A DNA stretch of 64,000 nucleotides from Oscillospiraceae bacterium (GTDB taxonomy: Bacteria > Bacillota > Clostridia > Oscillospirales > CAG-382): the NCBI GenBank assembly GCA_015063885.1, contig SVTH01000009.1, positions 32,110 to 96,109 on the forward strand, written 5' to 3'. Under the pieces are notes generated by a model. The model saw nothing but the letters and a program-made list of their open reading frames with translations, had not been told where the DNA came from and did no database searches. Below, one piece after another: positions 1-64,000 of the stretch. Positions within the stretch are counted from its first letter, which is position 1, and each line of letters opens with the position of its first letter. The translations under genes were made by a program, and so were the position numbers.

Positions 1-364
1 TAGCGAACAGGGCAAACAGCATCCCGCCGTGGACGGCAAGGAAATAGATGACCAGTCCCAAATGCAAGGCCAAGAACACAAAGCCGGGGATCCGCCAATA
101 CCAATTGATCCCCAAAACCGCCGCCCCTGCGGCAAGGATCAGACCTGCCACGGCAAGCAAAAGCAGAGCGAGAAGGTAGCCCGACATCTGCACGTAAACG
201 TAAAGGGCGTCTTTCATCTCCCCCAGGGTGCCTTCCACCGTGATATCCCCGGGTTCCAATTCGGCGTACATACCGTTCACGATGAAAAAGGCAACAGCGC
301 ACAGCAGTGCGAGGACGGTGAGCGTAACGGACGCTCCCAGGCGGATCTTTTGGTTTTTGGTCAT
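1..364 (-). CDS. integral membrane protein, 3' end cut by window edge
   Basis: Hand translation of the minus strand from ATG 364-362 gives MTKNQKIRLGASVTLTVLALLCAVAFFIVNG... The frame stays open to position 1 and has several hydrophobic helices. It is absent from the ORF track because there is no stop in the window. Confidence 0.6.
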   Translation of the reverse strand, partial: MTKNQKIRLGASVTLTVLALLCAVAFFIVNGMYAELEPGDITVEGTLGEMKDALYVYVQMSGYLLALLLLAVAGLILAAGAAVLGINWYWRIPGFVFLALHLGLVIYFLAVHGGMLFALFA

Positions 365-389
365 AGGTGGTTCTCCTTTTTCTTTGGGA

Positions 390-737
390 TCAAACCGTGC
401 CTTCCGGCAGGACGATGTTCATGGACACCAGCACCACCAGGAAGAAGAACAGCAAGGTCAATTGCAGGATAAACAGGGCTTTGGAGGCTTTTTTCAGCTT
501 CCCCTCCCCCAGCAGGGCGGAAACGTAGGCGAACACGGCGCCGATGCAAAGGGTGCCGAAGGTGCCGAAGGCGCTTGCCAAAAACAGCAGGAGGTTCTTC
601 GCCGCCTCCGCAAAGGAGGGTGCCGTTGCCGCCGTGGTGATCAAAAAGGTGGCAAAGGAGTAGCCGAAGCCGCCCAAGAAGCCGATGGAAAGCACCAGGC
701 AGCAGATGGACGAGATACGCTTTGCGTTGTTTTTCAT
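390..737 (-). CDS. small integral membrane protein
   Basis: ORF 390..797. The internal start MKNNAKRISSICCLVL at 737 is preceded by AAGGAAA. Three or four hydrophobic segments follow. Confidence 0.55.
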   Translation of the reverse strand: MKNNAKRISSICCLVLSIGFLGGFGYSFATFLITTAATAPSFAEAAKNLLLFLASAFGTFGTLCIGAVFAYVSALLGEGKLKKASKALFILQLTLLFFFLVVLVSMNIVLPEGTV

Positions 738-774
738 GATCGTTTCCTTTCTTGGGGATTTTTTTGGGGGGATG

Positions 775-2060
775 CGGGAGTACGAAGGGGGTGCCATACC
801 CTCAAAAAATGCTTGGCATTTTTTGACTCTTATTCGGACTCACGCCACTCATAAGAGTTCGACGCGTGCGGGGTGTTTCCTTGTGCACAGCCGCGACGGC
901 TCTATCCCGCACTCGCTCAGAGTGACCAAGTCGGCGAATGGGTGCGGAATTAAAGGTAGCGTCAGTACGCCGACGTTAAAAACGGCTTCGCAGTTTTTTC
1001 AACCGTAGTGCCGTTTGTAGAGCAAAGTTCGTGCTATACGTAGCGGTTTTGCTACCCTTACCCTACGATTGTCATTCTGAGCGGAGCCGCGGAGAAGGGT
1101 GTAAGGATAGAAAAACGAAGGCTCTCCCGCGGCGGAGTCGAAGTTTTGCGGAAGGAGCGTAGCGGATGGAGCAAAACCGCCGATAGGCGGGATCTCCTCG
1201 GAGTTAGATGTACCTTTCCGAGGGTAAAGAACTGTTTTTCACGTTACGAAAAAGATGTAAGTTTACGTCCAAAGGGGTTGGATCTAAATGTAACGAGACC
1301 CCTTGCGGTTTCGCTTTCCGAAATTGCTGTGGAAGACAAAACCGCATCCAAGATTTCGGGGCAATTTCGAAAAGCAAAACTTCGACGCGGCAGGGGGGAG
1401 TACTGCAGCAATCCTATCAAGCGTACGGTGCCCCCTGCCTTGCTCAGGGTGACGTGCCGGGGTGGTGTTCGTGCTTTTCGTAGCGTTTTAACCCTTCTCG
1501 CCCCAGGACTGTCATTCTGAGCGGAGCCGCGGAGAAGGGTGTAAGGATAGGAAAAAGGCGGCTGTCCCGCGGCGGAGTCGAAGTTTTGCGGAGAAAGCAA
1601 GGCACGTTAGTGCCGTTCGGGGCAAAACCAAGGGGCGTATATCGCCCCGCAGGGATATGGTAGGGAGTTAGATCAACCTTTTTTGTAACGTAAGAACTGT
1701 TTTAAGTAACTGACGGAACGGAAAAAGCGGTATAGCAAATGGGGTGCCATACCCTCAAAAAATGCTTGGCATTTTTTGACTCTTATTCGGGCTCACGCCA
1801 CTCATAAGAGTTCGACTCGTGCGGGTTATTTCATTGTGCACAGCCGCGACGGCTCTATCCCGCACTCGCTCAGAGTGACAAACAGGGGGTAGCGGTTGTG
1901 CTATACGTGGCGTTTTCCCGCGCAACGCTTTGCTCGTTCTTGCGCCCTATACAAAACGCCGCTAACGCATCGTTTTTCAACTGCAGTGCCGTTTGCAGGG
2001 CACTGTAGCGGCAGCTGTAAACGTTACGTCATTTGCGCCCTACACAAACCTCCGCCGCTT
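775..2060 (+). repeat. tandem array (about 2 units plus extra modules) of a composite structured intergenic repeat, family 1
   Basis: Module X (GCCATACCCTCAAAAAATGCTTGGCATTTTTTGACTCTTATTCGG..CTCACGCCACTCATAAGAGTTCGAC...CCCGCACTCGCTCAGAGTGAC) occurs at about 790-925 and 1745-1885. Module Y (TGTCATTCTGAGCGGAGCCGCGGAGAAGGGTGTAAGGATAG...CGCGGCGGAGTCGAAGTTTTGCGGA) occurs at about 1068-1160 and 1510-1600. The same units occur reverse-complemented at 31571-32535. Confidence 0.9.
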
Positions 2061-2067
2061 TGGGTAT

Positions 2068-4146
2068 TTACATCCCCAGCGGGGTATACGCAGTGCCGAG
2101 CTTTTTCAGGGCTTGCTCTTCCCTGCTGGTACAGCAGAAGAGGAAGATCTGATGCTTTTCTCCTGCGGCGGAGAGGACCTTCAGCATGGCGGCAAGGCGG
2201 TCGTCGTCCAGTCTGCCGAAGGCGTCGTCCAGGATGAGGGGCATTCCTGCGCCCCCGAAGAACAGCTCCGTCAGAGCGAGACGCAGGGACAGGTAAGCGC
2301 TGTCCTTTGCCCCTGCGGAAAGGTAATCGCAATCGCGGGAGACTCCGTTTTCATCCTGCAATTCCATGGCAAGGCGGGTGTCCACGGAAAGGGAAGGATA
2401 TTTCCCCTCCGTTGCCACAGCGAAATAGTTCCCCGCCATCTCTCCCACGCGGGGAGAGACCAGGCTCTTCATCAGGTCGGAGGCCTCCTCGATGCCTGCA
2501 CGTGCCGCCTCGTAGGCGTTGTAACGGGCACGGGCTTCCTCCAAGAGATTCTTCACAGCGTCCCGCTTGCCGGTGAGGACACCGGGGTCGGTACCCCTGC
2601 CCTCGATGGCGGCGATCCGCTGACGGGTGGCGGAAAGGCGGTCCCCCATCATGCGGGACTGCTCCTCCAGGAAACGGAGCTCACGCTCTGCGGCGGCCCT
2701 GTCTCTCGGGGGGATCTTGGCATCCTTTGCCAGCTCCTCCAGGGCGGGCAGATCCACACCCTCCAGGGCGATCTCGGCGCCCTTTACGGCGGTTTGGTAA
2801 GCGGCTTCCCGCTTATCCCGCTCAAAGCAGGCCTGCTCCAGCTCCTCAAGAGCCTCCAAGGTGGGATCGGTACGGCCGATACCCTCCAAAGCGGCGGTCA
2901 AGGCCTCTCTCGCTTCCCGTTCCTCGGCAGCGGCGGCTTCCGCAAGGAGCTGTTGCTCCTGTTCCAGGGCAAGCTTTTTCGCCTCTCTGTCCGCCAGGAT
3001 CCGTTCCGCGGCGGTACGGGCGGCCTTCTGCTTCCCCGCTTGCAGGAAGTGCCATACCAGGCACCCTGCTCCCAGCACCGCCAAAGCGATGCCCACAATC
3101 AATTGCACGAACGCCAGCCCCACGCCTGCGGCCAGGGCAAGGATCCCCAGCAGCAAGGGCAGATGCCCGGTCTTGGGCAGGGTGACGGCTTCTTCCTCAC
3201 GGTTTTCCCCTTGGGGAAGTGCCTTGGCGGCTTCCAGCTTCCGCAAGGCGGCGTCGTGGCGGCGCAGAGCCTCCGAAGCCTTGCGCACCTCCGCGGGAGA
3301 GAGCTCTCCGCAGACCTCTTTGGCCTCCAGGTAGTCTTGCTTTGCGTTTTCCGCTTCCGCCTCCATACGGCGGATGTTTTTTAATTTTTGGGCGGCCTCG
3401 TAGCGGCGGAGATTTTCCAGCTCCTCCCCTGCGTCCGCCTTCCGTTTGCTGTTGGCGTCCAGCGTTCTCTGCTGTTTTTCTTCCTCTTCCCGCAAGGATT
3501 CCAGCTCACGCCGTTCCTCCCGTGCCTCGTCCAGGGCGGATTCCAGCTGTAACAGCTCCCGCTCCAATGCGGGGATCCTGCCGTTGCCCCCTCTCCCCTT
3601 CAGCTCGTTTTTGGCCTTGGTGAGACGGTCCATGGCTTTTTTGGAGCTCATTTGCTCCTCGGAGGAGACTGCCACGTTCTGCAGCTGCTCCGCCAACACC
3701 CCGTCCTTGGATTGGGGCAGGGTGAGCTGCTTGAAGAACACCGTGCGGGAGAACACCTCCTCGGAGACGCCGAAGAAGTATTCCCCGGGCACCTCTCCCG
3801 CAGGGAGGGTCTTACCCGTTGCCGTCTCGGTGACGGTACAGGTCTCCTTGGTGCCGGAAGCGGAGCGGGTGATGCGGTACAGCTTCTCCCCCGCCCACAG
3901 GGTCACGCTTCCCTCTGCCAGGGGGCTGTCCCAGGGGGTGTATAATTTTTTATCGTTTTCCGAAAGCTCTTTCTTTCTGCTTTCGGTAAAGCCGTAGAAT
4001 ACGAATTTCAAAAAAGCCGCCAGGGTGCTTTTGCCGCTTTCGTTGGGGGCGGTGAGGACGTTGACGCCCTTCCCCGGCTCCAGCACCAGATTTTTCAGCT
4101 TGCCGAAGGAGACGACCTCCAGCCTTGCAATGTTCAGATCCTGCAT
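2068..4146 (-). CDS. SbcC/Rad50-like AAA ATPase with central coiled coil and transmembrane segment (B. subtilis YhaN/SbcE-like)
   Basis: Walker A NVLTAPNESGKST is at the N-terminus. A long Glu/Arg/Ala-rich coiled coil follows, interrupted by the hydrophobic stretch LPLLLGILALAAGVGLAFVQLIVGIALAVLGAGCLVW. The ABC signature YLSAGAKDSAYLSLRLAL and Walker B PLILDDAFGRLDD sit at the C-terminus. Confidence 0.8.
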   Translation of the reverse strand: MQDLNIARLEVVSFGKLKNLVLEPGKGVNVLTAPNESGKSTLAAFLKFVFYGFTESRKKELSENDKKLYTPWDSPLAEGSVTLWAGEKLYRITRSASGTKETCTVTETATGKTLPAGEVPGEYFFGVSEEVFSRTVFFKQLTLPQSKDGVLAEQLQNVAVSSEEQMSSKKAMDRLTKAKNELKGRGGNGRIPALERELLQLESALDEAREERRELESLREEEEKQQRTLDANSKRKADAGEELENLRRYEAAQKLKNIRRMEAEAENAKQDYLEAKEVCGELSPAEVRKASEALRRHDAALRKLEAAKALPQGENREEEAVTLPKTGHLPLLLGILALAAGVGLAFVQLIVGIALAVLGAGCLVWHFLQAGKQKAARTAAERILADREAKKLALEQEQQLLAEAAAAEEREAREALTAALEGIGRTDPTLEALEELEQACFERDKREAAYQTAVKGAEIALEGVDLPALEELAKDAKIPPRDRAAAERELRFLEEQSRMMGDRLSATRQRIAAIEGRGTDPGVLTGKRDAVKNLLEEARARYNAYEAARAGIEEASDLMKSLVSPRVGEMAGNYFAVATEGKYPSLSVDTRLAMELQDENGVSRDCDYLSAGAKDSAYLSLRLALTELFFGGAGMPLILDDAFGRLDDDRLAAMLKVLSAAGEKHQIFLFCCTSREEQALKKLGTAYTPLGM

Positions 4147-4150
4147 CTCG

Positions 4151-5257
4151 TCACTCCTCTCCCGTCAGCTCTGCCACGTTGCGGTCGTCCAGCGCCAGCA
4201 GTCCGTATTTCAGAGCATCCGACGGAACTTCCCCTTTTTCTACCTTTTCCGCCATCAAACGGTAAAAGACGCCCTTGAGGGTGTTGCTTTTTTCCAGCTC
4301 CGTGAAGCGGGGGGCGGGAACGGTGCGGTCCTTGAGCTCCACAGAGGCGGGGTATTCCGCGCTGTGGGAGATCTCTGCGCCCGAAAGGAGCAGACCCTCC
4401 TCCACTTCCCCCGTGAGGATCATCCGCAGGACCGTCTCTCTGCCGAAGGGCAAAGCGGTCTTGCGGAGCTTTTCCAAGGTCTCAAGACGGGTCAGTCCCG
4501 TGACGTCCACGGTGACCGTCTCGTAGCGGTGGTTGGAGATGGGGATGAACTTGGCCGCCACGTTGCCTTTTTCCATGGCGCCGAAGAGGAAGCCCTTGTA
4601 GCCGGTCTCGTCGAAGCCCCTGCCTCGGATACAGCCGGGATACGCCCAGAACACCTCTCCCGCCTTTTGCAGGTCGGTACCCTTGTGGATGTGTCCCAAG
4701 GCCACGTAATCAAAGCCGCTTGCCGCCAGGTCCTCCTTGGTGAAGGGGCAATAGGGAGAGTCGCTTCCTCCCTCCAGGTCCCCGTGACAGCACAGCACGT
4801 TGATACGGCTGTCGTCCTTTTTGGGGTAGCCCAGCACGGGGTTACAGCCCCCGTTTCTGCCGTCGAAGCCGAAGCCGTACACGTCCACGCCCAGATCGTC
4901 CAATCGGACGCAGGCTTTTTCACTGCCGAAGATATGGACGTTGGCGGGAAGCTTCATGGTGCGGTAGGGGGAGCCCGCCGTCAGAGGATCGTGGTTCCCC
5001 GGGGCGATGAAAAAGCGGCAGTCGGGGCAGGAGGCCAGCTCCCGCTCCAGCAGGCTCAGCGTCTCGTGGGTGACGGCGTTTCCGTCGAACAGGTCTCCGC
5101 TGAGAAGGCACAGATCCACCTTCTGCTGGCGGATATACAGCATTAGAGAGGACAGATCCCCCCGCAATTCCGTACGGCGGCGTTCCGCCTCCCCGGGGGT
5201 ACGGAGGGAAAAGGGGGCGTCCAGATGGAGATCCCCTGCGTGTACAAATCGAATCAT
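4151..5257 (-). CDS. SbcD/Mre11-like metallophosphoesterase exonuclease (YhaO/SbcF-like)
   Basis: Calcineurin-like motifs are present: HAGDLHLD, SGDLFDG, GNHD, CCHGDL, GHIH. It lies immediately upstream of the ATPase gene with a 4-nt gap. Confidence 0.8.
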   Translation of the reverse strand: MIRFVHAGDLHLDAPFSLRTPGEAERRRTELRGDLSSLMLYIRQQKVDLCLLSGDLFDGNAVTHETLSLLERELASCPDCRFFIAPGNHDPLTAGSPYRTMKLPANVHIFGSEKACVRLDDLGVDVYGFGFDGRNGGCNPVLGYPKKDDSRINVLCCHGDLEGGSDSPYCPFTKEDLAASGFDYVALGHIHKGTDLQKAGEVFWAYPGCIRGRGFDETGYKGFLFGAMEKGNVAAKFIPISNHRYETVTVDVTGLTRLETLEKLRKTALPFGRETVLRMILTGEVEEGLLLSGAEISHSAEYPASVELKDRTVPAPRFTELEKSNTLKGVFYRLMAEKVEKGEVPSDALKYGLLALDDRNVAELTGEE

Positions 5258-5276
5258 AGCGTTGATACCTCTCTTT

Positions 5277-6095
5277 TCAAAGGGTGATGAAGGCGCTCAT
5301 GGTGCCCCGCTCCGCTCCCATACGGCGGTGGGAGAAGAAATATTCCCCGTGGCATCGGGTGCAGACCCGTGCTTCGTCGACGTGGGAAGGCAGAACCCCC
5401 GCCCCCTCCAGGAGACGGCGGTTGGCGGCGGTGAGATCCAGAAGATATTTCCCCGGCGTTTGATCGGGGGTGAAGCAGAAGTCCAAGTCCCCTTTTTCCA
5501 AAAAGGCACGGTACACCTCTTCCCCCACTTGGTAACAGCAGCTCCCGATACAGGGGCCGATGGCCGTCAGAATATTGGCGGGATCGCTCCCATGGGAGAT
5601 CATTTCCTTGACGGCGTTTTCCCCGATGCCGCCCACGGTGCCCCGCCAGCCTGCATGGACGGCGGCACAGACCTTGTTTTCGGGGTCGAACAGCAAGATG
5701 GGCACGCAATCCGCCGTGCGGACGGAAAGGAGAAGCGCGGGCGTCTTGGTCACCAGGCCGTCCACCCCGAAATCGAATTTCGGCTTTGTGGTGCCCACCC
5801 CGCGGTGGGAATCGTCCACAGTGATGCAAAGGGAGGTGTGGGCTTGGTAGGAACGGCAGATATCCGAAAGGGAAAGGCCCAACAGCTCCGCGGCAAGGCG
5901 GTAGTTTTCCAGCACGTTTTCCTCGGTGTCCGTGACCTTCCCCACTCCTGCGGCAAAGTTCCAGCCCCCGAAAACGCCCTTGCTGACCCCGCCTTTGCGG
6001 GTGGCAAAGAAATGCTTTGCACCTGCGTCCTCCAGAAGAGGAGAGGTGAGGTAAAGGGCGTCGCCTTTTTTGTGAAGACGGAAGTGGGTGGTCAT
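5277..6095 (-). CDS. pgeF: peptidoglycan editing factor PgeF / YfiH (DUF152 laccase-domain protein)
   Basis: Typical family motifs: FATRKGGVS, RTADCVPILL, HAGWRGT, CTRCHGEYFFSHRR. Confidence 0.8.
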   Translation of the reverse strand: MTTHFRLHKKGDALYLTSPLLEDAGAKHFFATRKGGVSKGVFGGWNFAAGVGKVTDTEENVLENYRLAAELLGLSLSDICRSYQAHTSLCITVDDSHRGVGTTKPKFDFGVDGLVTKTPALLLSVRTADCVPILLFDPENKVCAAVHAGWRGTVGGIGENAVKEMISHGSDPANILTAIGPCIGSCCYQVGEEVYRAFLEKGDLDFCFTPDQTPGKYLLDLTAANRRLLEGAGVLPSHVDEARVCTRCHGEYFFSHRRMGAERGTMSAFITL

Positions 6096-6465
6096 GGAGA
6101 TCCCTCGTTTTGGTATAGTTACTTTATTATAGCAAATACCCGTGGGAATTGCAATAACAAATTGTAAAAAATAAGGGAGAGGGAGAAGTGCTAAGGGGCC
6201 TCATCCACCATCGGCGGAGATCACCAAGCATCTCCTATCCCTGCCCGGTTCCGCCCGCCGATGGTCCCCCTTCCCCAAAAGGGGAAGGCGAGAGCACACC
6301 TGCGGCGTGCGCAAAAAAAGGGTTACCTCATTTTCAAGTTCCACGCAAGCGGTTCGGCGTCCCGGAACAGCGGGGGAACGGTTTTTGGCGGCGCAAGGCT
6401 CTTCCCCTTTTTTTAGTATTCACAAAATGTTTAGAAATTGGAAAGGGAATCCTTTTCATCCGTTC

Positions 6466-6494
6466 TTGACATTTTTCCCGAAATGGGCTATAAT
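6466..6494 (+). promoter_or_regulatory. sigma-A type promoter of psd-nifS operon
   Basis: TTGACA (6466-6471), 17-nt spacer, TATAAT (6489-6494). It lies 30 nt upstream of the psd start. Confidence 0.6.
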
Positions 6495-6524
6495 AAAGGC
6501 GAAGAATGAAAGGAGGCGTTCCCG

Positions 6525-7379
6525 ATGGTTCTGGACCGTAACGGCAAGGAAGTACACGAGTCTGCCGGACAAGCAAAGTTTCTGAGCTTTTTGTACCGCG
6601 GTCTGCCCGGGCGCGTGCTCCTGCGTTTGCTTCGCTCCCGCCGGGTGTCCTGCTTGATGGGGGCGTACATGGACAGCCCTCTTTCCCGAGGCCGTGTGAA
6701 AAAGGCCTTGAAAAACGGCATGGACATGGAGGGCGTGGAGGAGACGGTATTCCCCAACTACAACGCCCTGTTCACCCGCAAGAGAAAGGACGGCACCTTC
6801 CCCTTTTCCCAAGAGGAGGGCGACTTCTGTTCCCCTGCGGATTCCCGCATGACGGTCTATCCTCTGAAGGAGGGCACCGCCTTCCCCGTGAAGCTGGCCC
6901 CCTATACGGCGTCGGAGCTTTTGGGCAGTGAAGAGGAGGGGGCGTATTTCCGCGACGGCTACGCCTTCGTGTTCCGCCTCTGCCCCGAGGATTATCACCG
7001 CTACGCATTTTTCGACGGAGGGAAGCTCCTTTCCTCCTGTTTTATCAAGGGCACCTTCCATACGGTGAACCCTGTTGCCCTGGCAAAGCTTCCCGTGTTC
7101 CACCGCAACTGCCGCAACGTTTCTGTTCTGGAGACGGAGCACTTCGGCAGATGCGCTTACGTGGAGGTGGGCGCCATGATGGTGGGCAGGATCATCAACC
7201 ACGGGCAGGAGACCTTCACCCGCGGGGAGGAAAAGGGCTACTTCGCCTTCGGCGGCTCCACGGTGGTGGTGCTGGTGGGGAAGGACGTGCTCACCCCCTG
7301 TGAGGACATTGTAAACAACAGCAACCAAGGCATCGAGACCTACGTCCGTGCCGGCGAGACCGTGGGGCGGAGGGTATGA
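6525..7379 (+). CDS. psd: phosphatidylserine decarboxylase proenzyme
   Basis: LCPEDYHRYAFFDGG motif and the C-terminal self-cleavage motif FAFGGSTVVVL. RBS AAAGGAGG lies upstream. Confidence 0.85.
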   Translation: MVLDRNGKEVHESAGQAKFLSFLYRGLPGRVLLRLLRSRRVSCLMGAYMDSPLSRGRVKKALKNGMDMEGVEETVFPNYNALFTRKRKDGTFPFSQEEGDFCSPADSRMTVYPLKEGTAFPVKLAPYTASELLGSEEEGAYFRDGYAFVFRLCPEDYHRYAFFDGGKLLSSCFIKGTFHTVNPVALAKLPVFHRNCRNVSVLETEHFGRCAYVEVGAMMVGRIINHGQETFTRGEEKGYFAFGGSTVVVLVGKDVLTPCEDIVNNSNQGIETYVRAGETVGRRV

Positions 7380-8443
7380 TCTACCTGGATCACGCCGCCA
7401 CCTCTCCCCTGCATCCCAAGGCGCGGGAGGCCATGACGGACGCCATGGCGGTTTTGGGCAACCCCTCTTCCCCCCACAGGGCGGGGACTGCCGCAAAAGC
7501 CCTTTTGGAGGACAGCCGCCGCAGGATGGCGGAGTGCCTGGGGTGCGACCCCAAGGAATTGCTGTTCACCTCGGGCGGTACGGAGGCCAACGCCTTGGCG
7601 CTCCACGGCAGGTCAAAGGTGCTCACCTCTCCCATGGAGCATCCCTCGGTGCTGAAGAACGTTGGGGATCCCTTGCTGCTTCCCGTAACGGGGGAGGGCG
7701 TCGTGTCCCTTGCGGGCTTGGAAGAAGCCTTACGGAAGGGCGTGACAGCAGTTTCCCTCCAACACGCCAACAACGAGACGGGACTGCTTCAGCCTGCCGA
7801 GGAAGCGGGCGTTCTTTGCCGCAGGCAGGGCGTGGTCTTCCATTGCGACGGCGTTCAGGCGGTAGGAAAGGCAGAGCTGTGCCTACGGGAGCTCCCCGTG
7901 GATCTGTATACCTTTTCCGCACATAAATTCGGCGGTCCCATGGGCGTCGGCGGCTTGTACCGCAGAGCGGGGACGGAACTGCACCCTCTGTACGGAGGCG
8001 GCTCCCAGGAGGGAGGCTTCCGTGCGGGAACGGAAAGCGCTCTGCTTGCCGCAGGCATGGCGGCGGCGCTGGAGGCGGTGACCAAGGAGCTTGGGGAGAC
8101 CCACGCCAAGCTGAAGGAGCTGGAAGCCTTGCTTCTCCCCCGTTTGCACGCCTTGGGCGGTGTGGAAACGGGCAGGGGTGAGCGGATTGCAGGGCATTTG
8201 CATCTGCGCTTCCCCGGTCGTGACGGAGAGGCGCTGACGGCAGGGCTGGATCTTTTGGGGGTTTGTATTTCTGCGGGAGCGGCTTGCCGCAGCGGAAGCC
8301 ATACCCCAAGCAGGACGTTGCTTGCCATGGGCTTTACCCCCGAAGAAGCATCCGAAGGACTGCGGATCACCTTGGGACGGGAGAACACCCGTGAGGAGAT
8401 CCTGACCTTCTCCGCACTGCTGGAAGAGCTGATACGAAAATAA
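7376..8443 (+). CDS. cysteine desulfurase, class V aminotransferase (NifS/IscS-like)
   Basis: MIYLDHAATSP N-terminus and the PLP-lysine motif FSAHKFGGPMGVGGLY. The active-site loop ISAGAACRSGS is present. Its start overlaps the psd stop in an ATGA. Confidence 0.85.
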   Translation: MIYLDHAATSPLHPKAREAMTDAMAVLGNPSSPHRAGTAAKALLEDSRRRMAECLGCDPKELLFTSGGTEANALALHGRSKVLTSPMEHPSVLKNVGDPLLLPVTGEGVVSLAGLEEALRKGVTAVSLQHANNETGLLQPAEEAGVLCRRQGVVFHCDGVQAVGKAELCLRELPVDLYTFSAHKFGGPMGVGGLYRRAGTELHPLYGGGSQEGGFRAGTESALLAAGMAAALEAVTKELGETHAKLKELEALLLPRLHALGGVETGRGERIAGHLHLRFPGRDGEALTAGLDLLGVCISAGAACRSGSHTPSRTLLAMGFTPEEASEGLRITLGRENTREEILTFSALLEELIRK

Positions 8444-8483
8444 AAAAACAAAAATATACAAACCAAAAAAAGGAGAAAACAAA

Positions 8484-8729
8484 ATGGAAGAGCTGAACAA
8501 GGAACTCACTTTGGATAACGAAGTGGAAGACGCCGAAATCGACGAAGTGGATCTGCTGAACGAAGAGATCTCCGATCTGGAGGAAGAGCTGGACGAGTAC
8601 GAGATGGCTGAGGCCGCTCGCCGCGCAAAGAAGAAAAAGCGCATCATCCTCATCGCAGGCATCGCCGTTGGCCTGGCCATCGCCGCTGTTCTGATCGCCA
8701 TCTTCGCAGGCAAGAAGAAGGAAGACTGA
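8484..8729 (+). CDS. small acidic tail-anchored membrane protein
   Basis: RBS AAAGGAGAA precedes the start. An acidic N-terminal half is followed by KKKKR and one C-terminal TM helix (IILIAGIAVGLAIAAVLIAIFAG). Confidence 0.6.
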   Translation: MEELNKELTLDNEVEDAEIDEVDLLNEEISDLEEELDEYEMAEAARRAKKKKRIILIAGIAVGLAIAAVLIAIFAGKKKED

Positions 8730-8743
8730 GTCCGTTTCAAAAA

Positions 8744-8768
8744 GGGATCCGCAAGGATCCCTTTTTTT
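8744..8768 (+). terminator. rho-independent terminator
   Basis: GGGATCC-GCAA-GGATCCC hairpin followed by TTTTTTT. Confidence 0.75.
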
Positions 8769-8774
8769 CGTGGG

Positions 8775-9250
8775 ATTCAGGCGGAGCGGAATTTTGATCG
8801 TTGCCGTTGCGTATTCGCAGGGAATGTTGGTTAAAAATTCCCGCCTCACCTCCCGCAAGAGCGGGGCGCCGTGGACGTCGCCCCCTACGGTTACGAAGGG
8901 GATATAGCGAACAAATCAACCGTATCTATCGCAAGAGGTCAAATTCGTTATATGCCCGTCATCCCTGCGTGGAATGGGGCGAGATTTTAACCGTCGCTTC
9001 TTGCGTGACCGTAGGGGCGATTCACGAATCGCCCGCCTTGCGTTGCATTGCAAAGCGGGTCTTGCATGTTCCTACCTGCGTGGAATATTCCCCCCGCCAT
9101 TGATGGTAAAAATACACGCCGTTGTTTTCCCCACAGCGGAGCGTCTTACCGCCGCCGCAGGCGGTTTGAGCCGCTCCCTACGGTCACGAATAGAGCACGA
9201 TAGGAAATCAAGCCTCATCTCCCGCAGAGGGGGGCGGAAGAAACCGTTCT
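8775..9250. repeat. cluster of family-2 intergenic repeats (GTAGGGG-core palindromic modules)
   Basis: Contains GGGGCGCCGTGGACGTCGCCCCCTACGG and GTAGGGGCGATTCACGAATCGCCC (9011-9034). About 8810-8995 is the reverse complement of about 27125-27310. Confidence 0.85.
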
Positions 9251-9292
9251 CATAAAACAAAAAGGACGAGAAAAACTCTCGTCCTTGTGGGT

Positions 9293-10768
9293 TTAAGCCC
9301 CGATTGCTACGTCGCCGGGGAACTCTATGACGTAGATGTAAACAGTGGTTTCTTCATAATCACAGAAAAACGTCAGATATCTTCCCGCCCCCGTAAGAAC
9401 ATTCCAAGCGCCTGCACTTATGTTGTAATAGGCGGCACGTTCGGGATATTCGTCCTCTATATAGAGAAATTCACCCAAAAGCTCATCCGACCAAAACGCT
9501 TCGTATCTGAGCCAAACGTCTTTGCCCTCCGCTTGGAAACGCAACAGCCGATCCAGATCTCTTTGGCTGAAATAATAAGCGGAGATCTTGGAGACGAAAA
9601 AAGTGTCCTCGGAGGGAATCAGCTCCTCCATGTAGGCATCCTTCGGCGTAGGGATATCCATTCCAGTAATATTTTCCAACTCCTCTGCGAAATCCAGGGC
9701 ATCCGCCACCGTGCGGTACTCCTCACTTTCGTAAAACTCCACGGCGTTGCAATAGCCGCAGACGCCGACAGAGACGGCCAGGACCACAAAGCCGATCCTT
9801 TCCATCAAAGGACGTTTCAAGCATTTTTTACCTTTCCTCAGCCAATACAGGACCCAGACCAGGGAGCCTGCGGTGACCGCCACCCCGGGCAAGGAAACCA
9901 ACGCCATGACCCAGGGACGGGGGTAGATGGTGTAAGGATAGGTGGCAAAAATGCACATCCCAAACACGGAAGCCAGGGACAGCAGAGTGCCCAGCAAGAA
10001 GAAAATATGCTGTTTTCTGTTCAGATATTCTCTGTCCGAACGGGTGCACACCTCGCGGAAAAGCTCATCCATACGGGAGCCGGGGGCTACCAGACTGCCC
10101 CGCAAACGCAAGGGACCGTTTTCCGTATAGAAGACGTAGAAGCCGTTCAGCTCAATGGCAGTACGCAGGTCCCCGTATTGCAACAGACGGGCGGCGATCT
10201 CCTTGCCGTTTTCCCATTCCGAGACCACGAGACGATCCTCATACAGGGAAATGGTCATGATGGTATCGGCAAAGCGCTTTTCCGTTTCGGCATACCTTGC
10301 AAGATGCTTTCGGTAGTCGATGGTCCAATAGATCTCGTAAACCACCAGGAACGGCACAAAGAAATACAAAAGCACAGACTCCTCCAGCACCACGCCCAAG
10401 AACAAAACAGAAAACGCAATGCTGAGCACGACGGCCACTATATGAGAGATCCGCTCCCGCTTTCTTGGGGCGGCCATTCTGCTTACCAGATCCTTGGCCT
10501 CTTCCCCGGTCATACGGGTCTCGTATCGTTCCAGGGGCGGGTTCTCCTGCAGGGCTTCCCCTTGCACCTCGTCCCCGCCGGAAAGCAAGGCGTCCACGGA
10601 GATCCCCAGCACCTCCTTCAGGCGCACCAGATTGTCCACGGTGGGAGAGGTCTGTCCCGTCTCCCATTGGCTCACCGTCTGGCGGCTCACGGTCAAAAGA
10701 GTTCCCAGCTCTTCCTGGGAAAGTCCTTTTTGCTTGCGGTAATATTGGATCTTTTCGCCGATGGTCAT
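9293..10768 (-). CDS. XRE-family helix-turn-helix protein fused to a multi-pass membrane domain and C-terminal extracytoplasmic domain
   Basis: N-terminus IQYYRKQKGLSQEELGTLLTVSRQTVSQWETGQTSPTVDNLVRLKEVLGISVDALL is a classic Cro/C1 HTH. At least 5 hydrophobic helices follow. Confidence 0.75.
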   Translation of the reverse strand: MTIGEKIQYYRKQKGLSQEELGTLLTVSRQTVSQWETGQTSPTVDNLVRLKEVLGISVDALLSGGDEVQGEALQENPPLERYETRMTGEEAKDLVSRMAAPRKRERISHIVAVVLSIAFSVLFLGVVLEESVLLYFFVPFLVVYEIYWTIDYRKHLARYAETEKRFADTIMTISLYEDRLVVSEWENGKEIAARLLQYGDLRTAIELNGFYVFYTENGPLRLRGSLVAPGSRMDELFREVCTRSDREYLNRKQHIFFLLGTLLSLASVFGMCIFATYPYTIYPRPWVMALVSLPGVAVTAGSLVWVLYWLRKGKKCLKRPLMERIGFVVLAVSVGVCGYCNAVEFYESEEYRTVADALDFAEELENITGMDIPTPKDAYMEELIPSEDTFFVSKISAYYFSQRDLDRLLRFQAEGKDVWLRYEAFWSDELLGEFLYIEDEYPERAAYYNISAGAWNVLTGAGRYLTFFCDYEETTVYIYVIEFPGDVAIGA

Positions 10769-10914
10769 AGGCGGTTCACCCTTTCTTGTTTTCTGGGCTT
10801 ATCTTACCATATTCCGCAGAAAAATGCAAGAAATTCTTGCTTTCTTTTTGTCAAGAGGCGCTTGCGCCCCTTTCAAAACCCCAAAAAAGAGAGCCCTGCC
10901 GGGCTCTCTCGTGG

Positions 10915-12090
10915 TTATTTCACGCTTTCGAAGAACTGGCGGCGGTTCTCCTCCAGGTCCAAGGTCAGCACGGATTTTCTGTCCACCGTGGCGTATTCCC
11001 AGGTGCCCGGGAAGGGGATCCGCTGGGTCTGCATGGCGTAATGCCGCAGGCTTCCCACGGAAAACAGGATGGAAAGGCAGTCGCCCTCCGTAAGGTCGGT
11101 ACGCACCTGGGGCAGGATGGTCTCCATCACCGCAAGGAGCTCCGAGAAGGACATGCCCAGCATACGGTTGATCACCGTGGTCATCACCGTCCGCTGTCGT
11201 TCCGTACGCTCAAAATCGCTGGCACCACGTCTCCAACGGGCGTAGCGCAAGGCCAGCTCTCCCGAGAGGGTGTGGACCCCCGGCTCCTTGGCTTCCCCGG
11301 GGAACACGTGGGGAAGGTCCTCTTCCGTAAGGGTCAGCTCGATCCCGCCCAGGATATCAATGATCTCCGTGAAGGCGTTGAAGTCGATGGCGATGTAACG
11401 GTCGATGGCAATGCCGAAGTTGGCGTAAATGGTTTTTTCCAACAGCGCCACGTTGCCCAGGGCAAAGGCGGCGTTGAGACGGTTGTTGGGATATGCGGGG
11501 ATGGATACGTAAAGGTCCCGCAGCAGGGAGGTGAGAACGATCTTCCCCGTGGTCTCGTTGATGGTCACCACGATCATGGTGTCCGACCTGGCGCGGGTGT
11601 TGATGCCGCTGACGTCCATGCCGATGACCAGCACGTGGGAAAGCTCCGGCTCCTCTTCCCCGGGCTCCTGTTCCGGCGCCTTGGAGGGTGCTTGGGAGGG
11701 CTCCTCGGAGGGCAGGTCTTCCGGCTCCTCGCTTTCTTCCGCAGGGGTGGAGACCAACGCCTGCTCCATGGAGGTATCCAGGGCCTGGCGGCTGTCCTCC
11801 TCCATCTCGCTTTCCTCCGGCTGTAAGGGCTCGTCCCCGTAAAGCTCACTGAGCACCGAGGAGATCTCCTCCTCCGTCAGCTTGGGGATGGAGGTGTCCA
11901 CCGACTGGTAATCCAGCAGGGAGTAATACCGATGGAACAGCGCCACGCCGATGAGCAGTAGGGTACAGATCAGGTACACCAGCACCAGCAGGACGATGAG
12001 CGCTATTTTTTTGATCTTTTGCTTTCTCGTCTTCGGAGGCTTTCCCTCCGGAAGCTTTTCTTCGGGAAGCTTGGCTTCCTGTTGTGTCAT
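10915..12090 (-). CDS. LytR-CpsA-Psr (LCP) family cell-wall glycopolymer transferase
   Basis: N-terminal TM anchor, then the LCP core VLVIGMDVSG...RSDTMIVVTINETTGKIVLTSLLRDLYVSIP...NRLNAAFALG...IDRYIAIDFNAFTEIIDILGGIE. Confidence 0.8.
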   Translation of the reverse strand: MTQQEAKLPEEKLPEGKPPKTRKQKIKKIALIVLLVLVYLICTLLLIGVALFHRYYSLLDYQSVDTSIPKLTEEEISSVLSELYGDEPLQPEESEMEEDSRQALDTSMEQALVSTPAEESEEPEDLPSEEPSQAPSKAPEQEPGEEEPELSHVLVIGMDVSGINTRARSDTMIVVTINETTGKIVLTSLLRDLYVSIPAYPNNRLNAAFALGNVALLEKTIYANFGIAIDRYIAIDFNAFTEIIDILGGIELTLTEEDLPHVFPGEAKEPGVHTLSGELALRYARWRRGASDFERTERQRTVMTTVINRMLGMSFSELLAVMETILPQVRTDLTEGDCLSILFSVGSLRHYAMQTQRIPFPGTWEYATVDRKSVLTLDLEENRRQFFESVK

Positions 12091-12097
12091 GACGGGG

Positions 12098-13153
12098 TCA
12101 ATCCTTCTTTCCTGCCATCAGGGGCTTTACCTTCTGGTAGATCTCCCCTGCACGCTGGTTGCCGAAATTCTTCACAAGGGCGTTGTTCAGCCCCAGCTTG
12201 GTCTTGTATTTTTCCAAAGCGCTTCTCACGAACCGCGCCTCGGGGTCGTCTGCCACCAGGTCCCCCAAAAGGGCTCTCAGCTCCTCCACGGTGGGGAGGT
12301 TGGAGGCGGGCTTTTCCGTTTTGCGCTCTGCCTTGGCCTTGGGAGCGGCCTTTGCCTTGGGCTTGGGGGCTTCCTTGGGCTCTTCTGCCTTGGGCTCTTC
12401 CTTGGGCTCCTCGGCTTTGGGCTCCTCGGCGGGCTTCAGCTCCACCTTGGGCTTTTTGGGAGAGGACTTCTTTTTGGCGGGGGCCTTCTTCACGGGCTTT
12501 TCCGCAGGCACCTCTGCAGGCGCTTCCTCTACGGGAACTTCTACGGGTGTTTCTGCGGGCGCTTCCTCTACGGGAACTTCTACGGGTACTTCTGCGGGTA
12601 CTTCTGCGGGAGTCTCCTCTGCGGGAACCGCCTCGGCAGGCACTTCCTCTGCGGGCGCTTCCTCCTCGGCGGAAACGAATTCCACCACGGGCTCCTCTGC
12701 GGGCTCTTCGACAGGCTCTTCGGCGGGTGCTTCCTTAGCTTCCTCGGGTTCTGCCTTGCAGATCTCCCCTCTCACCACCTTGGAAAGGGCGTAGGAGGGA
12801 TCCTTCAGGTAGGGCAGAAGTCCGATGCAAAGGCCGTCCTTCCGCCAGAAGTTCACCACGTATTCAAAGCCTCTGTCGTAGCTGATGATGAGATACTGTC
12901 CCGTGGGGTCCTGTGCGATCAGGTAGCCCAGGTAGGTCACCAGCTGGAAATCCAAAGCGTTGTGACCGCCCACGGTGACCTCGCGGTACTCGATCTTGGC
13001 GGGGCACTCCATCAGACGGCGGTGCAGGTCAAAGGTAAGGCGGTTGGCGTTCTCGCTGTAGAAGATGATCACCCTATCCTCTGCGGTAAGGCGGGAGATG
13101 CCGTTCAGGCCCCCCGTCTTCACGTTTTCGTAATCGATCATGTATGTTGCCAT
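12098..13153 (-). CDS. NYN/LabA-like PIN-fold domain protein with long Pro/Ala/Glu/Lys-rich disordered linker
   Basis: N-terminus MIDYENVKTGGL...VIIFYSENAN...HNALDFQLVTYLGYLI resembles NYN/LabA nuclease-fold domains. The centre is about 170 aa of PAEE/PKAEE low complexity. A small helical C-terminal domain follows. Confidence 0.55.
   Translation of the reverse strand: MATYMIDYENVKTGGLNGISRLTAEDRVIIFYSENANRLTFDLHRRLMECPAKIEYREVTVGGHNALDFQLVTYLGYLIAQDPTGQYLIISYDRGFEYVVNFWRKDGLCIGLLPYLKDPSYALSKVVRGEICKAEPEEAKEAPAEEPVEEPAEEPVVEFVSAEEEAPAEEVPAEAVPAEETPAEVPAEVPVEVPVEEAPAETPVEVPVEEAPAEVPAEKPVKKAPAKKKSSPKKPKVELKPAEEPKAEEPKEEPKAEEPKEAPKPKAKAAPKAKAERKTEKPASNLPTVEELRALLGDLVADDPEARFVRSALEKYKTKLGLNNALVKNFGNQRAGEIYQKVKPLMAGKKD
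12521..12598. repeat. in-frame 39-nt tandem duplication inside the NYN-protein gene
   Basis: CGCTTCCTCTACGGGAACTTCTACGGGT..TCTGCGGG occurs at 12521-12559 and 12560-12598. It encodes VEVPVEEAPAE(T/V)P twice on the minus strand. Confidence 0.85.
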
Positions 13154-13299
13154 AGTCAGGTTCCTTTATGGTTTTGATTCCGCGCCCTCCCGGGGGCGGG
13201 AAAGAATAGCCGCAAATATGCACCATAAAGTATACCACGCTTCCGCCCGTTTGTCAAGTTTTGTCCCCGCGGAAAGAAAAGTTGCAATTCTGTCGATGA

Positions 13300-14751
<1,452 letters not shown>

Positions 14752-14766
14752 TTGAATTTGAAAGAA

Positions 14767-14791
14767 AGGGATCCGAAAGGGTCCCTTTTTC
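14767..14791 (+). terminator. rho-independent terminator of gdhA
   Basis: AGGGATCC-GAAA-GGGTCCCT hairpin followed by TTTTT. Confidence 0.7.
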
Positions 14792-14959
14792 GTTGCGGGG
14801 AGGGAACGCCTTGGGGGAACGCTGAAGAGGAACGCTGAAGGGGTCTTTCTTTAGAAAAAGAAAGACCCCTTAGACCCCAAAGAAACCATACTGCCGAAAA
14901 CTGTCGTTTTCGGGAGAGGGAGAGCATCTTCCATAAGGGAGAATCGTTCTCTGCACGTG

Positions 14960-15265
14960 GAACAAGCCGAACAATTTAACCCTTACTCTCGGCGTGTTCG
15001 TAGGGGACGACGTCTACTGTCCCGGAATCGAAGGTAACGGTTTTCGACGGCGAAACAGTATTTTCGGCCGTCCGTTCCCACATCAGTAGGGGCGATTCAC
15101 AAATCGCCCGTCCCGCGGGAACGGCGGCTGCTTTTTGCGCCATTCCTCCCTGCGGGAGAGCTTCCACGCAAACAGGAACGTGCAGACACGTTTCGTGGTC
15201 CAACGCAAGGCGGGCGATTCGTGAATCGCCCCTACGGTCACGCAAGGTGCGACGGTTACCCTCCG
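14960..15265. repeat. cluster of family-2 intergenic repeats
   Basis: Contains GTAGGGGACGACGTC (about 15000), GTAGGGGCGATTCACAAATCGCCC (15086-15109) and the inverted copy GGGCGATTCGTGAATCGCCCCTAC (15212-15235). Confidence 0.85.
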
Positions 15266-15302
15266 CAAAAAAGGACCTTCCGAAGAAAGTCCTTTTTGCA
15301 AT

Positions 15303-17189
15303 TTATTTTCCCTGCAACTGCTTTTTGTCGTACTGCAATTTATACAGCCCGTAGTATCTTCCCTTCTGCTCCAGGAGCTCCTGATGGGTACCCTTTTCCA
15401 CGATCTTGCCGTGGGAGAGGAAGAAGATCTGATCCGCGTGCTGGATGGTGGAAAGGCGGTGTGCCACGATGAGCATGGTGCCGATGCCCCCCATCTTCTC
15501 CAGAGAGTCCTGGATCAGAACCTCGGTCTCGGTGTCGATGTTGGCGGTGGCCTCGTCCAGGATGATCACCGCAGGGCGGTGGATCAGGGTACGGGCGAAG
15601 GAGAGCAGCTGTCTCTGCCCCGCAGAGAAGTTGTTGCCCCGCTCTCTGACCTCCTCGTCCAGGCCGCCTGGCAGCTTGTCGATGAAGTGGTCGGCGTTGA
15701 CGTAGCGGCAGACTTCGTTCACCTCCTCGTCGGAGATCCCCTCCATTCGTAACAGAATGTTGGAGCGGATGGTGCCGGAGAAGAGGAACACGTCCTGGAG
15801 CATCTGCCCGAAGTGCTTCCGCAGGGAAGCGATCTTGATGCGGGTGATGTCGATGCCGTCCACCAGGATCTGCCCCTTCTGAATGTCGTAGTTACGGCAC
15901 AGCAGGGAGAGGATGGTGGATTTGCCGGAGCCCGTGGAGCCCACGAAGGCGGCGGTCTGTCCCGCCTCGATCTTGAAGGACACGTCCTTTAAGACCCATT
16001 CGTCCTCCACGTACTTGAACCAAACGTTCCTGAACTCGATCTCGCCCTTCACCTCCGTCAGCTCGATGGCGTCGGGAGCGTCCACCACGTCGGGGGTAAT
16101 GTCGAAGATGGTGAAGATCTTCTCCGCCGAGGCGAAGGCGGACTGGAGCCAGTTGAACTGCTCCGCCAGGCTCTGGATGGGGTTGAAGAACTTGGAGATA
16201 TACATATAGAAGGAGACCACCACGCCGCTGTCGATGACCTGCCCCAGGAATTCCGTCTCCTTGATATAGCCTCTGCCGCCCAGATACAAAAGGCAAAGCA
16301 CGGAGGAGATGTACAGCATGTACACCAAAGGACGGAAGATGCCGAAGACGAAGATCTGCTGACGCTTTGCCTTGCCCAAGGCGGCGTTCTTTTCGTCAAA
16401 CTCCTTCTTCTTGCGGGCCTCGCGGTTGAAGATCTGGATGATCTTCATGCCGGAAAGATGCTCGGACAGGAAGGTGTTGATGTCCGTGGTGCCGTCCTTC
16501 ACCTTGCGGTAGGCCTTGCGGGAGAATTTGCGGAACACGATGGTGAACAGCACGATGAAGGGCACGAAGCAAAGCACCATCAGGGTGAGGAGGTAGTTGA
16601 GAAGCAGCATGGCCGCCAGCACCCCCACGATGACGAAGCAGTTCTTCACCAGGTTCACCAGGATGTTGGTGAACATCATGGAGATGGCGCCGGTATCGTT
16701 TGCCACGCGGGTGACCAGCTTGCCCACGGGGATCTCGGAAAGCTGTGCGTGGGAGAGGGATTCGATGTGGATGAACAGATCCTCGCGGATCTTGGAGAGG
16801 ATCTTCTGCCCGATCTTCTGCAGCAGAATGGCCTGGCAATAGGAGCAGATCAGAGAGACCACTAAGATACCCGCGTAAGCTCCCACGGCAATCAGCAGGT
16901 CGGACATGGGGAAATCGTGAACGATCAGCCGCTCGATGTAGCCCACGATCAGAGGAGAAACCACGTCGTAGGCCACGGAAAAGATCATAATGAACAGGAT
17001 CAGCAGGAAGGATCTCCAGTGGGGCTTGGCGTATTTTACCAGGCGCTTTACGATCTCCCCGTCCTGCATATTACGGTCGAAGCCGATGGCTTCCTTTTGA
17101 CCACGGATGGTGAGATAGGCGATGGAAAGCAGAAGCGCCACGAAGCCCACTACGCCGCCCACCAATAAAAGAGGGAAAAACTCAGTCAT
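15303..17189 (-). CDS. ABC exporter half-transporter (TMD-NBD), subunit B of a heterodimer
   Basis: Six N-terminal TM helices. Walker A GSTGSGKST, signature FSAGQRQLLSFAR, Walker B VIILDEATANID. Confidence 0.85.
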   Translation of the reverse strand: MTEFFPLLLVGGVVGFVALLLSIAYLTIRGQKEAIGFDRNMQDGEIVKRLVKYAKPHWRSFLLILFIMIFSVAYDVVSPLIVGYIERLIVHDFPMSDLLIAVGAYAGILVVSLICSYCQAILLQKIGQKILSKIREDLFIHIESLSHAQLSEIPVGKLVTRVANDTGAISMMFTNILVNLVKNCFVIVGVLAAMLLLNYLLTLMVLCFVPFIVLFTIVFRKFSRKAYRKVKDGTTDINTFLSEHLSGMKIIQIFNREARKKKEFDEKNAALGKAKRQQIFVFGIFRPLVYMLYISSVLCLLYLGGRGYIKETEFLGQVIDSGVVVSFYMYISKFFNPIQSLAEQFNWLQSAFASAEKIFTIFDITPDVVDAPDAIELTEVKGEIEFRNVWFKYVEDEWVLKDVSFKIEAGQTAAFVGSTGSGKSTILSLLCRNYDIQKGQILVDGIDITRIKIASLRKHFGQMLQDVFLFSGTIRSNILLRMEGISDEEVNEVCRYVNADHFIDKLPGGLDEEVRERGNNFSAGQRQLLSFARTLIHRPAVIILDEATANIDTETEVLIQDSLEKMGGIGTMLIVAHRLSTIQHADQIFFLSHGKIVEKGTHQELLEQKGRYYGLYKLQYDKKQLQGK

Positions 17190-18969
17190 TGCTCCGATCC
17201 TCCTTCCCCAGGGATTCCAGCTTCTGCAGCTCTACCATGGTACGGTAGGCGGGGCAGGTGTCGTAAAGCTCCTTGTGAGCTCCCACCGCCGCCAGCTTGC
17301 CGTCCTCCAAGAACAGGATCTTATCCATCTGCTCCACGGTGGAGATACGGTGGGCGATGAGGATGGTGGTCTTGCCCTTGCGGAGGGTGCGCAAGTTTTC
17401 CAGGATCTTCTTTTCCGTCTTCACGTCCACCGCGGAAACGGAGTCGTCCAAGATCAGCACGGAGGCGTCCTTCATCAAGGCGCGGGCGATGGAGATACGC
17501 TGCTTCTGCCCGCCGGAGACGGTAACGCCCCGTTCCCCAAGGACGGTGTCGTACCCCAGGGTGAACTCGGAAATGTTGTCGTGAACGTCGGAAAGCTCCG
17601 CCGCCTGCTTGATCAGCGCGGGATCCTCGCTGTCGGAGGCGAAGGCGATGTTTTTGCCGATGGTATCGGAGAACAGGAAGTTATCCTGGGGCACGTAGGC
17701 GCAGAATTTCCGCACCGTTTGGATGGGCAGGGTGTTCACGTCTCTGCCGTCCAAGAACAAGGTGCCGTCGGGGACGTTGTAGGTGCGCAGGATCAGATCC
17801 ACCAAGGTGGTCTTCCCCGCCCCGGTCTTGCCGATGATGCCCACGTTTTCTCCCGCCTTGATGTGGAAGGAAACGTCCTCCAGAACCTTGTAACTGCCGC
17901 CGGGATAGGTGAAGGTGAGATTTTTGCAGGTGATGTCCCCTGCGATGTGCTCCACGTCGGTGACGGTCTCGTTGTCCTTCACGTCAATGGGAGCCTCCAG
18001 CAGCTCGGTGATACGCTCCAAGGAGGCCTTGCCTCTGGATCTCATCTCGATGAGCTGGGAGATGGCCATAATGGGCCAGACGATGGCGGTGAAATAGCCG
18101 ATGAATTCCACCAGCTCGCCGGGGGTCAGAACGTCCGAATACACCAGATAGCCGCCGTAGCCCAAGATCACGCAGATCACCGACTCCACGAAGAGCATCA
18201 CGGAGATGTTCAACAGGGTGGAGGCCTTGGTGTAGCTGATGTTGGCGTCCTCGTTCTCCTTGTTCAGCTTGTGGAAGGCCATCAGCTCCTTGGTCTCCTT
18301 GACGAAGGCCTTCACCACGGCGATGCCGGAGAAGGACTCCTGGGAGAAGTCGGAAAGAGAGGAGAAGGCCGCCTGGCGGGTCTGCCAACGCTTTTGCAGG
18401 CTCTTGCCTACCACGGTGCTTACCGCCAGCAGGGATCCCATGGGAATGAGGGAAAGGAGCATCATGGGCAGGTTCACCCCTGCCATTTTGATCAGCGCCA
18501 AGCCCCCCAAGAACAATGCGTCGCAGAAGGAAAGGATGCCGGAGCCGAAGCAATCCTGCACCGTCTCCAGGTCGTTGGTGAACAGGGACATCAGTCCGCC
18601 CACCTTGTTCACCTGGTAGTATTGCTGGGAAAGGTCCTTACAGTGGTCGAACATCCTGCCCCGCAGGTCTGTTTCCACCTTGATCCCCGAGCCGAAGAAG
18701 CAGATACGCCACAAAAAGCGCCCCACCACCATGATGAGGATCACCACGATCAAGGGCAGGCAGATCTCCTCCAGCAGGAAATCCATATCGAAGGGGCGCA
18801 GAACGCCGTCCACCGGCACCTCGCCCTCGTTGATGCCGTCCACCACCATCTGGTAAAACTCGGGCACCAACAGCTGAAAATAATCCACCGCTATCAACAC
18901 CAGCACGCCCAAAAGAAGCATGGGAGCGTGCTTGAGATAATAGCGGTTGATCTGTTTACCGAATAGCAT
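17182..18969 (-). CDS. ABC exporter half-transporter (TMD-NBD), subunit A of a heterodimer
   Basis: Walker A GKTGAGKTT, signature VSGGQKQRISIARAL, Walker B VLILDDSVSAVD. It overlaps the downstream partner by 8 nt. Confidence 0.85.
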   Translation of the reverse strand: MLFGKQINRYYLKHAPMLLLGVLVLIAVDYFQLLVPEFYQMVVDGINEGEVPVDGVLRPFDMDFLLEEICLPLIVVILIMVVGRFLWRICFFGSGIKVETDLRGRMFDHCKDLSQQYYQVNKVGGLMSLFTNDLETVQDCFGSGILSFCDALFLGGLALIKMAGVNLPMMLLSLIPMGSLLAVSTVVGKSLQKRWQTRQAAFSSLSDFSQESFSGIAVVKAFVKETKELMAFHKLNKENEDANISYTKASTLLNISVMLFVESVICVILGYGGYLVYSDVLTPGELVEFIGYFTAIVWPIMAISQLIEMRSRGKASLERITELLEAPIDVKDNETVTDVEHIAGDITCKNLTFTYPGGSYKVLEDVSFHIKAGENVGIIGKTGAGKTTLVDLILRTYNVPDGTLFLDGRDVNTLPIQTVRKFCAYVPQDNFLFSDTIGKNIAFASDSEDPALIKQAAELSDVHDNISEFTLGYDTVLGERGVTVSGGQKQRISIARALMKDASVLILDDSVSAVDVKTEKKILENLRTLRKGKTTILIAHRISTVEQMDKILFLEDGKLAAVGAHKELYDTCPAYRTMVELQKLESLGKEDRSND

Positions 18970-19022
18970 AGTCGTACTTTATCCTTTCGTAGCCCACACG
19001 TGGGCATCGTGCGCCTTGACGG

Positions 19023-19730
19023 TTAGTTGAAATGCTTTTCGAAGAAACCGTGAAAGCGCGGGAAAAAGGGTGTGAAAGCGAAGAAACGGTCCAGAAGCTT
19101 TCCGAAGCCGGTGATAAGAGGGGTGTTGATCACCGTGAGGACCAAGGTGCCGATGCCGATCATGGAGAGGGAAAACTCCCCGAACAGCACAAGCATCAAA
19201 AGGATGGCGACAGCGAGTGACGACATGTCGTAGATCCATTTGACTCTGCCCATCGCCCAGCCGTAGCGGACGGACAGCTCCTTGACCACCAGCTCATACC
19301 CTTGCTGGGGCAGGTAGGTACGCAAAAGCAATGCGATGGCGAAGGCCGTCACGCAGGCACCCAACCCGCAATAAAAGATCCGTTGCCACAGCTCCGCCGG
19401 AACCTCCGTGCCGAACGTCTCTCGCCAAAGGTCCAATACCACACCGTAAAAGACTGCCGTGCCGAAGGAAAGGAGATACTTCTTCTTGAACCGCCCCACG
19501 AAGGGACAAAGCAACAGGATCAGCCCGCCTTGCAAAACGTATTCCGCCACACCGAAGGAAAAGAAGGGCAAGATGGGCTCCAGCTTGCAATGCAGAACGT
19601 AAGCCGGCGCAACCACCATGGAAACGCCGAATCCGCTTTTTGCGGAAAAGCATACACCCAACGCACAAAGCACCACGCCCAGCACGTAGGCAAGCTCTCC
19701 CACCCCGCAAATTCTCTTGCGATGCTGCAT
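19023..19730 (-). CDS. multi-pass membrane protein, YczE/DUF6198-like
   Basis: About 6 hydrophobic helices. The N-terminus LGVVLCALGVCFSAKSGFGVSMVVAPAYVL resembles the YczE/YitT-type fold. The family assignment is tentative. Confidence 0.45.
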   Translation of the reverse strand: MQHRKRICGVGELAYVLGVVLCALGVCFSAKSGFGVSMVVAPAYVLHCKLEPILPFFSFGVAEYVLQGGLILLLCPFVGRFKKKYLLSFGTAVFYGVVLDLWRETFGTEVPAELWQRIFYCGLGACVTAFAIALLLRTYLPQQGYELVVKELSVRYGWAMGRVKWIYDMSSLAVAILLMLVLFGEFSLSMIGIGTLVLTVINTPLITGFGKLLDRFFAFTPFFPRFHGFFEKHFN

Positions 19731-19780
19731 GTTCCGCCTCCAAAAACCTGCTTTGGAAAAAATTCCAAAACGTTTGGGTT

Positions 19781-19810
19781 ATTATATCATAAGGAAGAAG
19801 GATTTGTCAA
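19781..19810 (-). promoter_or_regulatory. sigma-A type promoter of the YczE-like gene
   Basis: On the minus strand: TTGACA (19810-19805), 18-nt spacer, extended -10 TGATATAAT (-10 hexamer at 19786-19781). Confidence 0.55.
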
Positions 19811-19844
19811 TATTTATCGGCAAATCGGATACGTTTCCTTGCAA

Positions 19845-19874
19845 GAAAAAACGCCCGGCTTTTTTGCCGAGCGC
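19845..19874 (-). terminator. rho-independent terminator after DUF4430-like gene
   Basis: The minus strand reads CGCTCGGC-AAAAAA-GCCGGGCG followed by TTTTTT. Confidence 0.65.
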
Positions 19875-19892
19875 TTTTCTTTGGGAGCCTTT

Positions 19893-20678
19893 TCAATTCT
19901 GCAAAACGCCGCGTCTTCTTGTGAGCACCGTCAAGGCAACGGCCATGGCGCCCAAGAACAGAACAGTCGACAGAATCAATCCGCCATCCCCTACGACAAC
20001 AGGTGACTTGGGAACGTTTACACGCACTGCGGGAGGCACGATGGTCTGCCCTGCCAGCGTGGCGCTGATGAGATGCTCTCCCGCCGACGGCGTCAAAACA
20101 GCCTTGCCGTTTTCGTCGGTAAAGATCTCCGTTTCTTCCCCGTTCAGTATGATCTTTGCCCCGGAAACGGGAGAAGTCACGGGATTCCAATCGGCGTCAT
20201 ACCCTGCGCCCAAAAGGGTGAGGGTCAAAACGCCCTGCTCCAGAGAGGTCTCGAAAAAGGTGTATTGGTCGGAAAAATACTTCCCGTCGGCGTAAACGAA
20301 GGCGTCCAGAACGTCCCCGTCCTTCACAGGGTCGGAAAGTCCCCAGGCGGATGCATGGTTTACATAATATCCAAAATTGCCGGAGGTGTTCCCCCAGAGC
20401 TTGCCCAGGGAGAGCCCGTAATCCTTGTGAACGTAAGCTTCGAAGCCTGCTTCCGCACCGCCCTCGTAAGCGGCTTGGTGGGCGGCGTAAAGAGCGTCGC
20501 TGACGGTGAGTGCCCCGTCTCCGTCGGCATCGGTGACGGGAACCTTTACGGCGTGGAGCACCGTCTTGCCCTCCACGGCAATGGTGACGGTGACGGTGGT
20601 GGCTTCTGCCGCAACGGAGAACTGCAGGGTACACAGAAGCACCGCCAGGGCGAGAAGGAGGATGGAAGTCTTTTTCAT
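19893..20678 (-). CDS. secreted, C-terminally membrane-anchored DUF4430-like (transcobalamin-like) protein, probable surface cobalamin binder
   Basis: Start MKKTSILLLALAVLLCTLQFSVAA is a signal peptide. The DUF4430-like pattern TVTVTIAVEGKTVL...GYYVNHASAWGLSDPVKDGDVLDAFVY is present, with a C-terminal TM helix plus RRRG. A cobalamin riboswitch precedes the gene. Confidence 0.6.
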   Translation of the reverse strand: MKKTSILLLALAVLLCTLQFSVAAEATTVTVTIAVEGKTVLHAVKVPVTDADGDGALTVSDALYAAHQAAYEGGAEAGFEAYVHKDYGLSLGKLWGNTSGNFGYYVNHASAWGLSDPVKDGDVLDAFVYADGKYFSDQYTFFETSLEQGVLTLTLLGAGYDADWNPVTSPVSGAKIILNGEETEIFTDENGKAVLTPSAGEHLISATLAGQTIVPPAVRVNVPKSPVVVGDGGLILSTVLFLGAMAVALTVLTRRRGVLQN

Positions 20679-20711
20679 GTGGGGATTCCTTTCTGTCTTT
20701 TCGTTTTTTGA

Positions 20712-20765
20712 TGAAAAAAGAGTGCGCTCCATACCGCTGACGGCGGCACGGGGTCACACTCTTCA
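20712..20765 (-). terminator. intrinsic terminator forming the riboswitch expression platform
   Basis: The minus strand reads AAGAGTGTG...CGCACTCTT followed by TTTTTC, between the aptamer and the start codon. Confidence 0.6.
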
Positions 20766-20789
20766 CACCCAAGGTTGGTAACGCAAAAA

Positions 20790-20975
20790 GACACGGCAGG
20801 GGACCTGACTTATGACGACAAAACCATACACCTTCCCTACGAAAAAAGCAGGGAAAGCCTAAGGCTTGGGGGATTCAAACACAGTAATGGCGGTTGTTCC
20901 GGGCTCGAACCGGATTTCCTTTTCATCTACTCAGCGTACAACTTTTCAAAACCGTATCTTTTTCTATTCGATTGG
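20790..20975 (-). promoter_or_regulatory. cobalamin (AdoCbl) riboswitch
   Basis: The minus strand reads GAAAAGGAAATCCGGTTCGAGCCCGGAACAACCGCCATTACTGT...GTAGGGAAGGTG...AGTCAGGTCCCCTGCC. This matches the conserved cobalamin riboswitch core (GGGAA..CCGGTG..AA.CCGG...CCGC.ACTGT, GGGAAGG) and the B12 box (AGCCAGGAGACCTGCC) with a few substitutions. Confidence 0.75.
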
Positions 20976-20982
20976 CAGGGTC

Positions 20983-21011
20983 AGTATAGCACTTTGAGGA
21001 AGGATTGTCAA
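20983..21011 (-). promoter_or_regulatory. sigma-A type promoter driving the riboswitch leader
   Basis: On the minus strand: TTGACA (21011-21006), 17-nt spacer, extended -10 TGCTATACT (hexamer 20988-20983). It overlaps the stop of the upstream gene. Confidence 0.55.
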
Positions 21012-21538
21012 GAAGAAATTTGCGTTTTCAAGTCATTGCTTTCCCGTTCCCGCTTCTTTTGCCCCCGGGAAAAACCGAGATAGGCGCAAAGCAAAGTCAG
21101 CCCCTCCGCAGCCGGGAACACAAGGAGCGGCCACAGCAGGGGGATCTCCGTAAAGGCCATCTCGGGAGGCAAGTCCGGGGTATTGATCCGATAAAGATAC
21201 TCCCCGAGGTACAGCGCGGGCACCCCTGCGGTATACATGCTGAAATGAAAGGGCAGGCACAGCAGGAAATGCACCCCCGCACCTCCCAAGAGGGCAACAA
21301 GACGCTCCTTCCCCGCCAAGTCGCGGTTGCGGTAGCCGTAGCGGGAGAAGGCGAAAAAGCCAAAGAGCAATTGCACCGGCAGGGTGATCAGTCCTACGGC
21401 CAGATATTCCTCCACGTTCTTGCCTCCTGCCGTCATGCGGTAGACCATGGTCACAGCCAGGGAGGCCAAAAGGGTGATCAGCGCCCCGCCCCACAGGTAG
21501 CCTGCCGCGGCGAGGATGGGTTTCGTCTTGCTTTTCAT
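21008..21538 (-). CDS. integral membrane protein of unknown function
   Basis: About 5 hydrophobic helices. It overlaps the upstream CDF transporter gene by 4 nt (ATGA-type coupling). Confidence 0.6.
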   Translation of the reverse strand: MKSKTKPILAAAGYLWGGALITLLASLAVTMVYRMTAGGKNVEEYLAVGLITLPVQLLFGFFAFSRYGYRNRDLAGKERLVALLGGAGVHFLLCLPFHFSMYTAGVPALYLGEYLYRINTPDLPPEMAFTEIPLLWPLLVFPAAEGLTLLCAYLGFSRGQKKRERESNDLKTQISS

Positions 21539-22701
21539 ACGTAGCTCCTGTCGATCTCCACCACGGCGAAGTAGTTGGGATCTAAAGTGCTGATTTTTTC
21601 CCCGATGCGCTGTTTCATCTCCTTATCGCTTTCCTTGCAATCGTAGGGGATCACGGCGTCGAAGATGAGGTTGGTATGGGTGTTGCCCACCACCATGCGG
21701 AAATCGTGGATGGTAATGCCGCAGTGGATCTCGCAAAGAAGCTTTTCCACCTGCACCCGCAGGGCGTGGACCGCCTCGTCGTCGGTGGCGATAGGGTCCA
21801 TATGGATCACCGCATCGCAATGGAGGGCGTCCCGCAGCTCCTTTTCGATACGGTCGATGGCGTCGTGCATTTCCAGGATGTCCGCATCTGCGGGCACCTC
21901 CGCATGGAGGGAGATCATGGTGCGCCCGGGGCCGTAATCGTGGACCACCAGGTCGTGGATCCCGCTGACGCAGGGGTTGGAGAACACGATGGCAGTGATC
22001 TTATCAATGAAGTCCCGGTCGGGCGCCTTGCCCAACAGGGGATCCACCGTCTCCTTTGCGGCGCGGAGCCCGGAAAACAGGATGAACCCCGAGACCGCCA
22101 ATCCGCAGTAAGCGTCCAGCTGTACCCCCGAGAAGCGGGAGATCAAAAGGCAGGCCAGCACGGTGCCCGTGGCGATGCAGTCGGAAAGGCTGTCCGTTCC
22201 CGTAGCCTTCAGGGAGGCGGAGCCGATCTTCTTCCCGATGCGGAAGTTGTAAAGCGCCATGTAAAGCTTGACGCCCACGGAGAGCACCAGGATCACCACC
22301 GCCGTTACGGAGAAGGTCACTTCCTCGGGGTGGAAGATCTTTTCCACGGAGGATTTCCCCAGCTCAAAGCCCACCAGCAGGATCAGCAGGGACACCAAAA
22401 GCCCCGCCAGATACTCCATGCGTCCGTGGCCGAAGGGGTGATCCTTATCCGCCTTCTGAGCGGACAGACGGAACCCGATGAGGGTGATGACGGAGGAGGC
22501 GGCGTCCATGAAATTGTTGAAAGCGTCGGACAGAATGGAGATGGCACCGCTGACCAGCCCCGCAAACAGCTTGCAGGCAAACAACAGCAGGTTCAGAAAG
22601 ATCCCCGCCACGCCGCACAGGGTACCGTAGGCGGTACGCACGGCGGGCAGGTCGGTATTTTCCCTGTCCTTGATAAACAGTTTTGCAAAAAATGCGATCA
22701 C
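21535..22701 (-). CDS. cation diffusion facilitator (CDF) family metal efflux transporter
   Basis: Motifs SILSDAFNNFMDAASSVI and KDHPFGHGRMEYLAGL, with a C-terminal cytoplasmic domain (HDLVVHDYGPGR...HMDP). Confidence 0.8.
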   Translation of the reverse strand: MIAFFAKLFIKDRENTDLPAVRTAYGTLCGVAGIFLNLLLFACKLFAGLVSGAISILSDAFNNFMDAASSVITLIGFRLSAQKADKDHPFGHGRMEYLAGLLVSLLILLVGFELGKSSVEKIFHPEEVTFSVTAVVILVLSVGVKLYMALYNFRIGKKIGSASLKATGTDSLSDCIATGTVLACLLISRFSGVQLDAYCGLAVSGFILFSGLRAAKETVDPLLGKAPDRDFIDKITAIVFSNPCVSGIHDLVVHDYGPGRTMISLHAEVPADADILEMHDAIDRIEKELRDALHCDAVIHMDPIATDDEAVHALRVQVEKLLCEIHCGITIHDFRMVVGNTHTNLIFDAVIPYDCKESDKEMKQRIGEKISTLDPNYFAVVEIDRSYV

Positions 22702-22849
22702 AAAGATCCCTCCGTGGGTAGGTATGGTAACAGAATACGAAAATAACGCCAGGAGTATGCTTCCGGGCTGTTGGGGTCAAGCAAGAGCTCCGTTTCATTT
22801 TTTTGCCGTTTGCGGCACTTTTTTGAATCGGAGCTTCTGTTTTTTTGTT

Positions 22850-23500
22850 TTACCGCAGCTTATTCAGTCGGTCGGCGTTGGCAATGATGATCAGCTTCAT
22901 GTCCCCGTCCAGCACCGTGTCCGGGCGGACGTTCACGTCCACACTGCCGCCCTTGCGGATGGCAACCACGTTGATGGCGTATTTTTTGCGGAGGTTCAGC
23001 TCCAGAATGGACTTACCCACCCACTCGGGGCGCACCTCCAATTGGATCATGGACACCCCGCGGGAGATCTCCATGAGGTCCACGAAGCCGGAGCTCACCA
23101 GGTTCTTGGCCATGCGCACCCCGGACTCGCTTTCCGGGAACACCACACGGTCCGCACCCACACGGGTGAGGATCTTTTTCTGCAGCTCGTTGGCGCATTT
23201 CACGATCACCGTTTTCACCCCCAGCTCCTTGCAAAGGGTGGTGGTGAGCACGGCGGCCTCCAGGCTGTTGGCCATGGCGACCACTACCACGTCGATGCTT
23301 GCGATGCCCAAACGGTTCAGCACCTCGGGATCCGTCACGTCGGCGCATTTGCAAAGGGGGATCTCCCCCTTCACGGCGTTGACACGGGCTTCGTCGGCGT
23401 CTACCGCCAGAACCTCCGCCCCGCTTGCCGCCAGCTCCTTTGCCACGGCGTAACCGAATCTGCCCAAGCCGAATACGGCGTATGATTTATGAATACTCAT
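22850..23500 (-). CDS. trkA: Trk/Ktr potassium uptake system NAD-binding subunit
   Basis: Rossmann motif AVFGLGRFGYAVAKELAASGAEVLAVD. A 216-aa RCK-N plus RCK-C architecture. Confidence 0.8.
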   Translation of the reverse strand: MSIHKSYAVFGLGRFGYAVAKELAASGAEVLAVDADEARVNAVKGEIPLCKCADVTDPEVLNRLGIASIDVVVVAMANSLEAAVLTTTLCKELGVKTVIVKCANELQKKILTRVGADRVVFPESESGVRMAKNLVSSGFVDLMEISRGVSMIQLEVRPEWVGKSILELNLRKKYAINVVAIRKGGSVDVNVRPDTVLDGDMKLIIIANADRLNKLR

Positions 23501-23523
23501 TGCGTACGCTCCTTTTTTTGAGA

Positions 23524-24876
23524 TCAGCCGACGGAAATATCCTCCGTGGGCTCTTTGACGATATTTTCGTTATACTTCTTGCGGTTGAAGGCCAGCGCCA
23601 GGGAGATGTGCCCCACCCTGCCCAAATACATGGAGCAGATGATGATCATCTTCCCCGCCGTGTTCAGAAAGGGGGTCAGATTGCGGGTCAGCCCCACGGT
23701 GCCGATGGCGCTTGCCGTCTCGTACAGCACGTCCAGGAATGCCGCCTCCGTCACGGCGGAAAGGGCCACCGTAGCGGTCAGCAGTACGGCAAAGGAGATG
23801 CATACCACCCCCACCGCCTTCCGCAGGGAATCCGTGGAGATCCTTCTGCCGAACAATGCGGTGTGATCCTTGTTCTTCACGGTGGAGACGGTTGCCGCCA
23901 GCAGGACCGCCAAGGTCACCGTCTTCACACCTCCCGCCGTGCCCACGGGGGAGCCGCCGATGAACATCAGCACCACGGAAAGCACCGCGGAGGCGTCCGT
24001 CAGCTCTTGCTGGGGCAGGGTGAAGAAGCCCGCCGTGCGGGTGGTCATGGACTGGAAGAAGGCCGTTTGGAGCTTACCGAAGAGGGAAAGATTCCCCATG
24101 GTCCCCGGGTTGTTGTATTCCAGCAAGAGGAAGGCCGCCGTACCGCCAAAGAGCAGTACCGCCGTCAAGGTCAGGGCGATCTTGCTGTGCAAGGTCAAAA
24201 AGCGGAAGGTGCGGAATTTCTTTTTGGGGAACTCCTTGAGCACCCTCAGCAGATCCCACCACACCACGAAGCCCAGGCCCCCCAGGATCACCAAAGCGGA
24301 TGTGGTGAAGTTCACCAGGGGATTGCAGGCGTAGGCGGAGAGGCTGTTTTCCGAAAGCAGGTCGATCCCCGCGTTGCAGAAGGCGGAGACGGAATGGAAC
24401 ACCCCGTACCAGATCCCCGCGGCGCCGTATTCCGGGATAAAAACGCACATATACAGCAAGGCTCCCGCACATTCCACCAGGAGGGTGCCAAGGATCACCT
24501 TTTTCACAAAGGCAGCAAGCCCCGACAGGGTGTTCAGGTTGAAGGCGTCCTGGATCAGTAGGCGGTCGGAAAGGCCCATTCTTTTTTTCAAGGCCAGCAT
24601 AAAGCCGGTCATCACCGTGATCACGCCCAAGCCGCCCACCTGGATCAGCACCAGGATCACCACCTGGCCGAAGATGCTCCAGGTTGAGAAGGTGGGGACG
24701 GTGACCAATCCCGTCACGCAGGTGGCGGTGGTAGCGGTAAACAGGGCGTCGACGTAGGGCACCCCTTCCCCGCTTTGGGTACTGACGGGCAGGGACAAAA
24801 GCAGGCTCCCCAAAAGGATCACCGCCAGGAAGCTGAGCAGGATGATCCGTGTGGTATTGAAAAACCGTTTGTTCAC
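23524..24876 (-). CDS. trkH: TrkH/KtrB family potassium transporter membrane subunit
   Basis: Multi-pass protein with repeated selectivity-filter-like motifs TATCVTGL, CNAGIDLL, MTTRTAGFF, TVGLTR. I prefer the GTG start at 24876 (VNKRFFNTTRIILLSF) with AAGGAG 9 nt upstream over the ORF-track ATG at 24939. Confidence 0.8.
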   Translation of the reverse strand: MNKRFFNTTRIILLSFLAVILLGSLLLSLPVSTQSGEGVPYVDALFTATTATCVTGLVTVPTFSTWSIFGQVVILVLIQVGGLGVITVMTGFMLALKKRMGLSDRLLIQDAFNLNTLSGLAAFVKKVILGTLLVECAGALLYMCVFIPEYGAAGIWYGVFHSVSAFCNAGIDLLSENSLSAYACNPLVNFTTSALVILGGLGFVVWWDLLRVLKEFPKKKFRTFRFLTLHSKIALTLTAVLLFGGTAAFLLLEYNNPGTMGNLSLFGKLQTAFFQSMTTRTAGFFTLPQQELTDASAVLSVVLMFIGGSPVGTAGGVKTVTLAVLLAATVSTVKNKDHTALFGRRISTDSLRKAVGVVCISFAVLLTATVALSAVTEAAFLDVLYETASAIGTVGLTRNLTPFLNTAGKMIIICSMYLGRVGHISLALAFNRKKYNENIVKEPTEDISVG

Positions 24877-25020
24877 AGGGCGAGACTCCTTTCCGAGAGA
24901 GATCAAGGACAGTATACTCCATAACGGAGGCTTTGTCAAGAAAAAGGTTTCAAAGTGATGGCGGATCCCCCTTTCGGGGCATACACTGACAATGAACGCA
25001 AAGGGAAAGGAACTGCAAGT

Positions 25021-25764
25021 ATGGAGCGTTTGTTACAGGCGGGGTTGGGGATCCTCCTCCCCTTTTTGGGCACGGCGGCGGGGGCTGCCGGGGTGTTCTT
25101 TTTGCGCCGTTCCCCGAGGGAGGGCGTCAAAAAAGCCCTGCCCGGCTTTGCGGCGGGGGTGATGCTTGCCGCCTCGGTGTGGTCCCTGCTGATCCCCGCA
25201 GAGGAAATGGGAGGCTGGCTCCCCGCCCTGTGCGGGTTCCTGTGGGGGGTGGGGTTCCTGCTGATCCTGGACGGGGCCGCTCCCTTGCTTTGGAAGGGAA
25301 CGGGGGAACCCCCGGAAGGGCGGCGGCGTTCCCTGCTTTTGTTCGCCGTGACCCTGCACAACCTGCCCGAGGGGATGGCGGTGGGCGTGGCCTTCGCAGG
25401 GGCTTTGGCGGAAGAATCCGGAGTCACCATGGCGGGCGCCTTTGCCTTGTCCGTGGGGATCACCCTGCAAAACCTGCCGGAGGGCGCCATCGTTTCCGCA
25501 CCCTCCCTGTCGGAGGGAGGCTCCAAGGGGCGGGCCTTTTGGAAAGGGGTGCTTTCGGGAGTGGTGGAGCCTGTGGGCGGGGCAGCCGCCCTGGCCTTGT
25601 CCGCCGCCGTGGGGGCGGTGTTGCCCTACGTGCTGGCCTTCGCCGCAGGGGCCATGGTGTACGTGGCTGTGCGGGAGCTGATCCCGGAAGCGGGGGGCGT
25701 CACGGGGACGGTGTTTTTGACACTGGGCTTTGCCCTGATGATGGCGCTGGATATGGCGCTATAG
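25021..25764 (+). CDS. ZIP family metal transporter (ZupT-like)
   Basis: AVTLHNLPEGMAVGVAF and GITLQNLPEGAIV motifs. The start MERLLQAG at 25021 is preferred over 24955. Confidence 0.8.
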   Translation: MERLLQAGLGILLPFLGTAAGAAGVFFLRRSPREGVKKALPGFAAGVMLAASVWSLLIPAEEMGGWLPALCGFLWGVGFLLILDGAAPLLWKGTGEPPEGRRRSLLLFAVTLHNLPEGMAVGVAFAGALAEESGVTMAGAFALSVGITLQNLPEGAIVSAPSLSEGGSKGRAFWKGVLSGVVEPVGGAAALALSAAVGAVLPYVLAFAAGAMVYVAVRELIPEAGGVTGTVFLTLGFALMMALDMAL

Positions 25765-25900
25765 GAGCGCTTAAGGGGGGATTCTTTCGAAAAAGAATCC
25801 CCCCTTAAGAATCCCCCAAGAAACCTGATCTCAAATAGGTTTTGAGGAGGATTGTTAAGGAGGGACTTTTTCCGAAAAGTCCCTCCTTGACGTAACCCTA

Positions 25901-26884
25901 TTACAATAATTCCTTCCGCAGCTCCTCGGGAGACTTGGCGGACAGATAAGCGGGAGGCAGATCGAACATGGTGAAGCACCCGCTCTTCCCCTCCCCTGCC
26001 AGGCGGTAAACCGCCCGTGCGGAGGCAACCAGCGCCCCTGCGGTGAACTCGGGGTTGGAATCCAGCTTGATGCTGTATTCAATGACGTGGGAATGCTCTT
26101 TGTCAAGCCCCGTCACCCCGGTACGGATGACGCTTCCCCCGTGGGGCAGGCCTGCGTGGTCCCGCTTCAGCTCCTCCATGGAGATGAAATGCACGGTGGT
26201 ATCGTAATCCGCAAAATAGTTGGGCATGGTCTTGATCTCGTGCTCAATGCGGGCAAGATCCGCACCCTCTGCCGCCACCACGTAGCACTCGCGGGTGTGC
26301 TTTTCACGGGTGGTCAGATCGGGCTGACTGCCGGAACGCACCTGCGCCACCGCTTCCTCCACGGGAACGGTGTACTGGCGGGCGTCCAACACCCCTTCGA
26401 TACGGCGGATGGCGTCGGAGTGTCCCTGGCTGACCCCCCTGCCCCAGAAGGTGTAGTCCTTCCCTTCGGGGAGAATGACAGAGCTGTACAGCCTTGCCAG
26501 GGAGAACATCCCCGGATCCCAGCCTGCGGAGATCACGGCGCAGTTTCCCGCCGCCTTTGCGGCCTCGTCCACCGCAGAGAAATGCGCGGGGATCTTGGCG
26601 TGGGTGTCAAAGCTGTCCACCACGTGGAAGTGGGAGACGTACTTGGGTGTCTGGACGGGAAGATCCGTGGCGGAGCCGCCGCAGATGATCATCACGTCGA
26701 TCTTGTCCTTGTAGGCTTCCATATCGTCAAGGGAAACGGCCTTCACCCCGGTGAGGGTCTTCACCTTCTCCGGGTCACGGCGGGAAAACACCGCCACAAG
26801 CTCCATATCCTCGTTCTGACGGAGAGCGCATTCCACGCCCCGTCCCAAATTGCCGTAGCCTAAAATACCAATGCGGATGGTCAT
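25901..26884 (-). CDS. ddh: meso-diaminopimelate D-dehydrogenase
   Basis: MTIRIGILGYGNLGRGVECALRQNEDMELVAVFSRR closely resembles the Corynebacterium Ddh N-terminus. Also present: WDPGMFS and WGRGVSQGHSDA. The start at 26884 is preferred over 26971. Confidence 0.85.
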   Translation of the reverse strand: MTIRIGILGYGNLGRGVECALRQNEDMELVAVFSRRDPEKVKTLTGVKAVSLDDMEAYKDKIDVMIICGGSATDLPVQTPKYVSHFHVVDSFDTHAKIPAHFSAVDEAAKAAGNCAVISAGWDPGMFSLARLYSSVILPEGKDYTFWGRGVSQGHSDAIRRIEGVLDARQYTVPVEEAVAQVRSGSQPDLTTREKHTRECYVVAAEGADLARIEHEIKTMPNYFADYDTTVHFISMEELKRDHAGLPHGGSVIRTGVTGLDKEHSHVIEYSIKLDSNPEFTAGALVASARAVYRLAGEGKSGCFTMFDLPPAYLSAKSPEELRKELL

Positions 26885-26921
26885 AAATCGTTGCCTTCTT
26901 TCCGGGAAATCTCTGTTTGAA

Positions 26922-27015
26922 ATTATATAACGCCGCGGTTCATTTGTCAAGAAAAAAATATCGGTTAGCATACGCTAACCATCAGCAGTATAGCACAGCT
27001 TATGCGGTTTGTCAA
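26922..27015 (-). promoter_or_regulatory. two tandem sigma-A type promoters upstream of ddh
   Basis: On the minus strand: TTGACA(27015-27010)-17 nt-TATACT(26992-26987) and TTGACA(26950-26945)-17 nt-TATAAT(26927-26922). Confidence 0.5.
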
Positions 27016-27044
27016 GGGGTGTTGAAAAGAATTATTCCCCGCAA

Positions 27045-27375
27045 GAAGGAACGTGCAGATCCGCCGCATAGTCCACCGCAAATGGGTTGCCGATACCGCC
27101 TGCGGCGGTGAGACGTCAACCCCTACGAATACGCAACAGCAACGATCAAAATCCCGCCCCATTCCACGCAGAGATGACGGGCGTATAACGAATTTCAACC
27201 GCCCTCTTGCGATAGATACGGTTGATTTTTTCGCTATATCCCCTTCGTTTCCGTAGGGGTTGACGTCCACGGCAACCCATCCTGCGGGAGGTGAGGCGGG
27301 AATTTCAACCAACGCCCCCTTCGTTTCCGTAGGGGCGATTCATGAATCGCCCGCCAAAGTCCCCTGCAAAACGCG
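27045..27375. repeat. cluster of family-2 intergenic repeats
   Basis: CCCCTTCGTTTCCGTAGGGGTTGACGTCCACGGCAACCC, AATTTCAACCAACGCCCCCTTCGTTTCCGTAGGGGCGATTCATGAATCGCCC (palindrome 27329-27352). It is an inverted copy of the 8810-8995 segment. Confidence 0.85.
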
Positions 27376-27427
27376 TATGAAAAAGGCCTCTCCCGTTTGG
27401 GGGAGAAGCCTTGTTTCCTTTGGTTTG

Positions 27428-29008
27428 TTATTTGGATTCCTTGAAGAATGCCACGGTCTCGTCCAGAGCCTTCTGTGCCATGGCTTCCTTTGTCTCGTAC
27501 TGGGAGGCGAAGGTGCCTGCGGGCTGAGAAGCCATGTCGTGAAGCAGGGTGTCCAGACCGCCCCAAGCGAAGACCATACCGATGTCACAGCCACGGCCGG
27601 GGAGGATGTAATCCTCGATCATCTCGATGGTGTCGTCGTCACGGGACTTCATTTCTTCCAGGCACTGCTCGATGTAAGCGGGAGCCACGATGTTTGCGGA
27701 GGCCGCGCCCATAGCGTTCAGGAAGTCGGAGATCATCACGAAATCGTCCTCAGCCAGGGAGATCGGAACACCGAAGCAGGTGGAGACCCAGGGGTTCACC
27801 AGGCTGTAATAGGTATCCTGATTCTCGTCGCCCTTGGGAATGGGAACCAGACCGAACTCGTCGTCCATGTTACCAAGCTCCATGGGAGTGGTCATGGAAC
27901 CGTTGTAGAACAAGCTCTGGCCTGCGATGAAGTTGTCTCTCAGCAGAACGGAGGGCCACTGTACCACGTTGAAGTAGTCGTTGGCGGAGAGGTAGTGCTG
28001 CTTATCCTGCACCAGGCTCTGCATCTTATCCATCACGGCGGCGGAGCGCTCGGTGTAAGCGGTGAGGACGGGGTAGCCGTCGGAGGTATCGGTGGAAGCC
28101 AGCTTGGAGCCGGAGCCGTAGAACAAGCTCCACATATCGTCCAGCTGACCGCTCCAACCAACGATGTCGTTGTAGTCGATCACGCCGTCGCCGTTCATAT
28201 CCTCGCTGAACATCTTGGTCATTTCCAGAGCCACGTCGATGGTCCACTTACCGTTACGGACCAGGTCGTAGATGGAGCCGCCGTATTTTTCCTGCAGGCC
28301 GTTGGCGTTGTACATGGACTTGTTGAAGGTCAAAGCAGCTGCTGCGGACTTGTTGATGGTACCGATATCACCGATGGTGAAGTACAGCTGACCTGCGATG
28401 GTCATTTCCTCATGGAAAACCTGATCCCACCAGGGAGCGGAAAGCTGAATGTCGGGCAGGTCGTAGAGGTTCATCAGGGCACCCACCTTGGCAAGGTTTG
28501 CACCGTCGTACAGACAGGGTACCACCACCTGATAGGATGCGGTGAACACCAGGTTATCCTCGGTGATACGCTGAACCATAGCGCCGTTGGTTCTCTTGGG
28601 GTCGTGAACGTACTCCTCGGCGATGGTGATGCCGAGCTGTTCCTCTACCAGAGAGTTACGGTCTCTGTAAGCCTTGTTGACCACCTCGGGGATCTGCTCG
28701 TTGCTGGTGGTGGGGCCGGGGTTGGCGTAATCGTTGTACATCAGCTCGGAGTTGTAGGTCTCGTTAACGGTGCAGACCAGGAAGGTGATGGTCTGGCCGC
28801 CGTAGGTCGCGCCGCTGGTGTAAGCAATGTAGTTGCCTTTTTCGTCGGTAAATTCGCCTGCCAGGCTTTCGGACTCGGTTCCGGAGGTGTTGCCCTCGGA
28901 GGGAGCGGAGGTATTGCCGGTTGCGGGCTCGGAATCACAAGCCGCCAGGATACCGCCGCACAGCAGAACCGCCAAAGCAAGGCAGAGAATGCGCAGGGAA
29001 CGTTTCAT
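27428..29008 (-). CDS. extracellular solute-binding lipoprotein (ABC transporter family 1 type), no adjacent permease genes
   Basis: Lipoprotein signal MKRSLRILCLALAVLLCGGILAAC with lipobox LAAC. A Ser/Thr/Glu-rich linker follows. The size and composition are typical of sugar-binding SBPs. Confidence 0.65.
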   Translation of the reverse strand: MKRSLRILCLALAVLLCGGILAACDSEPATGNTSAPSEGNTSGTESESLAGEFTDEKGNYIAYTSGATYGGQTITFLVCTVNETYNSELMYNDYANPGPTTSNEQIPEVVNKAYRDRNSLVEEQLGITIAEEYVHDPKRTNGAMVQRITEDNLVFTASYQVVVPCLYDGANLAKVGALMNLYDLPDIQLSAPWWDQVFHEEMTIAGQLYFTIGDIGTINKSAAAALTFNKSMYNANGLQEKYGGSIYDLVRNGKWTIDVALEMTKMFSEDMNGDGVIDYNDIVGWSGQLDDMWSLFYGSGSKLASTDTSDGYPVLTAYTERSAAVMDKMQSLVQDKQHYLSANDYFNVVQWPSVLLRDNFIAGQSLFYNGSMTTPMELGNMDDEFGLVPIPKGDENQDTYYSLVNPWVSTCFGVPISLAEDDFVMISDFLNAMGAASANIVAPAYIEQCLEEMKSRDDDTIEMIEDYILPGRGCDIGMVFAWGGLDTLLHDMASQPAGTFASQYETKEAMAQKALDETVAFFKESK

Positions 29009-29119
29009 AAAAGAAGTCTCCTTATTGAAATGTATTTTTATTCGGGTTCATTTTAGCATACTCTTTTTCCGTTTTCAATACGTTTTTCAAAAAAAGTTTT
29101 GAGAAAAGCCAAAAAAAGG

Positions 29120-29148
29120 TTGCGAAATCGGGAAAAGTGTGGTACAAT
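29120..29148 (+). promoter_or_regulatory. sigma-A type promoter of nrdR
   Basis: TTGCGA (29120-29125), 17-nt spacer containing TGTGG, TACAAT (29143-29148). Confidence 0.55.
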
Positions 29149-29217
29149 ACGGACGTACCGATTGAAGGGTACGTTACCGCCTTGGCGGTGTTTACCGTGG
29201 AAAGGAAGTTACAATAT

Positions 29218-29685
29218 ATGAAGTGTCCCATGTGTTCCCATCCCGACTGCAAGAGCATGGTCGTGGATTCCCGTCCCGCCTCCGACGGCGGCGTCATCCG
29301 CAGAAGAAGAGAGTGCATCCATTGCGGGAAGCGGTTCACCACCTACGAGACGGTGGAATCTCTCCCCCTCATCGTGGTGAAGAGAGACCGCACCCGGGAG
29401 ACCTTCGACCGCAACAAGCTGTTGAAGAGCGTCATCCGCGCCTGCGATAAGCGCCAGGTCACCTTGGAGCAGATGGATTCTCTGGTGTCCGAGATCGAAG
29501 CCGCTTTGCAGAACTCCCTGCAGAACGAGGTGAACTCCACCGCCATCGGCGAAATGGTGATGGACAAGCTGAAGGCCCTGGACGAGGTTGCCTACGTCCG
29601 CTTCGCCTCCGTGTACCGCCAGTTCAAGGACATCGGCGCCTTCATGGAGGAGCTGAACAAGCTTCTGGACGAGAAAAAGAGATAA
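29218..29685 (+). CDS. nrdR: transcriptional repressor NrdR
   Basis: MKCPMCSHPDCKSMVVDSRPASDGGVIRRRRECIHCGKRFTTYE is the zinc ribbon, followed by an ATP-cone. The start at 29218 is preferred over 29137. Confidence 0.9.
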   Translation: MKCPMCSHPDCKSMVVDSRPASDGGVIRRRRECIHCGKRFTTYETVESLPLIVVKRDRTRETFDRNKLLKSVIRACDKRQVTLEQMDSLVSEIEAALQNSLQNEVNSTAIGEMVMDKLKALDEVAYVRFASVYRQFKDIGAFMEELNKLLDEKKR

Positions 29686-29689
29686 GGAA

Positions 29690-29729
29690 AACGCCCTGCG
29701 GGTCGGCCTGCAGGGCGTTGGTCGTTTTT
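29690..29729 (+). terminator. terminator of nrdR
   Basis: AACGCCCTGC-(10 nt)-GCAGGGCGTT hairpin followed by GGTCGTTTTT. Confidence 0.65.
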
Positions 29730-29754
29730 AGGGAAAAAGCTCTTATGGCTTGGA

Positions 29755-29773
29755 GGTGACCCGTACAGGGAAT
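29755..29773 (-). repeat. partial duplicate of the tRNA-Glu 3' end (att-like direct repeat)
   Basis: GGTGACCCGTACAGGGAAT versus GGTGACCCGTACGGGAAT at 29989-30006, with one inserted A. Confidence 0.7.
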
Positions 29774-29987
29774 ATGCATATCCCGTCGTTCGTCAATCAA
29801 GGCGAAGCCTTGCATATCATCAATTCCGCAGGAATTGTATATCACCAAGCCGAAGGAGAATACACGCTAATGCGTGATGATATACAGCCCAAAGGGCTGA
29901 TAATATACACCGCGCTTTGCACGGTGATGATATGCCAAGCCTTCGGCTTGGATGAAAAAAGGACTTTCCTATGAAAGTCCTTTTTTC

Positions 29988-30062
29988 TGGTGACCCGTAC
30001 GGGAATCGAACCCATGTTACTGCCGTGAAAGGGCGGTGTCTTAACCTCTTGACCAACGGGCC
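29988..30062 (-). tRNA. tRNA-Glu (anticodon UUC)
   Basis: Reverse complement GGCCCGTTGGTCAAGAGGTTAAGACACCGCCCTTTCACGGCAGTAACATGGGTTCGATTCCCGTACGGGTCACCA. It is 75 nt with a cloverleaf, loop CTTTCAC and encoded CCA. It is very similar to Bacillus tRNA-Glu. Confidence 0.9.
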
Positions 30063-30065
30063 TTA

Positions 30066-30142
30066 TGGTAGCGGAAGGTGGACTCGAACCGCCGACCGAC
30101 CGGGTATGAACCGATTGCTCTAGCCAACTGAGCTATTCCGCC
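30066..30142 (-). tRNA. elongator tRNA-Met (anticodon CAU)
   Basis: Reverse complement GGCGGAATAGCTCAGTTGGCTAGAGCAATCGGTTCATACCCGGTCGGTCGGCGGTTCGAGTCCACCTTCCGCTACCA, 77 nt, loop TTCATAC as in Bacillus elongator tRNA-Met. The anticodon stem lacks the GGG/CCC run of initiator tRNA. Confidence 0.85.
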
Positions 30143-30263
30143 ATAAGTTTTGCCTCTGCGAAATCAGCTTTTCAGCAGACAGCTTTGCTATTATAGCAGA
30201 AGGATCTCCGTTTGTCAATAGGGAAATCGAAAAAAATCATAAAAAGTTTTTTCGGAAATTCTC

Positions 30264-30292
30264 TTGACTTTCCCTCTCGGATGTGATATCAT
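30264..30292 (+). promoter_or_regulatory. sigma-A type promoter of SPFH operon
   Basis: TTGACT (30264-30269), 17-nt spacer, extended -10 TGATATCAT (hexamer 30287-30292). Confidence 0.55.
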
Positions 30293-30326
30293 TTTGATAT
30301 CAAGAAGAAACAAGGAGGTTTCTGTT

Positions 30327-31349
30327 ATGAACGAACCTATCAAAGAAAAAGTCTTATCCGGCAAGAAGATCGGTATGCCCGTGCTGTTCTTCACCGTACT
30401 GCTGTACCTCGCCGCCATCGGGCTGACCATCTACGGTGGGATCCTGCTGGAAAACGGCGAGTCCCCCCTGCTTATTGTGATTGGCATCGTATGGCTGTGC
30501 ATCGGCTGGCTCCCCGCCCCCGGCTTGAAGGTGTTGAAGCCCCAGGAGGCTTTGGTTTTGACCTTGTTCGGTAAGTACGTGGGCACTCTCAAAGGTGAGG
30601 GCTTCTACTTCGTGAACCCCTTCTGCACTGCGGTAAACCCTGCGGCCAAGACCCATTTGAACCAGAGCGGCGACGTAAAGGCGGTTTCCGCCCCCATCAA
30701 GACGGAAAACGGCACCCCCGCCGTGACTCTGGCGGACAAAAAGATCTCCCTGAAGATCATGACCCTGAACAACAACCGTCAGAAGGTGAACGATTGCCTG
30801 GGCAACCCCGTGGAGATCGGTATCGCCGTGATGTGGCGTGTGGTGGATACCGCCAAAGCGGTGTTCCACGTGGACAACTACAAGGAATACCTGTCTTTGC
30901 AGTGCGATTCCGCTTTGCGTAACATCGTGCGGATCTATCCCTACGACGTGGCTCCCGGGGTGGATACCACCGGCGACGGTATTGCCGACGAGGGCAGTCT
31001 CCGCGGCTCCAGCGACGTGGTGGCCTCTCGTATTCGGGACGAGATCCAGGCCCGCGTGGGAGATGCGGGCATTGAGATCATCGAAGCACGGATCACCTAC
31101 CTGGCCTACGCCACCGAGATCGCGGCCGTGATGCTCCAGCGTCAGCAGGCCTCCGCCGTCATCGACGCACGAAAAATGATCGTGGATGGTGCCGTTGGCA
31201 TGGTGGAGATGGCCCTGGAGCGCTTGAAGGAAAGCGGCGTGGTGGAGCTGGACGAGGAGCGGAAGGCGGCCATGGTCTCCAACCTGCTGGTAGTCCTTTG
31301 CGGCAACCGTGACGCCCAGCCCGTGGTGAACTCCGGCTCTTTGTATTGA
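30327..31349 (+). CDS. SPFH/band-7 domain membrane protein
   Basis: The start MNEPIKEK at 30327 has an AAGGAGG RBS. Two N-terminal TM helices are followed by an SPFH-like core ([41 protein letters not shown]) and a coiled C-terminus. Confidence 0.7.
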
Positions 31350-31352
31350 TCC

Positions 31353-31532
31353 ATGAACGAAGGGCAGAAAAAGCAGGTTCCTCTGCGCCTTTCCCCCAAG
31401 CTGTACGCGGCGTTGTCCGCTTGGGCCGAGGAGGAGTTCCGCTCGGTGAACGGGCAGATCGAGTACCTGCTCACCCAATGCGTTCGCAAGCGGGAAAAGG
31501 GCAAGGATGCGGACGAGGAAGAAGAATCATGA
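31353..31532 (+). CDS. small ribbon-helix-helix (Arc/CopG-like) protein, 59 aa
   Basis: Hand translation: [59 protein letters not shown]. The [11 protein letters not shown]...A pattern is a typical RHH beta-strand plus two helices. It starts 4 nt after the SPFH stop and is below the ORF-track length cutoff. Confidence 0.55.
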
Positions 31533-31536
31533 CGAA

Positions 31537-31567
31537 GGGGAGCTTCTGCGGAGGCTCCCCTTTTTTT
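31537..31567 (+). terminator. rho-independent terminator
   Basis: GGGGAGC-(10 nt)-GCTCCCC followed by TTTTTTT. Confidence 0.75.
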
Positions 31568-31570
31568 GGG

Positions 31571-32535
31571 GGGACAATTCGTGAATCGCCCCTACTTTCA
31601 AACAGTTCTTACGTTACAGGAGGGTACATCTAATTCCCTACCATATCCCTGCTAATCCCCTTTCGGGGGGCTACGCACCCCTTGGTTTTGCTCCGAACGG
31701 CACTAACGTGCCTTGCTTTCTCCGCAAAACTTCGACTCCGCCGCGGGACAGCCTTCGTTTTCCTATCCTTACACCCTTCTCCGCGGCTCCGCTCAGAATG
31801 ACAGTCCAAGGGAAAGAACGGCAAAAACGCTACGCATATCGACAACACAACCCCTGTTTGTCACTCTGAGCGAGTGCGGGATAGAGCCGTCGTGGTTGTG
31901 CACAAGGAAACAACCCGCACGAGTCGAACTCTTATGAGTGGCGTGAGCCCGAATAAGAGTCAAAAAATGCCAAGCATTTTTTGAGGGTATGGCTACACAT
32001 TTGCACTACCGCTTTTTTCCGTTCCGTCAGTTACTAAAAAACAGTTCTTACGTTACAAAAGGATACATCTAATTCCCAACCATATCCCTGCGGGGCGCTA
32101 CGCACCCCTTGGTTTTGCTCCGAACGGCACTAACGTGCCTTGCTTTCTCCGCAAAACTTCGACTCCGCCGCGGGATTACCTTTTCTTTCCTATCCTTACA
32201 CCCTTCTCCGCGGCTCCGCTCAGAATGACAATCCTGGGGCGAGAAGGGTGAAAACGCTACGCATATGGACAACGCCACCCCCTGTTTGTCACTCTGAGCG
32301 AGTGCGGGATAGAGTCGCCGCGGCTGTGCACAATGAAACAACCCGCACGAGTCGAACTTCCGCGCATGGCGTGAGCCTAAGCGGAAGGCAAAAAATGCTA
32401 AGCATTTTTTGAGGGTATGGTTACACATTTGCACTACCGTCTTTTCCGTTCCGTCAGTTACTATAAAACAGTTCTTACGTTACAGAAGGGTACATCTAAC
32501 TCCCTACCATATCCCTGCGGGGCGCAAAGCACCGT
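31571..32535 (-). repeat. tandem array (2 full units plus a partial third, period about 427-439 bp) of family-1 structured repeat, inverted relative to 775-2060
   Basis: Unit landmarks CATCTAA at 31627, 32066 and 32493. The reverse complement of 31850-31995 matches 1745-1890 with only about 5 mismatches in 145 nt. Confidence 0.9.
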
Positions 32536-32700
32536 GGAGGACGACGTGGCGGATTGGAATATTGCCGTCTTCCCCTTCAACTACGAAGAGGAGACCTACC
32601 GAGATCTGGACAACTTCGAATAAACCAAAGCCTTCCGAAAGGAGGGCTTATTTTTTGCCCTTTCCCCGCCGAAAAACCTTAAAAAATTCAACTGTTCCTA

Positions 32701-32729
32701 TTGATTTCCTACATATTATGTGATATAAT
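32701..32729 (+). promoter_or_regulatory. sigma-A type promoter of the tip-adhesin gene
   Basis: TTGATT (32701-32706), 17-nt spacer, extended -10 TGATATAAT (hexamer 32724-32729), in a local AT-rich patch. Confidence 0.55.
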
Positions 32730-32787
32730 ATTATGTACGAATATTACTTTGGGGTTTTATATAGAAAAAGGGCAAAGGCCGATACTT

Positions 32788-35700
32788 ATGAACAGAAAAA
32801 CCTTATTTTCAATACCCTTCCCGCGGCAACGGTACGCCAACCGTCTTGTGGCAGTTTTCCTGCTGTCCATCGTCATTGTGACGGCGGTCTTCTGGCGTCT
32901 GAAGCTGACGGGCATCACCTTAGCCGGGGAAGCATTCTGCGGCATGGACGAACACACCCATACGGAGGAATGCCTGGCGGAAGGCTGTGAAAAGCAGGAG
33001 CACACCCACGTGGAGCTTTGCTATACCGATCCCGAGGCGGACGTGGAGACCGCCGTGGAGTGGGAGGCTTCCCTGGGGGAGTATGAGGACACGGTGTTCT
33101 ATACCTCCGACCTCCTGGCCGTGGCGGAAAGCCAGCTTGGCTATACCGAAAGCGAGCGGAACTTCACCATCTCCCAAACCGGCGCAAGATGCGGCTACAC
33201 CCGTTACGGCGCTTGGTACGGCAACCCCTACGGGGAGTGGTCCGCCATGTTCGTTTCCTTCTGTCTGGAGTATGCGGGGATCCCCGATACCTTCGCCCCC
33301 TACGGCGCAGGTGCGGAGACCATGCGTACCGAATGGGATCAAAGCGGCCTGCTGTTCGGCCGTGAAGAATACCTCCCCATCCCCGGGGACCTGATCTTCT
33401 TCGATACTGACGCAGACGGCAAGGCGGAAACCGTGGGCATCCTGTACAGCCACTCGGGCACCCGGATCACCGTGATCCAGGGGGACGTGGAGGGCGCCGT
33501 TGCCGCCGTCACGTACCTCCCCAACGACGGACGCATCCTCTCCTACGGCTCCATGAACGAAGTGATCCGTGCTTCCGCTACGGAAGACGAGCTGGTTCAT
33601 TTGGACTTTACCGCCAAATATCTGGACACGCTCCCCACCTACGAAGAGGTGGACGAGACCCTCACCTCCCTGGAAGAGGATATGGACGCATACGAGGCCT
33701 ATTTCCTGGAGGTGGGTAAGCAGGCACAAACGGCTTACACGCATTTGGAAGGCCTGGGCAGACTCCGGCCCCTGGTAAGCAACGCATACAAATCCCAAGA
33801 TCTGGAATGGATCTGGCAAGCCGAATCCTTCAAAACCATAGAGGCTCAGACCATCCCCGATCTTCCCGTTTACGCAGTCAACCCCAAGGAATCTCCCACC
33901 ACCGACGAAATCTTGGGGGGCAAAGGATACGGCACCATCATTTACGGCGGCTCCCCCGAAGAATATTACCTCTCGATTTATCCCGATAGTTACGATAATC
34001 GCCAGAGTGCTTCTTGCGGCTATTTCCAATGGTGGAAAGCCTACGTCATTGAAGCAGAACCCGGGGTAGGATATTACGTCAGCAAAATTCACTATTATTA
34101 CGGTGATGGGCAGACCAAGGAGAAGGTAAAGGCCACCAGCTCCACCGGTTTTGTGTATTTCATGCACTGCACTGACGATCTTTTCACCCAAACGCCGGAA
34201 ACCGAAATAATCCCTATCGGAACCTTTATCAGCGTGACTGTGCCCGAAGGTGCCGAGTCACTCTTCGCCATTGCGGACGGCGATACGTACCCGTACAAAA
34301 AATTCACCAAGGGCACCTTGCGCGGCACGTTGGTCACGGGAGACGCACCCCGGCAGAAGGATCCCATTGACAACTCCGACAAACTGACCACGGTTGAGAC
34401 CGTAGACACAAGTAAATACATCACCATCAACCTGTTCGATTACGGCGAAAAGGTCAGCGGTCTCTATAACACCAACGCTCCGTTCACCGGAAACGGGCCT
34501 GCTGCCGCCAACACCTTCTACCCTGCCTTTAAGCTGGGTTCGACCTCTGATCCCGCCACCAGCTCCAGCTGGAATTCCTTGTCCACTTTCGGCTTTGATC
34601 TTGGTAACCTGTTGGCCTACGACGTGGAACGCATGGACGGCGTCAATATCGAAGGCACCATCAACCAAGTAACAAACGACGTCTCTTCGCTTCAAGGCAA
34701 CGTTCCCTTGGTGGGCATGATGTACCCCACGCTGCTGGGCGATTACCCTGCCGTCTACGGGAATACAGAACATACCTCAACGCTTTCCTTGCAGTATCTG
34801 TTCCATCCGGACAGCGGATACACGAAACAGCAAAACACGGCCAACATCAACCACCTGTTGCAGTACGACGAAGAAACCGGCGCCTACTATTACGACAGCC
34901 GCAAGAACTTCGCTCAGTTCGATCACGCCACCAATAACTTCATCGTCTACGATCAGATCATGACCCCCGGCTTTGCGGTCTATCCCTTCGGCAACTTCAT
35001 GCCCCTCAACGACATCAGAACCCAGGCCACCCAAGTGACGTCTGTCAACAGAGAGTGGTTCAGAAACGTTGCCCACAGTGCATGGTATAAATACGTTCAT
35101 GCGGTGGATGCAGAGCACGTGGATCTTGAGGAATACAAAGATATCTATATTGCCATCTCCAAGCTGATCCCCTTGATGGACGATCAGGATGGCGACGGTG
35201 TGAAGAATTACGATTGGCATTACGGTGATGTTCTGAAAGCATATTTCAGCCAATCCGGAACTCCCGAGCTTCCCGAGGATCCCGCGGCCGGTCCCAATGC
35301 CCGCCCCCATCTTTCCAACCTGTACACCTTGGATTACGACGAGCCCACCAACTTCCATTTCGGCATGGATATGCACATGGAGTTTATGATGCCCAAGGAC
35401 GGCATGACGGGCAAAGACGGCAAGCAAGAAATGATCTATAAGTTCTCCGGGGACGACGACGTTTGGGTCTATATCGACGACGTGCTGTTCCTGGATCTGT
35501 CCGGTACCCACCGTCACGTGGGCGGTGAGATCAACTTCGCCAAGGGCGAGGTGTATTACTACTATCTGGACACCACCAAAGGCGACGTTTACACCTACGA
35601 AGAGCTTATTGCCGCCGTCGCCGCAAACGACACCACGAAGGGACGGATCGTCACCTTTGCGGAGATCCTGGAAAACGCAGGCAAATCCACGGACGTGCTC

Positions 35701-37494
35701 AATGCCAAAGGCACCTTCGAAAACTACACCGAGCACCAATTTGACTTCTACTATATGGAACGCGGTGCAGGCTCCGGCGTGTGCAGTATGTACTTCAACA
35801 TGCCCCTGCTCCAAACCAACCGTATCGAAGTTGTGAAGGAAATGAACGAAGAGGCCGCCAATGCCTTGGGCAACCCCGAGTTCCTGTTCCAGATTCTGAA
35901 GGTTGATGGCGCCGGCAATAAAACCGAGGAGCCTCTGTACGCACCCGGCACGCCTTACCAAGTGTTGGACGTGTACGGCAACGTGATCGCCACCCGCACG
36001 GTGGGAGAAAACGGCGTGTTCTATCTCCACGCCAACGAGCGTGCCGATTTTGCGATTCCCGAAAACGGCGGTTCCTACTACGTCCGCGAGCTGTTGGACG
36101 AAAAGGTATTTGAACAGTACGGCAAGGTCACCGTGGACGGCGTTTCCTACACCACGGATACCTACACCAACGTAGAGCTGAGCTCAGACACCTTCAAGGG
36201 CGTAGAAGGCCCCGTCATGAACGCCAGCAGCGGCAACGCAAAATTCATCTTCGTCAACCACGTGGATCCTCACAAATACGGCACCTTTGAGATCTCCAAG
36301 ACTGCCAACGAGTATTCCGATACCGTCGCGCCCGGCACCTTTACGTTCTCGGTGATGTTCGGGGATCTTCCCCTGCCCGTGGGCACGCCCTACACCTTGA
36401 TCGACGCCAACGGCAACGAGACGGCCGAGACCGTCAAGGCGGCAGGCATCCTCACCCTGCAGGCGGGTCAGCGTGCGGTCTTCAACAAAGTCCTGGCAGG
36501 CACCAACGTCCTGGTGAAGGAGCTGGATGCGGAAAAATACTTCGTGGAATACACCGCAGAATATCCCGCGGGGACCGACTACCTCCTGACGGAGGACGAA
36601 AACGGCTACGTCACCATTCCCGTGGGCGCCTCCGTGACCTCGTCCCTTTCCGTGTACAACGACCGTAAGGGCACCAAGCTGGAGGTGACGGGCGGCAAGG
36701 AAGTTCTGTATGACGACGGAACGGCAGGCACCTACACCTTCGTGCTGGAGGAGGTAGACGAAAACGGCAACCTCCTTGCAGACGGCATCTACCTGGAGCA
36801 GACGATCACCGTAACGGAAAACGGCAGCTTTACCTTTACGCTGAACTACCCCGAGGAGACCACCCCGGGCACCTATTACTACCGGGTTTACGAGAAGGGC
36901 GCCGACGCCGCCGCAGGCGGTGACGAGACCCTGTTTCCCTTCACCGTGGCAGTGGAGAAGGACGAAAACGGCGTGTTGACGGCGACGGCTGACGGTGCAG
37001 ACGCCATCAAGTTTGTAAACCGTGACGTCCGCTCCCTCACCGTTTCCAAGACGGTGGAAGGCCTGGCCGATCCCGACGGGTACACCTTCGACTTCACCGT
37101 GAACGCCTCCGTCGGCGGCGTGCAGCTGAACGGCGAGTACCGCACCGACAAGGGAATCCTCGTATTCACCGACGGCGTTGCCACCTTCACCCTGAAGCAC
37201 GGTGAGTCGCTGACCATTCTGGATCTGCCCTACGGCACCGTCTGGACGGTCACCGAGGGACACGCTCCCGGCTTCTACACCGAAAATGCTGTGGGCGAGG
37301 GCGACCGTGTGATCGGCTCCTCCGCAAGCGGCGAGCTGAAGGAAAACGCTTCCGTGGCTTACTACAACATCGGCGGCGCAGAGCTTCCCGCCACCGGCGG
37401 CTTTGCCCGTGACCTCTTCCCCTTGATGGGCTCCGTGCTGATGCTGGGCTCTACTGCAGGGGCGGTCATCTACCGCAAGAAGCGGAAAGAATAA
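32788..37494 (+). CDS. giant LPXTG-anchored surface protein, probable pilus tip adhesin (degenerate CHAP-like domain, fibro-slime/PA14-like domain, Cna-B/isopeptide-type repeats)
   Basis: Start MNRKTLF at 32788, downstream of the promoter. It has an N-terminal signal anchor and a CHAP-like region (YGEWSAMFVSFCLEYAG...PGDLIFFD...TVGILY). FSGDDDVWVYIDDVLFLDLSGTHRHVGGEINF is a fibro-slime/PA14-type motif. TYTFVLEEVDENGN...YYYRVYEKG is a pilin isopeptide-linkage-type domain. The C-terminal sorting signal is LPATGG plus a hydrophobic helix plus RKKRKE. Confidence 0.8.
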   Translation: MNRKTLFSIPFPRQRYANRLVAVFLLSIVIVTAVFWRLKLTGITLAGEAFCGMDEHTHTEECLAEGCEKQEHTHVELCYTDPEADVETAVEWEASLGEYEDTVFYTSDLLAVAESQLGYTESERNFTISQTGARCGYTRYGAWYGNPYGEWSAMFVSFCLEYAGIPDTFAPYGAGAETMRTEWDQSGLLFGREEYLPIPGDLIFFDTDADGKAETVGILYSHSGTRITVIQGDVEGAVAAVTYLPNDGRILSYGSMNEVIRASATEDELVHLDFTAKYLDTLPTYEEVDETLTSLEEDMDAYEAYFLEVGKQAQTAYTHLEGLGRLRPLVSNAYKSQDLEWIWQAESFKTIEAQTIPDLPVYAVNPKESPTTDEILGGKGYGTIIYGGSPEEYYLSIYPDSYDNRQSASCGYFQWWKAYVIEAEPGVGYYVSKIHYYYGDGQTKEKVKATSSTGFVYFMHCTDDLFTQTPETEIIPIGTFISVTVPEGAESLFAIADGDTYPYKKFTKGTLRGTLVTGDAPRQKDPIDNSDKLTTVETVDTSKYITINLFDYGEKVSGLYNTNAPFTGNGPAAANTFYPAFKLGSTSDPATSSSWNSLSTFGFDLGNLLAYDVERMDGVNIEGTINQVTNDVSSLQGNVPLVGMMYPTLLGDYPAVYGNTEHTSTLSLQYLFHPDSGYTKQQNTANINHLLQYDEETGAYYYDSRKNFAQFDHATNNFIVYDQIMTPGFAVYPFGNFMPLNDIRTQATQVTSVNREWFRNVAHSAWYKYVHAVDAEHVDLEEYKDIYIAISKLIPLMDDQDGDGVKNYDWHYGDVLKAYFSQSGTPELPEDPAAGPNARPHLSNLYTLDYDEPTNFHFGMDMHMEFMMPKDGMTGKDGKQEMIYKFSGDDDVWVYIDDVLFLDLSGTHRHVGGEINFAKGEVYYYYLDTTKGDVYTYEELIAAVAANDTTKGRIVTFAEILENAGKSTDVLNAKGTFENYTEHQFDFYYMERGAGSGVCSMYFNMPLLQTNRIEVVKEMNEEAANALGNPEFLFQILKVDGAGNKTEEPLYAPGTPYQVLDVYGNVIATRTVGENGVFYLHANERADFAIPENGGSYYVRELLDEKVFEQYGKVTVDGVSYTTDTYTNVELSSDTFKGVEGPVMNASSGNAKFIFVNHVDPHKYGTFEISKTANEYSDTVAPGTFTFSVMFGDLPLPVGTPYTLIDANGNETAETVKAAGILTLQAGQRAVFNKVLAGTNVLVKELDAEKYFVEYTAEYPAGTDYLLTEDENGYVTIPVGASVTSSLSVYNDRKGTKLEVTGGKEVLYDDGTAGTYTFVLEEVDENGNLLADGIYLEQTITVTENGSFTFTLNYPEETTPGTYYYRVYEKGADAAAGGDETLFPFTVAVEKDENGVLTATADGADAIKFVNRDVRSLTVSKTVEGLADPDGYTFDFTVNASVGGVQLNGEYRTDKGILVFTDGVATFTLKHGESLTILDLPYGTVWTVTEGHAPGFYTENAVGEGDRVIGSSASGELKENASVAYYNIGGAELPATGGFARDLFPLMGSVLMLGSTAGAVIYRKKRKE

Positions 37495-37501
37495 CAAAAT
37501 A

Positions 37502-37546
37502 CTCCGCAGGAGACGGCGAAAAGCCTCCTGCGGAGTTTGTTTTTTT
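37502..37546 (+). terminator. rho-independent terminator of tip-adhesin gene
   Basis: 11-bp stem CTCCGCAGGAG/CTCCTGCGGAG followed by TTTGTTTTTTT. Confidence 0.8.
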
Positions 37547-37547
37547 G

Positions 37548-37905
37548 GGGAAGGTCAGCGTCGGACCCCCTCAGTCACGGCGTGTCCGCCGTGACAGCTC
37601 CCCCTTTGACAAGGGGCAGCCTTTCGCCGCCCCGCAGGGGGATTGTTTCGTTCGTGTCAATGGGCAATGCGGGGTAAAATTCGTTTTTCGCCGTTCACGA
37701 TGCGGGAAACATGGGGACCGGAATTTTACCAATGCCCCCTTCGTTTCCGTAGGGGGCGACGTCCACGGCGCCCCACCCTGCGGGAGGCAAGGCACGTATT
37801 CCAACCAACGCCCCCTTCGTTTCCGTAGGGGTTGACGTCCACGGCAACCCATCCTGCGGGCGGCGAGGCAGGAATTTCAACCAACGCCCCCTTCGTTTCC
37901 ACATA
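37548..37905. repeat. cluster of family-2 intergenic repeats (tandem about 77-85-bp units)
   Basis: CCCCCTTCGTTTCCGTAGGGG(G/T)(C/T)GACGTCCACGGC...CCTGCGGG..G..AGGC repeats at about 37735, 37812 and 37888. It matches units at 27230-27330 and 8840-8900 (inverted). Confidence 0.85.
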
Positions 37906-37906
37906 C

Positions 37907-37941
37907 AAAAACCGATTCGGGATCGACCCAAATCGGTTTTT
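37907..37941 (-). terminator. bidirectional hairpin terminating the pilus operon
   Basis: AAAAACCGATT-(13 nt)-AATCGGTTTTT lies 5 nt after the stop of the last operon gene. Confidence 0.65.
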
Positions 37942-37945
37942 CTAT

Positions 37946-38521
37946 TTATTCACAACGGATCAACGTATACTCGCCGCCGTAGGTATTCCTGGCGAACAAG
38001 GTGAGGGCGTATTCATCCTTACACAGGTTCTCACGGGAGACGTCCGACGTTTTTTCCACCCATTTCACGGTGTAGGTGTACCGCACCCCTGCGGTATCAA
38101 TGACGGAAAGGGTGTCTCCGATGGAAAGCATCTCCACGCAGGCAAGCTGTCCTTTGGCGTCACTGCCGCCCACCACCAGGGTACTGTCGTGAACACTGCC
38201 TGCATAGCGGCGGGGATATTCCCCCACCGAGCCGCCGTCCCATGCGTTTGAAACGGGCAACAGAACGTCGTAGGCGGGGATTTCCAGCACGGCGCAGAAA
38301 TCCTCTCCCCCCAGCTCCAACACGGTCATTTCCACGTTCAGCCTGCCGTCGGGGGCACCGTCGGCAACGGGGGGCATCAGCTCCAGCATTTTTTCCGCCG
38401 TCTCACGGGCGAGGGTTGCGTTCCGCCCCGCCATCCAATGGGAGCCCAGGAAGAGCACCACCGCAGACACCGCCAGGAGGATCCCCAAGATCATCAAAAC
38501 ACGGGAAAGCTTCTTTCTCAT
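37946..38521 (-). CDS. sortase-fold protein lacking the canonical catalytic His and Cys (pseudo-sortase)
   Basis: It has an N-terminal TM anchor and the sortase-like strands AVLEIPAYDVLLPV and IGDTLSVIDTAGVRYTYTVKWVEKTSDV. VVGGSD replaces the (I/S)AHR(G) His motif and ALTLFARNTYGG replaces TL(I/L)TC. A C-terminal TLIRCE retains Arg. It overlaps the minor pilin gene by 4 nt. Confidence 0.6.
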   Translation of the reverse strand: MRKKLSRVLMILGILLAVSAVVLFLGSHWMAGRNATLARETAEKMLELMPPVADGAPDGRLNVEMTVLELGGEDFCAVLEIPAYDVLLPVSNAWDGGSVGEYPRRYAGSVHDSTLVVGGSDAKGQLACVEMLSIGDTLSVIDTAGVRYTYTVKWVEKTSDVSRENLCKDEYALTLFARNTYGGEYTLIRCE

Positions 38522-39456
38522 ACGTCAACCCTGCCGGTGCGCACGGCGACCATCACCAACGCCGCCCCTCCGAAGAAGAGAAGCAGGATATAGGGCCAAA
38601 GGATGCCGGTATCGCCGGGAGAGGGAGTGCTTTCGGAGCTGTCCTCCGAGGGGATGTAGGTATTGGTCACCGTAAAGGTGGTTCCGTTTTGCTCCACGGT
38701 CACGGTGTACGCTTCGGAAACGTTCAGCTCCGCCACCGTCCAAAGGCTTCCGTCGTCGGGAGCCGTCCAGGTGTGGCACCAGTCGTTCTCCCCGGAAAGA
38801 GTCACGGTCTCCCGGAGGACGCCGTCCTTGTAGATGGCTACCTCGACGGATGCGGGGCGTTCCACGCCCAGGGCGTCCTGCCATTGCTTCACCACGCTGT
38901 AGGTGATCTCCCGGTCCTCCACAGGATGGCTTTCCTGCTTGGGAATGGCGGTCACGTCGTAAACGGGCAGGCCGTCTCCGCCCTCGCCGGGCAACGCCAC
39001 CAGGAAGGTCTCGAAGCGATAACCCCTGCCGCCGTGCTCACGGTATTGGGTGGGGATCAGATACAGCCCCGTCTCCAGGGATGCAAAGGACGCCTTGCCC
39101 TCCCCGTCCGTCACGGTCTTTGCCGTGGGGGTGATCCCGTCGGCCAGGAGGTAAGCGTAGTAGGTCTCCGCCACCTTGCGCCACTCTCCCTGGGTGGTCA
39201 CCCGAGAGAGATCAACGGGGTATTCCGCAAAATCGCCTGCGGGAGCAAAGGATTCCCCGCTCCACACGGCAACCTTGTAAACTGCGATTTCCAGCCCTTC
39301 AAAGGGAGTGCCGTCCCCGGTGTACACCACCGTCAGGGAGCAATCCTTCTCCGGATCCACCAACGAAGGATCAAACGCCCCCGCCGTGGCGCCGAAGACG
39401 CCGCAAAGGAGTACCGCACACAGCAGATACAGCAGGATCTTTTTTACGTGTTTCAT
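38518..39456 (-). CDS. minor pilin / Cna-B-type surface protein with non-canonical sorting signal
   Basis: It has a signal peptide MKHVKKILLYLLCAVLLCGVFGATAGA and a Cna-B-like domain (YSVVKQWQD...VEVAIYKDG...WTVAELNVSEAYTVTV). The C-terminus is SPGDTG plus a hydrophobic helix plus RTGR. It overlaps the sortase gene by 4 nt. Confidence 0.7.
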   Translation of the reverse strand: MKHVKKILLYLLCAVLLCGVFGATAGAFDPSLVDPEKDCSLTVVYTGDGTPFEGLEIAVYKVAVWSGESFAPAGDFAEYPVDLSRVTTQGEWRKVAETYYAYLLADGITPTAKTVTDGEGKASFASLETGLYLIPTQYREHGGRGYRFETFLVALPGEGGDGLPVYDVTAIPKQESHPVEDREITYSVVKQWQDALGVERPASVEVAIYKDGVLRETVTLSGENDWCHTWTAPDDGSLWTVAELNVSEAYTVTVEQNGTTFTVTNTYIPSEDSSESTPSPGDTGILWPYILLLFFGGAALVMVAVRTGRVDV

Positions 39457-40289
39457 TCGTCTCCGTCGCTCGCTTTCTTTACAGGCTTAAACAAAACGAT
39501 GAGCATCAGCACGAACAGGATGGGCAGTGCCACGATGGGGGTAACGATCAGGGTGTCGATCTGATAAGCGTCCGTGGTGATGTAAATGGTATGGTGTTCT
39601 ACGGTCTCGATCCGTCTGCCCCGCACCAAAAGCCGCTCGGTGTTGATCCCGTAGGGGGTGCAGGTCAGCAGGGTGCAATAATCTCCCCCATCCACCAAAG
39701 CCAGCTCCGATACGTCGGAAGGCTCCACGATGCGGATGCGGTCCACCTGGTAGGTGAGGGTACGGTCCAGAATGGTGATGGTGAACACGTCCCCGATCTC
39801 CATTCTGTCCAGGTCGGTAAACAGCTTGGCGCTGGGAAGTCCTCGGTGGGCAGAGATCACGGTGTGGGTGGTCTCCCCGCCTACGGGAAGGCTGCTGCCC
39901 TCCAGATGCCCGATGGCCACGTTCAGCACCGCCGCAGAGGTGCCGTGGTACAGGGGAAGCTCAATGCCGATCTTGGGAATGGTGGCGTACCCCATCATGC
40001 CGTTGCCGTTGAGGTCCAGGATCTCGTAATAGTCCGGCACCCTGCCGTAATGGAGCAAGGGATAATCCAGCTCCGCCAGGGCGCGGTTGTATTCCTCCGC
40101 ACGCTCAAACAGGGCGGTGTAATCCTCTTTTTGGATGTTGTTCAGCATGGCCTCGTAGTCCACGATGGCCTGGGACTGGGTGCGGGAGTTCCAATAATCC
40201 GCCAGGGCGGGGTACAGCATCACCGAAAGCCCGATGAAGAACAGCAGAAGCAGGATAAAAGTGGGCCATTTTCTTTTTTTCATTGCCAT
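39453..40289 (-). CDS. class C (pilin-polymerising) sortase
   Basis: It has an N-terminal TM helix and the YPALADYWNSRTQSQ motif. The catalytic motifs VISAHRG, TLLTCTPYGINTERLLVRG are present. A C-terminal second TM helix is typical of class C. Confidence 0.85.
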   Translation of the reverse strand: MAMKKRKWPTFILLLLFFIGLSVMLYPALADYWNSRTQSQAIVDYEAMLNNIQKEDYTALFERAEEYNRALAELDYPLLHYGRVPDYYEILDLNGNGMMGYATIPKIGIELPLYHGTSAAVLNVAIGHLEGSSLPVGGETTHTVISAHRGLPSAKLFTDLDRMEIGDVFTITILDRTLTYQVDRIRIVEPSDVSELALVDGGDYCTLLTCTPYGINTERLLVRGRRIETVEHHTIYITTDAYQIDTLIVTPIVALPILFVLMLIVLFKPVKKASDGDE

Positions 40290-40424
40290 CGCCCGTCCTT
40301 TTTTCCCGATGATAGAACAGAAGTCGAGACGGAAAGAGGGGTCTTTCTGTCCCGACTTCCGTCCCCGAGGGGGTCGCCCTCGGGGAGAAGCTTACTGAAT
40401 TGTGATAGGAAGTCCGCAGACGAA

Positions 40425-41861
40425 TCAGTCAGCGATCTTCTCCATTCTCTTCTTGGTTACCAGCAGGATACCGGTGCACAGCATCAGACCGCCGCCGATG
40501 AGAATGAACATGGTAGTACCGAAACCACCGGTCTCAGGGAGAACCGCACCGGTCTTGTTGATAATGTGGGTATCTGCATCATCCTTAGTGTAGATATCGC
40601 TGTCGATAACACCTACCAAAGTCTTGTTTGCGTCGCCAATGACAACAACTTCACGACCGCTCAGTTCGTTATAGCCGTCGGGAGCATTGGTCTCTTCCAA
40701 ATAATATGTTCCGGCAGACAGACCCTTAATTGTAGCCTTACCGTCCTTGGTGGTAATAACAACACCGGTCTCTCCTTCGGTAGCAACGCGATAAATGCCT
40801 TCTGCTTCTTTCACCACTTTAATCTCTACGCCGCCAGTTGGGTGAGTATAAAGTTTAAACTCAGCGCCATCCAAAATGGGGTATTTGTCTTCGCCGGTCG
40901 TCTCTTTAGTCTTCACAAATTCAAACTTGTAGGTGGTAACTTCAGCTTTCACAGGATCAGTTGCGGTGAGATCATTCTCATCGCCATATTCCAAATGTGC
41001 TTCGTTGGGGTTGGTGCCATCGCCCTTAACCTTTGCGTTTTCGTTCAGAATCGCATGATACTTGATTACGATCTTCTCGCTGGCATTCAAGGTTTTGATA
41101 TACTCGTTGTCAAAAGCAATTTCAAAAGTGCAATCGTCACTAGGATTTCCATAACCATCAGTAATAGCCGTTTTGATGGTGTATCCCGTGGTGGGCACAG
41201 TCGTCAAAACACCCCCGTCATCGATTTCAACGGAGTCGATCTGCACGAAATCCAAGCCTTCGGACATTTTATCGTGCACGGTATAGTTTTCAGCGCCGCT
41301 TCCCACAGTAACGGTAATGGTATAATACACAGCCTGACCAATGGTCACAGAACCGCTGCCCACTTCCTTCTCAATACCGGGAACAGTGTTCTTCTCTTCA
41401 AAGTAGAATACTTCGTTATGCGTGTTCAAAGCGCAAAGAGCGCCAAGCGTGGAATCAACCAAATAATAACCAAAGTTCAAGCCTGCAAACTCGACAGTAT
41501 CGCCGGAAGCAGTGGCAGTGGCATTCGGAGTCATACCCGCCGCATATTTAAGTGCCTCCTGTGCCAACTCTACCATTTGGGTCTCGTTGGGATGTACCAC
41601 TTCTACCAAATAGCCTTCGATGTTGATTTCAAAATAAGCCGCACCTGCGCCGGTTTTGAAAAATTTCTCCCAATCAGACAACGGCTTGTAAGAGTACGAA
41701 TCGCCGGAGAAGCTTTCAAGAGTAGCCAACTGATAAACGCTATACTTTTGGCCGCTAACAGTATTATTGATGGTGATAGAGCCACTACCAGCCGCCAAAA
41801 CGGGAATACAGCATGCCACCAACAGCATTGCTGCGCAGAGGATCGCTAAAAGTTTTTTCAT
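40425..41861 (-). CDS. major (backbone) pilin, LPXTG-anchored
   Basis: It has a signal peptide and the E-box GTYYLEETNAPDGYNEL. The sorting signal is LPETGG plus a hydrophobic helix plus KKRMEK. Confidence 0.8.
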   Translation of the reverse strand: MKKLLAILCAAMLLVACCIPVLAAGSGSITINNTVSGQKYSVYQLATLESFSGDSYSYKPLSDWEKFFKTGAGAAYFEINIEGYLVEVVHPNETQMVELAQEALKYAAGMTPNATATASGDTVEFAGLNFGYYLVDSTLGALCALNTHNEVFYFEEKNTVPGIEKEVGSGSVTIGQAVYYTITVTVGSGAENYTVHDKMSEGLDFVQIDSVEIDDGGVLTTVPTTGYTIKTAITDGYGNPSDDCTFEIAFDNEYIKTLNASEKIVIKYHAILNENAKVKGDGTNPNEAHLEYGDENDLTATDPVKAEVTTYKFEFVKTKETTGEDKYPILDGAEFKLYTHPTGGVEIKVVKEAEGIYRVATEGETGVVITTKDGKATIKGLSAGTYYLEETNAPDGYNELSGREVVVIGDANKTLVGVIDSDIYTKDDADTHIINKTGAVLPETGGFGTTMFILIGGGLMLCTGILLVTKKRMEKIAD

Positions 41862-41914
41862 GTTCGCTTTCCTTTCTGAAATGAAGATATATGTGTTTTT
41901 TCTTTTTTACAAAA

Positions 41915-42517
41915 TTAGTCCATCCACTCCAAGGAATCAAAAGGCCAGATGCGGAAGAGGATCTTACCCACGATCTGATCATCAGTTACACAGCCGATCA
42001 CGGTACTGCGGCTGTCGATAGAAGTATCTCGTTGATCCCCCATCAAAAAGAACTGATTTTCCGGCACCTGGAAAGGAAACTCCACGTCACACTCTCCCAA
42101 GGCTTTCACCGTCAAATAGGGCTCGTCCAGATATTCTCCGTTGACGAATACGTTGCCTTCGCCGTCGATCTCGATATAATCCCCCGGAATGCCGATGACA
42201 CGCTTGATCAAGATCTTGTTGGAGTAAGAAAAGGCGCACAGGTCACCCCTGTCGGGGTCCTTGGTCTTGGCAAGCACCACGATATCCCCCTCGGTGAGAG
42301 TGGGCTCCATGCTGGTCCCTGCGATCTGCACCACGGGAAGCACCAGCGTGGCAATGAGCACCGCCACCGCCGCCACCACGATCAAGGCGTATACCGTGCT
42401 TTTCAGCACCCGCTTGTATCGCAGCTTGTATTTTTCTCGTTTGATCTCGCCCTGCAGCTGCTCCGCGGAAGGGAGGTTCTGCAGAGCGTCTGCGTTGTTC
42501 TTCTCGTTCTGCTTCAT
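41915..42517 (-). CDS. signal peptidase I (S26 family), pilus-locus associated
   Basis: The catalytic Ser box IAGTSMEPTL and Lys box ILIKRVIGIPGD are present, along with GDQRDTSIDSR. The start MKQNEKNN at 42517 overlaps the upstream stop in an ATGA. Confidence 0.8.
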   Translation of the reverse strand: MKQNEKNNADALQNLPSAEQLQGEIKREKYKLRYKRVLKSTVYALIVVAAVAVLIATLVLPVVQIAGTSMEPTLTEGDIVVLAKTKDPDRGDLCAFSYSNKILIKRVIGIPGDYIEIDGEGNVFVNGEYLDEPYLTVKALGECDVEFPFQVPENQFFLMGDQRDTSIDSRSTVIGCVTDDQIVGKILFRIWPFDSLEWMD

Positions 42518-42837
42518 GTCTCTCCGTCTCCGTCGGCGCCTTCTTCGGGAAGCTGTTCCCATTCCACAGGGTCCTGAGCTTCCTCCAAATGTTGGCTGAG
42601 CCGCCGTATATTCTCCAGGTACTGCGCCGCGGCGGCCTCCGCCGCCTCAAAAACGCCGTTGAGCTTCAGTGCCGCCTCCGCAATGGAGCCTGCCTCCATC
42701 TCCGCAATGTTGCGGTCGGAAAGCCGCTTTTCCAACTGTGCCAGCTTGCGCTCCAACTGATCCGCACGGTCCGTTTGCATCAGCAAAAGCTCCAGAAGCT
42801 GCTTGCGGTTGAGTTTCTTCAGTTCCTTCTCTGTCAA
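42514..42837 (-). CDS. small coiled-coil protein of unknown function, first gene of pilus operon
   Basis: 107 aa, heptad-rich (LKKLNRKQLLELLLMQTDRADQLERKLAQLEKRL), with an acidic tail. It is translationally coupled to signal peptidase I. Confidence 0.55.
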   Translation of the reverse strand: MTEKELKKLNRKQLLELLLMQTDRADQLERKLAQLEKRLSDRNIAEMEAGSIAEAALKLNGVFEAAEAAAAQYLENIRRLSQHLEEAQDPVEWEQLPEEGADGDGET

Positions 42838-42876
42838 GCAATCAGCCGCCTTTCGCTTTTATGGAGCATGAGTACC

Positions 42877-42899
42877 ACAGAATATAAAATATGTAGCAT
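42877..42899. repeat. left inverted repeat of candidate invertible promoter segment
   Basis: ACAGAATATAAAATATGTAGCAT. 19 of 23 positions are identical to the reverse complement of 43093-43115. Confidence 0.7.
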
Positions 42900-42912
42900 A
42901 TCATCCTTTTTC

Positions 42913-42940
42913 ATTATAGCACGATTTTTTCAAAAAGCAA
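42913..42940 (-). promoter_or_regulatory. sigma-A type promoter of the pilus operon, located inside the IR-flanked segment
   Basis: On the minus strand: TTGCTT (42940-42935), 16-nt spacer, extended -10 TGCTATAAT (hexamer 42918-42913). It lies about 75 nt upstream of the first start codon. Confidence 0.6.
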
Positions 42941-43004
42941 GATATACATTTAATTTTTTTGAATAATTATTCAAATTTTTCCGCAAAAACTGTAAACAGT
43001 GTAC

Positions 43005-43050
43005 AAAAAAAGAAGCCGACGATTGTGCAGTTTTTCATCGGCCTTTTTTT
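43005..43050 (-). terminator. bidirectional terminator after the recombinase gene
   Basis: GCCGACGA/TCATCGGC hairpin flanked by an A-run (43005-43011) and a T-run (43044-43050). Confidence 0.6.
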
Positions 43051-43092
43051 CGCGCCCAAAACTGAGGGGTAGGGTATTCCGTTTTCTGCCGG

Positions 43093-43115
43093 ATACAACA
43101 TATTTTATAATATGT
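43093..43115. repeat. right inverted repeat of candidate invertible promoter segment
   Basis: ATACAACATATTTTATAATATGT. Its reverse complement ACATATTATAAAATATGTTGTAT pairs with 42877-42899. Confidence 0.7.
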
Positions 43116-43133
43116 AGTCCGTTAAACCCCTAT

Positions 43134-43973
43134 TCACGACCGCAAGCGGCGGCAGGCCAGCTCCAGATGCGCCCGATGTTGGTTCCCGTCCTCCACGGTG
43201 TAGATGCGTGTGGTGTTGATACTGCTGTGCCCCAAAAGGTCGGCCAGCCTGACGATGTCACGGCAAACGGCGTAAAAGGTTCTGGCAAACAGATGGCGCA
43301 GATTGTGGGGGAACACCTTCTCCCGCTTCACTCCCGCACGGCGGCAGAGGGCTTTCATCTCCCGCCACACGTTGGAGCGGTTCAGCGGCTTTCCGTGCCC
43401 CGTGACGAACACGGCACCCGTTCGGATGCCCTTCCTCTTCAAATAGCCTCTCAGAGCCTTTCTGAGCGCCTCGGGCAGAAAGATCACGCGGGTCTTGTTC
43501 TTGCAGTTCACCACCGCCTTCCCCGTTGCCACGGCCTCTGCGGTGACGTAGCGCAATTCGCTGATGCGGATCCCCGTCTCGCAGATGGTGCGCAGGACGT
43601 AGGCGATCCTGCTCTCCCCCGCCGCACGGAGCAACGCGCGGTAGTCGCCCTTGGTCAGCTCCCGTTCCTCACTGCAGAACAATTGCTTCTGTACCCGGGG
43701 CAGGCGGACACAGCAATCCTCCCTGCCCATAAAGCGGAGCAGGCAATTGAGGGACACCAGCATAGAGCACACGCTGGCAGGGGCGTAGCTCTCCGAAAGC
43801 CGGCGCTTGTAGGCCACCGTCTCCCCCTTGGAAAGGGGTCTGTCCTCCAGAAAGGCGAGGAACCTCCGCCCGTCCCGCAGGTACTTTTCCACGGTGGCGG
43901 GACTCTTTTCCCCGTTTTGCAGGAACTCCCGAAATTGCTCTGTCAGCGCTTTTGCCTCCTTGTTTACGTTCAT
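43134..43973 (-). CDS. tyrosine site-specific recombinase (XerC/D / phage-integrase family)
   Basis: It has an N-terminal SAM-like domain. The catalytic signature is ETGIRISELRYV (Arg), HNLRHLFARTF (His-x-x-Arg) and LLGHSSINTTRIYT (His ... Tyr). Confidence 0.85.
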   Translation of the reverse strand: MNVNKEAKALTEQFREFLQNGEKSPATVEKYLRDGRRFLAFLEDRPLSKGETVAYKRRLSESYAPASVCSMLVSLNCLLRFMGREDCCVRLPRVQKQLFCSEERELTKGDYRALLRAAGESRIAYVLRTICETGIRISELRYVTAEAVATGKAVVNCKNKTRVIFLPEALRKALRGYLKRKGIRTGAVFVTGHGKPLNRSNVWREMKALCRRAGVKREKVFPHNLRHLFARTFYAVCRDIVRLADLLGHSSINTTRIYTVEDGNQHRAHLELACRRLRS

Positions 43974-44043
43974 GCTTTACCTCCAAAAAATCGAACGGAT
44001 CCTTTCCGAGAGCTCTCCCGAAAAGGATCCGTTTTTTTACTGA

Positions 44044-44886
44044 TTACGGTTGAATTTCCACCGTTTCCGCCCAGGCGAAGATCTGCTCCCGATACGCTTC
44101 CGCATCGGTGAAATGGGTGGCGAACTGTAGGATCCACACGCCCTTTTCCGTCACCATGGGAAAGAAGAAGCTGTGGAACTCCGTCCCTGCGATCTTGTTG
44201 GGAGCCTCGAAATAGGTCAGCTCCCCGTGGGATTTGACGTAGACTTCATTTTCAAAGCCATAGCCCTCGATCAATTGGGCGGCCAGATCCTTTACGGGAA
44301 GGTCTTTTCCGTCCGCACCCGCTTCAAAGGGCAGGAATTCCACACAGCAAAGCACCTCGGGAGACACGGCGTAAAGCTCAAAGCCTCTCTCCGACTCCTC
44401 TGTAAAATCCTCCGTCAGAGTGATGGTAAACGCCCCTGCGGTGAAGTCCTTCCCGGTGATCAGCAGGTTGCAGACGATCACCGCCGCCAACGCCAAAAAG
44501 ATGAGAAGCACCCCGCGCTTAGCCAGGAATTGCACCTTCTGCCCCTTCCGCAGAGCGTTCCGCTCCTCCTGGGGGTAAGGCTCCAGCTCCCCGTGGAAAC
44601 GGAAGGCGGGATCCCCGAAGGCGTGGCCGCCCGCAAGGGAAATATCCCCGTCCCCGCTGGGGATCTCGCAGTAGTCGTAGATCTTTTTCTTCCTGGCTAC
44701 GTACACCCGTGCCAGCTTTTCCCCGATGGAAAAGGTCTTGGTCTCTCCGTTGCCGATCTCCCCCAGCCTGCGGCAGGGAGTGGTCCCGAAGGCGGCGTCG
44801 TTGGATTCCCAATCTTCAATATATACCGTGTCTTTTTTGCCCTTTCCCCAAAAGCAAGCCTCTCTGCGTATCGTCAATTCTCTCAT
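44044..44886 (-). CDS. hypothetical bitopic membrane protein
   Basis: 280 aa with a single central TM helix (GVLLIFLALAAVIVCNLLI). I recognise no family motif. Confidence 0.5.
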   Translation of the reverse strand: MRELTIRREACFWGKGKKDTVYIEDWESNDAAFGTTPCRRLGEIGNGETKTFSIGEKLARVYVARKKKIYDYCEIPSGDGDISLAGGHAFGDPAFRFHGELEPYPQEERNALRKGQKVQFLAKRGVLLIFLALAAVIVCNLLITGKDFTAGAFTITLTEDFTEESERGFELYAVSPEVLCCVEFLPFEAGADGKDLPVKDLAAQLIEGYGFENEVYVKSHGELTYFEAPNKIAGTEFHSFFFPMVTEKGVWILQFATHFTDAEAYREQIFAWAETVEIQP

Positions 44887-44958
44887 GCGCCGTTCCTCCT
44901 TTTTTCTTTATTTTACCATATAGACAGCCCTTTTTCAAGAGTCGGGGCGCAAAAAAAC

Positions 44959-44987
44959 TTTACATTTCCGAAAAGCTGTGCTATACT
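44959..44987 (+). promoter_or_regulatory. sigma-A type promoter of LytTR module 1
   Basis: TTTACA (44959-44964), 17-nt spacer, extended -10 TGCTATACT (hexamer 44982-44987). Confidence 0.55.
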
Positions 44988-45016
44988 ACCTCCGAAAAGA
45001 ACCACGGAGGCAGACC

Positions 45017-45727
45017 ATGACCTATCGCATCGCCCTTTGCGACGACGAGCCCGCACAGAGAGAATATCTGGAGAAAAAGCTTTCCCTGTTTGCCCAGGCG
45101 CGGCGGGTGCAGTTTGACTTCGCCCATTTTTCCTCGGCGGAGGCGTTTTTGTTCTGCTTCCGTGAGAACCGCAACATCGACTTGCTGTTTTTGGATATTG
45201 AGATGGCGGAGATGAACGGCATTGAGCTGGCCAAGGAGCTCCGCAAGGAGCAGGACGCTCTGCAGATCGTCTTCATCACAGGCTACCCCGATTACGTGGG
45301 GCAGGGCTACGACGTGGAGGCCTTACACTACCTCCTCAAGCCCGTGAGCACGGAAAAGCTGTTTGAGGTCTGCGACCGCTTTTTGAAGACGGCGGAGGAA
45401 CAGCCCCGCTTTTACCTGTTCCCCGCAGGGAAGGAAGTGGTGCGCCTTTACGAGAAGGAGATCCTTTACGGAGAATCGGAGGGGCATTACGTGATCTTAC
45501 ACACCAAGACGGAGGAGCTGAAGCTCCGCATGACCGTCCCCGAGCTGGAAAAGCGGCTGGGAGAAGGGTTTTTCCGCCCCTCCCGCTCCTTCGTGGTGAA
45601 CCTGCGGTACGTCACCCGCATCGCAAAAACGGAGATGCTTTTGGAAAACGGCGCGTCCGTCCCCTTGGGAAAGGGACTTTTCGACGAAGCCAATCGGGCG
45701 TTGATCGCCTTTTTAAGGGAGCTTTGA
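45017..45727 (+). CDS. two-component response regulator, receiver plus LytTR DNA-binding domain (module 1)
   Basis: MTYRIALCDDEP...FLDIEMAEMNGIELAKEL is the receiver with its phospho-acceptor Asp. The C-terminal part FFRPSRSFVVNLRYV is the LytTR domain. A GGAGG RBS precedes the start. Confidence 0.85.
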   Translation: MTYRIALCDDEPAQREYLEKKLSLFAQARRVQFDFAHFSSAEAFLFCFRENRNIDLLFLDIEMAEMNGIELAKELRKEQDALQIVFITGYPDYVGQGYDVEALHYLLKPVSTEKLFEVCDRFLKTAEEQPRFYLFPAGKEVVRLYEKEILYGESEGHYVILHTKTEELKLRMTVPELEKRLGEGFFRPSRSFVVNLRYVTRIAKTEMLLENGASVPLGKGLFDEANRALIAFLREL

Positions 45728-45728
45728 T

Positions 45729-46376
45729 ATGAGCAGACGGAGCGAAAAAAAGCTTGCCGCCTTTCAGAACGCCATTATGGAGCAGCATTACGCCGAGGTG
45801 GAGAACATCTACCGCAAGATGCGCACCTGGCGTCACGATTACCACAACCATATCCAGGTGCTGGCGGCCTATCTGGAGCAGGGAGACACGGAAAAGGCAC
45901 GGGAATTTCTGGGTGAGATCCAGGACACCCTCACCAAGGTGGACACGGTGCTGAAAACGGGGAACACCATGATCGACGCCATTTTGAACAGCAAGCTTTC
46001 CCTGATGCACGCAAGGGAGATCCGTGCTGACGCCACCGCAAAGGTGCCCGCCAAGCTGAGCGTGCGGGATATCGACCTGTGCGTCATCATCGGAAATTTG
46101 CTGGACAACGCCATGGAGGCCTGCGAGAAGCTTCCTGCGGGGAGCCGTTTTATCCGTATCTACATCAACGTGAAGGGAACGCATCTGTACATGTCCTTCA
46201 CCAACTCCGCAGGGAAAAAGCAGGAGAAGGTGGGAACGCTGTTCCGCTCCTCCAAGGGCGCCTTGGGCGGACTGGGGCTTTCACGGGTGGACAGCCTGGT
46301 GGCCGATTACGGCGGCTACGTCACCCGTGCTTCCGAGGACGGAGGCTTTACCACCGAGGTCATTTTACCCCTTTGA
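45729..46376 (+). CDS. soluble GHKL-type histidine kinase (AgrC/LytS-type catalytic core without membrane sensor, module 1)
   Basis: H-box RTWRHDYHNHIQVL, N-box IGNLLDNAMEA, G-box GGLGLSRV. No hydrophobic segment occurs in 215 aa. Confidence 0.75.
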   Translation: MSRRSEKKLAAFQNAIMEQHYAEVENIYRKMRTWRHDYHNHIQVLAAYLEQGDTEKAREFLGEIQDTLTKVDTVLKTGNTMIDAILNSKLSLMHAREIRADATAKVPAKLSVRDIDLCVIIGNLLDNAMEACEKLPAGSRFIRIYINVKGTHLYMSFTNSAGKKQEKVGTLFRSSKGALGGLGLSRVDSLVADYGGYVTRASEDGGFTTEVILPL

Positions 46377-46385
46377 ACTGAAATG

Positions 46386-46420
46386 CGCGGGATTTTTGTG
46401 CCAAAAATCCTGCGTTTTTT
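46386..46420 (+). terminator. terminator/attenuator between kinase and ABC genes (module 1)
   Basis: CGCGGGATTTTT-(5 nt)-AAAAATCCTGCG followed by TTTTTT. Confidence 0.65.
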
Positions 46421-46486
46421 GCCAAAACTCCCCGCCATGGGAGAAACTATGCTATGCTGAAGCCACTTCAAAAGGGAGGTGTCTGA

Positions 46487-48334
46487 ATGGCAAAAGACAA
46501 GAAACAAAAAGAACCCCGCCGCAAACCGAAATACGGGATGTGGACCTGTATCAAATGGCTTGCCTCCAAGCTGTGGGAATGGGACCGCGCCGCCGCCATC
46601 TGCTGTATCGCCGCCGTACCCTTGGCGCTGGTGCTCTACGGGCTGGGGCTGTACGTCCCCACCGCCACGCTGAACGTATTGGAAACGGCAGACGGATTCC
46701 CCACGGTGGCACTCACCGTGACCACCCTCCTGGTCACCCAGCTTTTCTTCCGCTTGCTGAAAACGGCGGCGGACGATCTGCGGGGGCTGGCCTACCACGA
46801 CGGTGCCATGCGGTTCTATTACGCCATCACCAAGAAGGGAGCATCCGACGATTTTTATTTGGATCTGGACAAGGAGTATCTCACCCGCAGACGCCGCGCC
46901 TTTGACGTGCTGCGGAACACTGCGGACGGCTCCCCCACCCATTACCTGCTGGACGGGGTCAACGCCCTGGTGAACGTGCTTTGCTTTGTGATGTTCGGCT
47001 CGGTGATCTCCCTGCTGCACCCTGCCATCCTGCTGCTGTTGGTGGCAGGCTCCCTGGTGACCCACTTTTTGCAAAAGCGGCAGCAGAACCGCAACCACGC
47101 CAAGGTGGATGAGCAGACGGCGGTGAACAAGAAGATCATGTATCTGGCATGGAACCTTTCCGCATATTCCGCCCCCGGGAAGGATATCCGCCTTTACGGC
47201 ATGACCCCCTTCTTCGAGTCCCGCGGGAAGAAGCTGATCAAGGAGCATATCCGCTTATTGAAATACCGCCAGAACAACCAATCGGTGGTCACCGTGGGAA
47301 CCCATTTGGTCACCGCCTTGCGGGACGGGGTGGCCTACGCCGTTTTGATCTACGCCGCCGTGGAGGGCAGGGTGACCCCCGGGGAGTTCGTTCTGTATTT
47401 CTCCGCCATCTCCCAGATGTCCGGCTTCATCGGCGGGATCATCGGGTATTTCGGCTCCTTCCACGAAATGAAGCTGAAGACCTCCGACTGTATCGAATAC
47501 TTAGAAGAGGATCACAACCGCCTGCGGAGAGAGGGCGGCATCCCCAAGCCCGAGGGGAGACCTCTTTCCGTGGAGTTCAGGAACGTGACCTTCAAATACC
47601 CCCAAGGGGACAAGAACGTGCTGGAAAACGTAAGCTTCAAGATGGAAGCGGGAGAAAAGATCTCCTTAGTGGGGCTCAACGGCGCAGGCAAAACCACCCT
47701 GACCTGGCTGATGTGCGGCCTGCTCCTCCCCGACGAGGGAGAGGTGCTGATCGACGGGCATTCGGTATACGAATACAACCGTGAGGATCTTTACAGCCTG
47801 TTCTCCCTTCTGCCCCAGCGGTATACCATCCTCCCCACCTCCATTGCGGAAAACGTGGCCATGACGGACAGGAAGGAGATCGACGACGCCCGTCTTTGGA
47901 GCGCCTTGGAGACCGCAGGCATTGGGGACAGGATCCGCCGTCTCCCCCAAGGGGTGGAAACGGGAATGAGCAAGGAGTTCGACGCCCAAGCGGTGAATCT
48001 TTCCGGGGGCGAGATGCAAAAGCTTCTGCTGGCAAGAGCCCTTTACCACCGTGCCCCCATCATGATCTTAGACGAGCCCACGGCGGCTCTGGATCCCATT
48101 GCGGAGCACGAGATGTATCTGAAATACAACGAGATTTCGGAGAATACCACCTCCGTGTTCATCTCCCACCGCTTGGCCTCCGCCCGCTTCTGCGACCGTA
48201 TCTACCTGCTGGACGGGGCAAAATTTGCGGAATGCGGCACCCACGAGGAGCTGATGGCCAAGGGCGGGAAGTACAAGGAGCTGTTTGACATTCAAAGCAA
48301 ATACTACAAGGAGGGTGCAAAAAATGACAACTGA
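46487..48334 (+). CDS. ABC exporter half-transporter (TMD-NBD), module 1 subunit A
   Basis: N-terminal TM domain. Walker A GLNGAGKTT, signature LSGGEMQKLLLARAL, Walker B IMILDEPTAALD. Confidence 0.85.
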   Translation: MAKDKKQKEPRRKPKYGMWTCIKWLASKLWEWDRAAAICCIAAVPLALVLYGLGLYVPTATLNVLETADGFPTVALTVTTLLVTQLFFRLLKTAADDLRGLAYHDGAMRFYYAITKKGASDDFYLDLDKEYLTRRRRAFDVLRNTADGSPTHYLLDGVNALVNVLCFVMFGSVISLLHPAILLLLVAGSLVTHFLQKRQQNRNHAKVDEQTAVNKKIMYLAWNLSAYSAPGKDIRLYGMTPFFESRGKKLIKEHIRLLKYRQNNQSVVTVGTHLVTALRDGVAYAVLIYAAVEGRVTPGEFVLYFSAISQMSGFIGGIIGYFGSFHEMKLKTSDCIEYLEEDHNRLRREGGIPKPEGRPLSVEFRNVTFKYPQGDKNVLENVSFKMEAGEKISLVGLNGAGKTTLTWLMCGLLLPDEGEVLIDGHSVYEYNREDLYSLFSLLPQRYTILPTSIAENVAMTDRKEIDDARLWSALETAGIGDRIRRLPQGVETGMSKEFDAQAVNLSGGEMQKLLLARALYHRAPIMILDEPTAALDPIAEHEMYLKYNEISENTTSVFISHRLASARFCDRIYLLDGAKFAECGTHEELMAKGGKYKELFDIQSKYYKEGAKNDN

Positions 48335-50168
48335 AAAAAGAACCCTCCGTGAGGATCTGAAGCTGATCCTCAGGGGCTACAAGCTGCTTTTTAACATCTG
48401 CCCCGCAGGCATGGTGTGGCGGACGGTGAACTGTATCACCCAGCAGATCTGGCCCTATTTCTCCCTGTATATGTCCGCCCTGATCATCAACGCCATGGCG
48501 GCGGGAGCGGAGCTGAAGGAATTGCTCCTGCTGGCGGCGGTCACCGTTTTCGGGATGCTGTTTTTGAACATTTCCATGCATCTTATCTCCCGCAAGGCGG
48601 AGGAGACGGAAAGCATCCAATGGAATCTCAACGAGCTGTATCTGCTGAAGGTGCAATGTAAAATGCAGTACAAGCATTTCGAGGACCCCAAGACCGCCCT
48701 TCTGCGGCAGACCATCCGCAACCATTCCAACTACGGCGGCCACGGGCTTCCCAAACTGTACTGGACGTATTGGGAACTGCTTTCCTCCGCGATCAATCTG
48801 ATCTTCTCCCTCTCCCTCACGGCCTCCATGTTCCGCATGGTGGACGGTGCGGGACTGACGGGCTTCCCCGCCTTTGCCAATTCCCCCTGGTCGGGGCTGT
48901 TGATCCTGGGCGTGATTCTGGGGAACGTGCTGTTCCAGCTTTGGCGGATCAAGAAATTCGATCTGAAGACCACCGAGGAATGGGGAGATTTCAACACCCG
49001 CTTTGCCCACAGCAACGCCTTTATGCACGGGGAAAAGCCGGACGTAAAGGTCTTCGGCGCGGTGGGATTCACCCTGTCCCGCAGCGAAAAGGTTCTGGCG
49101 GATCGGGGCTATATCCGCAAGCTGTTCAAGATCGGAACTACGGGGAATCTTCTTTTCCATTCCGTGGCGGCGGTGATGAATCTGTGCCTTGCCCTGTACG
49201 TGGGGGCGAAGGCCTTCATCGGCGTCTTCGGTATCGGTGATTTCGTGCTGTATCTGGGCACGGTGGAAAAGTTTGTGGGTGCCGTCTCCGGTCTCGGAAC
49301 TGCGTGGGGGATCCTGCGGATCAACAACGAATACTTGGAGGAGCTGTTCGGCTATATCGACCTTCCCGACGATATGTACAAGGGTACCCTTTCCGTGGAA
49401 AAGCGGGACGACAACCGCTTTGAGATCGAGTTCCGTGACGTGTCCTTCAAATACCCCGGGGCAGAGGAATACGCCTTGCGGCATATCAATTTCAAGTTCC
49501 GTTTGGGAGAACGCCTGGCCTTCGTGGGGATGAACGGCTCGGGAAAGACCACCTTCATCAAGCTTCTCTGCCGTCTCTACGATCCCACGGAGGGGACGAT
49601 CCTCTTAAACGGCATTGACATTTCCCGCTACGATTACGACCAGTATTTGTCCCTGTTCTCCGTGGTGTTCCAGGATTTCCACCTGTTTGCCTTCTCCTTG
49701 GGAGAAAACGTGGCGGCAAGTGAGGATTACGACCCCGCACGGGTGAGGGAGGCCTTGGAAAAAGCAGGCTTCGGCAGCCGTCTTGAGGAGCTGGAAAAGG
49801 GAACGGAGACCTACCTCGGCCGCGGCTACGACGAATCGGGCATAGACGTTTCCGGCGGGGAGGCCCAGAAGATCGCTCTGGCAAGAGCTCTTTACAAGGA
49901 CGCTCCCTTCTTCATCTTAGACGAGCCCACGGCGGCGCTGGATCCCATCGCCGAGGCGGAGGTTTACAACCGCTTCGACACCGTTGCGGGGGACAAAACG
50001 GCGGTGTTTATCTCCCACCGTCTTTCCTCCTGTAAGTTCTGCCACAACATCGCCGTGTTCCATGAGGGCGAGATGATCCAGTACGGCAGTCACGACGACC
50101 TGGTGGCCGACGAAAACGGGCAGTATCACAAGCTCTGGCACGCCCAGGCGCAGTACTATACGGAGTAA
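48324..50168 (+). CDS. ABC exporter half-transporter (TMD-NBD), module 1 subunit B
   Basis: The start MTTEKRTL at 48324 overlaps the upstream gene by 11 nt. Walker A GMNGSGKTT, signature VSGGEAQKIALARAL, Walker B FFILDEPTAALD. Confidence 0.85.
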   Translation: MTTEKRTLREDLKLILRGYKLLFNICPAGMVWRTVNCITQQIWPYFSLYMSALIINAMAAGAELKELLLLAAVTVFGMLFLNISMHLISRKAEETESIQWNLNELYLLKVQCKMQYKHFEDPKTALLRQTIRNHSNYGGHGLPKLYWTYWELLSSAINLIFSLSLTASMFRMVDGAGLTGFPAFANSPWSGLLILGVILGNVLFQLWRIKKFDLKTTEEWGDFNTRFAHSNAFMHGEKPDVKVFGAVGFTLSRSEKVLADRGYIRKLFKIGTTGNLLFHSVAAVMNLCLALYVGAKAFIGVFGIGDFVLYLGTVEKFVGAVSGLGTAWGILRINNEYLEELFGYIDLPDDMYKGTLSVEKRDDNRFEIEFRDVSFKYPGAEEYALRHINFKFRLGERLAFVGMNGSGKTTFIKLLCRLYDPTEGTILLNGIDISRYDYDQYLSLFSVVFQDFHLFAFSLGENVAASEDYDPARVREALEKAGFGSRLEELEKGTETYLGRGYDESGIDVSGGEAQKIALARALYKDAPFFILDEPTAALDPIAEAEVYNRFDTVAGDKTAVFISHRLSSCKFCHNIAVFHEGEMIQYGSHDDLVADENGQYHKLWHAQAQYYTE

Positions 50169-50174
50169 GAACCC

Positions 50175-50207
50175 AAGCCTTCCCATCGGGGAGGGCTTGT
50201 TTTTTTG
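50175..50207 (+). terminator. rho-independent terminator of module 1, overlapping module 2 promoter
   Basis: AGCCTTCCC-(4 nt)-GGGAGGGCT hairpin followed by TGTTTTTTT. The module-2 -10 box TATACT lies at 50220-50225. Confidence 0.7.
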
Positions 50208-50254
50208 AAAAAGGTGTGCTATACTACCTCCGAAAAGAACCACGGAGGCAGACC

Positions 50255-50944
50255 ATGACCTATCGCATCGCCCTTTGCGACGACGAGCCCGCACAGAGAG
50301 AATATCTGACAAACCTGGTCCGCACCTGGGCGGCGGAAGCGGAGGTCTGCGCCGAGATCACGGCCTTTTCCTCCGGGGAAGCCCTGCTCTTCGGGAAGGA
50401 CGGGCAGGATATCTTCCTTTTGGATATCGAAATGCCCGGAATGGACGGCATCGCCCTGGCGGAAGCGCTAAGGAAGACCCGTCCTTACTCCCCCATCGTA
50501 TTCATCACGGGGTACGACCGCTACCTTGCCAAGGGGTACGATGTGGCGGCTTTGCATTACCTGCTCAAGCCCGTGGTGCGGGAGAAGCTGTTTTCCGTGC
50601 TGTCCCGTGCCGTGGAGCAATTGGGGCAAAGCGAAAGAATGCTCACCCTGGAAGCGGGGGGAGAGATTGTCCGCCTTCCTCTGCGGGAGATCGCCTGGGT
50701 GGAGGTGCAGGGCAACTACGTCACCTTCCACGGCAAGGAGACCCATAAAGCCAAAATGACCCTGGCCGAGGCGGAGGCCCGCCTGGACAGCCGTTTCTGC
50801 CGTACGGGGCGCTCCTTCTTAGTGAACCTGCACCACGTGCGGAAGGTAGCCAAAACGGAGGTGTGCCTGGCAAGCGGCGAGAAGGTGCCCCTCTCCCGGG
50901 GGATGTACGAAGCCGTCAACCGCGCCCTGATCAGCAACGTATAA
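50255..50944 (+). CDS. two-component response regulator, receiver plus LytTR domain (module 2)
   Basis: Its first 18 codons and 5' UTR are identical to module 1. The receiver Asp box is FLLDIEMPGMDG and the LytTR box is FCRTGRSFLVNLHHV. Confidence 0.85.
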   Translation: MTYRIALCDDEPAQREYLTNLVRTWAAEAEVCAEITAFSSGEALLFGKDGQDIFLLDIEMPGMDGIALAEALRKTRPYSPIVFITGYDRYLAKGYDVAALHYLLKPVVREKLFSVLSRAVEQLGQSERMLTLEAGGEIVRLPLREIAWVEVQGNYVTFHGKETHKAKMTLAEAEARLDSRFCRTGRSFLVNLHHVRKVAKTEVCLASGEKVPLSRGMYEAVNRALISNV

Positions 50945-50957
50945 AGGAGTGACCGCC

Positions 50958-51614
50958 GTGAGACTGGGAAAGAAAGCCGAAAAACGACTTGCCCTCTACC
51001 AAAGAGAGCTTTTGGACACCCATTACGCCGAGGTGGAGAATATGTACCGCCAGATCCGAGGCTGGCGCCACGACTACCGCAACCATATCCAGACCATGAA
51101 GGCCCACGCCGCAAAAGGGGATCTGCAGGCCATCTCGGAGTACCTGGATCTCCTGGACACCGATCTGAACACCGTGGACACGGTGATCAAGACGGGCAAC
51201 CCCATGACGGACGCCATTCTCAACAGCAAGATCTCTTTGGCAAAAAGCAAGGGCATCCCCGTGAAAGCGGACGCCCACATCCCCGTGGCGCTGAAGATCT
51301 CGGAGCTGGATCTCTGCGTCATCATCGGCAATCTGTTTGACAACGCCATCGAGGCCAGCCTTGCTCTGCCTCCCGAACGGCGGATGATCCGGGTTTACAT
51401 GGACATGAAGGGCACCCAGCTTTACATCTCCTTCACCAACTTCACCGCAGGGAAAAAGCTTTCCAAGGTGGGCAATCTGTTCCGCTCCTCCAAGGGAGAG
51501 GGCCACGGCTTCGGGCTGGTGCGCATCGACGGCATCGTGGAGCGCATGGAGGGCTACATCAGCCGTAACAGCGAGGACGGCGCCTTCACCACCGAGATCC
51601 TGCTCCCCCAATAA
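50958..51614 (+). CDS. soluble GHKL-type histidine kinase (module 2)
   Basis: H-box RGWRHDYRNHIQTM, N-box IGNLFDNAIEA, G-box GHGFGLVRI, and no TM segment. GTG at 50958 (8 nt after AAGGAG) is preferred. The in-frame GTG at 50949 is also possible. Confidence 0.75.
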   Translation: MRLGKKAEKRLALYQRELLDTHYAEVENMYRQIRGWRHDYRNHIQTMKAHAAKGDLQAISEYLDLLDTDLNTVDTVIKTGNPMTDAILNSKISLAKSKGIPVKADAHIPVALKISELDLCVIIGNLFDNAIEASLALPPERRMIRVYMDMKGTQLYISFTNFTAGKKLSKVGNLFRSSKGEGHGFGLVRIDGIVERMEGYISRNSEDGAFTTEILLPQ

Positions 51615-51627
51615 CCGTTCATCCCCC

Positions 51628-51671
51628 GATCCGTGCAATTCGTCCCCGAAATACGCACGGATCTGTTTTTT
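51628..51671 (+). terminator. terminator/attenuator between kinase and ABC genes (module 2)
   Basis: 9-bp stem GATCCGTGC/GCACGGATC with an 18-nt loop, followed by TGTTTTTT. Confidence 0.65.
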
Positions 51672-51691
51672 GTGGTAAGGTAGCTTACGAG

Positions 51692-53530
51692 GTGATAAGA
51701 ATGAAAACAAAAAAGGAAAAGCCAAAATACAACGCTTTTCAAGACTCGATTTACATGGTAAAGCTTGCGTGGAAACACGAAAAGGCAATATTGTTCCACT
51801 TGCTTTTGTTCGTTGCCACGTTTGTCGCGCTCCAGCTGATTGATCTGTACCTTGCGCCGTCGGTCATTTCGGCAGTGGAAAACAAGGTGTCGTTGTCGTC
51901 GCTTGTCCTTACGATAGCGGCGTTCGTCGGCTCGTCGCTGGTGCTGGAAGCAATAAACGCGTATTTCTACGGTTTTCATCAGTATCCGCGCATAACGCTT
52001 CGATTGACGATGTCGGGGATGCGCAACGGGAAGGCTTGCGACACCTCCTATGTCAACCGACTCAAAAAATCGTTTTCTGATATGATGCACAAAGCCAGCT
52101 GGTCCCTTGGCAGCAATAGCTCGGCGGCAGAGGCGATCTGGGGTACGCTCAACGGGCTGTTGCAGCAATTTTTCGGACTCGTATCCATGTATGCCATCCT
52201 TCTGATGATCGATTACCGGCTGATGCTTATCATCATCGTTACAGCGCTTATAAGCTTTGGCGTTGACAAATGGGTGTATGGCTACGAGGACCGTCACCGC
52301 GACGAGTTCTCGTCACTGAACCAAAAACTCGGTCATGTCGGTTGGATCGAAAGAAACCACTATATTGCGAAGGACGTCCGCATTTTCGGACTGGCGGGGT
52401 GGCTCGAAGAGCTTTACTACAAAGCGTTCGCGGCTGTTTTTGCGCTTCGCAGAAGACAAAACCTGGTTTTGTTCCTGTCAGATCTCACAAGCCTCGTACT
52501 GACGTTCCTGCGTAACGGCATAGCGTATGCGTTTTTGATCAATCTGGTTCTTAACGACGGTTTGTCCGCTTCAATGTTCCTTCTGTACTTTAATGCGGTG
52601 GGAAAATCCGCCGCCTGGGCACGGAATATTCTCAGCTCGTTCAACCAGCTCGGTATGCACAGCAGAAACCTTTCGGTATATCGCGAGTACCTCGAATTTG
52701 ACGAGCCGTTTAAATTCGAGGACGGCAAACCGCTTCCCGTGGGGAAAGAACACACCATCACGTTGGAAAACGTGTCGTTCACGTATCCCGAGAGCGAAAA
52801 CGCCGTTTTGAAGGATATCAACCTCACACTTCGCACAGGCGACAAGATTGCCGTCGTCGGCTTGAACGGCGCGGGAAAAACCACACTCATAAAAATAATT
52901 TGCGGATTGCTTGACCCCACAAGCGGACGTGTGCTCATCGACGGAGTTGATGTCCGCGAATACAACAGACGGGATTATTACAAATTTTTCTCTGCGGTAT
53001 TCCAAAATTTCACTATGCTGCCGCAGACCGTTGCCGAAAACGTAGCCCAAAGCCTGGACGGGATCGATATGGCTCGCGTTAAGGATTGCATTGAGAAAGC
53101 AGGGCTGACAAAGAAGATCGAATCTCTGCCCGACGGCTATAACACGTATCTCAACCGCGAGATCTACGAAAACGCAGCGGAGTTTTCCGGCGGCGAGACG
53201 CAAAGGCTGATGCTGGCACGAGCGCTGTATAAGGATGCACCGTTCCTCCTGCTTGACGAGCCCACAGCCGCACTTGACCCGATCGCAGAAAGCGAGGTCT
53301 ATGAAAAATATAATTCTATGACCGAATCAAAAGGCTCCATATTCATTTCGCACCGACTGGCATCCACTCGTTTTTGCGACGTGGTTCTATTGCTGGAAAA
53401 TAACGTCATCCGCGAGCATGGCACTCACGACGAGTTAATGGCGAAAAAAGGCAGATACTACGAGCTGTTCTCGGTGCAAAGCAGATATTATAGCGAAGGG
53501 AGTGTAAACGATGAAGCAGAAGAAAACTAA
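51692..53530 (+). CDS. ABC exporter half-transporter (TMD-NBD), module 2 subunit A, low-GC
   Basis: Walker A GLNGAGKTT, signature FSGGETQRLMLARAL, Walker B FLLLDEPTAALD. It is visibly more AT-rich than the flanks. Confidence 0.85.
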   Translation: MIRMKTKKEKPKYNAFQDSIYMVKLAWKHEKAILFHLLLFVATFVALQLIDLYLAPSVISAVENKVSLSSLVLTIAAFVGSSLVLEAINAYFYGFHQYPRITLRLTMSGMRNGKACDTSYVNRLKKSFSDMMHKASWSLGSNSSAAEAIWGTLNGLLQQFFGLVSMYAILLMIDYRLMLIIIVTALISFGVDKWVYGYEDRHRDEFSSLNQKLGHVGWIERNHYIAKDVRIFGLAGWLEELYYKAFAAVFALRRRQNLVLFLSDLTSLVLTFLRNGIAYAFLINLVLNDGLSASMFLLYFNAVGKSAAWARNILSSFNQLGMHSRNLSVYREYLEFDEPFKFEDGKPLPVGKEHTITLENVSFTYPESENAVLKDINLTLRTGDKIAVVGLNGAGKTTLIKIICGLLDPTSGRVLIDGVDVREYNRRDYYKFFSAVFQNFTMLPQTVAENVAQSLDGIDMARVKDCIEKAGLTKKIESLPDGYNTYLNREIYENAAEFSGGETQRLMLARALYKDAPFLLLDEPTAALDPIAESEVYEKYNSMTESKGSIFISHRLASTRFCDVVLLLENNVIREHGTHDELMAKKGRYYELFSVQSRYYSEGSVNDEAEEN

Positions 53531-55403
53531 AAAGACCAACCGCGTGTCACTGCGCGAGGCAATAAGGCTTAACGTCCGTGTGATCAAGATGGTTTACGGC
53601 GGACGCCGAAAGCTCCTGTTCCTGCAATTGGCAAAAACAGCGTTTGCGGCGCTGACACCGTATATTGGAATATACCTTTCCGCGTTGCTGATTGACGAGC
53701 TGACAACAACTCGTTCACCCGAGACGCTTCGAGCACTCGTTTGGTGGATACTCGGCACTGCGGCTGTGATCGCACTGGTACAATCGGTGCTAAACCGACT
53801 CCATGCGGTAGAATCAACAGCTATGTGGGAGCATGTCCACCACCTTTACGGAAAAAAGATGCTCTCCATGGATTTCGTCAACATCGATAACCCGAATACG
53901 CATACGCTTGTTTCGAGAATCAACCAAAACAGCCAGGGCGGCGGCTGGGGACCCGACAGGATCGTGTGGCAATTAGATAACCTTTGGTCCAGCGTTTTAA
54001 AGCTGTTCGGCGGTAGCGCCCTCGTAGTAACACTTTTCACCAGCAAGGTGGAAAGCGGAAGTGCAGTGGAGTTCCTCAACTCACCGATCACGACTGCGAC
54101 CGTGCTTTTGCTGATGGTAACGATCACGCTTTGCGCCCCGATTTTCGGTGCGATCGGCGGACGATTATATATGCAGTCGTCGGCAGACCACAGACTGGGA
54201 AACAGACTTTTCGGCTATTACGGCTGGTTCGGCACTAACGAGAATTCTTCGGTAGATGCGCGCATATACAACCTCCGCAAAATTTGCGACAACTATAACT
54301 ATGCCAAAACATCCCTTTTCGCATCAAAAGGCTATTTTGCAAAGCTTAACAAAGGAAAGCTCGGGCTCGTGAACGTAATTTCCTCCGTGGTGCAGTCGCT
54401 TTTCAACGTTTTAATATACTTCTACGTGTGCTTAAAGGCGTGGGGCGGGGCGCTGTCGCTTGGCGGAATCACACAGCATATCTCAGCGGTACATATCATT
54501 GCAGGAAGTGTGCGCGGGATCCTCAGCACGCTGACGGATATGCATAACAATGCATTCTTCCTCATTGACGTGTTTGCGTTTTTCGATATGCCTGACAAGA
54601 TGTATCAAGGCACGTTGACCGTGGAAAAGCGGCGGGATCGAGATTACGAGATCGAATTCCGGAACGTTTCGTTCAAATACCCCAATGCCGAGCAGTATGC
54701 CCTCAAAAACGTGTCGTTCAAATTCAAGATAGGTGAAAAGCTCGCCGTGGTCGGTCAAAACGGCTCGGGTAAAACCACGTTTATAAAATTGCTCTGCCGT
54801 CTCTACGATCCAACAGAAGGCGAGATATTGCTCAACGGCATCGATATCAGAAAATATGATTACCGCAACTATATGTCCATCTTCTCGGTGGTGTTCCAAG
54901 ACTTCAGGCTTCTCAACTTTACCGTGGGGAATATAATCGCTTGTGCCTCGGAATATGACCGCGATCGTGTGTTTGCGTGTGCCGAAAGTGTGGGGTTAGG
55001 CGAAAAAATAAGGTCGCTCCCCAATGGACTGGATACGTACATCGATAAGGAATACGACTCCGCGGGCGTTGAGTTTTCAGGCGGCGAGATGCAGAAAATA
55101 GCGTTGGCACGAACGCTGTTCAAGGATTCCGGCTTTATGGTACTGGACGAGCCTACCGCCGCTCTTGACCCGGTGGCGGAGGCGGAGGTGTACCAAAGCT
55201 TCGACAAGATCGTGGGAGACAAGACCGCCATCTACATTTCCCACCGCCTCTCCTCCTGCCGCTTCTGCGACGTGGTGGCGGTGTTCGACGGGGGCGCATT
55301 GGTGCAGATGGGCAGTCACGACGACCTGGTTGCCGACGAAAACGGGCAGTATCACAAGCTCTGGCACGCCCAGGCACAGTATTATGCGGAGGAACAAGGA
55401 TGA
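53511..55403 (+). CDS. ABC exporter half-transporter (TMD-NBD), module 2 subunit B, low-GC except 3' end
   Basis: Walker A GQNGSGKTT, signature FSGGEMQKIALARTL, Walker B FMVLDEPTAALD. It overlaps the upstream gene by 20 nt. The C-terminus GSHDDLVADENGQYHKLWHAQAQYY is identical to module 1 subunit B. Confidence 0.85.
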   Translation: MKQKKTKKTNRVSLREAIRLNVRVIKMVYGGRRKLLFLQLAKTAFAALTPYIGIYLSALLIDELTTTRSPETLRALVWWILGTAAVIALVQSVLNRLHAVESTAMWEHVHHLYGKKMLSMDFVNIDNPNTHTLVSRINQNSQGGGWGPDRIVWQLDNLWSSVLKLFGGSALVVTLFTSKVESGSAVEFLNSPITTATVLLLMVTITLCAPIFGAIGGRLYMQSSADHRLGNRLFGYYGWFGTNENSSVDARIYNLRKICDNYNYAKTSLFASKGYFAKLNKGKLGLVNVISSVVQSLFNVLIYFYVCLKAWGGALSLGGITQHISAVHIIAGSVRGILSTLTDMHNNAFFLIDVFAFFDMPDKMYQGTLTVEKRRDRDYEIEFRNVSFKYPNAEQYALKNVSFKFKIGEKLAVVGQNGSGKTTFIKLLCRLYDPTEGEILLNGIDIRKYDYRNYMSIFSVVFQDFRLLNFTVGNIIACASEYDRDRVFACAESVGLGEKIRSLPNGLDTYIDKEYDSAGVEFSGGEMQKIALARTLFKDSGFMVLDEPTAALDPVAEAEVYQSFDKIVGDKTAIYISHRLSSCRFCDVVAVFDGGALVQMGSHDDLVADENGQYHKLWHAQAQYYAEEQG

Positions 55404-55915
55404 TCTTGGGAATTGCGGGAGGCAGTGCCTCCGGGAAGAGCACGTTAGCGAAAAAGCTTGCAGAGGCAACGGGGGCGGCGGTGCTTTCCATGGACAGCTA
55501 TTACAAGCCCTTTGAGGAGCTTCCGGAAGCCGTGGGCAGGGACGGGAATCTTTACAAGGATTACAACTGCCCCGAGGCCTTCTACACGGAAAAGCTTTTG
55601 GAGGATCTGGCAAAGATCCAAGGAGACGTGATCTTGGAGGGGTTATTCATCCTGGCGTTGCCCTGCCTGCGGGAACGATGTGACGTGAAGATCTTTCTGG
55701 ATTGCCCCGCCGATATCCGCATCCTCCGCCGGGTGAAGCGGAATCTGGGGTGGGGGCTGTCCTTGGAGGAGATCTCCCAAGTCTACCTCGCATTGGTGCG
55801 CTACCGCCACGAGGAGTACGTTGCTCCCTCCGCGGTGTACGCAGACGAGGTGTGGGACACCTCGGACGGGGCGGAGGCATGCTTTGACCGGCTGTCGGGG
55901 TTGTTCGAGGGGTAA
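55400..55915 (+). CDS. uridine kinase-family P-loop kinase
   Basis: MILGIAGGSASGKSTLAKKL is the P-loop, as in Udk/PRK-family kinases. The protein is 171 aa. Its start overlaps the ABC stop in an ATGA. Confidence 0.6.
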   Translation: MILGIAGGSASGKSTLAKKLAEATGAAVLSMDSYYKPFEELPEAVGRDGNLYKDYNCPEAFYTEKLLEDLAKIQGDVILEGLFILALPCLRERCDVKIFLDCPADIRILRRVKRNLGWGLSLEEISQVYLALVRYRHEEYVAPSAVYADEVWDTSDGAEACFDRLSGLFEG

Positions 55916-55924
55916 TGACGGTGA

Positions 55925-56230
55925 AAAACAAACACGTTGCCTCGGCGGAGAATATCCCTGCCTCGGCAAAAAACCGCCGGCTTCGGTTCCGGGACGCCGA
56001 GGACGTCGTCCCCTACGGACCCGAACCGAGGAAGGGCGAAAAACATACCCTCTCTCCCGCATAGGGGACGGCGAAAATTCGTTTTATGCCCTTCTCATTG
56101 CGTGCGAACACAACACGATTTTAGACAAAATTCCTTGCGTTTTCGTAGGGGACGACGTCCCGCCGCCAAATGCGGTATGGCGTCCCGTTTGCGTTGAATG
56201 GCAAAACGATTTCACCCGTACTCCATGCGT
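55925..56230. repeat. cluster of family-2 intergenic repeats
   Basis: GAGGACGTCGTCCCCTACGG (about 55998) and the inverted CGTAGGGGACGACGTCCCGCC (about 56143). Confidence 0.75.
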
Positions 56231-56277
56231 GAAAAAAGCCCCCTCCCCCTTCTTCAAAGTTTCTTCGCACAAAAAAG

Positions 56278-56306
56278 TTGACAAGACGGAAATTTTCCTG
56301 TATAAT
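56278..56306 (+). promoter_or_regulatory. sigma-A type promoter
   Basis: TTGACA (56278-56283), 17-nt spacer, TATAAT (56301-56306). Confidence 0.6.
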
Positions 56307-56331
56307 AAGGGCATGAACAGGAGCTGTCCTT

Positions 56332-56949
56332 ATGAACGATATCAAATCCATCATTGCGAAGAATATCGCCGACCTCCGATTGGCCAAGGGTATGACTCAA
56401 TTGGAGCTGGCGGAACAATTGCATTATTCCGATAAAGCCGTTTCCAAGTGGGAGCGTGGGGAATCCGTGCCGGAGATCGCCACCCTGAAGGCCATTGCCG
56501 ATCTGTTCGGCGTGACGCTGGATCACTTGGTGAACGAGCACTCCCCCGAGGAGAAGAAAGAGGTTGCCCCGGAGCGGAAGTACCGTTTCCGCAACCGTTC
56601 TCTCGTCACGGGGATGTGCGCCGTTCTGGTTTGGTTCGTGGCACTGCTGGCCTTCGTCACCGTGGATCTCCTCCCCATTGAGGTGGAGCTCCACTGGCTG
56701 GCCTTCGTGTACGCCGTCCCCGCAACGCTGTTGCTTTGGCTGGTGTTCAACTCCGTGTGGTTCAATCCCCGCACCAACTTCATCATCATCTCGGCGTTGG
56801 TGTGGTCCGCCTTGGGCTCCTTACACGTCACCGCCTGGGTGTTTGGGAACAATATCTGGAAAATTTATCTCCTGGGCATCCCCGCTCAGTTGGTGATCCT
56901 CCTTTGGTCCCGCATCAAGCCCGTTATCAAGAATAAGATCCAAAAATAA
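56332..56949 (+). CDS. XRE-family HTH protein fused to a 4-helix membrane domain
   Basis: IAKNIADLRLAKGMTQLELAEQLHYSDKAVSKWERGESVPEIATLKAIADLFGVTLDHLV is the HTH, followed by hydrophobic helices. Confidence 0.75.
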   Translation: MNDIKSIIAKNIADLRLAKGMTQLELAEQLHYSDKAVSKWERGESVPEIATLKAIADLFGVTLDHLVNEHSPEEKKEVAPERKYRFRNRSLVTGMCAVLVWFVALLAFVTVDLLPIEVELHWLAFVYAVPATLLLWLVFNSVWFNPRTNFIIISALVWSALGSLHVTAWVFGNNIWKIYLLGIPAQLVILLWSRIKPVIKNKIQK

Positions 56950-56963
56950 GCAAAAATGCCCAT

Positions 56964-56991
56964 GACTCTACCGTTGGTAGAGTCTTTTTTT
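56964..56991 (+). terminator. rho-independent terminator
   Basis: GACTCTACC-GTT-GGTAGAGTC followed by TTTTTTT. Confidence 0.8.
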
Positions 56992-57074
56992 ACCTTCCGA
57001 ACGGAGAGTAGAATGGCGGTTTTTCCCTCTACGGGAGCGGAACGGAGGGGCGAGAGAGAAAAAGGTGCGGTAGG

Positions 57075-57103
57075 TTGCAATTTGCGTTCTGCGGGGCTAT
57101 ACT
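57075..57103 (+). promoter_or_regulatory. sigma-A type promoter of degV
   Basis: TTGCAA (57075-57080), 17-nt spacer, TATACT (57098-57103). Confidence 0.5.
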
Positions 57104-57190
57104 GTACTCGTCGGGGAAGCGGACGCGTTTCCCTGCCGCAGAGTCCTTCTGCGGACGATTTGCAAATCTAACGAAAAAGGAACTTTACAC

Positions 57191-58027
57191 ATGAACCGTT
57201 TTAAGATCGTAGCAGATTCCTCCGGCGATTTCACTTCCCTGGAGGGTGTTCCCTTCGAGGCGGCGCCCTTAAAGATCATCACCGCGGACAAGGAGTACAC
57301 CGACGACGCAAGCCTTAACGTGACGGACATGGTGAACACCCTCCTTGCCTACCACGGCAAGTCCTCTACCTCCTGCCCCAACGTGGGCGATTGGCTTTCC
57401 GCCTTCGGCGACGCGCAGTACGTGTTCTGCGTCACCATCACCGCCACCCTGTCCGGCAGCTACAACGCCGCCATGCAGGCCAAGGCCCACTACGAGGAGC
57501 TGTACCCCGACAGAAAGGTGTACGTGATGAACTCCCTTTCCGCAGGGGCGGAGATCGGCCTCATCATCCACAAGGTGAGAGATCTGATCCTGGAGGGCAA
57601 GGATTTCGACACCGTCTGCAAGGAAGCACAGGAGTACGCCTCCCGCACGGGCTTGCTGTTCGTGCTGGAATCCATGAAGAACCTGGCCAACAACGGCAGA
57701 GTTTCTCCCCTGGTGGCAAAGATGGCGGGCCTTCTGGGCATCCGCGTGGTGGGCAAGGCCAGCGACAGAGGAGACCTGGAGCAGCTTCACAAAGCCAGAG
57801 GGGAGAAGAAAATGCTGGAGGTCACCGTGGATACCTTGAAGGAGCTGGGTCTGAAGGACGGCAAGGTGTATATTGCGCACTGTCTGAACGAATCTGCCGC
57901 CAACGGTTTGAAGGCGCTTTTGAACAAGGAGCTTCCCGAGGCGCAAGTTACGGTGTATGCCACCGGCGGCCTTTGCAGCTTCTACGCCGAAAAGGGCGGG
58001 CTGATGATCGGGTTCGAGAAGGGCTGA
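57191..58027 (+). CDS. DegV family fatty-acid-binding protein
   Basis: FKIVADSSGDF N-terminus, TSCPNVGDW, TITATLSGSYNAA, and a length of 278 aa are typical of DegV. Confidence 0.8.
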   Translation: MNRFKIVADSSGDFTSLEGVPFEAAPLKIITADKEYTDDASLNVTDMVNTLLAYHGKSSTSCPNVGDWLSAFGDAQYVFCVTITATLSGSYNAAMQAKAHYEELYPDRKVYVMNSLSAGAEIGLIIHKVRDLILEGKDFDTVCKEAQEYASRTGLLFVLESMKNLANNGRVSPLVAKMAGLLGIRVVGKASDRGDLEQLHKARGEKKMLEVTVDTLKELGLKDGKVYIAHCLNESAANGLKALLNKELPEAQVTVYATGGLCSFYAEKGGLMIGFEKG

Positions 58028-58075
58028 TGCTCTCGTCGGAGCATCCTGACGGGGTGCAGAAAGGACGAAAGAACG

Positions 58076-58330
58076 ATGATGGATTTTCTTTTGGAAGCGT
58101 ATCTTTTGCTGGTAGAAAAAGCCCTTCCCGTCCGCAAAGGAAGCAAATCCGCACGCCGCCTTGCGGAAGGGATCGCTTTGGGCATTTTCATCGCAATCCT
58201 TGCCGTGGGATTTTACGGGCAGCATTTGCTGGACTCCGGAAACGAATTCGGCGGGACGCTGTGTATCGGCATCGCTCTGTTCATTGCCTTGGCGCAGGTG
58301 ATCGTAGCCTTTTGCTTGAAGAAGGATTGA
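58076..58330 (+). CDS. small two-helix membrane protein, paralog A
   Basis: 84 aa. It shares the LCIGIALFIALAQVI helix with 58645-58914. Confidence 0.55.
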   Translation: MMDFLLEAYLLLVEKALPVRKGSKSARRLAEGIALGIFIAILAVGFYGQHLLDSGNEFGGTLCIGIALFIALAQVIVAFCLKKD

Positions 58331-58339
58331 GTACTTTTT

Positions 58340-58640
58340 TTGCAAGCCCCATACCAAACGGGCGATTCGTGAATCGCCCCTACTAAAAGGGGCGGATTGA
58401 GTGCGGAGATATGCCGACCTTTGCTAAGGCGCATACCAAACTCACTCCAACATGTTCACCCATTTCCCGCGCGGAAACGAACCGCCGTGGCTACATACGA
58501 GAATGCAACTCCGCACACGTCGAACTTCTGTGAGTGACGTAAGTCCGAGCAGAAGTCCCGAATCGCCTCGCGCTGAGGGAGGGTATAAGACGAGTCTGAT
58601 CTACCCCTTCTGTAACGTAAGAGCTGTTTTGAAAGGAGCG
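58340..58640. repeat. repeat cluster (family-2 palindrome plus family-1 module fragment)
   Basis: GGGCGATTCGTGAATCGCCCCTAC at 58360-58383. TTCTGTAACGTAAGAGCTGTTTT at about 58608 resembles TTTGTAACGTAAGAACTGTTTT in family-1 units. Confidence 0.7.
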
Positions 58641-58644
58641 TACC

Positions 58645-58914
58645 ATGGAGATCGTTATGGAGATCATCTTCGAGATTTACCTGGAGCTGGTCATGCTGGC
58701 AGTGCCGGAAAAGACCAAAAGCAAGACGGTGAAGATCCTTGCGGCTTGCTTGGTAGCTTTGGTTCTCTTCGGGATCATCTTCCTGTTCGGCTTTGGCGTG
58801 GACCGAGTCAATGCGGGCCACACCGCCACGGGAGTGCTGTGCATCGGCATCGCTCTGTTCATTGCCTTGGCGCAGGTGATCGCAGGGCTTTGTCTCAGCG
58901 GCAAGTCCGAATAA
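58645..58914 (+). CDS. small two-helix membrane protein, paralog B
   Basis: 89 aa with an AGGAG RBS 6 nt upstream. It shares a 40-nt identical tract with paralog A. Confidence 0.6.
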   Translation: MEIVMEIIFEIYLELVMLAVPEKTKSKTVKILAACLVALVLFGIIFLFGFGVDRVNAGHTATGVLCIGIALFIALAQVIAGLCLSGKSE

Positions 58915-59016
58915 TTTTTACACTCACAACAAAAGAAACACACCTCGGAAAAAGCCATTTTTTTCGCACGGTGTTTTTCTTGCACCTTTTTTCAGCAAAA
59001 AACGGAGAAAAAGCAC

Positions 59017-59619
59017 ATGAAAACACAAACGACCATGGAAAAAGCCGCCGCCATCTTCCGCAAAGCGGCCCGTCCCCCCATCTTCGCCGCGGCGTTTTTG
59101 GTGATCCTTTTCGTCGCGGACCCCGCCTATATCGGCCCCCCATGGCAGTTGGCCTTCGGCATCTTTGCCTTGGGGGTGTTGCCCATCCTGGGGTATCCCC
59201 TGCAGAGGTTCATCCCGCCCTTTAAGGACAAAGGCAGGGAAGGTCAGAGAAGCCTTGCCATGCTGTTCTGCTTCGGCGGGTATCTGCTGGGCACGTTGTG
59301 GGGAGTATTCACCCAGGCGCCCGAGGGGCTTTTGATGGTGTATTTCTGCTACCTTTCCTGCGGGATCGGCATGCTGATCTTCAACAAGCTGTTCCGCCTC
59401 AAGGCCAGCGGTCACGCCTGCGGCATCATGGGGCCCGTGTTTGCCATGTGCATCCATTTTCATTTGTGGATCCCCGCTTTGGCAGGATGCCTTCTTGCGG
59501 TGTTGGTGTTCGCCTCCAGCGTAAAGACCAAGGAGCACACCGTAGGACAGCTTCTCGGCGGCTCCGCCATCGCCTTGGTGTGCATCTCCGCAGTGAGTGC
59601 CGTCTTTACGGTTCTGTAA
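59017..59619 (+). CDS. multi-pass membrane protein, possibly PAP2-like phosphatase
   Basis: About 6 TM helices. KASGHACG and SSVKTKEHTVGQLLGG loosely resemble the PAP2 C2/C3 motifs (SGH; SR..H...D). The assignment is tentative. Confidence 0.4.
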   Translation: MKTQTTMEKAAAIFRKAARPPIFAAAFLVILFVADPAYIGPPWQLAFGIFALGVLPILGYPLQRFIPPFKDKGREGQRSLAMLFCFGGYLLGTLWGVFTQAPEGLLMVYFCYLSCGIGMLIFNKLFRLKASGHACGIMGPVFAMCIHFHLWIPALAGCLLAVLVFASSVKTKEHTVGQLLGGSAIALVCISAVSAVFTVL

Positions 59620-59657
59620 AAAGGAAAACGACCCGGAATTGGGTCGTTTTTTGCGCT

Positions 59658-61232
59658 TTATTCCTTCATGGCCTTGTGGTCGATCTTCCCCACCTTGGTT
59701 TTGGGGAAGGATTCCAGGAAGATCACCTTCTCGGGGATGCAATACTTGGTCATACGGCGGGAGATATTCTCCATAACCACGTCACGGATCTCCTCCTCGC
59801 TGCGGGAGGAGTTTTTGTTGCGGATCAAGAACAAAGCAAGATGGGGCTTGGGGCTTTCAAACAGCTCCAGGGAGGCGGCGTGAACGTCCTCGGTAAGGTC
59901 GGTGGCGATCTTTTCCACCTCGGCGGGGTACACGTTGATCCCCGCGATCTTATACACCCGCTTGATGCGCCCTTTCAGGAAGAGGTAGCCCTCCTCGTCC
60001 AGGTAGCCCAGGTCTCCGGAACGTACCCAAGCCTTGCCGTCGATCTGCAGGACGGCCTTTTCCGTGGCGGAAACGTCCTTGTAATAGCCGTTCATCAAGG
60101 TGTTGCCTGCGACGTACACCTCCCCCACCGTTCCCGGAGGAAGAAGGGCTTGACGTTCGTCCCGCACGGTGATCTCGATCCCCTGCAGAGCCTTGCCAAC
60201 GGAGCCCATGCGGAAGGCCTTATGGGTGTTCACGGCGCAGACGGTAACCGTCTCCGTCAGCCCGTAGCCCTCCAGCATTCTGCCCACGGAGCCTTTCTTT
60301 TCCATCAAGGCATTGAAGCTTTCGATCAGGCTGGGAGGCACGTTGTCCCCGCCTACGAAGGCACATTCGATATGGGAAAGATCCCCTTCTGCGAAATTGG
60401 GATGCTTCATCAGCTTTTGGTACAAAAGGGGCACGCCTAAGATCACGTTCACCTTGCCGGAATGGATCCAGTTCAACGTTTTTGCCACGTCAAACTTGGT
60501 CATCAAGGCGGAGGTGGCGCCCCAATACAGAGGTGCGTGAATGCCCATCCCCAGCCCAAAGCCGTGGAAGGCGGGCAGTACCGCCAGGATGCCCTTCCCT
60601 GCGATGCCGTAGGGCAGCAGATCGTCGGAGCGGGCAACTAAGTTGTTCAAGGCGTTGGCGGAAAGCTCAATGATCTTGGAAGCTCCCGTAGTGCCTCCCG
60701 AATGGAGGTAGATGCAGGGCAGGGCGGGATCTCTGCGGGAATAGGTGTGATCCTCCTGCTCCTTTTTGCAGCCCTCCAAGTCGTAAAGGCCGTTCTTCCC
60801 CTTGGGCTTGCCGTATTTCAGGTAGCAAAGGGTCTTCATCACGAAAGAAACGTCCGCCATGGGGTTGACGAACACCGTGGAGATGCCGCTTTGGGAGAAG
60901 GCCTCTCCGTGCTCCTTGCACAGGGTGGAAAGCACCACGATGGCAACGCTTTCCGTCTCCTTGGCGGTGCGGATGATCTCCTGTGCGGGAGACAGGGGGT
61001 GAACGATGTTCAAAACCGCCCCGATGGCGTTTAAGGCGTAGAGAGAATAGATGCCTCCCGGCACGTTTGGCAGCGCCAGGGTCACCACGTCCCCTTCCTT
61101 CACTCCCAAACGGCGGAAGAAGGAGACCGTCTTGCGGATGTTTTCAAGGAGGGTCTTGTAGGAGATCTCCTTGTTTTCAAAACGGATGGCGGTGGTGGTT
61201 TTATTCTCATGTTTCAAAAGGCTTCTGTACAT
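59658..61232 (-). CDS. AMP-dependent synthetase/ligase (acyl-CoA synthetase family)
   Basis: AMP-binding motif LHSGGTTGASKII. Also present: EGYGLTET, SGDLGYLDEEGYLFLKGRIK and a C-terminal PKTKVGKIDHK. Confidence 0.8.
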   Translation of the reverse strand: MYRSLLKHENKTTTAIRFENKEISYKTLLENIRKTVSFFRRLGVKEGDVVTLALPNVPGGIYSLYALNAIGAVLNIVHPLSPAQEIIRTAKETESVAIVVLSTLCKEHGEAFSQSGISTVFVNPMADVSFVMKTLCYLKYGKPKGKNGLYDLEGCKKEQEDHTYSRRDPALPCIYLHSGGTTGASKIIELSANALNNLVARSDDLLPYGIAGKGILAVLPAFHGFGLGMGIHAPLYWGATSALMTKFDVAKTLNWIHSGKVNVILGVPLLYQKLMKHPNFAEGDLSHIECAFVGGDNVPPSLIESFNALMEKKGSVGRMLEGYGLTETVTVCAVNTHKAFRMGSVGKALQGIEITVRDERQALLPPGTVGEVYVAGNTLMNGYYKDVSATEKAVLQIDGKAWVRSGDLGYLDEEGYLFLKGRIKRVYKIAGINVYPAEVEKIATDLTEDVHAASLELFESPKPHLALFLIRNKNSSRSEEEIRDVVMENISRRMTKYCIPEKVIFLESFPKTKVGKIDHKAMKE

Positions 61233-61240
61233 AGGTTACC

Positions 61241-62038
61241 TCAAAGGGCCAATTCGTAGCCCATACACAGGAACACCAATACCGCCAGCACGGGGAACAG
61301 CACCTGATGGGCAAAATAGACGATCAGGCTGTGCCGACCGATGAAGGTGAGGGGGTTGTTGTGATAGGCCTTGAAGACCAAGGATTTCCGTTCTCCGTAG
61401 AACTGCTTTCCCAGGAAGACGCCGATGAAGATCTGCCCTGCGGTGGTGGGCAGGTCAAAGCTGTCCGACCCGCATTCCGCCAGGCCCAGGACGGTCTTCC
61501 CTACCAGGGCGAAAACGTTTTCCGCATTCTTGTAGGAAACGAAGCCCACGTTGTACTGTGCGATCCAAATGCCAAATCCCACGAGCACCGCGCCCAAGGC
61601 CAGGTAGACCCATTTGTTGGTGTGGAGCTTTTCCAGGATCCCCACCAGAATTAAGCTTACGGCAATGGCGTGGAGCACGCCGAAGGCGATGGTCATGTTG
61701 GGGTTCCCCGTAAAGAAGCTTGCACCCCAGGTGGCGGCGGTGAGCACCATGGCCACGGCGAAGAGCTTGGAGCCCCTCCCCAGATTACTGCGGGAGAAGG
61801 AGCTGCAGATCCCCGTGAGGGCGAAGAACAAAAAGATCACGCCGATGCGCACCACTCTCCGCACGTCCCAATACCAATAATCCAGCCCCAGCAGGCGGAG
61901 ATTCAAGGGATAGTCCTTGATGACGGAGGGCAAAAGCCCCCAAAAATCGTACATCAGGTGGTCGAACATCATGAGAACCACCGCAAAGCCTCGGATCAGA
62001 TCCAGCTCCATGGCGCGGTTTTTCAGTTTTTCTTTCAT
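61241..62038 (-). CDS. DUF1624 / heparan-alpha-glucosaminide N-acetyltransferase-like membrane acyltransferase
   Basis: ELDLIRGFAVVLMMFDH N-terminal motif with multiple TM helices. Confidence 0.65.
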   Translation of the reverse strand: MKEKLKNRAMELDLIRGFAVVLMMFDHLMYDFWGLLPSVIKDYPLNLRLLGLDYWYWDVRRVVRIGVIFLFFALTGICSSFSRSNLGRGSKLFAVAMVLTAATWGASFFTGNPNMTIAFGVLHAIAVSLILVGILEKLHTNKWVYLALGAVLVGFGIWIAQYNVGFVSYKNAENVFALVGKTVLGLAECGSDSFDLPTTAGQIFIGVFLGKQFYGERKSLVFKAYHNNPLTFIGRHSLIVYFAHQVLFPVLAVLVFLCMGYELAL

Positions 62039-62129
62039 GGGCAGGCTCCCATCCTTTGCAATGATGGAGACAGTATAGCATACTCTGTGCCGTTTGTCAA
62101 TTTTCGCCCCGAAAATTTATGGCTTTCTA

Positions 62130-62158
62130 TTGACAAACAGAGCGCAAAAAGGTACAAT
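62130..62158 (+). promoter_or_regulatory. sigma-A type promoter
   Basis: TTGACA (62130-62135), 17-nt spacer, TACAAT (62153-62158). Confidence 0.6.
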
Positions 62159-62196
62159 ACCTTTAGAGTTTCCAACATTTTACGGAGGTTTTTACA

Positions 62197-63276
62197 ATGG
62201 ACAGAAAAATTCGCGTTGGTATCATCGGTTGCGGCGGTATTGCCGGCGCTCACATCGGCGGTTACAAGACCCTCACCGACATTGCAGAGGTAGTTGCCTG
62301 CTGTGATATCGACGGCGCTAAGGCCGAGAGATACGCAAACGCTCACGGCATCCCCGCACATTACGTAGATTACAAGGAAATGTTTGAGAAGGAGAACCTG
62401 GACGCCGTTTCCGTTTGCACCTGGAACGCCGCTCACGCTCCCGCCACCATCGACGCTTTGAACGCAGGCATCAACGTGCTTTGCGAAAAGCCCATGGCCA
62501 TGAACACACAACAGGCTCTGGCTATGAAGGAAGCTGCCGAGAAGAACGGCAAGCTGTTGATGATCGGCTTCGTCCGCCGCTTCGGCAACGATGCAGACAT
62601 CCTGAAGAAGTTCATTGACGAAGGCACCATGGGCGACGTTTACTACGCCAAGGCGACCTACCTCCGCCGTAACGGCTTCCCCGGCGGCTGGTTCGGCGAC
62701 AAGGAATACTCCGGCGGCGGCCCCCTCATCGACCTGGGCGTTCACGTCATCGACCTTTGCCGTTACCTGGCAGGCGGTCCCAAGCCCGTTTCCGTGTTCG
62801 GCGTGACCTACGGCAATCTGGGCCCCAACCGTGCCGTTTCCGCAGGCAGACAGCAGTGGTCCGTTTCCAAGAATGCTTTGGGCATCGACTTCAAGTACAC
62901 CGTTGAGGACTTCGCCACCGCACTCATCCGCTTCGACAACGGCATGACCATCAGCGTGGAGGCTTCCTTCAACCTGAACATCAAGCACGACATCGGCAAC
63001 ATCGAGATCTTCGGCACCAAGGGCGGCGCCCGTGTTGACCCCCAGATCGAGCTGTTCACCGACATGAACGGTATGTTCGTGGACGTTCGTCCCTCCGGCG
63101 ATACCGCTCTCAACTTCGACGGCCTGTTCGCCCGTGAGGTCCGCCACTTCGTGGAATGCGTCCGCGGTGAGAAGGAGTGCATTTCCACTGCCGACGACGG
63201 CGTGACCCTGATGCGCATCCTGGATGCCATCTACAAGTCTGCCGAGACCGGTGAGGACGTTAAGATCGAGTATTAA
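62197..63276 (+). CDS. Gfo/Idh/MocA family NAD(P)-dependent oxidoreductase
   Basis: IRVGIIGCGGIAGAHIGGY is the Rossmann N-terminus, with the EKPMA motif (LCEKPMAMN). Confidence 0.8.
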   Translation: MDRKIRVGIIGCGGIAGAHIGGYKTLTDIAEVVACCDIDGAKAERYANAHGIPAHYVDYKEMFEKENLDAVSVCTWNAAHAPATIDALNAGINVLCEKPMAMNTQQALAMKEAAEKNGKLLMIGFVRRFGNDADILKKFIDEGTMGDVYYAKATYLRRNGFPGGWFGDKEYSGGGPLIDLGVHVIDLCRYLAGGPKPVSVFGVTYGNLGPNRAVSAGRQQWSVSKNALGIDFKYTVEDFATALIRFDNGMTISVEASFNLNIKHDIGNIEIFGTKGGARVDPQIELFTDMNGMFVDVRPSGDTALNFDGLFAREVRHFVECVRGEKECISTADDGVTLMRILDAIYKSAETGEDVKIEY

Positions 63277-63289
63277 TTTACAAAAAGAA

Positions 63290-63316
63290 AGGAGCACTTC
63301 TCGTGCTCCTTTTTTA
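63290..63316 (+). terminator. rho-independent terminator
   Basis: AGGAGCAC-(5 nt)-GTGCTCCT followed by TTTTT. Confidence 0.75.
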
Positions 63317-63337
63317 CCAAGAAAAGGCGGTACTGTT

Positions 63338-64000
63338 ATGGCGCAAACAAAAACAAGCATCGTTTTCACCGGGGATATCGGATTTGATCGGTACATGGCG
63401 GGCAAATGGGGGGACGAGGGGCTGCTTTCCCCCCGCCTGCTGGCGTTCTTACAAAGCGGCGACCACCTCTGCATCAACGTGGAGGGTTCTTTGATCGACG
63501 CGGCAGACGACGGCACCCGCGGGGTGTTCTTCCACAGCATGAACCCAAAAGCCGCCCCCTTCTTTGGGAAGCTGGGGGCAGACATCTGGAGCATCGGCAA
63601 CAACCACACCATGGACGCAGGGGCGGCAGGCATTGTCAACACCAAGAAATGCGCCAAGGAAAACGGTGCTGTGACCTTCGGTGCGGGACTGAACGAACAA
63701 GAGGCCTCCGAGCCCGTGTATATAGAGGGTGCGGGAGGCATCGGCATCTTTGGGGTGAGTTACCTTGCGGAGTGCATTCCCGCCACGGAAACTTCGCCGG
63801 GGATCTTCCGCTGGAACGATATGGCGTACATCAAAAAGCGGATCGACGAGATCAAATCCAAATGCCGCTGGTGCGTGCTGGTTGCCCACGGCGGGGAGGA
63901 GTTTGCCCCCCTGCCCAATCCCTATACCAGACAGCGGTATTTGCAGTTCTTGGAGCTGGGAGCGGACGTGGTGGTGGGTCACCATCCCCACGTGCCGGAA
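63338..64000 (+). CDS. CapA/PGA_cap family metallophosphatase-like protein, 3' end cut by window edge
   Basis: Hand translation from ATG 63338: MAQTKTSIVFTGDIGFDRYM...NVEGSL...IGNNHTMDAG...GHHPHVPE. The frame stays open to the window end and is absent from the ORF track. Confidence 0.65.
   Translation, partial: MAQTKTSIVFTGDIGFDRYMAGKWGDEGLLSPRLLAFLQSGDHLCINVEGSLIDAADDGTRGVFFHSMNPKAAPFFGKLGADIWSIGNNHTMDAGAAGIVNTKKCAKENGAVTFGAGLNEQEASEPVYIEGAGGIGIFGVSYLAECIPATETSPGIFRWNDMAYIKKRIDEIKSKCRWCVLVAHGGEEFAPLPNPYTRQRYLQFLELGADVVVGHHPHVPE

Follow-up and report, generated by a model that had tools for sequence, protein, structure and literature searches.

What kind of element replaces whole hairpin stems between neighboring copies and still keeps their arms complementary? 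The question is raised by a tandem repeat in a 64,000-nucleotide stretch of DNA from an Oscillospiraceae bacterium (SVTH01000009.1), referred to here as the window. An earlier note had described units of about 430 bp with several hairpins and a compensatory stem swap between copies, and had proposed a structured RNA, a protein-recognized DNA hairpin or a MITE/REP-type element. We analyzed this repeat, termed family 1, in the window, in its genome assembly and in related genomes.

Organization and predicted fold of the repeat unit

The family-1 array occupies 31577-32533 on the plus strand and is composed of 2.2 units of 427 bp arranged head-to-tail. It was delimited by TRF (period 427 bp, 2.0 copies, 88% matches, region 31664-32533), by the register of blastn and nhmmer matches, and by a k-mer island at C17:63686-64642. 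A partial unit covering model positions 376-427 (about 31600-31651) is followed by unit 1 (31664-32090), unit 2 (32091-32517) and, up to about 32533, the beginning of a third unit that consists of a cut F hairpin, all on the plus strand. The array starts downstream of the intrinsic terminator (31537-31567, plus strand) of an SPFH/ribbon-helix-helix operon. At its other end lie the last 31 codons of a membrane-protein gene (32529-32623, plus strand) and the terminator belonging to this truncated gene (32628-32655). The window contains a second family-1 island, on the minus strand and mixed with other repeat modules, at 773-2001 (C17:32882-34110), and a lone plus-strand fragment at 58502-58612 (nhmmer match C17:90611-90721).

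The anatomy of the unit was derived from an alignment of 20 full units and from consensus folds, and is given here on the plus strand with the coordinates of unit 1. The F hairpin (GGGGNGC-NNN-GCACCCC) and the E domain together span 31665-31730. The E domain consists of GGTTTTGCTCC...CTCCGCAAAAC around an inner hairpin, GGCAC-TAAC-GTGCC, whose stem has two alleles among the aligned units, GGCAC/GTGCC and GGTGC/GCACC. The right-end module (31730-31802), which is module Y of the earlier note on the opposite strand, contains J1 (CTTCGACTCC, 31730-31739), the sub-terminal hairpin P4 (GCCGCGG at 31740-31746 with CCGCGGC at 31781-31787) and the terminal inverted repeat S5 (CGCTCAGAATGAC, 31790-31802). 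A linker of about 57 nt (31803-31859) follows, with four to six discrete alleles and a conserved core, CGCTACG(Y)ATA. The left-end module (31860-31929), recovered in the consensus folds and in the MFE and centroid structures of both strands, is composed of the terminal inverted repeat S3 (GTCACYCTGAGCG; in unit 1 GTCACTCTGAGCG at 31860-31872), the sub-terminal hairpin P2 (GTGCGGG at 31874-31880 with CCCGCAC at 31914-31920) and J2 (GAGTCGAAC, 31921-31929). Next is hairpin C (31928-31960), here with the stem CTCTTAT/ATAAGAG (allele 1, 31929-31959 with its 17-nt loop) and the inner hairpin GGC-GTGA-GCC. Hairpin B (CAAAAAATGC-CAA-GCATTTTTTG, 31961-31983; second copy at 32389-32411) is symmetric, carries no strand assignment and resembles a bidirectional terminator. 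In the A domain (31984-32090), the consensus folds contain a long-range stem of AGGGTATGG with CCATATCCCT that encloses a hairpin around AACAGTTCTTACGTTACA. All hairpin coordinates in the earlier note agree with this map; of the other hairpins that it named, AAAAAATGC-NNN-GCATTTTTT lies at 31962-31982 and 32390-32410, and GTGCGGG...CCCGCAC at 31874-31920 and 32302-32348.

The two end modules are predicted to fold together. S3 pairs with S5 and J2 with J1; together with P2 and P4, these two helices make up a four-way junction, which is seen in MFE and centroid folds of both strands. Both strands also fold better than shuffled sequences (z = -3.1 and -2.9). In two sister species, single elements of about 355 bp span GTCACCCTGAGCA to TGCTCAGGGTGAC, which indicates that the natural element runs from S3 to S5 and is bounded by 13-bp terminal inverted repeats. 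The 427-bp tandem unit is this element of about 355 bp plus a linker of about 70 bp, and a typical array has S3 first and S5 near its end. The terminal inverted repeat is GTCACCCTGAGCA...TGCTCAGGGTGAC in the relatives and an imperfect GTCACYCTGAGCG...CGCTCAGAATGAC in the SVTH01000009.1 genome. A sister family on contig C6 has the end modules in common, with a compensated inverted repeat, GTCACCTTGAGC/GCTCAAGGTGAC. Sharp termini were not found: array ends are ragged or merge into other repeat modules.

Two other readings of the repeated pattern were ruled out. The unit does not encode protein, since the reading frame differs between adjacent units and the length differences between alleles are not multiples of three. 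CRISPR-like and toxin-antitoxin arrays are excluded because the variable parts come from a small set of alleles that recur, in place of unique spacers.

Stem alleles and their exchange between copies

The stem swap is located in hairpin C. The hairpin ACTCTTAT-17 nt-ATAAGAGT is present at 826-858 and 1779-1811, both within the second island, and at 31928-31960. At the matching position in unit 2 (32357-32387, plus strand), the stem is CTTCCGC-17 nt-GCGGAAG (allele 2), which is different and fully complementary; the loops of the two versions, GAGTGGCGTGAGCCCGA and GCATGGCGTGAGCCTAA, are similar. The swap is real but not a one-off: the two stems are discrete alleles with tens of copies each (41 motif matches in the genome for allele 1 and 32 for allele 2). 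They share their position in otherwise near-identical units, which excludes unrelated sub-elements joined by chance.

Further alleles are found in hairpin C and in the other helices. Hairpin C has at least six stem alleles overall, and at least four complementary ones besides the two in the window occur in relatives. Its outer stems are CTCTTAT/ATAAGAG, CTTCCGC/GCGGAAG, CTTCCGT/ACGGAAG, CTGACAAT/ATTGTCAG, CTGTGG/CCACAG and CTTCTGC/GCAGAAG, and its inner stems are GGC/GCC, GGT/ACC and GAC/GTC. Hairpin B has the compensated variants AAAACTGC/GCAGTTTT and AAAAACGGC/GCCGTTTTT. At least nine different stems, all perfectly complementary, occur in P2 and P4 (examples are GCCGCGG, GTGCGGG, GGCAGGG(A), GGCAGGGGG, GCGCGG(A), GTGCGGAA, GCAGGC, ACGC and GCCC), with loops of either about 33 nt or 3-4 nt. 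It is unusual that whole stems are replaced between nearly identical flanks, with intermediates almost absent.

Covariation was measured in 32 distinct J2-C-B sequences from the SVTH01000009.1 genome and its relatives (about nine species). In the C (outer and inner) and B helices, 97.5% of the cells are paired, compared to 85.2% in column shuffles (0 of 500 reach the observed value), and pairing falls to 33-52% when the partners are slid against each other. Both sides change in 12 of the 20 pairs, a total of 94 cells, against only five cells with a one-sided wobble. The structural reading of the unit is robust, and the secondary structure claimed in the earlier note extends to all of its helices. 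Covariation of this kind is equally expected from a fold in DNA.

The module alleles reassort almost freely between copies. Each module has two to six alleles, 26 allele combinations are present among 27 near-full units, and all four gametes are found for 23 of the 28 module pairs. Mean identity is 87.0% between a unit and its array neighbor and 90.8% between a unit and its best match in another array; the neighbor ranks closest in only 3 of 14 comparisons. Neighbors being less alike than distant units, the arrays are not simple local duplications, and segments appear to be exchanged genome-wide.

In DNA palindromes, correction by template switching can keep the arms complementary without selection. 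In family 1, selection on the fold may preserve complementarity, or one arm may be corrected against the other by template switching. Either way, recombination between copies then spreads whole stem alleles. The earlier note regarded stem replacement with loop conservation as the classic signature of selection on structure. The arms do stay complementary, but that wording is too strong, because discrete cassette alleles reassort by recombination and template-switch correction is an alternative.

The two strands differ in their predicted folds. The minus strand folds better in all 20 units (-79.5 versus -71.7 kcal/mol with DNA parameters and -166 versus -144 kcal/mol with RNA parameters), and G-T/G-U pairs occupy 646 cells in the minus sense and 222 in the plus sense. 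These differences, together with the strong covariation in all helices, would fit a structured noncoding RNA or a cis-acting UTR module transcribed from the minus strand, with the junction and hairpins selected as RNA. A minus-sense transcript would also be co-directional with replication, given the orientations described below, and the inner loop of hairpin C on the plus strand is GNRA-like (GTGA or GTAA) in two of three allele groups. The comparable Firmicutes repeats bcr1 and BOX are transcribed, according to PMC3184786. We nevertheless consider an RNA unlikely. The GNRA-like loop and the wobble excess indicate opposite strands, and nearly all compensation in hairpins C, B, P2 and P4 is Watson-Crick. 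Rfam 15 yielded only the flanking terminators, both in the whole window with the gathering score as cutoff and in 31500-32700 with E values of up to 10, in line with the earlier note, which knew of no RNA family for the unit. Promoter-like sites are no commoner than in shuffled sequences. The array lies downstream of the upstream operon's terminator and ahead of the next gene, and the orientation of arrays is independent of the flanking genes. More than 100 copies, ragged partial units and species-specific sites would be unusual for an RNA gene.

Individual RNA candidates were also rejected. An sbrA-like match is merely the terminator hairpin of the upstream operon (31537-31567). CTGAGCGAG...GAGTCGAAC is superficially similar to a hammerhead core, with the wrong spacing and no Rfam match. 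Ribozymes and other known RNA families gave no match.

Distribution, turnover and orientation

Family 1 is abundant in its own genome. In the assembly (2.14 Mb, 85% complete), the unit is matched by 119 pieces in blastn and by 150 stretches in nhmmer, which form 37 regions (about 35 sites) on contigs C6, C8, C13, C16, C17, C18 and C22, with arrays of up to about five units. These regions add up to 29 kb, about 1.4% of the assembly, and all sites are intergenic. A k-mer map (k=18) contains about 74 kb of repeated and mostly noncoding DNA, indicating that several repeat families coexist; family 1 and its allies make up about 3.5% of the assembly.

Family 1 is restricted to a small clade of uncultured animal-gut Clostridia. 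Among GTDB species representatives, a 26-base exact motif covering hairpin B and the start of the A domain is confined to uncultured Clostridia/Eubacteriales MAGs (about nine GTDB species), which were recovered from the guts of sheep, roe deer, yak and buffalo and include three 'SGB' bins. In the genus, 7 of 61 genomes have family matches: many copies in four (G000, G012, G048 and G060) and one or two in the other three. No match was found in 16 other families of the order, nor in plasmid, phage and IMG/VR collections, and this absence from the collections speaks against a plasmid, phage or viral origin. A metagenome scan of the window locus returned only relatives with at most 80% protein identity (80 loci), which have no family copy. 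The closest MAG, G077, has flanks that are 98-99% identical and lacks the window locus.

The arrays change faster than their flanks, and sites are gained, lost and restructured between species. At the window locus, G012 and G060 have flanks 92-94% identical to those of the SVTH01000009.1 genome. Their intergenic space holds at most one element plus other repeat modules and is followed by an intact membrane-protein gene of about 235 residues, of which the SVTH01000009.1 genome retains only the 31-codon remnant. The remnant is joined to the cut F hairpin at a microhomology, GCACC, which associates the array with the deletion that destroyed the gene. C16:88367/88368 is uninterrupted in the SVTH01000009.1 genome and filled by a partial element of 190-250 bp in two relatives (L049 and L067). 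Some 12 loci carry the element in relatives alone, and at five loci common to several species the element is inverted. In L059, whose flanks are 98.9% identical, the array beside C8:120163 differs in register and structure. Target-site duplications, which the earlier note had put forward as a sign of mobility, are absent from the filled and empty sites, including C16:88367/88368, and from the array ends.

The orientation of the arrays is ordered around dnaA. On C6, the contig that carries dnaA, each of the 13 arrays or fragments to the left of 131 kb is in the plus orientation; right of dnaA, four at 133-153 kb are minus and one at the contig end is plus (13/0 versus 1/4, Fisher's exact probability 0.0016). 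Thus, 17 of the 18 C6 arrays fit an origin polarity. The relatives mostly agree: on the C6 frame, their elements are plus at 9 of 12 left loci and minus at all three right loci. The switch falls at dnaA-dnaN-recF (C6:128919-133181, genes confirmed by Pfam), where total GC skew changes sign and three DnaA boxes lie between dnaA and dnaN. In the related genome L054, synteny places the right ends of C6 and C8 next to each other; this join would add three further minus arrays and turn the two exceptions into a single array. A second and stronger DnaA-box cluster is located at C16:202.5 kb, and the skew is unchanged there. GC skew was unusable for orienting other contigs because skew at third positions tracks the coding strand (about -0.15), and its replication component is weak on array-bearing contigs. 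If the origin lies at dnaA, as we presume, the minus strand of the unit would be the lagging-strand template. This polarity is drawn mainly from one contig and an inferred origin, and is to be read beside the five common loci that are inverted between species.

The ordered orientation might reflect a chromosome-level role, with family 1 serving the host as clusters of protein-bound cruciforms or hairpins, or as bidirectional terminators or insulators. The flip at dnaA and the presence of an element beside dnaA in four species are consistent with such a role. So are the flanking genes, which are convergent at 11 sites and divergent at 3, and the terminator-like hairpins (B, F and the inner E hairpin), which are five times as frequent as in shuffled sequences. 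BIMEs bind IHF, gyrase and Pol I, according to PMC3184786. This explanation is hard to reconcile with the distribution of family 1, since 54 of the 61 genomes of the genus do without it, and half of the assembly has no copy (C1-C5, C14, C20, C21 and others). Moreover, array content, copy number and even orientation vary at one locus between close species, and one array destroyed a gene. We therefore regard a host-serving role as distinctly improbable. A preference for convergent genes is common to many intergenic repeats. Relative to their two neighbor genes, 12 arrays are co-directional with both and 9 opposite to both, which gives no rule.

Relation to known repeats and nature of the element

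Among described repeats, bcr, BOX, BIME and NIME elements are the nearest in kind to family 1 (PMC3184786). The bcr repeats found in the Bacillus cereus group, such as bcr1 (about 155 bp) and the group B repeats (bcr5, for example, 310 bp), resemble family 1 as intergenic interspersed repeats of Firmicutes, 100-400 bp long, with a cruciform-like predicted fold, compensatory changes and sites that are not conserved between close strains (PMC3184786). Unlike family 1, bcr1 has 5-bp direct repeats at its ends and known transcription (PMC3184786) and, as described there, no long head-to-tail arrays; reassorting module alleles and replication polarity are not reported for it in the available text, and we liken the two by description, not by sequence. 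BOX of Streptococcus pneumoniae (boxA-boxB(n)-boxC) is likewise a modular, MITE-like Firmicutes repeat, with a tandem internal module, strong predicted structure and a length of up to 637 bp (same source). However, only the 45-bp boxB repeats in BOX, whereas family 1 repeats its whole 427-bp unit, and BOX is thought to be mobilized by a known insertion sequence, none of which was found for family 1.

The proteobacterial BIME/REP and REPIN elements are also palindromic and intergenic, form clustered mosaics and favor convergent genes. REPs differ in being 20-40 bp long with a GTAG or CGTC tag, alternating orientation and a RAYT (Y1) gene. Family-1 units are ten times larger and strictly head-to-tail, and Y1 is absent from three of the four high-copy carriers. 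The NIMEs of Neisseria form intergenic arrays from a limited set of blocks with a short conserved separator, shuffled by recombination and often beside surface-protein loci. Their blocks measure 70-200 bp and are bounded by the dRS3 inverted repeat, and they have no counterpart of the four-way junction and linker core of family 1. None of these four groups is known to have a 427-bp head-to-tail unit, a four-way junction built from the element ends, freely reassorting stem alleles or an origin-centered polarity. We found no published description of the element, and a full-text search for the terminal motif gave only an unrelated match.

IS200/IS605 elements and integron attC sites offer a second comparison. 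Both are recognized as folded single-stranded DNA by structure rather than sequence, with no target duplication and with a replication-biased orientation. Single-strand transposition takes place at the replication fork, which resembles the polarity of family 1 and its better-folding lagging-template strand. The ends of IS200/IS605 are not inverted repeats, in contrast to those of family 1, and family 1 is not linked to any Y1 transposase, TnpB or integron integrase. PATEs, which derive from IS200/IS605, are marked by sub-terminal hairpins without inverted repeats and by Y1/TnpB, and family 1 departs from them on these points; the replication-oriented bias of PATEs is seen in family 1 (17 of 18 C6 arrays). 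The attC sites are 57-141 bp long, have R and L boxes, bound cassettes and go with an IntI integrase; the size of family 1 and its lack of cassette genes do not fit, and the likeness is one of principle only. The enzymes that define these single-strand systems are missing for family 1, and target duplication is absent. The polarity of family 1 also resembles the family-specific orientation bias that insertion sequences have in Firmicutes (PMC3971601).

Searches for a mobilizing enzyme were negative. No autonomous element with the same inverted repeats was found in the genome or in three carriers, and the assembly has no multicopy transposase gene. The Y1 transposase (PF01797) is absent from G000, G048 and G060, is present in many genomes without family 1 and does not track the repeat over the 61 genomes, which speaks against a RAYT/IS200 mobilizer. 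IS110-type DEDD and TnpB (PF07282) domains are absent from all four high-copy carriers, which speaks against the corresponding mobilizers. The search for IS91 was uninformative because its control matched nothing anywhere. All of these transposase absences are weak evidence, since MAGs under-assemble insertion sequences.

The linker core suggests a different route, in which circles of 427 nt bearing the core would insert into sites that resemble it, as in integron/CALIN-like or Xer-like site-specific recombination. The arrays are strictly head-to-tail; most start at about model position 161 and end at about 175-186, with the core AAAACGCTACGTATA at both ends. The linker core CGCTACGTATA has 96 sites in the genome versus 23 in the control; the 71 that lie near elements all share the orientation of the element. 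Conservation of structure rather than sequence and a replication bias are both known for attC sites. Nevertheless, free attB-like cores outside the arrays are at chance level (25 versus 23 in the control), no break at the core is seen in the filled and empty sites that were compared, many units are partial, and no dedicated recombinase was identified. Recombination cassettes of this type are very unlikely.

Of the three possibilities in the earlier note, a MITE/REP-type repeat or a DNA hairpin is the best fit. We estimate a probability of roughly 0.5 that family 1 is mosaic repeat DNA, noncoding and non-autonomous, that belongs in kind with MITE, BIME, NIME and BOX elements and acts through folds of single-stranded DNA. 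It is small (element about 355 bp and unit 427 bp, below the limit of about 600 bp for MITEs), noncoding and high in copy number (150 nhmmer matches), has terminal inverted repeats, and is present or absent at given sites between related genomes. Its lineage-restricted, intergenic and fast-changing distribution argues for DNA rather than an RNA gene. Compensation that is almost entirely Watson-Crick and terminal inverted repeats that the sister family also has point the same way, as do the missing Rfam match and promoter and the absence of any link to the transcription of neighboring genes.

The best-supported interpretation is that the copies are recognized, or at least constrained, as folded single-stranded DNA. 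In the mechanism that we propose, copies would spread and reshuffle through recombination between copies, and may also spread via a self-folded single strand at the replication fork, where the better-folding strand would be the presumed lagging-strand template. The arms would stay complementary because the fold is recognized or because the arms of the palindromes are corrected against each other. It is improbable, though conceivable, that family 1 is a new class altogether. It would then be mobile or amplifying DNA whose folded single strand is recognized at the replication fork and moved by a host enzyme or an undescribed one, which would explain the oriC polarity, the head-to-tail arrays, and the absence of target duplication and of any known hairpin-type transposase. 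Alternatively, the tandem 427-nt units would encode a large structured RNA of an undescribed type.

Most known interspersed mosaic repeats come from Proteobacteria, Neisseria, pneumococci and the Bacillus cereus group. Family 1 adds an example from uncultured Clostridia of the ruminant gut, one that is large and unusually well ordered. Its arrays break MAG assemblies, as many copies lie at contig ends, and they yield spurious ORFs in gene calls (for example ...CHSERSRGEG...). They also seed deletions, such as the one that truncated the gene beside the window array. With its complementary and reassorting alleles, its four-way junction built from the element ends, and its orientation flipped at the origin, family 1 is well suited to the study of how such repeats maintain their folds and how they spread.

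Repeat modules associated with family 1

On contig C6 of the source assembly, family 1 has a sister repeat about 410 bp long (61340-61741, 84880-86100 and 98430-98838). Its end modules are common with those of family 1, the hairpin-rich non-coding repeat: the terminal inverted repeats (S), the sub-terminal hairpins (P) and J. The inverted repeat of the sister family is compensated (GTCACCTTGAGC/GCTCAAGGTGAC), and the AACAGTTCTT motif in the interior of the sister family is in the opposite orientation. A second module family, CAAGTCGGCG...GCCGACGTTAAAAACGGC-NNN-GCCGTTTTT, adjoins family-1 elements in all species examined. It is located at about 940-1010 and 1920-2000 in the window, and at L096 and L097, loci in the sister-species genomes G012 and G060, respectively. 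These modules can be attached at either end of the family-1 element, in mirror orientation.

In some family-1 copies, the terminal arm GTCAYYCTGAGC is split by a small additional hairpin, 19-27 nt long, such as CCAACCC-TGC-GGGTTGG or CCCAGCCC-GTT-GGGCTGG. Copies with interrupted arms are found at C18:57980 and C17:27346 in the source assembly and at loci L049 and L077 in related genomes. The additional hairpin may be an even smaller inserted element.

A truncated gene and other repeats

A gene encoding a membrane protein of about 235 aa is whole in the two sister species (L096 and L097). Beside the window array, at 32529-32655, the same gene is cut to its final 31 codons and its own terminator. 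The breakpoint is at a 5-nt microhomology with the F hairpin, which starts the family-1 unit.

Other non-coding repeats that are not members of family 1 are also present in several copies and form islands 0.8-1.7 kb long, at C22:101488-102782, C22:46716-47675, C22:71181-71999 and C6:35682-37421. In the window, a 76-bp tandem repeat (37728-37900; 2.3 copies, 88% identity) is located downstream of a large LPXTG adhesin gene.

Chromosomal distribution of family 1

Outside the window, family-1 arrays lie at both sides of the dnaA-dnaN-recF cluster in opposite orientations (C6:127683-133877). An element is likewise located next to dnaA in three or more other species (L047, L063, L069 and L073). The strongest DnaA-box cluster of the assembly, seven boxes with at most one mismatch each within 600 bp, is located at C16:202514-203100, distant from dnaA, with no skew change at the cluster.

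Family-1 copies in the source assembly are confined to seven contigs (1.17 Mb), and the remaining contigs (about 1 Mb, including C3, C14, C20 and C21) contain none. Replication-type GC3 skew is much weaker on the repeat-bearing contigs. Possible causes of this pattern are an effect of chromosomal domains, rearrangements that scrambled the sequence, and unevenness in the binning.

Follow-up and report, generated by a model that had tools for sequence, protein, structure and literature searches.

The last gene of a pilus operon in the analysed DNA, a stretch of 64,000 nucleotides referred to here as the window, encodes a 191-aa protein that has the fold of a sortase and in which, as read from alignments, all three catalytic residues are replaced, His by Ser120, Cys by Arg178 and Arg by Tyr185. 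We propose, with a probability of a little under one half (about 0.45), that this pseudo-sortase may have a non-catalytic role in termination or anchoring of the pilus, as receptor or adaptor for the sorting signal carried by the basal pilin, whose gene precedes its own. The data point, short of proof, to that sorting signal as the partner, and we infer the role itself, which an earlier note on this DNA had worded as chaperone, adaptor or lid.

The pilus genes of the window, and the membrane anchor of the pseudo-sortase, are positioned as follows.

41915-42562, minus strand: signal peptidase I, with which the conserved block opens (TIGR02227, 137 bits, cut-off 47; synteny conserved).
40425-41861, minus strand: major (shaft) pilin with the sorting signal LPETGG (NF033902 SpaH/EbpB, 98 bits, cut-off 95; Pfam GramPos_pilinBB and SpaA).
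39453-40289, minus strand: class C sortase (SrtC), the pilin polymerase (NCBIfam class_C_sortase, 256 bits, cut-off 160).
38518-39456, minus strand: partner Cna_B pilin of 312 aa, the putative basal pilin (Pfam Cna_B, E=8e-12; profile; synteny).
37946-38521, minus strand: pseudo-sortase gene, 191 aa, the last gene of the operon (ORF, AF2, Foldseek, profile and hhalign).
38441-38509, minus strand: N-terminal membrane anchor of the pseudo-sortase, residues ~5-27 (LSRVLMILGILLAVSAVVLFLGS, with MRKK ahead), from the sequence and an AF2 helix over residues 2-48.
32701-37494, plus strand: tip-adhesin-like LPATGG protein of 1597 aa (ORF and locus comparison; convergent in this species).

The signal peptidase retains both catalytic residues, Ser84 (in SMEPT) and Lys120 (in KRVIG). 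The triad of the neighbouring SrtC is intact (His148 in SAHRG, Cys210 in TLLTC and Arg219 in TERLLV), and this enzyme ends in a C-terminal transmembrane helix. As the earlier note had described, the pseudo-sortase gene stands last in the operon according to the ORF list and overlaps the minor pilin gene by 4 nt; ATGA at 38521-38518, read directly in the sequence, holds the stop of the Cna_B pilin gene and the start of the pseudo-sortase gene. The strand, on which that note was silent, is minus. Besides the two sortase-family members of the operon, no further sortase was found within the 64-kb window. Orthologues of the tip-adhesin-like protein lie inside the operon at other loci, and it belongs to the pilus gene set. 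We rejected the idea that the tip-adhesin segment might be invertible, as it has no flanking inverted repeats and 8 independent contigs all show the convergent orientation.

The sortase fold that had been claimed for the protein was confirmed by an AlphaFold model and by profile comparison. The AF2 model (pLDDT 91.9, pTM 0.84) contains 8 strands at residues 73-81, 86-91, 104-107, 115-120, 137-142, 146-158, 173-178 and 185-190, and its best 50 Foldseek matches in the PDB were all sortases, with a probability of 1.00 and E-values down to 7e-8. A profile of 147 family sequences, built without any active sortase, matched sortases in the PDB at E=3.5e-5 and 5.5e-4, and hhalign aligned the pseudo-sortase family with the family of the neighbouring SrtC at 96.5% probability (E=1e-9). 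The eight-stranded beta-barrel of the sortase superfamily was seen by profile and structure comparison alike, and the homology of the ORF to this superfamily is far above chance. Profiles were needed for this, since searches of Pfam, NCBIfam and the PDB with the single sequence returned only Pfam Sortase (PF04203), at 12.3 bits below its threshold of 26.6 (E=0.15), and spurious Kelch matches; NCBIfam gave no match at E<=1, including its class C model NF033745 (cut-off 160 bits). The N-terminal anchor was likewise rightly recognised in the earlier note. The topology is that of an N-in/C-out signal anchor followed by the 8-stranded sortase barrel, with the C-terminus at Glu191, one residue past beta8.

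The columns of the catalytic triad, together with one conserved cysteine close to the C-terminus, were assigned to the following codons.

38162-38164, minus strand: Ser120 in the catalytic His column, end of beta4 (HMMER pairings with PDB 24rr and 4d70; active relatives).
37988-37990, minus strand: Arg178 in the catalytic Cys column, end of beta7 (HMMER pairings; alignments with active relatives).
37967-37969, minus strand: Tyr185 in the catalytic Arg column, start of beta8 (HMMER pairings; alignment with active relatives).
37952-37954, minus strand: Cys190, conserved and non-catalytic (Cys in 158 of 176 family sequences, 90%; also present in active relatives).

In this register VVGGSD faces IAGHNY and SAHRG at the His column, and TLFAR faces TLLTC and LFTC at the Cys column, which is consistent with the strand ends of the AF2 model (beta4 ending at 120, beta7 ending at 178, beta8 starting at 185). 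In the tree alignment, which holds 43 dead and 25 active sequences, all active forms (100%) have His in column 120, and 77% of the dead ones have Ser. Across 176 family sequences, position 120 is Ser or Thr in 105 and Ala, Gly or Val in 36. Position 178 is Arg or Lys in 145 (77 Arg, 68 Lys) and elsewhere Pro, Gly, Gln or Phe, against Cys in 100% of active relatives, and position 185 is Tyr in 159, against Arg in 100% of active relatives. H/C/R is carried by 2 of the 176, both of them active ones, leaving 174 without all three. The pseudo-sortase has neither the His of beta4, nor the TLxTC Cys of beta7, nor the Arg of beta8 of a sortase enzyme. The absence of the catalytic His and Cys and of a TLxTC motif had been noticed correctly, as the profile and relative alignments show, but the alignment of the earlier note was mistaken in placing the Cys position at Ala177 and in counting the Arg as kept. 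In RLLVRG, the first R is the catalytic one, and Tyr185 takes its place, while Arg189 aligns with the second, non-catalytic R.

Two cysteines had been named as possible members of a hidden triad. Cys128 (in LACVEM) is not conserved, the family consensus being Phe (81%), and Cys190 (in LIRCE) is also found in active relatives that have their own TLxTC Cys; a conserved His was found nowhere in the pseudo-sortase family. Cys190 is probably a structural disulfide partner of position 104, given that Cys190 and Cys104 co-occur in 102 of 176 sequences and that the pair Y106-I188 (beta3-beta8), coupled in direct coupling analysis (DCA), implies i+j=294, a cross-strand register setting 104 opposite 190. 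The protein of the window has Arg at 104, so its Cys190 is unpaired. Cys190 and Cys128 were both rejected as a relocated nucleophile on the grounds of conservation, the DCA register and the presence of Cys190 in active relatives. The protein could still be imagined as a rewired enzyme, with a Ser120/Lys178 dyad or a Cys190 nucleophile processing a PPxTGD signal. The conservation of Ser/Thr at 120, Arg/Lys at 178 and Tyr at 185, and that of Cys190, would suit such an enzyme, but the 36 sequences given above have Ala, Gly or Val at position 120, position 178 is more often Arg, a poor general base, than Lys and also accommodates Pro, Gly, Gln and Phe, and the family is without a conserved His. 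Cys190 for its part lies five residues down beta8, pairs with Cys104 and accompanies the catalytic Cys of active relatives. We consider a rewired enzyme highly improbable.

A word-indexed search gave 6 members of the family, and an exhaustive search of representatives (50% identity) gave 2868 at E<=1e-3, 200 of them at E<=1e-30. They are small sortases (~190-220 aa), to which NCBIfam assigns none of its modelled classes (C, D, E, F, GN), and gut bacteria of the Oscillospirales (Oscillospiraceae/Ruminococcaceae, Acutalibacteraceae) encode them in their sortase-pilus operons. Every carrier identified is an uncultured MAG, and the proteins are currently annotated as 'hypothetical protein' or, wrongly, as 'sortase'. 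In related operons, the same slot is occupied by an active small sortase with H/C/R intact. The kinship to the neighbouring class C sortase suggested in the earlier note did not hold at this level, as the pseudo-sortase does not derive from SrtC and belongs instead to a distinct small-sortase family encoded after the basal pilin gene. The dead forms made up a single clade of the neighbour-joining tree in 288 of 300 bootstraps, calculated from Poisson distances with the triad columns removed. The branch of the window is reconstructed from these alignments as one deep clade that lost the triad, while the other branch retains it.

Loss of the triad could simply mark a functionless, decaying relic of a second sortase gene, and the slot is in fact empty in some related operons: no second sortase was found beside the LPQTG-Q pilin in operons L066, L073, L075 and L090, so the gene in that slot is dispensable in some lineages. 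This reading, to which we give next to no weight, is already contradicted by dN/dS values of 0.08-0.32 for the pseudo-sortase, compared with 0.09-0.22 for the basal pilin; the dead clade is under purifying selection. Moreover, the clade is deep and diverse, its ORFs are intact and constant in length, most loci keep the start/stop overlap with the pilin gene, the AF2 model is confident, and residues specific to the dead forms (Ser120, Asp121, Gln125, Asp127, Phe128, Leu166 and Tyr185) are 77-100% conserved. With active homologues, a lost triad, purifying selection and conserved features of its own, the protein has the properties of a pseudoenzyme.

By these alignments, the dead clade has fixed a new residue set within the former active site. 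DCA found a cluster at the old substrate groove, where W94-G118, G118-F176, F176-Y185 and L166-Y185 are coupled. It also linked Met65 with Ser109, and residue 66 with both Gly119 and Asp142. The class C lid motif DP[FWY] is unrecognisable in the pseudo-sortase, where V63-E64-M65 is aligned to it and Met65-Pro66 is conserved, and a lid-like segment is possible at this place. The pseudo-sortase falls outside class C: it does not match NF033745, and it has no recognisable DP[F/W/Y] motif and no C-terminal helix.

A signal peptide, an N-domain of the pilin type, a Cna_B domain and a stalk rich in Pro and Ser make up the partner pilin. Its profile matches SpaD, SpaA and FimP in their N-domains, up to a point close to the pilin-motif Lys, and Lys173 of its 'PK' is invariant in 24 orthologues. 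It has the marks of a basal pilin (small size, acceptor Lys, Cna_B/Ig domain, variant signal and minor operon position), its location at the base being putative. The sorting signal is unlike the LPETGG of the shaft pilin.

38590-38628, minus strand: degenerate sorting signal TPSPGDTGILWPY, pilin residues 277-289 (alignment A6).

This region is the same in 7 independent metagenome contigs and has Pro at the place of the expected scissile Thr. Pilins that accompany dead forms share the consensus [P/A]PxTG-D[TV]xxW[PH]Y, and those of the active clade LPQTG-Q(LNWPxP). Position 1 of the signal is Leu in 14 of 16 pilins with active partners versus 2 of 31 with dead partners, and an acidic residue follows the G in 0 of 16 versus 30 of 31, a difference that is a single phylogenetic event and is therefore overstated by Fisher p-values. 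Pro2 (31/31) and Gly5 (30/31) are kept in the dead-clade signals, as are the post-cleavage W[PH]Y segment and the TM region. All 16 pilins with active partners have the scissile Thr, as does every major and tip pilin listed; it was replaced in three dead-clade lineages, by Pro in the window, by Met in L013 and by Leu in L017/L021-23, a loss (4/31 versus 0/16, p=0.28) that is not significant alone.

Wherever a locus has enough upstream sequence, the pseudo-sortase gene comes immediately after the basal pilin gene. Start and stop usually overlap, by 1-17 nt (mostly by the 4 nt of ATGA), and a few loci have a gap of 3-50 nt instead. Partial mirror-tree correlations of the pseudo-sortase were 0.62 with the basal pilin, 0.49 with SrtC, 0.00 with the signal peptidase and -0.21 with the major pilin, a measure that cannot tell physical interaction from linkage. 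The pseudo-sortase evolves at a pilin-like speed (mean distance 0.56, against 0.36 for SrtC). Operons L022 and L023 are recombinant, their pilin and pseudo-sortase being of different types. This, like the empty slot of some related operons, counts against the receptor or adaptor role.

The correlation of 0.49, and the presence of SrtC in almost every locus, would also agree with a regulatory partner of SrtC, whose dead domain or membrane helix pairs with SrtC and tunes the polymerase or pilus length, rather than binding a signal. Pseudoenzymes are often allosteric partners of their active paralogues. However, the closest genetic link, by adjacency and by overlap in most loci, is to the pilin gene and not to SrtC, and L004 has the pilin/pseudo-sortase pair without SrtC within 10 kb. 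Also, the family ancestor was an enzyme distinct from SrtC, and the dead and active clades differ in the pilin signal while SrtC stays 60-82% identical. We regard a partner of SrtC as unlikely.

As a receptor or adaptor for the basal pilin signal, the pseudo-sortase would no longer cleave anything. Its retained groove (Trp94, Gly118, Leu166, Phe176, Tyr185), possibly with the membrane helix, would bind the C-terminal signal of the co-produced basal pilin; the accessibility of the groove and the placement of Arg178 and Tyr185 are taken from homology. The pilin would be held at the membrane beside the class C sortase, where its Lys173 could accept the growing shaft, and the pilus would thereby be capped and tethered. 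The signal of the basal pilin itself need not be cut by the pseudo-sortase. In the weakest step of this proposal, Arg/Lys178, in place of the former Cys, may form a pair with the Asp newly gained after TG. As a covariation within the clade, the salt bridge Arg178-Asp(+1) was rejected, since P0018 (Pro178) and P0021 (Phe178) still have xPxTGD partners; L030 alone agrees with the pairing (Gln178 with TG-L), and the idea is kept only as a putative difference between the clades.

A more far-reaching formulation, which we hold to be rather doubtful, is that a clade of gut Clostridia turned its basal-pilin sortase into a substrate-trapping pseudoenzyme that would grip, and not cut, a remodelled and partly uncleavable PPxTG-D signal (here PSPG-D), with non-covalent capture at the membrane replacing cell-wall transpeptidation in the termination and tethering of the pilus. 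The receptor/adaptor explanation may be sharpened in yet another direction, in which the dead sortase would cover the basal pilin signal from all sortases, so that the pilin stays transmembrane and the pilus is tethered to the membrane and not to peptidoglycan. Several features of the dead clade would agree with such shielding, namely the de-optimised position 1 of the signal (Leu to Pro/Ala), the missing scissile Thr of three lineages including TPSPGD of the window, the conserved W[PH]Y segment and TM region, and the lack of an additional sortase in the 64-kb window. But 27 of 31 dead-clade pilins retain PxTG, so that cutting by SrtC or by an unlinked housekeeping sortase would still be possible, and we know of no Gram-positive sortase pilus that is membrane-anchored by design. 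We find shielding quite improbable.

Sortases are textbook cysteine transpeptidases, drug targets and tools of protein engineering. In agreement with the earlier note, which was aware of no characterised precedent, our search of the literature for pseudo-sortases, or for sortases that are inactive or non-catalytic, gave nothing relevant and no functional dead member of the sortase family. In the assembly of Gram-positive pili, the dead clade would be the second pseudoenzyme, the first being SipA, a dead signal peptidase, and would concern the least understood step, the stop of polymerisation and the handling of the base subunit. If true, the substrate-trapping reading would mean a new mode of ending and anchoring a Gram-positive pilus. 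The hosts, Oscillospirales of the gut, are abundant but have not been cultured, and their adhesive pili have hardly been studied. The two sister clades, active and dead, with their two pilin signals form a natural experiment on which residues of a sortase serve binding and which serve chemistry, and their comparison could guide the design of non-cleaving LPXTG-binding modules.

Among known and related systems, the active small sortases (P0025/P0026-like; L050-L128) are the closest, being members of the same family that score 95-147 bits to the dead-family HMM. They share with the pseudo-sortase its size, N-terminal anchor and slot directly after the basal pilin gene, as well as Met65, Leu88-Pro89, Trp94, Pro103, Gly108, Asp142, Gly145, Phe176 and Arg189-Cys190. 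They differ in keeping His120, Cys178 and Arg185, plus Tyr122, His125 and Thr177, and in having partner pilins with LPQTG-Q, not PPxTG-D. These enzymes match only the generic sortase model TIGR01076 and none of the class models of NCBIfam, and no characterisation of active small sortases encoded after a basal pilin was found in the literature.

Class C sortases (the neighbour; 6ixz, 2xwg, 24rr) share the fold (Foldseek probability 1.0; the hhalign match above), the pilus-operon context, and an N-terminal membrane helix followed by a pre-barrel segment, whereas the pseudo-sortase lacks the triad and the C-terminal membrane helix and is ~85 residues shorter. Another atypical sortase-family protein of unknown role is YwpE of B. 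subtilis, described as a 'truncated sortase-like protein' (PMC8225981). YwpE is truncated and is linked to no pilus operon in that review, while the pseudo-sortase is a full barrel with substituted catalytic residues.

The pair SpaB/SrtF of C. diphtheriae resembles our proposal in function. In the model for that species, a housekeeping sortase and the basal pilin form a switch for termination and anchoring (summarised in PMC8088525, PMC9046445). Both systems would have a dedicated second sortase-family protein for a basal pilin that bears a variant signal and an acceptor Lys. The housekeeping sortase is an active class A or E enzyme that is encoded elsewhere and links the pilus to peptidoglycan; unlike it, the pseudo-sortase adjoins the basal pilin gene and cannot form an acyl-enzyme.

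The parallel drawn in the earlier note to SipA/LepA of the S. pyogenes FCT pilus islands stands as a concept, that of a dead homologue of the anchoring or secretion machinery in a pilus operon, and fails in the fold, which is that of a sortase and not S26. SipA is catalytically dead, keeps its peptide-binding cleft and is needed for assembly, and binding to a component of the pilus has been proposed for it by its authors (PMC4049620). SipA/LepA has a signal peptidase I fold (Ser/Lys dyad) and belongs to the step of shaft polymerisation. The pseudo-sortase is unrelated to it in fold and is no signal peptidase I fold devoid of its Ser/Lys dyad. In the operon of the window, the signal peptidase keeps its Ser84 and Lys120, and the dead member is a sortase paralogue.

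The pseudo-sortase gene closes the minus-strand pilus block, as the earlier note had proposed, and the ATGA at 38521-38518 is common to its start codon and the stop codon of the preceding pilin gene, which agrees with the 4-nt overlap with a minor pilin gene described there. The genes concerned are as follows (coordinates in the window, strand, description).

41915-42562, minus: signal peptidase I (TIGR02227, 137 bits), first gene of the conserved pilus block
40425-41861, minus: major pilin with LPETGG (NF033902, GramPos_pilinBB, SpaA)
39453-40289, minus: class C sortase, SrtC (NF033745, 256 bits against a cut-off of 160)
38518-39456, minus: Cna_B pilin, 312 aa, directly before the pseudo-sortase gene
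37946-38521, minus: pseudo-sortase, 191 aa, last gene of the block
32701-37494, plus: tip-adhesin-like gene with LPATGG, 1597 aa, convergent to the operon

The signal peptidase has both catalytic residues, Ser84 (SMEPT) and Lys120 (KRVIG), intact. The pseudo-sortase matches exactly NCBI MBE6579487.1, labelled 'hypothetical protein', from a Ruminococcaceae/Oscillospiraceae MAG.

Directly upstream of the operon lies a tyrosine recombinase gene (Phage_integrase family; 43134-43973, minus), and likewise upstream are genes for a LytTR response regulator and a GHKL histidine kinase (44978-46376, plus); these may control pilus expression. Two tandem repeats, neither matching an Rfam family, were also observed. 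One, of 427 nt in two copies with 88% matches (31664-32533), is just 5′ of the tip adhesin gene and could be a duplicated promoter or leader region; the other, GC-rich and of 76 nt in 2.3 copies (37728-37900), occupies part of the 450 nt that separate the convergent tip adhesin and pseudo-sortase genes. In most related loci the tip adhesin gene is found between those of the signal peptidase and major pilin, and in the closest locus, L005, it is 3′ of the pseudo-sortase gene on the same strand. Phase variation of this gene was rejected, since its orientation was identical in 8 of 8 contigs of the window species and no flanking inverted repeats were found; its convergent placement is thus regarded as a fixed rearrangement.

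Single-sequence searches were nearly blind to the window protein (Pfam Sortase, E=0.15; no NCBIfam match; only noise in PDB). A profile of 147 family members, which holds no active sortase, matched two sortases in PDB: the Ebp class C enzyme at E=3.5e-5 and SrtD of C. perfringens at E=5.5e-4. When the neighbouring SrtC was aligned with its orthologues and compared by hhalign, the probability was 96.5% (E=1e-9). The AF2 model (pLDDT 91.9, pTM 0.84) consists of a long N-terminal helix (residues 2-48) followed by eight strands, and its best 50 Foldseek matches in PDB (probability 1.00) comprised nothing but sortases, from classes A, C, D and E, with RMSD of 2.5-3.7 Å across about 130-149 columns for the barrel alone. 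The sortase fold claimed earlier is therefore confirmed at the level of family profiles and the predicted model, and the profile and AlphaFold comparisons that the earlier note had suggested recovered this fold with the triad absent.

The register of the catalytic columns was taken from two independent sources, pairing by HMMER with sortases of solved structure and alignment without gaps to active relatives (small sortases that keep the triad in the same operon position), and agrees with the AF2 strand ends (beta4 end, 120; beta7 end, 178; beta8 start, 185).

Catalytic columns (active sortases; window protein)
His: IAGH / SAHRG; VGGS, Ser120
Cys: TLxTC; TLFAR, Arg178
Arg: ERLLVRG; EYTLIRC, Tyr185

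As read from these alignments, the whole catalytic triad is lost. The absence of the catalytic His and Cys had been correctly recognized, although the Cys column holds Arg178 and not Ala177. The catalytic Arg, at C+7 in small sortases and C+9 in SrtC, had been considered kept; this was an error, because Arg189 aligns with the second, non-catalytic Arg of RLLVRG. Only 2 of 176 sequences carry H/C/R, and both are active (P0025 and P0026), while the commonest combinations in dead sequences are S/R/Y, S/K/Y and T/K/Y. Other cysteines do not supply a substitute triad: Cys128 was rejected, as Phe occupies this position in 81% of the family, and so was Cys190, which active relatives also have beside their own catalytic Cys and which probably pairs with Cys104. 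The latter two occur together in 102 of 176 sequences, and the DCA pair Y106-I188 implies a beta3/beta8 register that places them opposite each other; Cys190 is most likely half of a structural disulfide, lost in the window protein because position 104 is Arg. This argues against an enzyme with a rewired active site, which we consider very improbable.

An exhaustive search of 1.84 billion cluster representatives returned 2868 family proteins at E<=1e-3, of which 200 reached E<=1e-30; lengths in the best 150 of the 2868 were about 180-210 aa throughout. Useful names were absent among them, 'sortase' being the label on one homologue. A genome scan gave 28 loci, all in uncultured Clostridia gut MAGs (Oscillospiraceae, Acutalibacteraceae, Ruminococcus, Faecousia and Ca. 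Avispirillum). Where the contig was long enough, nearly all loci kept the order signal peptidase, tip adhesin, major pilin, SrtC, Cna_B pilin, pseudo-sortase; the overlap of the final two genes is usually 1-17 nt, and in one locus, L004, this pair stands alone.

The decisive result on origin came from scanning metagenomes with the SrtC family, in which more distant operons of the same type carried a triad-intact family member after the basal pilin (IAGHNY, LTLFTCT, R..VRC). These active relatives fit none of the NCBIfam class models and reached only the generic TIGR01076. In an NJ tree of the catalytic domain, dead sequences formed a single clade, and after removal of the three triad columns 288 of 300 bootstraps still separated dead from active sequences; the active group was one clade in 123 of 300 replicates, and the dead clade may be sister to it or nested in it. 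Residues common to both (Met65, Leu88-Pro89, Trp94, Pro103, Gly108, Asp142, Gly145, Phe176 and Arg189-Cys190) indicate common descent. The dead clade has replaced His120, Tyr122, His125, Thr177, Cys178 and Arg185, and conserves, instead of or beside these, Ser120, Asp121, Gln125, Asp127, Phe128, Leu166 and Tyr185. The dead clade descends from a dedicated sortase associated with the basal pilin, and not from SrtC.

Three loci, L054, L056 and L057 (7771-8358), form a separate deep branch of the dead clade with Arg/Lys/Phe at the catalytic columns, as against Ser/Arg/Tyr, and a partner pilin signal RPQTG-DTTNMTLY. In four others the operon ends at a basal pilin with LPQTG-QLNWPVPVL, at about 7.6-7.7 kb (L066, L075, L090) or about 2.0 kb (L073), where a second sortase, whether active or dead, is absent and the next gene, of about 800 aa, is convergent.

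The partner pilin carries a signal peptide and an N-domain that matches SpaA, SpaD and FimP as far as the pilin-motif Lys. It also has an invariant 'PK' Lys173, a Cna_B domain, a Pro-rich stalk and a distinct sorting signal of its own; all these, judged from sequence, are hallmarks of a basal pilin. This signal differs according to the sortase encoded downstream.

Basal pilin sorting signal (active downstream; dead downstream)
Consensus: LPQTG-QLNWPxPVL; [P/A]PxTG-D[T/V]xxW[P/H]Y
Leu at position 1: 14/16; 2/31
Pro at position 2: 12/16; 31/31
Thr at position 4: 16/16; 27/31
Gly at position 5: 16/16; 30/31
Residue after G: Gln 11/16; acidic 30/31

Fisher tests overstate this difference, because phylogenetically it is one event, and loss of Thr by itself is not significant (p=0.28). 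To our knowledge, every canonical sortase substrate has the scissile Thr at position 4. It is replaced in three dead-clade lineages, by Leu (L017, L021-23), Met (L013) and Pro (window species); the window signal TPSPGD (38590-38628, minus; pilin residues 277-289) is identical in 7 independent metagenome contigs or samples and is therefore not an assembly error. Major and tip pilins always keep LPxTG-type signals. The appealing idea that Arg/Lys178 pairs with the new Asp is contradicted by two cases within the dead clade and agrees with only one, L030.

Four mosaic loci mix pilin and pseudo-sortase types: the L023 pilin is 98% identical to that of L017 with a C-terminal membrane segment of L021/L022 type, the L023 pseudo-sortase is L021-like with a C-terminal sequence matching L022 almost exactly, and the L022 pseudo-sortase is 98% identical to that of L021. 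The pattern points to recombination, either between the two genes or inside them. In L006 (9088-10206) the basal pilin frame is broken: an in-frame stop falls within the aligned region, and the C-terminus is unrelated. The pseudo-sortase downstream is intact; possible causes are an assembly error and recent pseudogene formation.

In close pairs, dN/dS was 0.08-0.32 for the pseudo-sortase, near that of the basal pilin (0.09-0.22) and looser than that of SrtC (0.03-0.10). Its mean pairwise distance (0.56) was as high as in pilins, compared to 0.36 for SrtC and signal peptidase. Mean-field DCA on 324 sequences (Meff 251) recovered the sortase strand pairings beta4-beta7, beta7-beta8, beta1-beta2 and beta3-beta8, and a tightly coupled cluster (W94-G118, G118-F176, F176-Y185, L166-Y185, L166-R189). 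By homology with SrtA-type substrate complexes, we take the LPXTG groove to be lined by His-2, Cys-2, the beta6/beta7 loop and the Arg position, and the groove thus appears to be maintained as a unit. Given this constraint and coupling, a decaying relic without function is barely credible.

Divergence of the pseudo-sortase showed partial correlation with that of the basal pilin (r=0.62) and SrtC (0.49), and was uncorrelated with signal peptidase (0.00) or major pilin (-0.21). That it is a partner regulating SrtC seems unlikely. Together with the pilin hallmarks and the signal difference, the correlation points to the basal pilin C-terminal signal as the most likely ligand. Presumably this signal was a substrate of the ancestral enzyme, and the dead descendant would still recognise its re-modelled form, whose cleavability would no longer be needed. 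We tentatively propose, with a probability of roughly 0.45, a non-catalytic receptor or adaptor: the pseudo-sortase would bind the signal of the co-produced basal pilin in the old substrate groove and keep this pilin beside SrtC, Lys173 would accept the shaft, and the pilus would be capped and tethered. In a sharper variant, rather doubtful to us, it would also shield the signal from cleavage, so that the pilus stays membrane-anchored; no housekeeping sortase was found within the 64-kb window.

The sortase fold with a lost triad is real, while its mechanism is what we infer, and the earlier note is sharpened in that the entire triad is gone, the ancestry is linked to the basal pilin, and the pilin signal is unlike between dead and active clades. 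A full-text literature search returned no account of a catalytically inactive sortase encoded in a pilus operon, and the truncated YwpE is all that a 2021 sortase review (PMC8225981) mentions in this respect; the dead clade is therefore classed as a pseudoenzyme branch of the sortase superfamily, previously undescribed in the literature searched. In the canonical model, as outlined in PMC8088525 and PMC9046445, an active housekeeping sortase adds the basal pilin and anchors the pilus. The nearest conceptual precedent is SipA of the S. pyogenes pilus island, which PMC4049620 describes as a signal-peptidase homologue without Ser/Lys that retains its peptide cleft and is indispensable for polymerisation. 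There the signal peptidase is dead, whereas in the window operon it is intact and the sortase paralogue is dead, so that the dead and active roles are reversed.

Follow-up and report, generated by a model that had tools for sequence, protein, structure and literature searches.

Pili are structures of adhesion and colonization. For Proteobacteria and Bacteroidota, their control by invertible promoters is well documented. To our knowledge such control has barely been documented for the sortase pili of Clostridia. The paradigm of ON/OFF control is the fimS element of E. coli, a segment of 314 bp bounded by 9-bp repeats that is inverted by two recombinases of different directional bias, with IHF, Lrp and H-NS as cofactors. 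Xer and Cre proteins act at dif (11-6-11 nt) and loxP (13-8-13 nt) respectively, i.e. at pairs of inverted half-sites about a short asymmetric centre that sets the orientation and must match between the partners.

The RecV-dependent switches of C. difficile (cwpV, flgB, cmrRST and pdcB) are served by one unlinked enzyme, and the flagellar switch acts after the initiation of transcription (PMC5386303). The first evidence there was a genome segment that matched only after inversion in silico (PMC5386303), which is the same kind of evidence as that given below. In Streptococcus zooepidemicus a promoter bordered by inverted repeats lies beside the recombinase SZO08550 and controls the LPXTG surface protein SZO08560; inversion of the promoter leads to transcription of the recombinase gene on its reverse strand (PMC2654543). 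Lastly, a catalogue of the hCom2 gut community (Microbiome 2025) places an inverton group (139) and a tyrosine recombinase 'invertase' group (35) in Clostridia (PMC11892184). Group 139 has repeats of 14-26 nt around ~205-228 nt, for example in Clostridium sp. D5 and Intestinimonas butyriciproducens. Nearly all of its members adjoin a 'tyrosine-type recombinase/integrase' that lies outside the control of the inverton, and read mapping has revealed flipping, the orientation shifting as cultures were passaged and differing between attached and planktonic cells (PMC11892184).

Here we describe a locus from an uncultured ruminant-gut bacterium of the Clostridia, lying within a stretch of 64 kb that was analysed as a whole and is called the window below. 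As in fimS, a tyrosine recombinase gene adjoins a short invertible segment, within which is the predicted promoter of a fimbrial operon. Here, however, there is a single Xer-like recombinase, the 18-bp sites are palindromic in the style of Cre and Xer, the segment is of 203 bp and the pili are of the Gram-positive, sortase-assembled kind. The resemblance to C. difficile is that a tyrosine recombinase of the Clostridia inverts segments of 150-200 bp, bounded by imperfect repeats of ~21 bp, ahead of genes for surface structures. By contrast, the C. difficile flagellar repeat AAGTT(A/G)CTAT(A/T)TTACAAAAAA is unrelated to the sequence ACATAAT-N4-ATTATGT found here, and each switch of the present kind comes with a recombinase of its own next to it, and its centre is private. 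The S. zooepidemicus system is likewise a Gram-positive one in which an invertible promoter beside a recombinase gene has a sortase-anchored target, but its repeats are of 10 bp (GTAGACTTTA) around ~115 bp, and only one surface protein, not a whole pilus operon, is controlled. The sites share the plan of dif and loxP, yet they are shorter (7-4-7 nt), and the reaction is inversion between nearby sites rather than resolution of chromosome dimers.

The recombination sites, the segment and the operon

The recombinase gene and the operon are separated by a spacer of 296 nt that contains 35% G+C, compared with 50-63% around it, so that the AT-rich segment of the original prediction does lie in GC-richer surroundings. 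The 23-nt imperfect inverted repeat predicted there was found at exactly the coordinates proposed; when 43093-43115 is reverse-complemented, it shares 19 of its 23 positions with 42877-42899. The arms are separated by 193 nt and have in common a 12-nt core, TATAAAATATGT. A repeat search lengthens the arms to 26 nt with 81% complementarity. The core is found at these two places only in the window; some 0.05 matches would be expected by chance, and two copies were present in none of 100 shuffles. An inverted repeat of equal quality arose in 12 of 2000 (0.6%) first-order Markov simulations of the spacer, so that the repeat alone is only moderately significant, and it is the comparative data that decide. 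The arms in the window are less perfect than those of most relatives.

Each arm contains an 18-nt core site (Table 1). Both have ATAA as their centre, the one inverted relative to the other; they are 221 bp apart (i.e. 21.1 turns of 10.4 bp), and both fit the family site ACATAAT-N4-ATTATGT. The proximal site lies 18 nt past the stop codon of the recombinase, where the right-hand repeat had been placed at about 20 nt. Note that each site is itself a near-palindrome, so that the two also align as a 79% direct repeat; it is the asymmetric centre alone (ATAA versus TTAT on one strand) that makes them inverted.

Table 1. Positions in the window of the sites, the segment and its elements, and the flanking genes.
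Feature	Position	Strand	Properties
Co-directional ORF, last in the series	37946-38521	minus	191 aa; N-terminal membrane span; no family
Cna_B-domain protein, likely minor or basal pilin	38518-39456	minus	Cna_B 8.2e-12
Class C (pilus-polymerising) sortase	39453-40289	minus	NF033745 256 bits (cut-off 160)
SpaH/EbpB-family major pilin	40425-41861	minus	NF033902 98 bits (cut-off 95); GramPos_pilinBB; SpaA
Signal peptidase I homologue	41915-42517	minus	Peptidase_S26 2.8e-36; TIGR02227 3.7e-40
Coiled-coil protein, first operon gene	42514-42837	minus	107 aa; TTG start; no known family
Distal 18-nt core site	42877-42894		plus-strand read ACAGAAT-ATAA-AATATGT; extended arm 42874-42899
Invertible AT-rich segment	42895-43097		203 bp; ON orientation in the window
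Predicted sigma-70-type promoter	42913-42940	minus	TTGCTT-16 nt-TGCTATAAT; extended -10
16-nt palindrome	42959-42974		TTGAATAATTATTCAA; inside the invertible segment
Terminator-like hairpin and U-run for the recombinase transcript	43005-43044	minus	by folding
Recombinase-proximal 18-nt core site	43098-43115		minus-strand read ACATATT-ATAA-AATATGT; extended arm 43093-43118
Xer-like tyrosine recombinase, presumed invertase	43134-43973	minus	279 aa; Pfam Phage_integrase 7.5e-25

The predicted promoter has the sequence and position originally assigned to it, and faces the distal site and the pilus operon. Its -10 element matches TGnTATAAT perfectly, with the hexamer ending 18 nt from the distal site. 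The -35 hexamer matches at only 3/6 positions, and for this reason the promoter was missed by a consensus promoter scanner. It is kept in the closest relative that has the same pilus operon (L007), and in a sister allele of the species (see below) as TGTTATAAT.

A terminator hairpin for the recombinase had also been placed inside the segment, and this folds with -20.3 kcal/mol (z = -3.8) on the recombinase (minus) strand. The corresponding values for the plus strand are -12.2 kcal/mol and z = -0.74, this weaker version arising because an A-run flanks the hairpin. A simple scan of the relatives found nothing consistent that would make the hairpin a conserved bidirectional insulator, and the same scan missed the hairpin of the window itself, with its loop of 12 nt and its wobble pair. 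The 16-nt palindrome had been put forward as a possible operator. Three of its nucleotides are substituted in the sister allele and L007 lacks it; since it is not conserved this reading was dropped.

The operon is of the SpaA-type, sortase-dependent kind, having an LPXTG major pilin and a class C sortase together, and the original identification of signal peptidase, pilin and sortase holds. The major pilin has LPETG at residue 441, as well as a membrane span and a basic tail; a simple pattern for a YPKN-type pilin motif found no match in it. The Cna_B-domain protein has a non-canonical sorting signal and a C-terminal hydrophobic tail. Gene callers give the signal peptidase a length of 200 aa, while its longest ORF extends to 42562. 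The coiled-coil protein is 74% identical in L007. Its start at 42837 had been taken to be the first ATG of the operon; the codon is in fact TTG, as it is in L007. The last co-directional ORF is assigned to the operon provisionally, from its overlap with the preceding gene.

The recombinase

The catalytic R..HxxR..H..Y signature originally ascribed to the recombinase is intact, with R136, H223, R226, H249 and Y258 invariant in an alignment of the enzymes of the relatives. There is an N-terminal SAM-like domain, and the gene is the sole copy in the window. The best NCBIfam matches are to XerA, XerD and XerC, all under cut-off; the scores are 126.8 bits for XerA (cut-off 220), 102 for XerD (330), 97 for XerC (335) and 54 for XerS (267). 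The protein thus falls outside all four of these housekeeping equivalog models, and its sites are paired and inverted beside the gene, in both respects differing from the housekeeping Xer enzymes, which act at one chromosomal dif site. Among solved structures the closest are those of archaeal XerA (4a8e and 5hxy), with XerD also near.

The analogy drawn at the outset with fimS and FimB/FimE is correct as to logic but does not extend to kinship. The scores with the FimB and FimE models (NF007370 and NF007371) are 23.0 and 25.9 bits, where 221-222 would be needed, the match covers only the C-terminal 80 residues, and proteins of the FimB/FimE type have ~200 aa compared with 279 here. Judged by these profiles the recombinase resembles the Xer proteins rather than FimB and FimE.

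Immediately upstream of the ribosome-binding site of the recombinase gene is a strong terminator, and we could see no promoter that would serve the gene, so that its expression is uncertain. In most relatives a -10-like motif, TGgTAAAAT, precedes the ribosome-binding site. The upstream terminator was considered as a trait of the family and rejected, as it was found at just 9/81 loci by a crude criterion. Plasmid and phage records gave five and one matches to the recombinase respectively, with 35-51% identity and the best on replicons of 330-500 kb; the cassette is therefore not obviously borne by small mobile elements.

Orientation of the segment within the species

Among contigs that encode an identical 107-aa coiled-coil protein, the segment is found in both orientations. 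It is flipped (OFF) in five assemblies (L087, L088, L092, L093 and L095; ENA ERZ28654306, ERZ28654327 and ERZ28653963, Logan SRR12529365 and NCBI GCA_017466745.1), and unflipped (ON) in 10 distinct contigs (from L001-L006, L089-L091, L094 and L096). The OFF contigs were retrieved with the coiled-coil protein, its TTG start being read as M; looking up the recombinase protein gave the ON form only. The contigs L001, L002 and L004, which carry the ON sequence, are from JGI. Two scans of a metagenome contig collection, one for both types of junction and one for the outer flank with the site, gave no match even to the ON sequence of these three; the collection evidently does not include their samples, and the scans have no bearing on orientation.

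Comparison of an ON contig (L094) with an OFF contig (L087) shows the recombinase gene to be identical at 840/840 positions and the downstream DNA at 617/617. After inversion of one spacer in silico there are no mismatches between the two, with the break placed anywhere in the 12-nt core. All five OFF contigs apparently come from one study, and no sample among the assemblies has both orientations; what is demonstrated is therefore a recent, clean inversion between populations.

Both orientations were seen in the sister allele only, with five OFF and one ON, while the spacer allele of the window type is ON in 9/9 distinct contigs. The 18-nt sites of the two alleles are identical. The spacers differ by nine SNPs and one indel, and the recombinases at three residues (A7E, T150A and K181N), none of which is catalytic. 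A 99%-identical recombinase (P0001) was considered as a representative of the sister allele and ruled out by comparison.

That public assemblies of one species have the segment either way round, with the breaks inside the repeats, is one of three lines of evidence that support the central proposal of an invertible promoter beside a tyrosine recombinase at a pilus operon; the others are the opposite orientation in the nearest relative with the operon and the architecture kept across the family (see below). These findings indicate a real on/off (phase-variation) switch. We find it scarcely credible that there is no switch, i.e. that the repeat arose by chance in an AT-rich spacer, or that the two sites serve integration, excision or the resolution of dimers as attachment or dif-like sites. 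The original prediction had itself allowed for an origin by chance, and the frequency of comparable repeats in simulated spacers gives that caveat some substance; moreover, the sites can be aligned as direct repeats and the best family matches of the recombinase are Xer proteins. But a flipped form with its breakpoints in the core does exist, the asymmetric centres are inverted in 65/67 relatives (see below), and all the Xer models are far under cut-off. Nor was any contig lacking the segment, i.e. an excision product, seen among the species contigs compared.

The inversion might be real and the window strain nevertheless locked ON in effect, or strongly biased towards ON, in which case its operon would be constitutive. 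This could result from the imperfect outer half-sites, from poor expression of the recombinase behind its terminator, or from the three amino acid differences. The uniform orientation of the window-type allele, set beside the 5:1 ratio of its sister, would fit such a bias, as would the substitutions themselves and the presence of a strong terminator where most relatives have TGgTAAAAT. However, the sites and the catalytic residues are the same in both alleles, and assemblies report the majority orientation only, so that nine ON contigs are compatible with a switching minority. We consider a locked strain unlikely.

It is very probable that the locus is a phase-variation switch of the pilus operon. 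Dimers of the recombinase, presumably the product of the adjacent gene, would bind the two 18-bp sites, each comprising two inverted 7-bp half-sites around the 4-bp ATAA centre, and bring them together in a small DNA loop of 221 bp, or ~21 helical turns. Strand exchange inside the shared 12-bp core would then invert the 203-bp segment, generating the product that is observed in the OFF contigs. In the ON state the promoter would read through the distal site into the operon, giving a transcript that encodes in order the coiled-coil protein, signal peptidase I, the LPETG major pilin, the class C sortase and the Cna_B pilin, so that sortase-assembled pili could be made. In the OFF state the promoter would be directed into the recombinase gene at its 3' end, leaving the operon without a promoter, and the recombinase would probably be transcribed antisense.

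A family of recombinase-linked cassettes

In L007, where the recombinase is 68% identical, the orientation is OFF; the same promoter lies beside the proximal site and is aimed at the recombinase. The segment of the window is homologous to the interior of L007 only if it is flipped, with a score of 49 compared with 1.5 (null -9.9 ± 5.6).

The wider set comprises 80 genome loci in Clostridia with recombinases of 48-68% identity, two assemblies contributing two loci each (L017/L057 and L034/L045). Conservation of repeats together with recombinase had been suggested as a check, and the architecture is kept in 65 of the 67 loci with enough DNA; these have two ACATAAT-N4-ATTATGT sites with reverse-complement centres, starting 0-100 nt past the stop codon of the recombinase. 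The centre varies from locus to locus but matches, inverted, within each locus. There are 39 distinct centres across the family, and none is palindromic. The distances between sites are mostly 21-29 turns of ~10.4 bp, with a periodicity of 10.3-10.45 bp (R = 0.74, a value reached by 0/2000 random sets). Across the family 42 loci are OFF and 19 ON, with one outward-facing promoter. Among relatives with two sites, 47/51 have their best promoter match at a distance of 15-60 nt from the site towards which it points, and 40/51 of the scores are at or above the 95th percentile of shuffles. Two loci, L027 and L028, are related by an exact inversion at 96% identity. The cassette of the window conforms to the family in the type of its sites, their placement after the stop codon, the whole-turn spacing and the distance of 18 nt from promoter to site.

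The genes downstream of the cassette are otherwise unrelated among the relatives, and include those for BspA-like LRR, S-layer homology, cohesin/dockerin, TetR, GGDEF and SPFH proteins. Of the 80 contigs, 15 break off within 400 nt on the downstream side of the recombinase, compared with five on the upstream side. The public databases hold at least several hundred such genome loci, and thousands of recombinase clusters. Carriers in culture include Lactonifactor longoviformis DSM 17459 (L010), Anaerotignum lactatifermentans (L083), Monoglobus pectinilyticus (L098) and Lentihominibacter faecis (L063).

These comparisons bear on the possibility that the segment inverts without moving a promoter, control being exerted after initiation, or that the enzyme is a recombinase encoded elsewhere and acting in trans like RecV. 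There is precedent for both in C. difficile, with its unlinked recombinase serving many switches and its post-initiation flagellar switch (PMC5386303). At the present locus, moreover, promoter activity is only a prediction, the -35 hexamer is weak and the segment also carries a terminator-like hairpin. Yet an outward extended -10 promoter is kept at a set distance in 47/51 relatives and scores above shuffles, and a simple scan showed no conservation of the hairpin. The recombinase gene adjoins the sites in 65/67 relatives amid otherwise unrelated downstream genes, as a cis-acting pair of enzyme and site predicts. Both forms of this explanation seem to us quite improbable, and we continue to favour inversion of a promoter by the adjacent recombinase.

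By size, taxon, annotation label and layout, the cassettes are probably the same as inverton group 139 and invertase group 35. The names of recombinase clusters gave only generic 'tyrosine-type recombinase/integrase' labels, with no tie to the hCom2 strains. Group 139 was drawn from those strains whereas the window derives from an uncultured ruminant-gut bacterium, and the catalogue gives no account of the anatomy of half-site and centre, the co-variation of centres, the periodicity of spacing or a pilus operon (PMC11892184). Our search of the literature found no mechanistic description of the ACATAAT-N4-ATTATGT cassette family.

We tentatively suggest, as a possibility held with some reserve, that the switch is a portable, self-contained phase-variation cassette found throughout gut Clostridia, with design rules that have not yet been described. 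Invariant half-sites combined with a private, non-palindromic 4-bp centre would make paralogous cassettes of one genome mutually orthogonal in the manner of heterospecific lox sites, and chromosome-scale rearrangements between them would be prevented. Spacing by whole turns (21-29) would mean that the sites synapse within a tight DNA loop that is helically phased. A promoter directed antisense into the recombinase in the OFF state would provide orientation-dependent feedback, and this could be the reason for the 2:1 excess of OFF among genomes. Variants with three sites would be nested, multi-state switches.

For the bacterium of the window these results suggest an ability to switch its sortase-assembled pili on and off through DNA inversion. 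Beyond this, the locus is a way into a large, uniform family of recombinase-and-switch cassettes that front many kinds of surface and regulatory genes. The grammar of the sites is simple, with half-sites that are conserved, a centre private to each cassette and a spacing in phase with the helix. It allows such switches to be annotated readily in metagenomes and accounts for some recurrent contig breaks. The cassettes offer compact, orthogonal pairs of recombinase and site as genetic tools for Clostridia.

Orientation of the promoter segment within the species

The recombinase gene and the pilus operon lie on the minus strand, and are separated by a spacer of 296 nt (recombinase stop codon to first operon gene) with a G+C content of 35%, compared with 50-63% in the window. 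Re-reading of the sequence bore out the original description of this region, including the inverted repeat that brackets a promoter segment. The repeat arms share an identical 12-nt core (TATAAAATATGT) that has no further copy within the 64 kb. When the AT-rich spacer alone was simulated with a first-order Markov model, 12 of 2000 runs gave an equally good inverted repeat, and the repeat on its own is suggestive, not decisive. The caveat of the original prediction, that such a repeat might arise by chance, holds for the repeat alone but is countered by the inversion observed in other contigs.

Contigs were gathered by identity of the recombinase protein, and then by identity of the 107-aa protein of the first operon gene. 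The six with an identical recombinase are all the same as the window, and all have the promoter directed toward the pilus operon (ON). The identical 107-aa protein gave ten further contigs, five of which have the spacer flipped so that the promoter is directed toward the recombinase (OFF). These are L087, L088 and L093 (ENA assemblies), L092 (Logan assembly) and L095 (NCBI MAG GCA_017466745.1). Inverting the window spacer in silico brings it into agreement with theirs at 286 of 296 positions, against 200 in the native orientation. All five carry a sister allele, whose spacer differs by 9 SNPs and 1 indel and whose recombinase has three amino-acid changes. The sister allele is also found unflipped, in contig L094. 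The recombinase genes of L094 and L087 are identical (840/840), as are the 617 nt downstream, and their spacers show no mismatches after in-silico inversion with the break placed anywhere within the shared core; with the break outside the core 2-4 mismatches remain. The two contigs differ by an exact inversion with its break within the core, as expected for the invertible promoter segment proposed originally, and we conclude that the switch is a genuine inverton. An in-silico inversion match is the same type of evidence that first exposed the Clostridioides difficile flagellar switch (PMC5386303).

The window-type allele (that with the window's own spacer) is ON in all nine distinct contigs and was never seen OFF, while the OFF contigs apparently come from one ruminant-gut study. 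No sample with both states was found among the assembled contigs, which show the majority orientation only. The ON junction sequence is present in JGI contigs 3300018493, 3300024303 and 3300029705. A scan of a metagenome contig collection that has no overlap with those JGI samples gave no junction match, even for ON.

Among 80 recombinase-relative genome loci the pilus operon is common only to L007, whose recombinase is 68% identical. The interior of its element aligns to that of the window with a score of 49 when flipped and 1.5 unflipped (shuffle null -9.9 +/- 5.6, maximum 8), and its conserved promoter (TTGCTT...TGCTATACT) adjoins the recombinase-proximal site, directed at the recombinase gene. 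L007 is therefore OFF.

Elements of the switch and its neighborhood

Features of the pilus switch region, with positions in the window
Feature	Position	Strand	Description
Surface-protein ORF	32701-37494	plus	1597 aa; C-terminal DUF7601/DUF5979 domains, LPATG, membrane span, basic tail
Long ORFs over the surface-protein ORF	32920-37497	minus	No family hits; probably spurious
Operon gene 1	42514-42837	minus	107-aa coiled-coil protein
Operon gene 2		minus	Signal peptidase I homologue
Operon gene 3		minus	SpaH/EbpB-type major pilin; C-terminal LPETG, membrane span, basic tail
Operon gene 4		minus	Class C sortase
Operon gene 5		minus	Cna_B-domain protein
Putative operon gene 6		minus	191-aa membrane protein without known family
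Repeat arms	42874-42899 and 43093-43118		Inverted, 81% complementary over 26 nt, 193 nt apart
Distal site	42877-42894		ACAGAAT-ATAA-AATATGT; fits family pattern
Predicted promoter	42913-42940	minus	TTGCTT, 16-nt spacer, TGCTATAAT
Perfect 16-nt palindrome	42959-42974		TTGAATAATTATTCAA; upstream of -35 hexamer
Hairpin and U-run in segment	43005-43044		-20.3 kcal/mol, z = -3.8
Proximal site	43098-43115		ACATATT-ATAA-AATATGT; fits family pattern
Recombinase	43134-43973	minus	279 aa; Phage_integrase catalytic domain (7.5e-25), weak SAM-like N-terminal matches
Terminator hairpin	43994-44033	minus	18-bp stem, U-run, -28.2 kcal/mol, z = -5.0
Upstream protein gene	44044-44886	minus	280 aa; no family match, seen only in this species
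Divergent gene set	44978-48334	plus	LytTR response regulator, GHKL histidine kinase, ABC transporter

The first codon of the operon, originally read as ATG, is TTG. The 1597-aa ORF is convergent with the operon, and its domains predict a large sortase-anchored surface protein.

The predicted promoter faces the operon, with its -10 hexamer ending 18 nt from the distal site. It had been called near-consensus; its position stands and its extended -10 (TGnTATAAT) is perfect, but the -35 hexamer has just 3/6 matches, and for that reason a consensus scanner omits it. In Firmicutes promoters an extended -10 can make up for a weak -35. The hairpin within the segment folds strongly, with a weak counterpart on the opposite strand, and probably ends the recombinase transcript in the ON state, as was proposed; its conservation among relatives could not be shown. 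The suggestion that the palindrome is an operator was not supported. Its chance probability in the AT-rich spacer is roughly estimated as ~0.02. The sister allele (L087) differs from it at three positions and L007 lacks it, and it is thus not conserved as an operator.

The best NCBIfam matches of the recombinase are XerA, XerD and XerC, each far under cut-off, and archaeal XerA entries are the nearest solved structures. The catalytic residues R136, H223, R226, H249 and Y258 are invariant across its relatives, confirming the intact signature noted originally. The terminator upstream ends ~10 nt from the recombinase ribosome-binding site, leaving no space for a promoter, where most relatives instead have a TGgTAAAAT-like -10 motif. 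We speculate that the window recombinase may therefore come only from read-through, and this might suit a low switching rate. Upstream lies the gene for the 280-aa protein and, next after it, the divergent set, which resembles a module for peptide signalling or of bacteriocin type; nothing was found to connect it with the switch.

A family of recombinase-linked switches

Each repeat arm is a near-palindrome (aligned as direct repeats the arms are 79% identical), and this is the key to the anatomy of the sites. Conservation of repeats with recombinase was borne out, since two inverted 18-nt sites, ACATAAT-N4-ATTATGT, are present in 65/67 relatives with enough downstream DNA. They are often longer (ACAACATAAT...ATTATGTTGT), and the first begins anywhere from 5 nt short of the stop codon's end to ~100 nt past it. 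The 4-nt center is the sole variable part, with 39 values across loci, none palindromic (~4 expected among 67), and at every locus the center of the second site is the reverse complement of that of the first. The crossover region of a tyrosine recombinase demands such co-variation. The center must match between partner sites, and its asymmetry sets the outcome as inversion.

For relatives L007-L086, over the first 450 nt after the recombinase stop codon, the site-to-site distances in 51 distinct two-site loci cluster at 220-222, 229-231, 240-242, 249-251, 259-264, 271-273, 283, 295 and 303-304 nt. By the Rayleigh test these distances have a period of 10.3-10.45 bp (R = 0.74, phase close to zero), a value not attained in 2000 random sets (maximum 0.49). 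Counting each distinct distance once gave R = 0.62 (0/3000 random sets as high). Kinship among loci inflates these statistics, but cannot yield nine clusters one turn apart. Synapsis in so short a loop would need both sites on the same helix face, and the ~10.4-bp steps suggest a helical-phasing constraint on synapsis. The spacing in the window is 221 bp, or 21.1 turns.

Each element has one strong predicted extended -10 promoter. The gap between its end and the site toward which it points is 15-60 nt (median 38) in 47/51 two-site loci, and its score is at or above the 95th percentile of shuffled interiors in 40/51. Across reference genomes 42 promoters point toward the recombinase (OFF) and 19 downstream (ON). 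Exact inversions separate related genome pairs, such as L027/L028 with 96% minus-strand identity over 337 nt, the flanks on either side matching on the plus strand. In 15/80 cases the contig stops no more than 400 nt past the recombinase stop codon (e.g. L008, L018, L023, L031, L047, L039, L021, L069 and L070), several of them only 16-80 nt past it, compared with 5 that stop within 400 nt upstream. This excess is probably due to assemblies breaking at mixed-orientation switches.

The genes downstream are co-directional and diverse, including TetR regulators, BspA-type LRR, SPFH, zinc-ribbon, SLH, cohesin/dockerin and GGDEF proteins and M23 peptidases. The conserved unit is thus recombinase plus switch, set before differing cargo.

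Some relatives (L027/L028, L033/L052, L055/L064, L053, L058/L062, L072, L077, L081 and L051) have three sites, a tandem pair separated by 30-63 nt and a single partner in inverted orientation, and inversion between the outer or the inner pair separates related genomes; the sites are at +34, +96 and +349 in L027, and +34, +287 and +349 in L028. Such loci would act as nested switches, able to take up as many as four arrangements. Recombinases of 46% identity occur on 335-504-kb replicons of two cultured isolates, Pusillibacter faecalis pMM59_01 (L097, 430965-431810 region) and Monoglobus pectinilyticus (L098). The Monoglobus sites are canonical (ACATAAT-TTTG-ATTATGT, 278 nt apart). The Pusillibacter repeat, upstream of an S-layer-homology protein, differs (GACAAAAACAACATTTCGT), so half-site specificity has diverged in a sub-branch.

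Known switches and a proposed mechanism

The original analogy with fimS and FimB/E holds for the regulatory logic, which is shared with fimS, C. difficile RecV switches and Bacteroides invertons, but not for the enzyme; FimB/FimE-type invertase models give just 23-26 bits, and by sequence the recombinase is outside the FimB/E and housekeeping Xer families. The sites bear no relation to the repeat of the C. difficile flagellar switch. A 2025 catalogue from a defined gut community includes inverton group 139 (32/33 members Clostridia, 17 strains), with repeats of 14-26 nt and interiors of ~205-228 nt, tightly linked with an adjacent 'tyrosine-type recombinase/integrase' group 35, and with flipping and condition-dependent shifts at read level (PMC11892184). 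Likened by description, our family agrees with groups 139 and 35 in size, taxon, layout and annotation label, and the window switch most likely belongs to a family already catalogued yet not dissected. A literature search found no description of the site anatomy, private centers or helical phasing, nor any account of such a switch governing a sortase-pilus operon in Clostridia.

In the mechanism we propose, recombinase dimers would bind the half-sites at both sites, the 221-bp loop would close, and strand exchange across the center would flip the 203-bp segment. In the ON state the promoter would read via the distal site and a ~70-nt 5' leader into the pilus operon. In the OFF state the operon would lack a promoter, and transcription would cross 36 nt and enter the recombinase gene from its 3' end. 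The recombinase may thus be transcribed antisense in the OFF state, as has a precedent in Streptococcus zooepidemicus (PMC2654543), and this would be consistent with OFF genomes being in excess. The family-level regularities are of more interest than the single locus.
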